The notes under the pieces were generated by a model. That model had not been told where the DNA came from and ran no database searches. It saw nothing but the letters and a program-made list of their open reading frames with translations. Made by a program: the position numbers and the translations under genes. Shown piece by piece: positions 1 to 35,888 of a stretch of DNA of 35,888 nucleotides. The first letter of the stretch is position 1, and each line of letters starts with the position of its first letter. Source of the DNA: Octopus bimaculoides (lineage: Eukaryota); assembly GCF_001194135.2 (NCBI RefSeq), contig NC_068983.1, forward strand, positions 35,192,064 to 35,227,951. Direction: 5' to 3'.

Positions 1-10
1 TTAACAAATT

Positions 11-505
11 TATACTCATTCCGATCGCGGGGCCTCGACAAAATCCCGAGTCGTTATTTTTCGTCACTACCTCCCGTTCCGGGAGTGGGTAATTTGCGCC
101 CTGCTGCCTTCCTGAGATGTGGTAGCCGTTTCGCATGCTCCCTCTCCGAAATCGAACGCTGATTCCCTGTTACTTCTTGCCACCACGGACGGCACTTACC
201 GGGCCGTCGACAGTTGATAGGGCGGACTCGCGGGAAGGCTAGTCAATACTAGCCCGTGCGATCGTACTGACAGTTATCCAGAGTCACCAAAAATTGAAGG
301 GCGTGAAGCCGCCGCACGCCTCGACCCGCGTGCGGAGCGCGGCGGCTGCTGCGACGGCCCGTACGCGTCGGTCTTAGTCTAATATTTGCGCCGCGACCAA
401 TGTGGAAGGCCGACCGTATCGTCATAACCGGTGAGTGGGGTGCGTGGTTGCGCAGCCCTGGACCGGCCGAGCGGGCGCCGGCGACGCCGCGCGCGCGAAC
501 AGCCA
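11..505 (-). rRNA. 18S: 18S rRNA fragment (roughly V2-V3 region), dispersed copy, probable pseudogene
   Basis: The reverse complement carries conserved SSU motifs (GGTAGTGACGAAAAATAAC, AAATTACCCACTCCCG, AACGGCTACCACATC, GCCCTATCAAC, GGTGACTCTGGATAAC). A 1-nt deletion falls in the conserved GCAGCAGGCGCGC motif. The GC-rich tract ends abruptly in AT-rich DNA at about 505. Confidence 0.85.
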
Positions 506-734
506 GAGCAAATAATAAGAATATGAAAATAATAGTTGAAAAATAAAGTTATAGGTATAGATATAGCATAACAAATATTAAAAAAATGGAGAAGAAAAAG
601 ATGTTGAATCAAAATTAGATTTAATACAAAATTAGACTCAATACATTCGCACGTCTCAAAAGACAATACAAATATGTAAGAGAAAAATTATAATCACAGT
701 AATTATAATTTCCTTGAGCAAGACTCTTTATTTT

Positions 735-950
735 ACGTTGCTCCTGTCCACTCAGCTGGCAAAAATGAGTAGTATCTGTATTTCATAGGGCCGGCCTTAT
801 CTCACTGTGTGCCACGCTGAATCTCCCTGAGAACTACGTTAAGAGCACACATGTCTTTGGAGTACTCAGCCAGTTGCACGTTAATTTTACGAGCAAGCTG
901 TTCCGCTGACAGTATCAGCTGGGACCCTCGTCGTTGTTATTGACGGAGTG
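735..950 (+). mobile_element. SINE-like repeat, 3' portion
   Basis: Resembles an abundant octopus SINE body/tail as I recall it (cacgttaattttacgagcaagctgttccg...gacggagtg) and ends at a (TA)n tract. Recognised from memory, not searched. Confidence 0.45.
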
Positions 951-954
951 GTCT

Positions 955-982
955 TTATATATATATATATATATATATATAT
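955..982. repeat. (TA)n microsatellite running into assembly gap 983-1080
   Basis: Direct reading of the sequence. Confidence 0.95.
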
Positions 983-1169
983 NNNNNNNNNNNNNNNNNN
1001 NNNNNNNNNNNNNNNNNNNNNNNNNNNNNNNNNNNNNNNNNNNNNNNNNNNNNNNNNNNNNNNNNNNNNNNNNNNNNNNNAAAGGTAAGACAACAAAAGA
1101 AAGAAAAGAGACCTCGATATTGTGTAAATAGAGGAATTTATCTGTAAATAATATGTGACAATTATTCAG

Positions 1170-1244
1170 TAGCCATGATAAAACTCCGAGTTTCGGATGT
1201 CGGGGCGGAAACCCACGCCACCATCTCTTCAGTTATCTGGCCAT
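1170..1244 (-). ncRNA. Type I hammerhead ribozyme motif with intact core
   Basis: The minus strand reads GAUAA-CUGAAGA-[stem II GAUG/CAUC with inner GGCG/CGCC]-C-GAAA-CUCGGAG-U-U-UUAUC. Stem I has 5 bp plus 6 bp beyond a bulge. The GUU triplet puts the predicted cut between 1182 and 1181. Confidence 0.7.
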
Positions 1245-2026
1245 CGAAGATTGCTATGAAAATGACCGTTAAAACAAAGGGAAATAACTGTGTGATTGAC
1301 CGTTATTAAGACAAAAGAGCTATTAGAATGACCTCTAAGTGAGGGGGGGGAGTAAAGGTAAGGGAGTAAAAATGTCCATAGTATTCGCGTAAGTGCACCA
1401 ATCCGTACTTACACATGCGCGCCCGCACACCCACGTACATGCGCCTGTATGTATATATTCATCCACCCTCACTCGAAACACACACATGCTCACCCACACA
1501 TTCGCCAAAAATTATATACATACCCGCACACACGCTCGCACACACGCGCGCGCGCGCGGGCACAAAAGGGTTCATGCACACGTCTATATACGTACATGCA
1601 CAACAAAAAACAGGGCTAAATGCAAAATACAGAAAAAAGTGTAAAAAAAAAGGTGTAAAAAAGCAATAAGAGTAAAACAGGTCTATATACGCACATACTC
1701 GCATGCGCGCACACACACACACGTCTATATACGCACATACCCGCACACACGCACACATTCACAACGCGCACAAAATGTTTCATATACACGTTTATATACG
1801 TGCGTCTATATACGCGCGTCTATATACACACAGGGTGGAAGGTAGAATACAGAAAAAAATATGTGTAAAAAAATATATGGGCTATAAACCTATAAAGCAA
1901 TATCTCTATAAAAATGTAAAAAATATTAAAAATATATAAGAAATATAAGTAAAAAGTATAGAGAGATAAAAAGCTTGTACGTGGACACAATATAGAAAGC
2001 AAATCCTATCTGTAATCTCGGGGGGA

Positions 2027-2476
2027 CTAAAAACGTAACAAATATTTAGCCACATGTGGACATAATCCGAAAAGTTCAGTTCTTGAATTTAGACATGTGG
2101 CGGGGTCTAAGCTGCTTTTCCAGATGAGCCATCTTTCTATATCACAAAAACCACACGTTCCGCTGCCGTTGCTGCAGGGCTTACACTTGGCTAAGATCTT
2201 CCAATGGATGTTGTAACTGACACCTTTATCGTTTAAGGACCATATATGACTGGATAATTTGGTCGTTTTCCTTTTATCCCAGTGCTTGAGGCTCAAGGTG
2301 TGATTATTGAACCTGGCCTTGAAATTACCCTCTGTAAGGCCCACACATTTCTTCATCGAAACTGTATCCTTAGTGGATATAGAGTCCATGGTGGCTTCAT
2401 AAATGATGGTCTCCGACATGCAAGCTCTATTTAGCGGGCACAAATTTTTTATCCCTGCACTAACAACTGGTTTCAT
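2027..2476 (-). pseudogene. GIY-YIG (Uri) endonuclease domain of a Penelope-like element
   Basis: 149-aa ORF with IIY..-VG (GIY-YIG variant), RFNNH, a CxxC motif and LNxR motifs typical of PLE endonucleases. Confidence 0.85.
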
Positions 2477-2841
2477 ATTGTGGTTTGTGTGTGTTGTGTG
2501 CGATTATATTTTTAAAATTAGTAGTTGGGCTGAAACTGATTTTTAAGTTATGTCTATTGAAGAGCTTTCTGTAACTCTGGTTGACTGGAAAATGTCTATC
2601 TATCAGTGCTAAGAAATACTTGCTTATATTAAAGGTCACTTCGGGTGAGTAGAGGGGTGTGAACCAGATAGTTTTCTTATTCTTGTTTCCTTTTCTTTAT
2701 TATTGGACTGGTGGCAGGTATACATAAACATATTTACCTATGTATGTATGTATAGACATGCAGATCAACAAACTAACTGATCGATTGAATGTTAACTCCG
2801 AATAATATTATTTATATTGTCTTTCATTTTTCATTTAAAAG

Positions 2842-2955
2842 GCTGTGGTGAAAATTGGTATACTTGTAAATACAATAATACATGCTACCCTTACACTGAA
2901 AAATGTGATGGAATAAAAAATTGTCCCAATGGAGAAGATGAAAATGGTTGTGGTA
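2842..2955 (+). CDS. Exon: LDL receptor class A repeat 1
   Basis: [36 protein letters not shown] with six Cys; acceptor ...aaag, donor GTAAGT at 2956; phase 1-1. Confidence 0.9.
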
Positions 2956-5900
2956 GTAAGTTTGATTTATATTTATATTTCTGCGAATATAATTCTTTAT
3001 AATTAACATTTATTCCATAATTTTTGTTGCGGTAGTAGTTACAATTTAACAAAGAAAAATAAATTTTGTTAAACGCTTCATAAAATGTTAACTTCATTAT
3101 TGTTATGATTATCATGATCTTCATCATTTTGTTCACTACCAACCCCGCCATTACTACCATCGCTTTCATTACCACCATCATCATCATTATTGCCATTACC
3201 ACCCAGGTGTACAGAAATATATTTGAAAACACTGCTACAATGCAGCCTATTCGATCTAACGGTTCCGTTTTAGAGTTAATAATATGATTCTTAGATAGGC
3301 AGAGATTTATATGGAACAGTGGATCTGCAGGTCATATCTATTGATTTGGCTGATTACCTGCATACGCAAACGTGAGGTCAGTCAAAACTAACGCAAGTAA
3401 TAACCGATAACATCAAACGGTTTGGCATGATTGTCAGTATCATTTAGTATCTGTTGTTTTATGCTAGTATGGATTGAAAAGGTTTGCTGTAGCACTAAGA
3501 ATTTCCTTTCTTAATATTGGTTTCAAATTCCGCCGTGGTCGACTTTGCCTTTCTTTCTTTCGGTGTCGATAAATTAAGTACCATTTGCGTACTAGGGTCG
3601 ATCAAATCGACTGCCCCCTCCCCCAAATTTTCGGGCCTTGTGCCTAGAGTAAAAAAGAATATTGATTTGGCACAATGCCAGCCATTTCGGCGTCGGGATA
3701 AGTCGATTCAAATGATACTTGTTTCATCGACTCCGAAAGAATGAAAAAGAAAATATACGTCGGCGGAGTTAGAACTTAGACCGTAAAAACGAAATGCTGC
3801 CAAGCATTTTTCTCGGTATGCCAACGATTCTTCCAGTCCGCTTCCTGTCCCCTTCTCAATATTAACGCACTCATCATATATTACCTGTCACTATATAGTG
3901 TTAGTTTAGTCTATATGTATATAAAAAATCACATTATATAACATTGCCAGAGTAACCAACCTGTATACACGAGCTGATACTTTTAATTCCTACTTTCTTA
4001 GTTTCATCGATTTTATCCTTCACACAAATTAACATTGCAACATATCTCTCTCGAGCCTTCAAAGATCTTCCGCATCGGTGACCTTACTTCAACGCTATGT
4101 TATCATTGCATTTCATGCACGAGCGAGAAGTACTTTGTTCCTATATGAAATTGTATGACAATTCTCTGACTCGTTCCATCTCACTTTCTTTCTTTCTTTC
4201 TTTCACACACAAGTTCACTGTCCCTCTCTCCCTCTGTCCTTCCATCACTCTGATTTAATTTCTCAACAGCAACCTAACTCTTTCATGATATTGCCTAGAT
4301 AATTAGAAACAGTGATGAGATCGATGGAAGTGGCATACTGATAACAGAGTACCGCTGCAGAAAATTAACCGAGATAGAGTATGAGATAGAATAATTGAAC
4401 TTGGGCTTATCAGTGACAAACCGATATCAGCAGTTATTTCTACACACAGACACCAATTAAGGCTGAAGGGTGACAGCTTTTTTGAGGCCCATGCACAGGC
4501 TACTGCAACCATAAGTGACGGAGAACTTTTTGTCATTGCAGGAACTTTTAATGAACACGGTTGAGCAATGCAAAGATGACATTGGTGGATATGGTACAAA
4601 CAATGAGAATAATCAATGTTTTTGGAGTTTTGTTATGCAAATGACCTAAACACATACGATACAATTTCAGTCACTTGATCACTTACAAATCAGACGAAAT
4701 GACAAGTTATTTCTTTATTGTTACCAGTAAACGAATAAGTGCCCAGTACTTAGCAGAAGAAAAATTGATCAACCAACAAGGTAGTGTAAGAATTATACGG
4801 ACAAAGATTCTAAAACAAAACAATTTAGAAAAGGAATACAGGGAAGTTGAAAGATACTTCAGCTTTATGTCCAAGGAAATCCTAAATGGCATTCATGACA
4901 GAAAGGTAGAAAAGAATGTAATTTATAATACAGAGAAGACATAAGAGTTTCAATGAATGAAAATCCCGTTCAGAGCTACATTGTCGAAATGTGGCTTGTG
5001 GAATTTACCATGTGATGTAAACATCAGAAGGCTGAGGTGCTTTGAATTACTGGGTAAAACATCAGCGAGAATAAAAAATCGCTGGGCAAAAAGCGTGCAT
5101 GTAATGATAAAGGCGCGTTGCCCTTACTGACTACGAAAAGAAAAAAATGTTGAAGTGGGCGAGAGAGAAGAGGAGAATGAATGTGTGTGAGCGTGCGTGT
5201 GTGTGTCTACTGCACTTAAACTTTACCATAGCATCGTCTAATGTTAAAGGAAATAGAGTCATGGGAAACCATAGCTGCTGAGATGCTTAAATCTTGCAAA
5301 CTAAAGTACGACTTAGTCCTTAGATTAGGCAGTCAGACAATTCAGCAAGATGCCCAACCGAATGACTATTGCAGCTATCTCAGTATAAACCGATGCATCG
5401 ATCTGCAGATGACCCTAAACAGGATCCATCGCTCTGTGATTTGATGTTCGCAATGAAAGTAAAAGTATCCAAAAACTTATAAGGACCATTCAAGCATTTT
5501 ACAGCAAGTAAGGCGAGGGTCAACAAAGAGTCCAGCAATGAATTTAGTGCATAGATAGGCGTCGATTATATTTCCGAACCTATTCATTGCAGTTCTCCAA
5601 GCTTTAACAGGTCAGTTTAAGAATAAATATCGTTGGGAACTCTTATATGCTGATGATCTACTTTTTATAACAGAATATCTGTAAAGTATTTAGTGAAGAA
5701 TTTTCGGACATGTTAAAAAACCTGCCTTTGAAATAACTTGAAGTGAACTTAGCAAAGATTCAACAACTATCAGGGAAATGGCGGTAATCAGTTTGTAGAA
5801 AGTGGACACTGGAAGCATGAAAGAAGTGATAATATCAAAAGGGGGCTAATAAAGAATTTAGACATTTTATATGACAGATACACGGGGCGATAGGCAGATG

Positions 5901-8900
5901 GTAAATAAATTGCCTCAAATGCTAGGGAGGTTCTTTAGAAGTTATTTATAGTTTCTTTTACCTTATTTAATTATTCTGAAAATATATGAAAAGATGTGTT
6001 ATGGTAGTTTTTGAGAATGTCGAGGTAAAATGATCTGAGTGTAAAAATGCATATGAGAGAAACTTGTGGCAGTATACAGTTAGAAGACAATGTTTGTAGG
6101 GAAATCAAATGCATAAGATGACAACAAATAGCTAACGAATTACCACACGCTCAAAGTGAGTGGTATCTGAGAAAATGGGATAGTCGGGAAGACTTAGAAT
6201 GATGTTGTGAAGCCTGATCGTATGAGGGATATCCATTTTGTATTTGCTAAGTTTTCATCTGATATCTCTTTACTTATTCAATACTCTCTTATCTATTTCA
6301 AATTTTCTTCTTCACTGAACCATGCCACTCTTTTGTTAACGTCTATCACGCTCTTGCCATCTCGACTATTCGTCAAGAGCACTCTCTCTTACTTGTGAAT
6401 ATTTTTCCTTCTCTACTTCTAGGCAACACTATCTCCCTCCAAATCAAACATCAGTGACATCCCTCACACCCTTTCACATGTGACTCTTTTCACAACTTCC
6501 GATTGCTAACATTATGTATATATCTCTGATCAACAAATATAAACTTCAAAAAGCCACTTTCTATGCTCTCATAACTATCTCCATCATTTTACTTTTTTCT
6601 TCCATACTGTCGTCTTAATCACTATTTCCCTTTCATACTCAGCTTCTTTCTCCATTTCACCTCAGTTAATCTCTTTCAAACTCTATCTCTTCTATTAATC
6701 ACGTTGCCAGAAGCGAGCGGAAACAGCGTTAAGCAGCGAAAACTTTATTGTCTTACGGAATACAAGTAATCGTCATCACTACTGTCATCACCAAAAAATA
6801 AACTGAGTGCAACCAAATAAAGCGACTGGTGTTAGAAGGGACCTAGGCGTAAGGAAGCAAGCAAAGAAGGAGACATTTCTGCGAGATATTTCTCCTCCCT
6901 CATTGAAAAGGACAATAAACATTCTGATTTAGATTGTGCAAGCCGTTCAAGCTATGCCAGCCACCATTGAAAGAGAACGTAAAATAATGATGATGGCAAT
7001 GTTGAGGAGGAGGAGGAGGAGGANNNNNNNNNNNNNNNNNNNNNNNNNNNNNNNNNNNNNNNNNNNNNNNNNNNNNNNNNNNNNNNNNNNNNNNNNNNNN
7101 NNNNNNNNNNNNNNNNNNNNNNNNNNNNNNNNNNNNNNNNNNNNNNNNNNNNNNNNNNNNNNNNNNNNNNNNNNNNNNNNNNNNNNNNNNNNNNNNNNNN
7201 NNNNNNNNNNNNNNNNNNNNNNNNNNNNNNNNNNNNNNNNNNNNNNNNNNNNNNNNNNNNNNNNNNNNNNNNNNNNNNNNNNNNNNNNNNNNNNNNNNNN
7301 NNNNNNNNNNNNNNNNNNNNNNNNNNNNNNNNNNNNNNNNNNNNNNNNNNNNNNNNNNNNNNNNNNNNNNNNNNNNNNNNNNNNNNNNNNNNNNNNNNNN
7401 NNNNNNNNNNNNNNNNNNNNNNNNNNNNNNNNNNNNNNNNNNNNNNNNNNNNNNNNNNNNNNNNNNNNNNNNNNNNNNNNNNNNNNNNNNNNNNNNNNNN
7501 NNNNNNNNNNNNNNNNNNNNNNNNNNNNNNNNNNNNNNNNNNNNNNNNNNNNNNNNNNNNNNNNNNNNNNNNNNNNNNNNNNNNNNNNNNNNNNNNNNNN
7601 NNNNNNNNNNNNNNNNNNNNNNNNNNNNNNNNNNNNNNNNNNNNNNNNNNNNNNNNNNNNNNNNNNNNNNNNNNNNNNNNNNNNNNNNNNNNNNNNNNNN
7701 NNNNNNNNNNNNNNNNNNNNNNNNNNNNNNNNNNNNNNNNNNNNNNNNNNNNNNNNNNNNNNNNNNNNNNNNNNNNNNNNNNNNNNNNNNNNNNNNNNNN
7801 NNNNNNNNNNTGGGGAAACTAAAGATAAAACAGTGTACGTAATATTTCAATGAACCACGGAATGTATTAAAATATCATTAATTTAGTTTATTACTCTAAA
7901 GGTCTGTAATCCATTACAAAGTTAAAGAATCAATATTACCAATGTTACAATTGATATTAAGGTGTTGAGTTGGGAGAAATGGTGCTTAATTTCTTACATC
8001 TACATTTTGAGTTAGAATCACACCAGAATCAGCTTTACATGTCTGATTTCCAGTTTTATTAAAAATAGAATCAGTTTGGACTTGAGTCTAACCAAAAGAT
8101 ATCAATCAATATCCTAACAAGCATTTTGGTAAAGAGTCGGCAAAAGTGTCAGCAAATTTAATCAAATAATTAGCAGCATTTACTATCCTTATCATTTCTC
8201 ACTATTCTGAATTTAAATCATGCTAGGATAAACTGTCATTTATATTTCCAGGGTCAATAAGTGTTAGTAAAGTGATCCAACCAACTTTTAACATCACCGT
8301 TACAAAAATGATGTCATTCCTAATAAAAAGTATTCAATGTTTTAATCTGTACTCTGTCTTATTGATATAGGTAACAAACCAAAATATAAATTGACTGGTG
8401 GTCGAGATTTGTGGTCCGGAAAATTGAAAACGCTTAGTGGATCGGAATACTTGACAACATGTGCCTACTCTCTCCCTGAATGGACATTGAACACGATCTG
8501 CTCCAATTTTGGTTTCAAGTAAATAATTTATTAATTTATTACGAGTATTTTTATATTCATTTATTACAAGTATCTATATATTGATTTATTACAATACGTT
8601 TTATATTTAAACTGTTAAAAATAATAGCTGTCTAAAGTAATCTTTTCATTTTCTTTATATTACCACTCCTCTGCAGCACATATAGAATGAGACATGCACG
8701 ATCCAGCTATAAAATTGCAACGGACTGCCACTGAGTGGGTTCTAGTTTTTTTGTGGCGCCTTCTGTAGCATATTCATTGTGCGTCGCCATCTTTATCTGC
8801 TGCTTCAGGCGTTGAGAACTTTTGTACTCGGTGCCCGCTTGTTCCACTGTTGGAATTTTTGCAGATTAGTCATTTTTAGTCTGGGTCCTTGTCCTCGACC

Positions 8901-11900
8901 TTCTAAACCAGGAGTTCAGAACTTCTGGTGATATCGCCTTCAGAGGCATTGGTCCACACAAGCCTCTCCATCACAAAAAGGAGCGATAATCAGGGGGACC
9001 ATGAAAACAAGAGTGGGGGTCACTTCCTGGAAGCTTGAGGTTCACCTTAAACAAATCCATGCTTTGGAACTTTCTTCTACTCCAGTTGTCTTTTACTCCA
9101 AAACAACTCTTACAAAGCCCAAGGGCGATAGGGAATGGATGACGGGAGCATGTTTTGGAGAAACGTGAAGCTTCAGGTCCTGAACCTGCCGGCTGGGGGT
9201 GAATGTTTGATGGGCACTTTCCTAAGTTCCAGTGACTACTTAAAATTCCTGTCCTGTATTCGTGTCTGGGCTGGCCCTTTAGAAATATCGCTGCCCACCT
9301 CAATCGAGAAAGATATTATAAAAGGCAAGCTAAACGAAGTCGCCACAACTGCCCGGTTGGGAAACCACACCTGGCAGGTCAACATGTTTCGGCCATCATG
9401 TGATCGAAACAACAAGAAACTTGAGACTAAACAATATGATCTTTGGAGCATGGAATGTTAGAACTTTTCTCAACATTGACATCACTGAGTTAGTCTGAAA
9501 AGGACTGACTGGGCTCAATGTGGACATAACACCCTTAAGTAAAACACAGCTTTCAGGAGAAGGAAGAATAGAAGAAACTGGTTCTGGCTATATATTCTTT
9601 TGAGAAGGTAAGGATGAATTGGAGGGAAGAGTCTAAGGAATCGGTTTTGCTATTAAGACTTGCACCATGCAAGACCATCACATAACAACAACGAACGACA
9701 AATGACTCTTCAGTTAATACTTCCTAATGAGAGTTACATCACTTTAATTTCTGCTAATATTCCAACTATTGATTCTGATCAAGGAGTAAAGGATCAATTT
9801 TAGCAATAACTAGGTAATATCATTGTCAGTACACCACCAACGGACAAATTCTAGTTACTAGGGGATTTCACTGCAAGGGTAGGAAAGGACCGTCGCCTAT
9901 GGCAAAATGTCATCGGTAAAGAAGGCGTCGAATATTGCAAATCCAATTCCTGCTACTAGGAATGTAATTTATTCACCACGAATACTCAATTTCAACTTCC
10001 AGCTTGCTTCAAGCCCACATGGGTGCATCCTCGATCTAAACACTGGCATTAAATAGACTTTGCCATCATAAGGCAAAAAGACAAAAGAGACGTACTCGTC
10101 ACAGAATTGGGCCTTAATTCCGACGACTGCTAGATAGATCCACGCCTTGTCACTACACGCATGAGAATCACCATTCATAAAGACCAAGAATGCAACATCA
10201 ACCATCATCTCGTAGAAAATATGACATCTCAAAACTCCAGAACCGTGCCACTGTAACCACCTTTGAAACCAAAATAAGCCTGGAATTTATTTCTAATTAA
10301 GTAAACGACGAGTTATCGATGAAGAACGGGGGACCATTCGCGAAATTGTAACAGAAACAACAAACACTATCATCCTCTTCAGCAAGACCAAAAACCAGGA
10401 CTGGTTTGATGAAAACAATTATGAAATCAACAACCTGATTGAAACAAAAAGAATGTTCAATTGACTCATGAACAAGACTGAAGATCCAAACTAAAAAAGA
10501 AAAGCATTTCCTAAAGCTAAACGAGTGTGTCAAACAAAACTAAGAGAAGTGCAGAACATTTGGTGGCAACAAAAAGCAGTCGAACTTCAGGGATATGTAG
10601 GTGCACGTGATCTCAGTAATTTCTATGCCGGAAAACAATTCTTTGGACCAATACGAACATCAACTGGATCCTTTCGAGCAGCTGACAATACAAACAAGCT
10701 GACCGATTCACAAGACATACTCCTACGCTATAAGGAATATTTCTCCCCACTTCTAAATAGAAACTCGAACACAGCTGAGAAATTTCCCCAGAAACGTTCT
10801 AAACCATCCTCCTCAGCTGTGGATGAGCAGGAGGCCTATTTTTCATGAATTCAAGCAAACTATGGAGCAAGTGAGATGAAGGAAGTTTCCAGGCCCAGAT
10901 AATATCCGTTTCGAGCTGATCAAACATGGAAGTTTACCCTTGTAAACCCTCACTTCACCCTCATGCTAGAGATATGAGAATCCTAACAAGTTCCTAAAGA
11001 ATGAAAAGATGCATTTATAATAACGATCTTCAAACAAAATGATCGAAAAGCTTGTGGGAACTACAGAGGAATATCATTACTTTCCATCATTGGACACGTG
11101 TTTGCTAAGATTCTTCCAAAGCGGCTACAGACCGTAGCCGAAAAGATCATACCAGAATTTCAATGTGAATTTTGTGCCTCTCGTGGCATAGTTGATATGA
11201 TTTCCTGCGCAAGGCAGCTCCAAGAGAAAAACAGGGAACAACATAAGCCCATTTCCTTGATTTCTATGATTTAGAAGAGGCCTCTGATAACGTCCCAAGA
11301 GCTGCTATGTTTTGGATATCCTGGTCACTTTGTCTCTCTGGTTCAACAATGCATGACAATATTTCTGGACGGTATTCCACCAAACCATGCTGTCAGAAGA
11401 ATTTCTAATCATGTGCTGACTAGAACAAGGATGAGTCTTGGCACCTACGCTATTCTCCTTGTATCTGACTGCAATTCTCCACGAAGTTCCTCCAGGCAAT
11501 CCAAGAGTTGACATGAAATATCGATACGGCGGATGTTTTCTAATCTTCAGTTGACTTCGATTTACACATCTAACCAACATGCAACATATCTCAGAACTTC
11601 AATACGCTGATGACAGTGCTGTCCTCTGTTATTCGGAAAAACTCCAACAGTCATGCATACACATGTTCTCGATAATCTTTCTAATAAGATTATTTTATTA
11701 ATGACTATTTTAATGCAGAGCCAGAATCTTTCAGGTGCCTGCACTAAACGGTCCTTTATTTTAAATACTTCCTGAACAATGGTGACCCCCATTGAGATGA
11801 TGTTTATCAGTCTCCCTTTCATCAACACTTCAAATATAATAGTACATGAGATTTAAATCTGATTTATTACATTATTCTAAAGATTGTTGAACGTCCATTC

Positions 11901-14900
11901 TTGGGAAACGTGAGCTTTGTGAGAAGGTACTGAGTGTTATTGAAGCACGTGTGGCCTTCCATAGCGTACTTCTGGTATCCAGGGCTAAACAACTGTTTCC
12001 AGCACTACAACGTATCCAGCAGCATTAATTCGAGGCTCTATGGAAAGATATAAGCTGACATGGCATTACATTCGTTACTCAGACGACCGTTACTAAAACA
12101 ATCCCAGACGCTGGATGCTTAGTGTGCAACACTATGGGGACATCAAAAGGATCTGCACTTAACCAGTCGTCATTTCTCGTTTTAAAATTTTGGTCCTGGT
12201 CGAAGTCTTCCGTATTAGAGATGAAACAATGTACGCCATGTTCGAAGGGAGTTTTTAACCTCGTTAAGTAACTACCATCTGACAAGGATCAAACTGTATT
12301 CTTGTATCTTTGCAGGCATGAATAGGTCTTTCCTCAGCATTTATGACTTGTAGAGAAAGACCTCTCGAACCACAATTCTGACTTTCTGTGGCGAAATCAA
12401 TTTTCCGGGATCATCATCGACAAAATCTTGAACCTGCAGGACGAATTGTGATGTTCTTATATTGCCAGAATGTTTAGGATTTTTTTACTCTTTGATACAG
12501 TTGAAATATTCCCATCAGCGGCTTCTAATTCCAATCGAACTTGGGGTATAAAAAATCCTCCACATATAAGACAGCTGTCAATTTCTAAGTCGCTGTGTTC
12601 CGTATATATGGCAATGATGCTAGAATATTATTTCATTTCATGTGTGAGAATTTTATCTGCCATAGAGTATCAGAAAAAAATGGAAGCATTTTACTTTTCT
12701 TGGGAGTAATATACTGATAGCTAATTGTCCTCAAATACACCTCGCATTCCGTATAGATACACCTAAAGACACACACGTATACATTGCGGAAACACTCATG
12801 CTGATAGCAATGAAATGTATCTTTTCTATGAAGCAATGCAAAACACTTGCAAGTCATATAGAAACAAGATATAATTATAAAAGTCTCTTTTCAAATAAAA
12901 CCTATACTATATAGAAAGGAAACAAAGGAAATGAAAATAAGGTATTAATCTCTTGACCCCATGTTCACGAATTCGAACTTTATGACAGCAAAACACCAAA
13001 TTCTGTCCCACATTAAGTTACAAAACATAAAAATAAGAATGTTTCATTTCTATTTCTTGGATGTTGAGTATCCATCAGTAAAATATTACTCCAATTGCCA
13101 CCCCGGAACCCCGATGTAAAGTTGCTCTAATGAATAGACTCAATGCATACATAAGTAATGCACACCTTACTTCATTGCTGAGTAATTAGCTGTAAGAAAG
13201 ACATCAGTTAGTAAAACAATTGATCCTGCAAGTAGTCTAACCCACATTAGTGTTAGTGAGCATGAAAAACGGTTGTAAAACGCTATCATAAAATATGAAA
13301 TAGGAAACGAATAATGAAATGTAAATACCACGATTTTGTTTTCTAATTTAAAGCGGAACTTCATATTCGAAAAGGAAAAGCGAATACATTACAGGAGATT
13401 ACATCTACTGCTATTATTATCGATATGGCTCTTTGAATTGTTATAAGAGTTCTTGTGAGCAGTGTCATTGCAATGTGCCTTATGTGTTCTGTTCTAATAC
13501 AAGTAAGTACAGTATTTCTCTTTGCTGGTATAATATGAGAATATAAATGCAATGAACAATTTAACTTGAATCTATAATGCAGTTTACATTCAATATTTTG
13601 TTTTAAGCTACTAATACTTCAGTATAAGCTACTTCAGTACCGGCCTCAGTTGTAGGTTCTGAGAGAAATATGTTGATCTAGAGATGAAAGCGTCAAATCT
13701 CGATGGATGATTCACACGTCATACATTTTCGATATACTGTAGCTTGTTTCCAACGGTCAGGTTAGACTCCTGTAGAGAAGTAGAGATTGAAATAATTGTT
13801 GAGTAAAGGTTTGAAGTGAATTCAGGTACTTCTGCTGTTACCATCAATATATGCAAGATGATGGATCCGAAAGGATGGTAGGTGATAGACTGATAGCTTT
13901 AGAGGAGTTGTGTCAAGCATTTTCACTGTGAAGTTGGCTGCAAATCAGGAAAGCGAAAATAGAACCTGCATCTTCGGGATTACTAATCACGGATCCATCG
14001 TTGTTGTGAAGTGGATGTTAAGATTCTTTAAACTTAGTAGATAACTCTTTGGCAAGGGACCAGAAGAATCGGTTGCAGTCTTTGAGACGAAATAGCTTGA
14101 GAGTTGTGTGATGGATGACGACAGCTTTAGTTGTTCCCACTGTGGTATTGCAAGTGTTGCATTACTGGGTAAATGTCACTGAGTTTTAGAAGGTGAGGGA
14201 ACCTCTTCATGTATTGTTTATACCGTTTGTTTGATTAGTTTTGGGAGAGTTATTTCCAGCTCAAGTATTCTATACCTGATATCGTTCTTTAAATCCTATC
14301 CTCTTAGGCATGTTCTTGGAATCATATACACTATTGCAATACGTTGTCATCTGCTCCAAGCTGAAGACATATTTCTATCTTAGAGAGGATGTAAATACAT
14401 CAGCAGTTCAGATGAAGAAAACCTGTTTAAGCTCTAAATATATAATCGTTAAGTAGCCAGTCATATCAGCTATCATTAATTTCAGCTTCTTACAAGAAAA
14501 TAAGATTACAAGATTATAATAAGGTTTAAACACGTCAAATATTTATTTATTTAAAGAATATTTCATGACAATTTATTTATATTTTCTGTTTTCTATTTCC
14601 GCATCTTCAGCATGTCCACTTGGTAAAGTGAGCTGTCCTTCAAGTCGCAATGAAACCAATTCTACAAATACGTGTATTTTCAAAGAAAGTATATGTGATG
14701 GACAACCTGACTGTGATGATCATAGCGATGAAGAAAATTGTGGTAAGCAAAGAAATTTCCATTTTTTTAATGTAATATTTGATGAAGCATCAAATTTTTA
14801 CTACCTTATATTTCCATAAAATCTTATATCTTCTTTATTAATTTATGAAAATTATTACATTTCAAAATAAAATATAAACAGGAATATTTTACTTCATATG

Positions 14901-17900
14901 TATCAATGCAAGCAACCACTTCCAATTCTACCAATCCAAAAGACTAAATCTTATTGTTTGTTTCTAGAAAGATATTTAGGATTTAAAACAGCTTTTAAAA
15001 TAACATGAGACAGTTTATACTATTTGCAAATAGAAGAAATAGGGAACTGAACTATTTCGTGGAAAGCACTAAGTTTAAGAGGGAAACTGAAATAGCTGGA
15101 TTGACAACAAGAATAAAGTAAACATGATGTCTTACATAACAAAATGGCATTGGAAATAGAAAAAATTCAACTGGAAAATGAAACAAATGATTATAGTTAA
15201 AGTGAGAAACAGCATAAATTCTTCCTCGATTGATTCATCGTCAACAGGTCCATTCGTCGCCTGTATTCAAGTCAGAATCCCACAAGGTCGGTTATTAGAT
15301 GGGATTACATCAAGATGTTGAACCAACATTAAAAAATACAGACGTCCCTCTTTCCCTTGGTATTCGGGTGACGGGTTTAATAAGAATAGGAATAGACTGC
15401 AAACATTTGGGTTTACAAATGCAAACACTTGGGACTGATAAGTTGTATTTGATGATCTGCTTTGTTTCGAAGACAAAAGTTAGAAGTATTACATGAAAAA
15501 AATTAAATGTGTTTTCTGAAATATGAAAATAATTTGTTTTTTTTTTATATATATATATTAATGCTTACAAGAATTATACTGTGCCATAATGAACCAGAGA
15601 GAATATTAAGAGAAAATTCTCAGAGAGATTAACAATCAAAGCAACATTCTTGTAAACTAAAGACTATATTATTTCTCGGTTTGCAAAAGTGTAATATCAA
15701 TTGTGTATGATTTGTGTTAAATTACTTGCTGTATGTTATGTCAAAACGTATGCGTCTTGTTACAAAACTTATGTGTAAGTTTAGGCACCTGTTTATTGAG
15801 TGTATTAACAAGTTAGTTATTAGCTCTCGTTTCAAACTGAAATTTCTTGTTGGTGTACAGTATGAAGGGTTTTCTGAAAACGAGGACTGTGCCCTAGATT
15901 TTTGGTTGTGGTTAACGTTAATATAGCCTTGACATTTGAATACTATTTAAGTACTCACGGAAGGCGAGCTTATCGTACCCTTCTTCGCGCGTCACCATAT
16001 CCCCATATTGCAGCGTGACAATATTACCTCCCACACGCCCAGAGTCACCATGGACTTCCTGCGTCAACACATCAGAACCATGCCCTGGCCGGCTTTCAGC
16101 CCGGATTTGAATCCATTAAAACACCTGTGAGATGAAATCCAGAGACGGTCGAACCAGGTGGTCCCAAGGCCGACAATTCATATGGAACTGGAGGCAGCTT
16201 TCCTCAGTGTGTGGGCGCAGGTGCCAATGGCTTTTGTGAATCGCCTCATACACTCCATGTACCGATGGTGTATGGCCGTATGAACATCCAAGGTGGGCAT
16301 ACACGGTATGAGCATAATCACGCCCTACAATCTCGGTGAACTGGAACCGACCACTAGCAGAACACATGTCAAAGATCTACAGACTATAGTCAAAGTGCAT
16401 CGAAGAAATTGACTTCATCAGATTTATCGAAATTTATCTCTGACATAATGAAATTAAAATATATTTCACAGTCACACACGCTTCGCGTTCCTTTTGCGTT
16501 TCAGTGTATTGTGTCCTGGGGCTCCGACGAACGAATTTTGTGCAAGGAATTGACCAACACCGAACTATCCTAGCCGTTTCCCAAGAAGCATTTAGTGATC
16601 CAGCTGCTTCATTTACCTCTTCAAGCTGTTCGGATTATCATGGTATTTGAAAGAAGGGAAACACGACTTTGAAGTGGAATTTGAATCCATTTTCTCATAT
16701 TGCTACACAGGAAACTTCATTCTTCGTGAAGTAAATCAGCTGAATTGCTAAATACTAAATAAAAATTATAATAGTTTCAAATGCAAATTGAAGCAGTATC
16801 GAGGTTAACAAAACTGCGACGATAATTACGATCACGAAGATAAGACAGAAAATTTTGTATAAAGTTAATTATACCATCTTTAGTATTTGACTAAGACACT
16901 TAGTACGCCTAATGTGGTAGCGAGGAGAAAGACTCTACGCATTTGTTTTCCCTGTTAGAAACATCAGGAAAATCTCTTCAAATTTTTCTTTGCCATCTTA
17001 GTAATACGAAACATTGAATATCTAACCTTAGATATGTCTCAGAACAAATGTTATGGTAAGAGCTTGAAAGTCCTTGATCGTAAATCTGCTGAATCGAGAC
17101 GAAACCGAGACTATACAACAACAATGACAACAACTGCAGCAGCAGCAACAACAACAGCAATAACAATAAAATGTGAAAGGTTACCTTACAAGATTTCATG
17201 TGAGCAATAAGAATAATCTGTTTTATTTGATTTTCTATGTTCAGATAGCTGTACAGACAACCAGTGGCAATGCAGAAATAAGAAGTGCATCGAGAAAGAC
17301 CTTCGCTGCGACGGTAATAAAGACTGTGATGACGGCTCAGATGAATTCCATTGCTGTAAGTAGAAACAACTTGTACGCTTTTTTTTTAATTTTTATATAC
17401 CAACCATTAATAGGGAGATTACATTTAGGGCGGGTCGTAATAGTGACTTCCGATTTTCTCGGTCACCGAACAACACTTCTCTGTCATATTGTGCCAGAGG
17501 AAAGAACTACATGAAGTCGAGATGGTAATAAAGATATTACTACTATGACTATATTTTAAGTCCTGTATGAAGTTTTAGTCGCCACATGGTTAGAATGTTG
17601 CACTCACGATCGCAAGAGCACGACTTCGATTCCGAGCAATGCGTTGTGTTCTTGAATAAAACACTTCATTTCACGATGTTCCGGTTCTCTCAGTGCTATA
17701 ACTGAATAGACATGCGACAGACTGGTGTCTTGTTCAGAGCGGTCGGTGCATTCTTAGATTACATCATTGAAAAAAACTCGCTATCTTCAGGTAAATTTTT
17801 AAAGTTTAGAAATAATACATTTCTAAATCTCTCAGAGAGATTTATGCAGTAGTGATACGATGATGTAGTTGTATGCTGTCAACTTAATGTGACAGTCCCC

Positions 17901-20900
17901 TGAAGGGAATAATACTACTGTTAGTTAGACCTAGGAAGCTGCACTGCTTTCTGTCGACCTTGACACATTTCCTGTGTCCTTATGTTTACAAGTGGGAGAC
18001 AAGCACCTCCACCCTTGTAAACATAAGGACACAGGAAATGTGTCAAGGCCGACAGAAAGCAGTGCAGCTTCCTAGGTCTAACCAACAGTAGTATTATTCC
18101 CTTCAGGGGACTGTCACATTAAGTTGACAGCCTATAACTAAATTTTTAAAGTATAAACAAGTAAGGCAGAAATAGAAGATGACCAGAAGGTGACCAGTTC
18201 ACCTGGATAACCATGGTGAACACGTAAAATGTTGAGAACATTCAATCGAACACAAATGGCAACTAGTTCAAAACTAGTTATTTTTCAGTTTGCAATCTTA
18301 ATTAGTTTACAGCTGTCGTAATGGATTAAACAGAACAGGTGGAGGGACATGGGATGGAGTGTGGATGAAGAAGTCACAGGATATGTGACGAAAGATTTCA
18401 AGACGTAGAACATAAAATGCTAATAATAATATAAATATAAAGTGAAGTACGGATATATAGTGGGTGTGTTTGCTTAGCAAAACAGAAAGGAAATTACCAT
18501 TCAAAATGTGACAATATCTGTTTTAACGCACGATTTCATATAAATAATCTTGCAAAACAAATGCATAAACTTAAAAGAGAAATGTTTATTCAAGTAAGTC
18601 ATAGAAATAAAAAGCAAATTAAAGTGTTAGAGCTGTACAGACTGCTGCCAATCTTCCTACAGTAGCGCACGCACATATTCTGATACATATACATAAAATT
18701 ATAATGTTTCTGTTAAATATATATTATAAGCACTTTAAATACGCCTAGATAGCATCCATCCACTGTATCTTGATGCATACATGAGGACATCAGTATTTCT
18801 TCATATATGCATATATAATCGTATATGAACACGCGCCAACGTGCGCACACACACACAAACACTCACACAAATGCACACACACAAATACGCACATGACAAA
18901 CACACACATCACAAACGCACACAAACCACAACACACATACACGCAAACGCACACACAAACACAAAATGCACACAAAAACAAACACACACAAACAGAACAC
19001 AAAGAAACACAGCAACACATATGAATGCCTATATCTACAAATATATAGACATCCTCAGTACGTTGATATATGCATAGAGCACATAACAGACACACGTGTG
19101 CTTTGTATCTGTGTTTGTCCTCCGATCCAGTACACAACCGGTGCTGATGAGTTTACATTCCAGTAGCCTAGTGGTTCGGCATAAAGACCAATATAGTTAA
19201 TAGCAGGCTTTTTCTAAGAAAAAGAAGCATTGGCGTCGACAAATTCGACTGAAAATTGTTCAAGGTGGTGTCCTAGCATGGCCGCAGTCTGATGATTGAA
19301 ACAAGTTAAAAATAAAAGATATATATATATTTACACATACAGATATACATACACAGGCGCGCATTTCTAGATCGGAAGNNNNNNNNNNNNNNNNNNNNNN
19401 NNNNNNNNNNNNNNNNNNNNNNNNNNNNNNNNNNNNNNNNNNNNNNNNNNNNNNNNNNNNNNNNNNNNNNNNNNNNNNNNNNNNNNNNNNNNNNNNNNNN
19501 NNNNNNNNNNNNNNNNNNNNNNNNNTATATATATGGGTGAGAAAGTTGGTATGTGAAAGCACGTGGTTGGATGTATAAAAGATAAAGAACGAAAAACTAC
19601 AGAAGGCTTGTGTTATATGGTTAAAGTATATATTTAAATCGCTATGTTAGAAAAATGTTATAAAATTTTGAATATAGTAACATTGCTTTTAGAGAAATAA
19701 CCGGTTTCGTATTTTCTTTTCAAATTTCTCAAATTTCTATACCTGTATCGTATAATGTCTTCGCTATGGTGTAAGATAGGAGAAGGTAATCAGGGATTTT
19801 TTTCCGGTATAAGGGACATAATAAAAAATGTTAGGAATGAATAGGATTGGTTAATTTAACATGATTTGGTTTAGAAAGAATAGAATGTTACAAGTGGTTA
19901 GGTTTTGCTTTATATTTTTTTCAATGAGGTGAGTTTCCTTATTTAAAAATGTTAGAAATGGTTATGGTTTGGCTAATATTTTTCAATGAAGATGGTTTCC
20001 TTATTTAATCTAATTTGTGTTGGTGTTCCAATGGCACATTGATAGAATGGAAAGATTACAAATTGTGGTAGCATTTGTTTTGCGCATTTCTCAATATGTT
20101 CACTAAAGGGTGTCTTTCTGTATGCTGTCAATGCAGAGTGAATTTGCGTCTGAGCGATAATCCTGTGGACCCTATGTAGTTTTGGTGGCAGCCTGAGCAT
20201 CTTATGACATAAATCAGGTTTTCTGAAGCACAAGTAAAGTCAGATTTGATTTTGAATTTTTGTCCCTCTTTGAAAAGGAATTCTGATCCTTCTAGAAGGT
20301 TTGGGCATATTGCGCAATTTGGTCGACCACATTTTTTCACTTTTGTATTTGTTATTTTGGAAAATAATTTTGCCTTTGTGAGGTTCTTTTTTAATGATTT
20401 CGATTGTTTGTAGCTTTTAATGATTTTATGTGTGTGTAAAATTTCCTTTAACTTGGGGACCTTATGCAGCATTGGTAAGTATTGGGTGATGATGGTGAAG
20501 GCTTCTTTGTTTCTGGGGTTGTATGTGGATATGTACAGCAGTATTTTCGGGGAATAATGAAAATTTTGTCCTCACTAATTAAAACCCGTGGAAATGAACT
20601 GACAACCAAAGCGAATGATTTTCTAACAAACTTTAAATGCAAACCTAGCCTTTTCTATGGTCTGCCAGAAATACACAAAAGCCAGATTATAAATAAAACC
20701 ATTAAACATATATACACCAAACCCGGGGGACCTAAAACTACGACCCATTATAGCTGGCCCAGCCTGTAAAACACACAGACTAAGTCTATTTATTAGAAAT
20801 ATATAAATGAGGATCGTTCGCGATTTTTTTCCTCCGCCTTCCTTTTCTCTTGGAATCTCATCCGCTTCTTGTTTCTGACGAAGAGCTTTGCTCGAAATGT

Positions 20901-21168
20901 AAAACTCCCTTTCTTTCCTTCCCTGAGCGTCTTCTAATACTTTGCATGTACCACGTCTTCGTGTTGTTGTTTTTATCTTGTGTTTGTTCTTTGTTTTTTT
21001 TATTACTATATANNNNNNNNNNNNNNNNNNNNNNNNNNNNNNNNNNNNNNNNNNNNNNNNNNNNNNNNNNNNNNNNNNNNNNNNNNNNNNNNNNNNNNNN
21101 NNNNNNNNNNNNNNNNNNNNNNNNNNNNNNNNNNNNNNNNNNNNNNNNNNNNNNNNNNNNNNNNNNNN

Positions 21169-21201
<33 letters not shown>

Positions 21202-22017
21202 ATATATATATATGTATATGTATATATATGCATGTATATATATATATATGTATATGTATGTATATACACACTACAGTGTCAAACTGAGCGTATTCACTTG
21301 CATATATACATACACATATATAGATGCATACGCGTACTCAGATATATTACGCAGTCATATATCTATATACACATATACGGAGACTGACCCATTAACAAAT
21401 ATATACACGTATATGCATACACCCACACATGCACGCAGAAACACGCAGACACGCACACACATATATATAGATGTACATACCTATATACGTGCACATGTAT
21501 TTAAGCAAACTATATACAGATATAAACGGATACATACACATATACACACACACACACATCTAAACATTTTCTAATGTTCTTCCTATGGTAAGACAAGTTT
21601 TTCATGTTTTGTTGCACACACGCATTTTTGCCAGTATATACGCAGTGAAGCTATACAATAGCGTCGTATTTATATNNNNNNNNNNATATATATTATATAT
21701 TATATATATACATATATGTATTGCAGATTTACTTCTGCTTTTATAGAACGGTGTTATAGGAGTGAACACGGTGCTTGTTCTACAGCAGTACTATGCGCAG
21801 CTTAAATACAGAGATGTAAAAGCAGGGGCGAATTATACCAAACTAATCTACAAAAAGAAAATAGAATATTTTGTATTTTATGCATTGCAATCAGAGTAAC
21901 TTTCATAATTCTATTCAATTAGGTGCATATTTTGCCATAAAAGGAAAATGCTGCTATCGATCTATTTTATTCAAGTTAGGCACTGCCTACCTTGCCTACT
22001 TAGGAGGTGCGTCCCTG

Positions 22018-22068
<51 letters not shown>

Positions 22069-23569
22069 ATATAAGAATGATATACGGATATTCTGTTGAA
22101 TGATGCAGCCTAACAAATGGATCAAAATTCAGTTTTAATGAGTTAAATATAACTCCTATTTTGTTTTCCAGTTAAATACGCGGAAAACATGACTGTGCAA
22201 ATGTTTTACAATGGTTCATACAAACCTATTTGTGAAAACAATTTGAAAACCGCAGATGTTGCAAATAAGTTGTGTTCCTATGTTGGAAGAAGGTAAGAAA
22301 ACTGAAGGCACTCTATTTTCTATCTCACTAATTAAAAGAAAACGCTAGATTGTTTTAAAATATATTATTAAGAGTACTGGCCGGTCGCTATTTTCCTGAG
22401 AAAAAAATTAATCCAAGATGTTAAAATGTTATTTTCAACTGAAGATCATAGAGTATGTTTGTCATGCAAAGCGTGAAATCAATAAGTATTGAAATATACA
22501 TTATTTACTGATGTATTCAAAGCAAAGGTAACCCTATTTCTCATATGTTCATTGCATTGCTCGTGTGCGTCTTTATCGTAATTTTTATGGTGATTTTTGG
22601 AGCAATGGTTCTGATTTCAGCAAGTGGTATTATATATCCTACTGTATCTTATATTACTTTATATTGTGCATATATATATATATATATANNNNNNNNNNNN
22701 NNNNNNNNNNNNNNNNNNNNNNNNNNNNNNNNNNNNNNNNNNNNNNNNNNNNNNNNNNNNNNNNNNNNNNNNNNNNNNNNNNNNNNNNNNNNNNNNNNNN
22801 NNNNNNNNNNNNNNNNNNNNNNNNNNNNNNNNNNNNNNNNNNNNNNNNNNNNNNNNNNNNNNNNNNNNNNNNNNNNNNNNNNNNNNNNNNNNNNNNNNNN
22901 NNNNNNNNNNNNNNNNNNNNNNNNNNNNNNNNNNNNNNNNNNNNNNNNNNNNNNNNNNNNNNNNNNNNNNNNNNNNNNNNNNNNNNNNNNNNNNNNNNNN
23001 NNNNNNNNNNNNNNNNNNNNNNNNNNNNNNNNNNNNNNNNNNNNNNNNNNNNNNNNNNNNNNNNNNNNNNNNNNNNNNNNNNNNNNNNNNNNNNNNNNNN
23101 NNNNNNNNNNNNNNNNNNNNNNNNNNNNNNNNNNNNNNNNNNNNNNNNNNNNNNNNNNNNNNNNNNNNNNNNNNNNNNNNNNNNNNNNNNNNNNNNNNNN
23201 NNNNNNNNNNNNNNNNNNNNNNNNNNNNNNNNNNNNNNNNNNNNNNNNNNNNNNNNNNNNNNNNNNNNNNNNNNNNNNNNNNNNNNNNNNNNNNNNNNNN
23301 NNNNNNNNNNNNNNNNNNNNNNNNNNNNNNNNNNNNNNNNNNNNNNNNNNNNNNNNNNNNNNNNNNNNNNNNNNNNNNNNNNNNNNNNNNNNNNNNNNNN
23401 NNNNNNNNNNNNNNNNNNNNNNNNNNNNNNNNNNNNNNNNNNNNNNNNNNNNNNNNNNNNNNNNNNNNNNNNNNNNNNNNNNNNNNNNNNNNNNNNNNNN
23501 NNNNNNNNNNNNNNNNNNNNNNNNNNNNNNNNNNNNNNNNNNNNNNNNNNNNNNNNNNNNNNNNNNNNN

Positions 23570-23620
<51 letters not shown>

Positions 23621-26600
23621 ACCGTCAATGTTGAACAGTGAGAATGAATGCTCAACACCCTAGTGATCAATAAATCGTTATTCGTGGGATAACCAAACTA
23701 CTATTGGTTTCATGTTGAGAGAAAAGTCCCTCACCAATTATTCAAGTCTGCCACATGTGACGTTAGTGTTCGAATTCAACTCATATACATATATAGGGTG
23801 CGATAGGTAAATTGCCGCCATTTTATATTTTTAATTTTCTGCATGCGCATTGTTTGTTTTTGACTTTGTCGACTACACACTATAGTAGGGTCAGTTGGGC
23901 ACCATATGTGAGAAAAACAGCACCATAACGGAATTCAATCTGCCAGAAATCTGGAGACGACATGCTGTACTTCTTGGCATCTGCACCAGAAGCTCCAATA
24001 CGGACATTTCAGAGCGTTGTGAGGGTGTCAATCTGAGGTCAGTGCAGAGGATCTGGAAAGAGTTGGATAAGTCTAATAATTACGAAGTGACAGCAGCTCG
24101 GAAAACGCGCTCTAATTGTTCTTTTAAGAAAAGAACTCCTGAATTTGTGGCTGCGAGCCAAGATTGACAATGATCCCTCCAAGTCAATCAGATCCATCAC
24201 CAGGGACATGAGAGTGTCTGAGTTTCTTCTCAGGCAGGTAGTGCATAAAGACATACAAAATGAGAAAAGGACAATTTGTATCCCAAACCATCAAGGAAAA
24301 TAAGAAAGCGCTACGAAGCTTTTGAACAAACTCAAGCATCCTCCCCAACCGAACAAGCTTTAATTTTTTTCAGACGAGAAAATTTTCTGCCAGGATTGGA
24401 TGGTGTATACACAGAACAACTCTTGGCATACCGTCTCCCCAAAGCTTGTACCGAGAGTGATAAAAATCAAACATCCAGTCAGCATCATGGAAATAAATGA
24501 AAAAGCATTTACTTCCAAATATTTTGAATCAGTATTATGCAATCTGGCAGTACTTTTACATGGAATTTCGTATGTCTTTTTGAGCCAAGTTCCTGAAGAG
24601 ACTTCTATACATAGATATGAATTGCTTATAAATCAAATAATGTATATAAGTCGAAACAACTTGTTGGCTTTATTTGTTTTGTTTTGCTTTTTTAATTAGT
24701 TATTTTATGTTATATTTTATATTATAATATATTTCAATGTAATAAATGGATAGATCGACAATTGTATTTTTCTATTTAATTTATTGTTTGTAATTTGTAT
24801 TTATATCCATACTTCTGTGGTATTCAACTGTTGTACCAGTGAATTGGACGTTTTAGACTCCTTTGAAGGAATCGTTTTTTTCCCTTCGTTTGGCCCCTAC
24901 ACCTATCTTTTCAGGAGAATATTCGTGTAGATAGAAAATAACAAAACCATACCTTTGGGCTTACATGTGTGCCTTCTGGCAAGAATAATGTATCAACCTC
25001 TAACTACACATTCAAATGTGGAACCGTTATGTTATTTATTTACGACACGATAAATAATATAATATAATAGGTTCCTAACCCCGAAAATGCAACTGAGAAT
25101 TAACCTATTATTTTTAAATTGTGAATTTTATGTTATATCGCCTGCAGAAAGCTGTATTGTGAATAGATATAATTTGAATGTTAATACTGGCTTTATAGTG
25201 GTTTTTGACTGCTATGTCTAGACATGTAAAGGTTTTTGCAAACCACTCCATTATAATTGTGATTTATTCATAATTATAAACACTCTTCTTATGTGTGTGC
25301 GTGCGCGCGTGTGTGCATTCATCTACTGCTCTCGCTGCTCTTCTTAGTACATCTGTCACTCGGGACGCCGCTTGACTGTCCGATTAGCAGAGCACCTCCG
25401 AGACATCAGACTCTGCAATGAAACCCTGGTTGCGCACCATTTCAGTTCTCCCGATCATTCTCTACAACATCTGCTTGTATTCGGACTGTCTTTACACAGG
25501 GGCCACTCGGACTCCTGCCTTCTCCCGTGAAGAAGAATTAATCTTCCTTCTTCGCACCTCTACGTCATTCACCTCCTCACTTCATCTGACACTGACCTCA
25601 TCTCCTTTTGATAACAACCCTTCACCATCCCACACACGCTAGCACTGGCCACTTCTCAGCACCCACACCGTACACCATCATCCACACACTCACGCACAAT
25701 CTTTAAGAGCGTTACCAAACATACCACTATATGAATAGCCACACACACTATGCTTAACTCAGTACACCCACCGCACACCATGATGCATACTCTCACACGT
25801 ACACAAGCACATAATACCTGTTCACAGACAATATCCACACCCACACAAACAAATAATACCTGAACACGGACAATATATACATGCACGACACGCATTAATA
25901 CACGCAACATACAGAGACAAAGATAAATTTTGCCCACATACATACACCATGCCCATACTCCATACACAAGCACATACTCACACATGTCAGAGTCACTCGC
26001 CCCTATTCAACCACACACACTTACACTCTCACACACACCATTCTTACATACATACACACGCACGCGAACCTTCTCTTGTTGGGATCACTAGCACTATTAT
26101 TATCTCCCTTTTATATATGCATGCATATATATATATATATATATATTTATGTATGTGCATACATATATATACATACATATACATATACATATATATATGC
26201 ATATACATACATATATAAACACATATACATACATGCTTACATATATATATATATATATATATATAGAGTTATTAATATTTCTAAGTCTCTCTAAAGGAGA
26301 CTACGGCAGCGGTACTGGAAATTAATAGTTATCGCCAAGCCAACATGGCAGTCCCAAAATTAGGACGAAAGCTGCCGTGAATTAGCTCCAAGAAGCCATC
26401 GCCTCTAGCTAGCTATGTGACACACGAAACCTGTGTCCTTTATAACCTTCGAACAGGGGAGGTCAGCAGTGTCCCCCTGCTGGTTNNNNNNNNNNNNNNN
26501 NNNNNNNNNNNNNNNNNNNNNNNNNNNNNNNNNNNNNNNNNNNNNNNNNNNNNNNNNNNNNNNNNNNNNNNNNNNNNNNNNNNNNNNNNNNNNNNNNNNN

Positions 26601-26693
26601 NNNNNNNNNNNNNNNNNNNNNNNNNNNNNNNNNNNNNNNNNNNNNNNNNNNNNNNNNNNNNNNNNNNNNNNNNNNNNNNNNNNNNNNNNNNNN

Positions 26694-26741
<48 letters not shown>

Positions 26742-29700
26742 TGATAGCTTCGGTAGTTTGGAGAGTAGAAGCTGGTGTGTATGGGCGACTACTAGTCTTC
26801 CACAAACAACCTTGTCCAGACCTTTGCCTAAGAGCGAACATTTTAGGTGCAATCCCATAGTCATTCGTGACCGATGAGCGTCTTAATATATGCATGCGAA
26901 TGTATATACAGGTTGTTGTCCATCTCCATTTTTTTACCCATGATGGAGACGAACACGAATGCTTGTAGAACATAAGTACCACTTTATGAGCGACTGTGAT
27001 TAGTACCTATTGGCAGGAGCCGAGGTGAGATGACAAGTAATCACATGAGGCATTTTTTTCTTCTTAGCAATGGAACATTTAATGGTTCAATTTCTGGTAA
27101 GGGTATAGTATTCAGACACAAGTATTCAGGCAACGATGACCAACTGATTCCAGGTTTCGAACCCGAATCTATTAGGTAAATATTATACACTTTTTCATGT
27201 TATTATGCTTTTATGTCATGTTATGGTCTGTTATGTGATAGGATGCCTGGTTTTCCATTGTGACAAAGTGAAATACTAATGGTTTGGAATGTATTCTGAT
27301 CTATTGTTTTGACTCACTGAATGTTTATTTTTGACAATGTCTGTCACACTAAATGCGGATGTCTAACTTTGGTACAAAGCTTTATAATTCGAAGATGATG
27401 TATATTCAGTTATACTGATTCAAGTATCTTCCTGTTACTGATGTTACTGATGACAGAAATGTAAAAAAATATATATATATATATTCAACAGGTCTTGAAT
27501 GCAGATTGGGAAAGGGTTTAAGTAAATACCTCAAAGCATTTTCCAGTACTTGTACAAAAGTTACCAATCATTTGGTCTTCCTGCTACATTAAATAATTTG
27601 TATTTATTCCCCGTTTGAGAGAGGACGGAAATCAGTTCAAGTAGAGCCACTGAATAAATTGTAACTCATTACTATTAGTAGATTGGTATTCATTTCCACT
27701 GGTTTATAAAGCAATCATGAGTTATGTATTAATTACTTCTGCTGCTTGTAGCACTGTACTTTATTTATGCATAATATACACAATATAGAAAATCTCTCCG
27801 GCAACAAAATGCATTCTGAGAGCTGGAACTTCATAATATGCGGCAAAAGATAGATAAAAGTCTCCTAAATGAAATTTCAGAGTATCATAGGTATTATTCT
27901 CACTTACCTATTCTTGACTTAGTTCTGTTTTAGTGATATATTCTGAGTACCTATTATCTAGCAGTTATATGCATTACAAATAACCTATAGCAGATTTGAT
28001 CTTATAATCTACGCGCAGATAATTCAGTATCTTAGCTAAATGGCTGTTTTGTTTCTACAAAACACTCGGCCTATTTCAAGTAAGGTAAACTAAAGCAATC
28101 GCAGATTCATTTATGTTTGTGTGTATTTTAAAATGATTGTAAGAAATTTGAGAATAGGTCATATTAGCACTACTAACAGAGTCAAAACACAACGAATGCC
28201 GTTAACTAGTCAAGAGAATTACCAATTTTACAGTACTAGCACTGATTGCAAAACTGAGCAATTCTACCTCAGGTCGATTGTATTATCGACAGGAAAGCAT
28301 CTTGGCTATTGACCGTGCAGTTCTATTGAAAAGAAACAACCGCTGACCTTCAGTTTTTAATTCAATAGCCTATTGAGTGAGATTAACATGATTCTCATCC
28401 TGGCTAAAAAGTGTTAAGCATTGACTCAACTTCGCCATGTTTTATTGACTATGAATCATAATCCTTCTTCCTTGTTGTTCGATTTGCCATCGACTTGGCA
28501 GGCTACTGCTCTCTTATAATGATACGTAGTGACATTATACTGATAAGATTGTAACAATAATAAATGCATTAATAAAATTTCTGCTCTTTTCTAACAGCGA
28601 ATGCAACATCGCGAAGCTAAATTGTGGTGAACAACGTAAGCTGAATTTCATTAAATCTAATTTTATTTAATGGGTATAAGGCCTAACATTTATAGAAAGG
28701 GTGAAGAAAGATATTCATATCTTTCTTCGAGGAAATTGTCCTGTTAACCCAAATTCTTTCGAGAAACACAAGCAAAAAAAATTCATAAAAACTTATATGA
28801 TGTGTAAAAATGAGATCCTTTGAATGAGAAATATGAGAAAAGAAAATAGTCCTAAATGTAGATGTGGAAAGAAGGATGGTGACTTTTATAATGTACGTGT
28901 ACACGTCGGATGTAAAATAGTGTTACCCAAATAAATATTGGGATGTTGTATCTAAAATAACCTACCACAGAATTATTATGCTCACACAGAACGCATTCCG
29001 TACTACTCGAATGTAGGTACGATATTAAATCAAAACACGTCGCACGACCAACAATGTCAAATACTCTGACAGTTCACACAATTCTCATTTATTCAGATCC
29101 GTTAGTCCACTTTCACTCACGTGGCGTGTGTCCAGGATCCTTCCACATGTGACAAAGCATTTTTATAGACAATTAGTGAGTAGGTAATTTGAATGAGGAC
29201 GATCTAGGCTAGAAATCATAGCTAGCAATTTGCAGACATACATTCGTAACAAGTGTGGCAGCGGAGAATAGGCAGGTGATCGATATTACCAGGTGATAGG
29301 TTAGCAGTAAATTATTCTGGATGTTATGTTTGAGAGTGTGACATAATCCATAGATGGTACACCGAATGATTTAAGAAATGGAATTGTCAAATGAATTTAA
29401 AGATTAAGTATGTAATTATATTTAGGCTACATATCTATTTAGTCTCCTTTGTCATAATGACTGTGTCTAAAAGTCAATTAAAATTCAATTTTCCTGCAAA
29501 GAAATTGGTGAAAGAGAAAAATTCTCGATCAGCTTTTAAAATAATCGATCTAATAATTCGTGTAAATTTCTAATGCTTTAGAATTCTTCAATTTACTTCA
29601 AATAGGTATTAATAGTTGTTAAAACTTGTTTCTTAAAACACATTTACAATTACCGTCCTTTGTGGAAAAAAAAAACTTGAAACATTTTGTTTTACATTAT

Positions 29701-32467
29701 TTCTTTGTTTATTTAACTATTCTTCATAATCTCAGAATGTGGAACTCGAATGATGGGCTCTATTGAATCCAGTGCAATGAGCAATAGTGGACAATTCGCT
29801 TTGGATGGAGAATGGCCCTGGTCTGTGTCAGTTCATGGGAATTACTATTTTTCAAAACCTGCTGTAATAATCGACAAACACCATGTCCTTACCCCTGCTG
29901 CTTATTTAAAGTAAGTATTTTCAATGTTTTGATAACATTATCTCCTGTCTGTATACGTTTATAATAGATATTCGCGCGGCCTTGTCTTGCTACTTTAATC
30001 CCATCAACTACGAACTATTATTCATCTTTTAACTTAACAATACAAGATCAATAGATTGACTGGTAAAAATTGTCTTGTCAAAATGTTTTATTTTGCTGCA
30101 GCTTTGCCTTCTGATTTCATATCCTACTTAGATCACCTTTACTTTTCAACCATCTGTGTTCTCTAAAATATAGCTCCTTTCAAGTACTGAGGTCAATATA
30201 ATCGACTGCTTTTCCAAATTTCTGGTCTTGTATTTACATTAGAATTTATCTAAATGAGTAGCACACAACACTCCTGCAGCATCTTCTTCATACGCTGCTT
30301 ACAGAATATAATAGTCTTTTGGAATTGCTCTACACCTAATACATACACACACATGCACACACATAAACACACACACGCAAACACACATGCAACACACAAA
30401 CACACACATACATATACCGCATGTGGCGGTGTTTATGCATCCGTATCTACTAATGGTTAAATCTAATACATTTGTTACTCTATCGTGTATTTGTTTCTTT
30501 TTGTATTTGTATCTAATATTTGCTATGGATCTTCTATAAGAGCGGAGCTGTATATCTTCAGTTGCCATTTACAAATACAAAGACCGAGAAAATATCACTT
30601 TAACGAGACACCTCTTGAAATCACCTGAGGAGACACATCTTCACCGATCAATACATCTAAACAAGATGGTCAGTATCCCACCCGCGAGAGATCAATACTA
30701 GGTGGGTCGAAACAATTTTAGTTATCAATAAAGATTCTCATATCTTCCATCTTCCGTCTCTCATTAATCAAATACCCAACGAACACAGAATTTATTTGGA
30801 GTTAGGATACATGTCTATTATTATGCTGATTAAAGCATATCCGCCGTTTGGTTTACATGATAATATCCACACTTACGGTATAGTTTTCACTAGATCTACG
30901 TCAGGAATTTCGAAGCATCGGGATTGTTTATAATCGATGAAGGAAACGGGAAAATGGATTTGGTACGCATCATTATTTAACGCGACAATCATTTCGACCC
31001 ACCCTGCAGCTGTCACTTAAGGGTAGGATGTTGTGCATCTAGTTGTGTTGCATCAACCAATGCAGTGTGTATCGCTTCAGATGTTTGATATAAAAAGATA
31101 TCCTACTATATATATTGATTTCCTTCAGGAATGTTGTACTCTCGTAGTATGCGTGTGGGACTGACGGAGAGTAGAATAATTCTGGGGTTACAACCAACAA
31201 ATGTGTTTGGCTATATAACATAAATTGAAATTTAAAAAATATATAAAACATATAAGATATTTTAATGTATGTTACGTACCCAGACCTATTTGCTGATTAT
31301 AACCCCAGAATTATTCTACGAGAGAGTATATCACGCCTGGAGGAACTCAACATCCGTAGTACGATATCCTTTTATATCAAACGCCTGAAGTGACACTGAA
31401 TGCACTGCTTGATGTAACACAACTAGATGCACAGTAGCTTACCCTTAATAGACAGCTGCAGAACGGGTCAAAACGATCGTTGCGTTGAAAAAGGATTGAA
31501 GGGACAGTAAGTTTAGAAGAAGAAAGGTGAGTAAAACAATGAGAATTGAGAGAAAACTTCAGGTGTCAGACGAAGTCATATGATGATATCCTGTATATTA
31601 GAAACATTCACTCCATCTAGCATGGAAAACCGATGATAATGATTATGGTGATGATAATGATGATAATGATGATGATTAACAAAATCTTTCTTTCTCATAG
31701 AGCAAGGTTACCTAAGAATTTACATATAAAAACTGGATCGACTTGGCAACGTAGTGGAGATGAATACTATGTGGATAAAATCTGGATACCAAAAGAATAT
31801 TCACCGTGGAACATAGATTATAATTTTGCAATTCTTCACGTGAAGAACGAAATTAAGATGTCACGTTCTGTACAGCCAATTTGTTTACCAGAACGCTCTA
31901 TGCCCAGTAATACGAAATGTTTTGCTGTTGGATTCGGTATGACAAAATATGTTTTCAACTAAAAATATTTAAGAATGTTATTGCATAAATGGTTTGTCTG
32001 ATTTATATAGTTATTTCTGTATGTCTGTAGATTTATATATAATTATTCATTTGTGACACCGCGTACGTATGCTACTACACACATAAACATATACATGAAT
32101 GCATACATATATACATCCAAATATACACATAACACCTCCACACCAAGACATGTGTATTACCTCCCACACACAGCCCCTCGTTCCCGATCACCGTTTGTTA
32201 TCTCCCCCTTTCTTAGCTCTCCTGAAAAAAGAATTTCTAACTTCCGGTCAGCCATTGTTATGATCGGCCATTATTATGATTGACCGTTGACTGAACACTA
32301 TTCAATTTTTTTCTCCGTGTTTTTCTCCTTGTCTCCGTATTCTTTCTGTTGAAGAGCGTAGCTCGAAACGTCAAAGACTTTCCGTATTCCCGAGCGTCAT
32401 ACTAATATATCCTTTTGTTATTTACACCACCTGTCCTCGTCTGTTGTTATTATTTGTATAGTCTCCC

Positions 32468-32517
<50 letters not shown>

Positions 32518-34059
32518 TATCCTACTAACACTATCCAGAATACTACCACGACTTCCACCACAGTTACAGATAGAATAATTAACAACAACGATAGCAATAA
32601 TAACGATAATAGTAATAATAATGTTAATAACCTAAACCTTTCTACCCCCAACTCTAACTTCTCCTCTGACAGTAATACCGCTTCCATTCCTGAAAATAAT
32701 CCCCAAAATACACCCTCTTATAACTGCCGTTTTATTGTAGAAGATCTAATGTAATTTATAAATGCACCGAAGCAGTGCAGCGGTGCAACAGTGCAGGAGG
32801 CAGCTGAAACGATCGTTGTGCGAAATAAAGCTTCCTGTTATACTCCATCTTCGTATCAATCATTTAGTATGAATATATAATATACTATCTGATATATTAT
32901 ATAATGTAAAGGCGCTGAGCTGGAAGAGTCGTTAGTACGCCCGGCAGAATTCTTAGCCTCATTTCGTCTGTCCTTTGTTATGAATTCAAATTCCATCGAG
33001 AAATACGTTACTTTTCATCCCTTCAGAATCCCTATGTCCCTCTTCCGATATTGCTGGACTTGAGTCAAAAATTTGAAATCAACATAATAAACTATGTACA
33101 TAAATTATAAAGATTTAGTACCTAAACGTTCTATTTCCATTGTTAATGTACCTTTACATGCACAAATATAAGCTAACAATGAGAACAAACTGATAATTAT
33201 ATTCCAAGTTTTTGTTTCAAATAATTAGATTAATGGAATTTAAAATATCATTATACATTCCTGCTGTATTAATTGTTTTGTTTTCTAATTTTCTTTAATT
33301 TTAAAATTAGGAGGTATATCAAAACGCTTAGAAGAAATAAAGGTTGAAAAAACAGAATCTTCATTCTGCAAGAAGAATTTTCCATTACATGAAAACGCTA
33401 CATTCTGTGCCAACGATAAACACGACGATCCACCACACTGTTCTGTAAGTTATTTTCTGTTCATTTACTCAGTTTGTATTAGAAAATTCAATCATTTCTA
33501 AAAACTTTGTCCTGTTGTTAAAATTTACAAGTGTTATTGTTTAGCAGATAAATAAAAAATAAACAATGTGCTCGGATGCATTCATGCAGCGAACATATCG
33601 TCATTTTGTAAGCTTTCATATATCCGGGTCTATATTATTCTAAATCTCTCTTATTTGCATTTGGTAAACGAAATTAGGTTACTATTTCTTGTAAAATAAG
33701 CAATGGCTTATAGATCCTTTCATAAGCTTCAAGGGAAGAGAAATAGCAGGTATGAAGCATGTTTTAAATGTTGGTATATTGCAGGAAAATGGAAAATGAA
33801 TGCAACTTATCTATGGTGAATGAAGCGGAATAAGCTGAATTTGATATTGTCAATATATCATATTTTACTTGCAACGTTTAACTGAGAAAAAACATACTGT
33901 TTTCTGCAAAATAGGGGTAGTTTATCCTGTTCAAGCTATATTATTAGCATTATCATGCGATTGAGAATTTAAAATCACTTCTTTAACTTTCTAAGACATC
34001 TCAACGCCTCTAAAAGCGAACTTCGTTTGTTTATTTACGTTTGTCGTAATTTGAATTTA

Positions 34060-34097
<38 letters not shown>

Positions 34098-34702
34098 ATT
34101 AATTTTCAAGCAGGCCATTTGAAATCTATAGTCCATCAGGTTTTAATTTCTTTTTACATTTGCAAATCTATCCCTATCTCTATTATTGTACATTAGCTGT
34201 AGGAATTTGCAATTCAAAATAGATTTTGAACATTAATAAGAATGAAATTAATAAAGATATGAGGGAACATTAGCTATAAATACTACAGATTCAATTATGA
34301 ATCATTTTACATTTTCTATCATTACTGAATTAAGAATTGAAGGTACACTGCCGTTGACATTTACGGTTTTCTCATTTTAGGGAAAAAGATTTCGCTTTTA
34401 TATTTACTGATAATTGTGTTTGAATATTGATTTTGTGACAATTATCTGATATTTTTCTATTAGACTTCTAATAACGTGTTACATACATAATAAAATTCCA
34501 AAATATTTCAGTAATATCTGAATATTCTTTCATTTTATTTTTATAGTTTGATGAAGGAAGTTATGTAACATGCCCCAATGAACATGGCAAGTGGACGGTA
34601 TATGGTTTGGGTTTAGAAACTTCATGTTATAATCACGATTTACGTCCTTCACTATTTATTGACGTATATAAGATAAAAGATTGGATTGAAGAGAAAATAT
34701 AA
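2842..34702 (+). CDS. Multi-exon gene, 5'-incomplete: LDLa-SRCR-LDLa-LDLa-SRCR-trypsin-like serine protease homolog (predicted catalytically inactive)
   Basis: Twelve exons with AG/GT ends chain without stops (entry/exit phases 1-1, 1-2, 2-1, 1-1, 1-1, 1-2, 2-2, 2-1, 1-2, 2-1, 1-0, 0-stop). They total 1622 nt and end at TAA 34700-34702. About 10 N-glycosylation sequons indicate an extracellular protein. Confidence 0.85.
3515..3662 (+). mobile_element. tRNA-derived SINE copy
   Basis: B-box-like tttcaaattcc followed by gtcgactttgcctt...cgataaattaagtacc. Related copies occur at 3664-3844 (-) and 32911-33030 (+). Confidence 0.7.
3664..3844 (-). mobile_element. tRNA-derived SINE copy, inverted relative to the adjacent copy
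   Basis: The reverse complement has the head gcggactggaagaatcgttggcataccg...gttctaactccgcc and a body aligning to the 3515-3662 copy. Confidence 0.7.
4300..5800 (+). mobile_element. Decayed RTE-clade LINE (AP endonuclease and RT remnants)
   Basis: Frameshifted translations include [32 protein letters not shown] and WELLYADDL (RT YADD motif). Confidence 0.75.
6200..6620 (-). mobile_element. Possible second LINE remnant (RT C-terminal part)
   Basis: Weak minus-strand similarity only (e.g. [15 protein letters not shown], resembling the RTE thumb region). Confidence 0.3.
8371..8518 (+). CDS. Exon: SRCR domain 1, N-terminal half
   Basis: [48 protein letters not shown] fits the SRCR RLxGG..GR..C..C..LG pattern; acceptor tag, donor GTAAAT; phase 1-2. 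Confidence 0.8.
8850..12440 (+). mobile_element. Near-full-length decayed RTE/BovB-like LINE
   Basis: APE motifs [25 protein letters not shown] and [12 protein letters not shown] motifs [27 protein letters not shown] and ELQYADD. Many stops and frameshifts. The ends are approximate. Confidence 0.9.
13354..13502 (+). CDS. Exon: SRCR domain 1, C-terminal half (Tyr/Cys-rich)
   Basis: [49 protein letters not shown]; polypyrimidine acceptor and GTAAGT donor. Phase 2-1 exactly bridges the flanking exons. Confidence 0.8.
14611..14742 (+). CDS. Exon: LDLa repeat 2
   Basis: [43 protein letters not shown]; cag acceptor, GTAAGC donor; phase 1-1. Confidence 0.9.
15960..16508 (+). mobile_element. Tc1-family transposon 3' remnant with right TIR and TA
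   Basis: Translation [46 protein letters not shown]. The end reads ...gcgtttCAGTG-TA (16502-16508). Confidence 0.85.
17245..17355 (+). CDS. Exon: LDLa repeat 3
   Basis: [36 protein letters not shown]; cag acceptor, GTAAGT donor; phase 1-1. Confidence 0.92.
17578..17745 (+). mobile_element. tRNA-derived SINE (decayed)
   Basis: A-box-like tggttagaatg and B-box-like ttcgattcc, followed by a gttgtgttcttgaataaaacactt body. Confidence 0.55.
17866..18140. mobile_element. Fold-back MITE-like element with about 127-bp near-perfect inverted arms
   Basis: Arm 17866-17992 is the reverse complement of 18014-18140, around a 21-nt loop. There are only 2 mismatches in the central 118 bp. Confidence 0.85.
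18820..19030. repeat. Degenerate (CA)n-rich low-complexity tract
   Basis: Direct reading of the sequence. Confidence 0.8.
19165..19320 (+). mobile_element. SINE 3' portion with RTE-like tail
   Basis: Ends ...cctagcatggccgcagtc...gaaacaagttaaaaataaaagat, a tail I recall from octopus SINEs. Recognised from memory. Confidence 0.45.
19369..19378 (+). other. Illumina adapter remnant AGATCGGAAG at a contig end
   Basis: Exact 10-nt match to the start of the TruSeq adapter, immediately before the N gap at 19379. Confidence 0.7.
19535..20550 (-). mobile_element. Penelope-like element 3' part (linker, GIY-YIG, pseudo-LTR)
   Basis: Minus translation [15 protein letters not shown]...[14 protein letters not shown]...[27 protein letters not shown] degenerate hammerhead follows and the end abuts (TA)n. 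Confidence 0.85.
19692..19730 (-). ncRNA. Degenerate minimal hammerhead motif (core mutated to UUGAAAA)
   Basis: Minus strand: GAGAAAU-uugaaaa-G(aaaaua)C-GAAA-CCGG-UU-AUUUCUC. Stem I is a perfect 7 bp and stem III is palindromic. Confidence 0.45.
20551..20810 (+). mobile_element. Penelope-like RT N-terminal fragment in inverted orientation
   Basis: Translation [11 protein letters not shown]...(frameshift)...[19 protein letters not shown], typical PLE RT N-terminal motifs. Confidence 0.8.
20815..21006 (+). mobile_element. PLE pseudo-LTR-like terminus containing a minimal hammerhead, ending at (TA)n
   Basis: Same layout as 32290-32467 (ttctg..gaagagc...gctcgaaa.gt.aaa...gagcgtc...ctaata). Confidence 0.6.
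20871..20905 (+). ncRNA. Minimal type I hammerhead motif
   Basis: GUUU-CUGACGA-A-GAGC(UUU)GCUC-GAAA-UG-U-A-AAAC. The core is intact with an extra A9.1; stem I and stem II are 4 bp each. Confidence 0.6.
21169..21560. repeat. (TA)n/(TATG)n/(CA)n microsatellite complex
   Basis: Direct reading of the sequence. Confidence 0.85.
22172..22292 (+). CDS. Exon: SRCR domain 2 (short type found in type II transmembrane serine proteases), N-terminal part
   Basis: [39 protein letters not shown]; strong tttccag acceptor, GTAAGA donor; phase 1-2. Confidence 0.8.
23570..23620. repeat. (GA)n microsatellite after gap 22689-23569
   Basis: Direct reading of the sequence. Confidence 0.95.
23794..24495 (+). mobile_element. 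Tc1/mariner superfamily (maT/DD37D-like) transposon 5' remnant
   Basis: Frameshifted transposase: [27 protein letters not shown]...[16 protein letters not shown]...[13 protein letters not shown]-like start (TA)tagggtgcgatagg lies at about 23794. It is truncated after the first catalytic Asp region. Confidence 0.75.
25327..25570 (+). mobile_element. Penelope-like GIY-YIG endonuclease remnant
   Basis: [27 protein letters not shown]...[11 protein letters not shown]...GLSLH...EELIF, matching the CxxC..YIG.TGRRL..R..EH..HF pattern. Confidence 0.7.
25660..26265. repeat. CA-rich low-complexity tract and (TA)n/(TACA)n microsatellites
   Basis: Direct reading of the sequence. Confidence 0.8.
26745..26885 (+). 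mobile_element. SINE-like 3' fragment
   Basis: aaacaaccttgtccagacctttgcctaagag...ggtgcaatcccatagtcattcgtgaccg resembles a repeat tail I recall from octopus. Not searched. Confidence 0.35.
27068..27175 (+). CDS. Exon: SRCR domain 2, middle part
   Basis: [35 protein letters not shown]; ttcttcttag acceptor, GTAAAT donor; phase 2-2. Confidence 0.7.
28598..28635 (+). CDS. Exon: end of SRCR domain 2 (38 nt)
   Basis: [12 protein letters not shown] resembles the C..G..V.L.C end of the short SRCR; ctaacag acceptor, GTAAGC donor; phase 2-1. Confidence 0.7.
29736..29910 (+). CDS. Exon: activation region and N-terminus of trypsin-like domain (IVGG and His57 motifs degenerate)
   Basis: CGTR...[43 protein letters not shown]; GEWPW is a hallmark of S1A peptidases; GTAAGT donor; phase 1-2. 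Confidence 0.88.
30620..30725 (+). ncRNA. Hammerhead-like motif with long branched stem II, partly decayed
   Basis: AUCAC-CUGAGGA-GAC...GUC-GAAA-CAAUU(u)U-A-GUUAU. Stem I has 4 of 5 bp and there are two internal hairpins. Confidence 0.4.
30977..31489. mobile_element. Long-TIR fold-back MITE-like element (about 230-250 bp imperfect arms)
   Basis: 30977-31226 is complementary to 31264-31489 (e.g. ctgcagctgtc/gacagctgcag, tgcatctagttgtg/cacaactagatgca, gtagaataattctgggg/ccccagaattattctac), around an AT-rich spacer. Confidence 0.8.
31701..31936 (+). CDS. Exon: trypsin-like domain, middle (Asp102 replaced by Asn)
   Basis: [12 protein letters not shown]...[10 protein letters not shown]...VQPICLP...KCFAVGF. 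The donor is taken as GTATGA at 31937, the only phase-1 GT near the expected site, so the 3' end is less certain. Confidence 0.85.
32290..32467 (+). mobile_element. PLE pseudo-LTR-like terminus with hammerhead variant, ending at (TA)n(TG)n
   Basis: Homologous layout to 20815-21006 and directly followed by (TA)n at 32468. Confidence 0.6.
32341..32377 (+). ncRNA. Minimal hammerhead variant with CUGUUGA core
   Basis: UCUUU-CUGUUGA-A-GAGC(GUA)GCUC-GAAA-CG-U-C-AAAGA. Stem I is 5 bp, stem III is the palindrome ACGU, the triplet is GUC, and A6 is changed to U. Confidence 0.6.
32911..33030 (+). mobile_element. tRNA-derived SINE 5' part, same family as the 3515-3844 copies
   Basis: Head ggcgctgagctggaagagtcgttagtacgcccggc...gaattcaaattcc. 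Confidence 0.6.
33311..33444 (+). CDS. Exon: trypsin-like domain (C168, C182, C191)
   Basis: [44 protein letters not shown]; GTAAGT donor; phase 1-0. Confidence 0.85.
34547..34702 (+). CDS. Terminal coding exon: trypsin-like C-terminus (GDSGG replaced by FDEGS)
   Basis: [51 protein letters not shown]; strong ttttatag acceptor; phase 0. Confidence 0.9.
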   Translation, partial: FDEGSYVTCPNEHGKWTVYGLGLETSCYNHDLRPSLFIDVYKIKDWIEEKI

Positions 34703-34949
34703 CAAGTTAAATACAAGATGTTTGATACAATGTTAATTATTAATGATTAATTTGATTTAAATTGGTTTCATTATCTGCTTAATTCCACAATTAAATTTTG
34801 CAAATTCTAACGATGTAACTAACTTTCGAGTCTCCTTTGTTGCTTGCTTATTTTTATTAACCTTATTTGTTCTCTAAAGATTTACATGCCACGTCTAAAC
34901 ATACTAATTTATACTTTTAAAATACCTACATTAACATTCTAAATATCTG

Positions 34950-34955
34950 AATAAA
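34950..34955 (+). promoter_or_regulatory. Candidate polyadenylation signal AATAAA
   Basis: First AATAAA about 250 nt after the stop. Alternatives are ATTAAA at 34790 and AATAAA at 35376. Confidence 0.35.
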
Positions 34956-35784
34956 AAGATTAATTTTCCAGAAATATTCCCTGTCAAATGATTCATACCA
35001 ACTGAAAGAGTTATGCTTATTAATTAATTTTAGACGAAATCCCACTTATCAGTTTAATGTGTATTTAATGACAGATTATAAACCTTCCTAGAATCTGCGG
35101 TGACCTATAAGTGGTGAGATTATGCGATTGTAGCTACATCAGGCTACAAAAGCAATTAGATTTTGAAGTTGTAATCGTTCTTTTACTATGTTATTTCTTT
35201 TCAACTTGAGGTTTCATTTTTACTTATATTTCATTTATTCGCAAGTTGCATGATACTCTACATCGTCCTTAACATTTTTATACATTAAAGTCTCTATGTA
35301 TTATTGCCAATGACCAATTTTTTTAATGATTTTTAAATAAGTTTTATAATGCGTTTATAATTATCAATGATCTTCAATAAAACTTTTATCAGTGTGAAAT
35401 TATTTTGTATTTTCTATTTTGAAAAATACAATCTACACAAGGTACTATAGTTCTCGTGTTTACAGAATGTAAAGAAAGAGTGAGAGAGAGAGTGGGGGAG
35501 AATAAGCGTGTGAGAAACTAAATATAAAAGGACGCAAATGTAGTATGGAAGAAATAAGAATACTGAAAGAAGTACGTAATAAATAGGAAAAGTGGATGGA
35601 TGGTCTGGTGACACAGGATGAGATGGTAAAAACTGATCTCCGGAAGCCTTACTCGGAAAATGACAAAATGTGTAACGTGATTGATGCATTTTGATGATGC
35701 AGGTGGCGCAAGCATGACAACAGGAAGATAAAGAAAATTGAAGGCTTCGAAATGTGTGCGTGAATACCTTATATATGTGAGAAT

Positions 35785-35827
35785 GTATGTGTGTATGTAT
35801 ATATATATACATATATATACACACCCA

Positions 35828-35888
<61 letters not shown>
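35785..35888. repeat. (TA)n/(CA)n microsatellite
   Basis: Direct reading of the sequence. Confidence 0.95.

Follow-up and report, generated by a model that had tools for sequence, protein, structure and literature searches.

Loss of catalysis is common among trypsin-fold proteins, and many such proteins have roles in immunity, adhesion or signalling; a dead triad alone is ordinary. In HGF/MSP, haptoglobin, azurocidin (heparin-binding protein, which is antimicrobial) and protein Z, the trypsin fold is kept, the triad is replaced and the cleft or activation region is reused for ligand binding. The N-terminal modules of vertebrate S1A pseudoproteases (kringle, CCP, Gla-EGF) are unrelated to those of the octopus protein described here, and most of these vertebrate proteins evolve slowly and have defined ligands. 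In arthropods, serine protease homologs such as Anopheles SPCLIP1 and CLIPA8 are secreted S1A proteins without the catalytic Ser that work through binding, as immune cofactors, in microbial-surface recruitment and in adhesion or opsonisation (PMC6901238, PMC3764210). Invertebrates in general are very rich in pseudoproteases; of 269 serine peptidases of Tenebrio only 137 have a conserved triad (PMC11172050). The octopus protein resembles arthropod clip-domain homologs and masquerade-like proteins in being a secreted S1A protein without catalytic Ser, but the resemblance is functional only: it lacks a clip domain (Pfam scans) and a site for activating cleavage, differs in its N-terminal architecture and has an independent, lophotrochozoan origin. 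It is also of the same general type as large secreted, multi-module, cysteine-rich mucus proteins that bind microbes, which, however, are without MAM, LDLa and S1 modules and are not homologous to it as a whole. An initial literature search for cephalopod serine protease homologs returned nothing specific.

In proteases of the enteropeptidase/corin/TMPRSS type, a MAM/LDLa/SRCR mosaic is followed by a C-terminal S1 domain tethered via Cys1-Cys122, as in the octopus protein, and these proteases are also its best PDB sequence and structure matches. They are the source of the gene's database names (the best hit is TMPS2_MOUSE). Unlike them, the octopus protein has no Arg/Lys-Ile site and a dead triad, and its O. 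vulgaris ortholog is found in mucus. Corin itself combines a type II anchor, two frizzled domains, LDLa repeats, SRCR and an active protease; the octopus protein has MAM instead of frizzled, and Pfam scans of the O. vulgaris ortholog and two relatives revealed no frizzled, SEA or CUB domain at E ≤ 0.001. Since these domains and the activation site are absent, the triad is dead and the location is mucus, the enzyme names are misleading, and the gene and its orthologs (corin-like, elastase 3B-like, TMPRSS2-like) are almost certainly misnamed in the databases.

The stretch of O. bimaculoides DNA under study (the window, 35,888 nucleotides) carries on its plus strand a chain of 12 phase-consistent exons with canonical splice sites and zero stops (Table 1). 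The translation of this chain is 100% identical to the annotated protein XP_014781924.1 (named "atrial natriuretic peptide-converting enzyme"), which is a 5′-truncated model. The last four exons, T1-T4, encode the dead trypsin domain at the C-terminus of the frame. Each is preceded by a polypyrimidine tract and an AG acceptor, the donors of T1-T3 are GTAAG or GTATG, and T4 terminates at the stop codon, TAA at 34700-34702; the coordinates given for the domain in a preliminary description made from the sequence alone proved exact. The eight in-phase exons upstream of them in the window (LDLa, SRCR, LDLa, LDLa, SRCR-like) were found by tblastn of paralogs P0006, P0012 and P0011, followed by a check of splice sites and phase. 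Still further upstream, at locus L003, there are open MAM and LDLa exons. Among intronic open reading frames, Pfam names only an RVT_1 fragment and a DDE_3 fragment.

Table 1. Exons and landmark codons of the pseudoprotease gene (positions in the window)
Feature	Position	Strand	Evidence
Exon A: LDL-receptor class A module 1, phase 1-1, 36 aa listed	2842..2955	+	tblastn of P0006, P0012, P0011; splice/phase; identity to P0151
Exon B: SRCR-like module, first part	8371..8518	+	tblastn, splice/phase, annotated model; O. sinensis L002 orthologous exon
Exon C: SRCR-like module, second Cys-rich part	13354..13502	+	tblastn, splice/phase, annotated model; O. sinensis ortholog
Exon D: LDLa module 2	14611..14742	+	tblastn, splice/phase, annotated model; O. 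sinensis ortholog
Exon E: LDLa module 3	17245..17355	+	tblastn, splice/phase, annotated model; match to O. vulgaris P0215
Exon F: start of juxta-protease SRCR-like stem, 34 aa listed	22172..22292	+	tblastn, splice/phase, annotated model, O. vulgaris comparison
Exon G: stem continuation	27068..27175	+	tblastn, splice/phase, annotated model; O. sinensis ortholog
Exon H: 38 nt, 13 aa listed; gives first base of codon split with T1	28598..28635	+	tblastn, splice/phase; O. sinensis
Exon T1: C1, SNSG for IVGG, GEWPW, LTPAAYL for LTAAHC	29736..29910	+	Pfam, PDB matches, family alignment
His57-position codon = Ala; following codon (Cys58 position) = Tyr	29900..29902	+	family alignment
Exon T2: NFAIL for DIALL (Asp102 to Asn), C122, C136, GFG for GWG	31701..31936	+	family alignment; O. 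vulgaris orthologous mucus peptide QSSGDEYDVDK
Asp102-position codon = Asn	31822..31824	+	family alignment
Exon T3: shortened autolysis loop, C168, C182, Pro189, C191	33311..33444	+	family alignment
Exon T4: FDEGSY for GDSGGP, C201, C220, C-terminal helix, TAA stop	34547..34702	+	family alignment
Codons of positions 193-195 = Phe-Asp-Glu for Gly-Asp-Ser (Glu195 = 34553-34555)	34547..34555	+	family alignment
AATAAA polyadenylation signal, 248 nt 3′ of stop	34950..34955	+	sequence

The spliced T1-T4 product of 232 aa is matched by Pfam Trypsin (PF00089) with E=4.5e-19 over model positions 3-220 of 220, and sequence searches against solved catalytic domains in the PDB retrieved FXIa, enteropeptidase and TMPRSS with E values down to 1.5e-13. 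A structure prediction, which the preliminary description had called for, gave an AlphaFold2 model with pLDDT 83.8 and pTM 0.86, and Foldseek aligned this model with FXIa, chymotrypsinogen, enteropeptidase and the matriptase zymogen at TM 0.80-0.86. By sequence profile as well as by structure, the domain is a chymotrypsin fold of subfamily S1A.

Catalytic positions were assigned by alignment with 11 family members and are given in chymotrypsin numbering. In O. bimaculoides LTAAHC is replaced by LTPAAY (His57 to Ala, Cys58 to Tyr), DIGLL/DIALL by NFAIL (Asp102 to Asn) and GDSGGP by FDEGSY (oxyanion-hole Gly193 to Phe, Ser195 to Glu), so that Ala, Asn, Glu and Phe stand where an active peptidase has His57, Asp102, Ser195 and Gly193. 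The triple loss that had been read from the sequence is thus borne out, and a realignment did not restore the triad: Pfam, PDB and family alignments agree on the replacements. A zymogen of this family is activated when the chain is cut before Ile/Val16 and a salt bridge joins Ile16 to Asp194; here Met-SNSG stands for Arg-IVGG. Eight cysteines occupy positions 1/122, 136/201, 168/182 and 191/220 in all three species, with pairing assigned by homology, and this part of the earlier description also holds. C42 and C58 are both absent from the O. bimaculoides domain, as had been reported, but their loss as a pair does not extend to the O. sinensis and O. vulgaris orthologs, in which C42 is retained and C58 is lost. 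Likewise, Asp194, described as kept, is present in O. bimaculoides but is Leu in both these orthologs and Tyr in a paralog. Other catalytic positions also vary across the orthologs (57, Ala or Ser; 102, Asn or deleted; 195, Glu or Gly), and a 21-nt deletion in O. sinensis takes out the Asp102 region.

Judging from these residues, we infer that the T1-T4 domain is catalytically inactive, i.e., a non-peptidase homologue. It is exceedingly improbable that it is still an enzyme acting via a non-canonical nucleophile or a realigned triad. Glu at 195, the Asp194 of O. bimaculoides and two His about 7 residues N-terminal to the position-57 slot might be taken in favour of such activity, but Gly193 has become Phe and Ile16 has become Ser, and a catalytic site would not tolerate the variation seen among orthologs at 57, 102, 194 and 195.

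Comparison with catalytically intact octopod MAM-LDLa-SRCR-trypsin paralogs separates loss from family habit. These paralogs (31-38% S1 identity) have the same C-terminal module order, Pro189 and a non-Arg activation junction (EPN-IRYG, EPS-IRHG; ENM-IING in oyster), whereas His57, Asp102, Ser195 and the C42-C58 disulfide are retained. Pro189 and the missing Arg/Lys-Ile site are therefore family traits, not signs of decay; the preliminary description, which had listed both among the marks of inactivation, was right about their presence and wrong about their meaning. Specific to the dead clade are Ile16 to Ser, the only change at the activation site that is so, Gly193 to Phe, Trp141 to Phe, an autolysis loop shorter by 5 residues, a 217-219 segment shorter by 2 and an N-terminal insertion of 2.

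The dead clade was sampled in O. bimaculoides, O. sinensis and O. vulgaris, and the gene is intact in all three. The window is colinear, introns included, with O. sinensis loci L001 and L002, where every sampled splice site and the reading frame of the orthologous exons are intact. The O. vulgaris ortholog (P0215, 1705 aa) contains, by Pfam, SRCR, six MAM and LDLa modules followed by the same dead trypsin domain, and its N-terminus, read by eye, looks signal-peptide-like. The order LDLa-SRCR-LDLa-LDLa-SRCR-like stem-S1 after MAM repeats recurs in the family (tblastn to P0006, P0012 and P0011; Pfam on P0215, P0006 and P0037), and oyster P0152, annotated with MAM, LDLa, SRCR and Trypsin in an order that we read off the sequence, aligns to 100% of the 539-aa query. 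The best explanation of these data is a predicted protein with a signal peptide, SRCR, several MAM and LDLa modules, SRCR, two LDLa, an SRCR-like stem and the pseudoprotease, in an enteropeptidase-like layout expanded in octopods. A word-indexed homolog search with the domain alone returned one protein only, and a profile of four dead-clade sequences matched P0001 and P0003 only. The paralog, at 71% to the window gene versus 62% to O. sinensis, may be a lineage-specific duplicate; as an outgroup for polarising changes it is ambiguous. The O. bimaculoides paralog LOC106877509 spans 222 kb and the O. vulgaris ortholog 180 kb.

Expression is documented for the O. vulgaris ortholog rather than for the O. 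bimaculoides gene. In Supplementary Data S1 and S2 of the O. vulgaris skin-mucus proteome (PMC11431876), the genome model of the ortholog and its 1274-aa and 283-aa transcript ORFs are high-confidence mucus proteins, and one of the peptides of that study (PMC11431876), QSSGDEYDVDK, lies within the dead domain. In O. vulgaris the gene is therefore transcribed, identically spliced and translated, and its product occurs in the skin mucus. An O. vulgaris transcript departs from the genome model at six amino acids, a hint of high polymorphism. The transcript check asked for in the preliminary description thus succeeded for the ortholog, which is spliced as predicted, whereas the O. bimaculoides protein had no cluster partner among the Logan transcript contigs. 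The ortholog accessions are absent from the supplements of a 2023 mucus paper (PMC10138644).

None of the marks of a pseudogene (frame breaks, lost splice sites, neutral evolution of structural residues, no product) was found. Cysteines are conserved at 30/30 positions versus O. sinensis and at 39/39 versus O. vulgaris. In neutral simulations, the probability of no stop was ≤0.005 and that of keeping all cysteines ≤0.0014, with 6-10 cysteine losses expected; the joint neutral probability is <0.001. Introns have accumulated 7.2 indels per kb, 68% of them not multiples of three, whereas all exon indels are in-frame. A pseudogene is accordingly rejected; that the O. bimaculoides exons are decaying relics with a frame left open by chance is very improbable, even though ω is about 1, the annotated model is truncated at its 5′ end and no direct O. 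bimaculoides transcript turned up among the Logan contigs. Against it stand 12 stop-free, in-phase exons, the intact frame of O. sinensis, open MAM and LDLa exons upstream and an ortholog detected as protein. Since that ortholog is made and secreted into mucus, and since fast change goes together with the keeping of every cysteine, the gene encodes a working non-enzyme and is not a dead gene. The conclusion of the preliminary description, a non-enzymatic mosaic protein kept for its fold, is in this respect supported, and the ortholog frameshifts that it suggested looking for were not seen.

Introns diverge by 8.9% and four-fold sites by 7.8%. The corresponding values for codon positions 1+2 are 13.7% in the upstream modules (p=5e-4) and 18.2% in the dead domain (p=5e-10), where replacement sites thus change roughly twice as fast as introns and four-fold sites. 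Four methods gave ω of 1.1-1.5 for the domain, a dN/dS that does not exceed 1 significantly (bootstrap 0.88-2.6). With ω of 0.7-1.1 the upstream modules evolve fast as well, so that rapid change is no peculiarity of the dead domain; the difference in ω is not significant (permutation p=0.10), and no domain-specific acceleration is claimed. The domain value falls numerically under the rule, put forward in the preliminary description, that dN/dS near 1 indicates a pseudogene. The rule misleads here because ω averages invariant scaffold sites and sites that change faster than neutral.

Replacements are clustered (permutation p=0.0006). In pre-defined cleft loops (chymotrypsin numbering), 56% of residues changed versus 24% elsewhere (odds ratio 4.0, p=1.7e-5); the enrichment is confined to these loops, with none in DSSP coil versus strand/helix (p=0.4). 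In any S1A protease, however, variability is greatest in the cleft loops. Long invariant blocks of 17 and 13 residues persist. Of 79 changed codons, 26 carry at least two changes, and the excess over the intron rate rests partly on such multi-nucleotide clusters, which a few complex mutations, or gene conversion of short tracts by paralogs, could produce as well.

We consider it somewhat probable that the protein is secreted into mucus, where it serves as a scaffold or in recognition, and that its dead domain has become a rapidly evolving module for binding. In such a protein, MAM modules would oligomerise, ligand binding by the LDLa and SRCR modules would depend on calcium, and the dead domain would stay uncleaved as a zymogen-like, disulfide-locked barrel that binds rather than cuts. 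The old active-site loops would form a binding surface under diversifying selection, with microbial or parasite molecules, or protease inhibitors or substrates of active paralogs, as likely targets. A more specific version is a hypervariable recognition module of skin-mucus immunity, its loops diversified by positive selection and perhaps by exchange with nearby paralogs, which would bind targets on microbes or parasites that change over time, or the protease inhibitors of these organisms; this is tentative, and we regard it as unlikely.

The binding-module reading has to be weighed against a passenger, or vestigial, domain without a ligand of its own, the MAM/LDLa/SRCR array doing the work; we hold this to be somewhat unlikely. 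Such a domain would survive only because an early stop in a non-terminal exon would expose the mRNA to decay, and because the entire protein could no longer be secreted if the domain misfolded or a cysteine were left unpaired; it would change fast through relaxed constraint and a few complex mutations. It counts against a binding module that stops and unpaired cysteines could be selected against only to keep the remaining protein secretable, and so do an ω not significantly above 1 and the many multiply changed codons. The last two, together with the drift-like variation at catalytic positions and the O. sinensis deletion, speak for a passenger. But lost constraint can raise the rate to neutral at most, and replacement positions exceed this ceiling; about 56% of cleft-loop residues changed against a neutral expectation that we estimate at ~19%. 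Nor would a passenger be expected to keep the two invariant blocks, or a domain in frame in three species and one paralog since before their split.

A role as regulator of active paralogs, i.e., a cofactor, a competitive substrate trap or an inhibitor decoy like arthropod clip-domain homologs in cascades, appears doubtful. Intact paralogs of the same architecture do exist in the same genomes (P0006/P0198 and P0016 in O. bimaculoides; P0203 and P0012 in O. sinensis/O. vulgaris), the mucus proteome also lists "Serine protease 1" and several MAM/LDLa proteins, and cascades are known in which non-catalytic homologs are indispensable (PMC6901238, PMC3764210). However, the octopus protein has neither a clip domain nor a cleavage-activation site, and fast cleft-loop divergence is unexpected for a surface that fits a conserved endogenous partner.

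The protein is a new S1A pseudoprotease of an already known class. It sits at the outer surface of the animal, in skin mucus, where "MAM and LDL-receptor" proteins already serve as markers in studies of octopus health and aquaculture. A dN/dS near 1 should not be read as a sign of a pseudogene before scaffold residues, frame and introns are checked. An invariant cysteine scaffold combined with replacement at about twice the neutral rate at the old cleft is typical of host-microbe or similar arms races. If such a reading is confirmed here, the protein would be a concrete, testable candidate for a variable recognition molecule of cephalopods, a group in which little is understood of how immune recognition works; if the hypervariable-module reading is true, a pseudoenzyme would play, in a mollusc, the part of the scaffold of a variable immune receptor.

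The window, AT-rich eukaryotic DNA with introns and assembly gaps, contains four exons (T1–T4; see the table) that, as had been described from the sequence alone, join into a stop-free frame of 232 codons closed by TAA; a polyadenylation signal, AATAAA, follows 248 nt later. The first two bases of T1 finish a codon started in the exon before it. Pfam Trypsin recognises the product over its full length (E=4.5e-19), and in the PDB its sequence matches trypsins and the catalytic domains of factor XIa, enteropeptidase, TMPRSS13 and TMPRSS2 (best E 1.5e-13). An AlphaFold2 model of the domain, built with an input of 32 sequences, had a mean pLDDT of 83.8 and a pTM of 0.86; its TM-scores against FXIa, chymotrypsinogen, enteropeptidase and the matriptase zymogen were 0.80–0.86. 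The trypsin fold proposed earlier is real.

Alignment of the domain with 11 relatives bore out the replacement of all three triad residues (chymotrypsin numbering is used throughout). LTAAHC has become LTPAAY (His57 is Ala and Cys58 is Tyr), DIGLL/DIALL has become NFAIL (Asp102 is Asn), and GDSGGP has become FDEGSY (Gly193 is Phe and Ser195 is Glu), while IVGG is replaced by SNSG, with Ser in place of Ile16. The domain keeps cysteines at positions 1, 122, 136, 168, 182, 191, 201 and 220. On this alignment, the catalytic machinery is lost, and residual catalysis by the domain is unlikely. The preliminary description had also counted the loss of Asp189 and of the activation site as signs of inactivation. 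Both replacements can be seen, but Pro189 is also present in catalytically intact octopod and oyster relatives, and Arg or Lys before Ile16 is absent even in intact members of the family (EPN-IRYG, EPS-IRHG; ENM-IING in oyster), so these are family traits rather than marks of inactivation. Two further points did not extend to the orthologs of O. sinensis and O. vulgaris: Asp194, described as kept, is Leu in both, and Cys42, described as lost together with Cys58, is retained in both.

To the dead clade, in which the triad is replaced, belong the gene of the window, its orthologs in O. sinensis and O. vulgaris and, in O. bimaculoides, the paralog LOC106877509. Derived features of this clade are Gly193 to Phe, Trp141 to Phe and Ile16 to Ser, together with a shortened autolysis loop and a shortened 217–219 segment; since these are common to the clade, inactivation is older than the split of these species. 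Two other relatives, seen only in intron-less, transcript-like Logan contigs, are catalytically dead as well: P0034, with LSSAQC (His57 to Gln) and GDEGGP (Ser195 to Glu), and P0037 (SRR27666071, L004), with LTHPKC (His57 to Lys) and VDDGGP (Ser195 to Asp). Since their replacements are unlike those of the dead clade, the sequences suggest that catalysis was lost repeatedly in this cephalopod family. S1A pseudoproteases are common among invertebrates, and those of arthropods have been studied well (PMC6901238, PMC3764210, PMC11172050). The paralog LOC106877509 (XP_052822096.1) lies outside the window. The first 25 residues of its dead domain equal those of the T1 product and identity beyond them is ~60–70%, a mosaic that hints at gene conversion or recent duplication. 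Its 222 kb gene model, on the opposite strand, overlaps the window gene and is probably mis-modelled.

The relatives, found by exhaustive profile search, are very large octopod MAM/LDLa/SRCR/trypsin proteins whose C-terminal 540 residues align onto the window, one exon after another. Choice of AG/GT sites gave eight more upstream exons (A–H, from position 2842 onward) with consistent phases, which together with T1–T4 make 539 stop-free codons. Their translation shows 100% identity with XP_014781924.1 / A0A0L8GDT2, an O. bimaculoides protein that databases name “atrial natriuretic peptide-converting enzyme”; the window lies at ~35.19–35.23 Mb of CM046603.1. XP_014781924.1 opens with an internal Met, within the tail of a MAM domain, and further LDLa and MAM exons, corresponding to O. 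vulgaris residues 989–1026 and 1097–1172, are open in the DNA upstream of the window (L003); the annotated protein is therefore 5′-truncated. Its O. vulgaris ortholog (CAI9720287.1 / A0AA36ASZ9, 1705 residues) carries the same dead domain behind SRCR, six MAM and LDLa modules, and its N-terminus reads as hydrophobic and signal-peptide-like. The upstream exons and this ortholog bear out the mosaic protein suggested previously. No Pfam frizzled, SEA or CUB match was obtained at E<=0.001 in the O. vulgaris ortholog and two relatives, so the “corin” name is unsupported. The database name of XP_014781924.1 is misleading, and the gene is mislabelled as an enzyme. In the O. sinensis annotation the ortholog is divided between XP_036357360.1, with its MAM/LDLa part, and XP_036357361.1, a 122-aa model named “chymotrypsin-like elastase family member 3B”. 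Between the two models, and in neither of them, lie exons T1, T2, G and H, which are present and open.

Three entries for the O. vulgaris ortholog are high-confidence master proteins in a TMT skin-mucus proteome of that species (PMC11431876): the genome model OctVul6B006693P1 (= A0AA36ASZ9; 17 peptides, 13% coverage), a 1274-aa ORF of an assembled transcript (20 peptides, 22%) and a 283-aa transcript ORF (6 peptides, 27%). The last is exactly the SRCR-like stem plus the dead domain, spliced as exons F-G-H-T1–T4, in agreement with the proposed splice chain. The peptide [R].QSSGDEYDVDK.[I], listed as High and Unambiguous (PMC11431876), corresponds to genome-model residues 1554–1564, within the part of the dead domain equivalent to exon T2. 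It follows that the ortholog is transcribed, that its RNA is spliced in the predicted way, and that the protein made from it is secreted together with the dead domain. Expression is shown through this ortholog; no direct transcript evidence was found for O. bimaculoides itself.

Several repeats, transposon remnants and large lineage-specific differences were seen in the introns (see the table). Long ORFs arise from the (CA)n and (TA)n/(TG)n microsatellites but are spurious; they abound in His, Thr, Cys and Val. A 158-aa ORF directly upstream of exon A gave no match in a Pfam scan and looks like a repeat-derived sequence.

Coordinates of features (window positions unless a locus is named)
Feature	Position	Strand	Remarks
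Exon T1	29736-29910	+	canonical splice sites
Exon T2	31701-31936	+	canonical splice sites
Exon T3	33311-33444	+	canonical splice sites
Exon T4	34547-34702	+	canonical splice site; frame closes at TAA
Activation-junction region of family alignment	29768-29791
Open LDLa/MAM exons upstream of window position 1	L003 4799-4912, 9932-10159
158-aa ORF, intron	2030-2503	-
Segment without O. sinensis counterpart	4203-8333		~4.1 kb, including N gap 7024-7810
RVT_1 reverse-transcriptase fragment, intronic	11005-11271	+	E=2.8e-7; its block aligns to O. sinensis
DDE_3 transposase fragment, intronic	15951-16127	+	weak, E=0.0012, below Pfam cut-off
Foldback element, T1-T2 intron	30969-31143 / 31322-31496		175-nt inverted arms, 78% complementary; also in O. 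sinensis intron, aligning there in reverse too
Nested pair inside foldback element	31171-31231 / 31259-31319		61 nt
Dinucleotide microsatellites	30340-30400, 32470-32520, 34060-34090, 35764-35888		introns and window end
Extra sequence in O. sinensis T2-T3 intron	L001 10577-25994		~15 kb

Two O. sinensis loci (L001 and L002; CM016861.1, 147.98–148.06 Mb) run colinear with the window, in introns as well as exons, and are therefore orthologous to it. A pseudogene is an unlikely explanation of this region. Splice sites and frame are intact in 10/10 orthologous O. sinensis exons reached, and exon indels are all in-frame (3, 6 and 21 nt, the last deleting the Asp102 region); introns have diverged at 8.9% of 14,342 aligned bases, with 7.2 indel events per kb, 68% of them not multiples of three. 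Cysteines are conserved at 30/30 positions in the exons compared with O. sinensis and, for the annotated protein, at 39/39 in O. vulgaris. When observed or intron-rate numbers of substitutions were placed at random, 6–10 cysteines were lost; the probability of keeping all cysteines was <=0.0014 and that of no stop <=0.005, and the joint probability for the trypsin domain alone was 0.0002–0.015. The pattern is not one of neutral decay, and the earlier reading of a fold kept in a gene that is no pseudogene is supported, with frame, splice sites and cysteines intact in O. sinensis and the ortholog found as protein.

The preliminary description proposed the rate of change as a check for a pseudogene. 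The domain evolves very fast. At the amino-acid level, O. bimaculoides and O. sinensis share 70% identity over the domain and 79% over the upstream modules, and dN/dS (NG86, LWL85, YN00 and ML) is 1.1–1.5 in the domain (bootstrap interval 0.88–2.6) and 0.7–1.1 upstream, a difference that is not significant (p=0.10). By the ratio alone, the domain would pass for a pseudogene, but it does not do so against the local neutral rate: four-fold sites of unchanged codons diverge by 7.8% vs. 8.9% in introns, and codon positions 1+2 by 18.2% within the domain (p=5e-10) and, in the upstream modules, by 13.7% (p=5e-4). The replacements form clusters (p=0.0006), between which lie invariant runs of 17 and 13 residues. 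The clusters end sharply at splice sites, where the neighbouring intron bases are identical. In active S1A enzymes, loops 34–41, 57–64, 93–102, 143–151, 169–176, 185–195 and 215–225 encircle the substrate cleft; these loops, set beforehand by chymotrypsin numbering, are 56% changed vs. 24% elsewhere in the domain (odds ratio 4.0, p=1.7e-5). This is read most economically as a disulfide scaffold under strong constraint, combined with diversifying selection on surface loops. A caveat to this reading is that at least two changes occurred in 26/79 changed codons, to which a few complex mutations or short paralog conversion tracts could contribute. The O. vulgaris and O. sinensis domains are 94% identical (14/225 residues differ), and the O. 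vulgaris transcript and genome model differ at 6 residues. Residue 138 of the domain, in the autolysis-loop stub, is Gly in O. bimaculoides, Arg in O. sinensis, His in the O. vulgaris genome and Asp in the O. vulgaris transcript; it follows GFG at the 31936 / 33311 junction and is a candidate hypervariable site.

We conclude that the region encodes an S1A domain that is catalytically dead and belongs to a secreted mosaic protein of octopus skin mucus. The main rival to a function of its own is that the domain is a passenger, kept only for folding and secretion of the rest of the protein. Most likely, we infer, the remodelled cleft loops would bind non-catalytically, and the protein would serve in mucus as a scaffold or in recognition.
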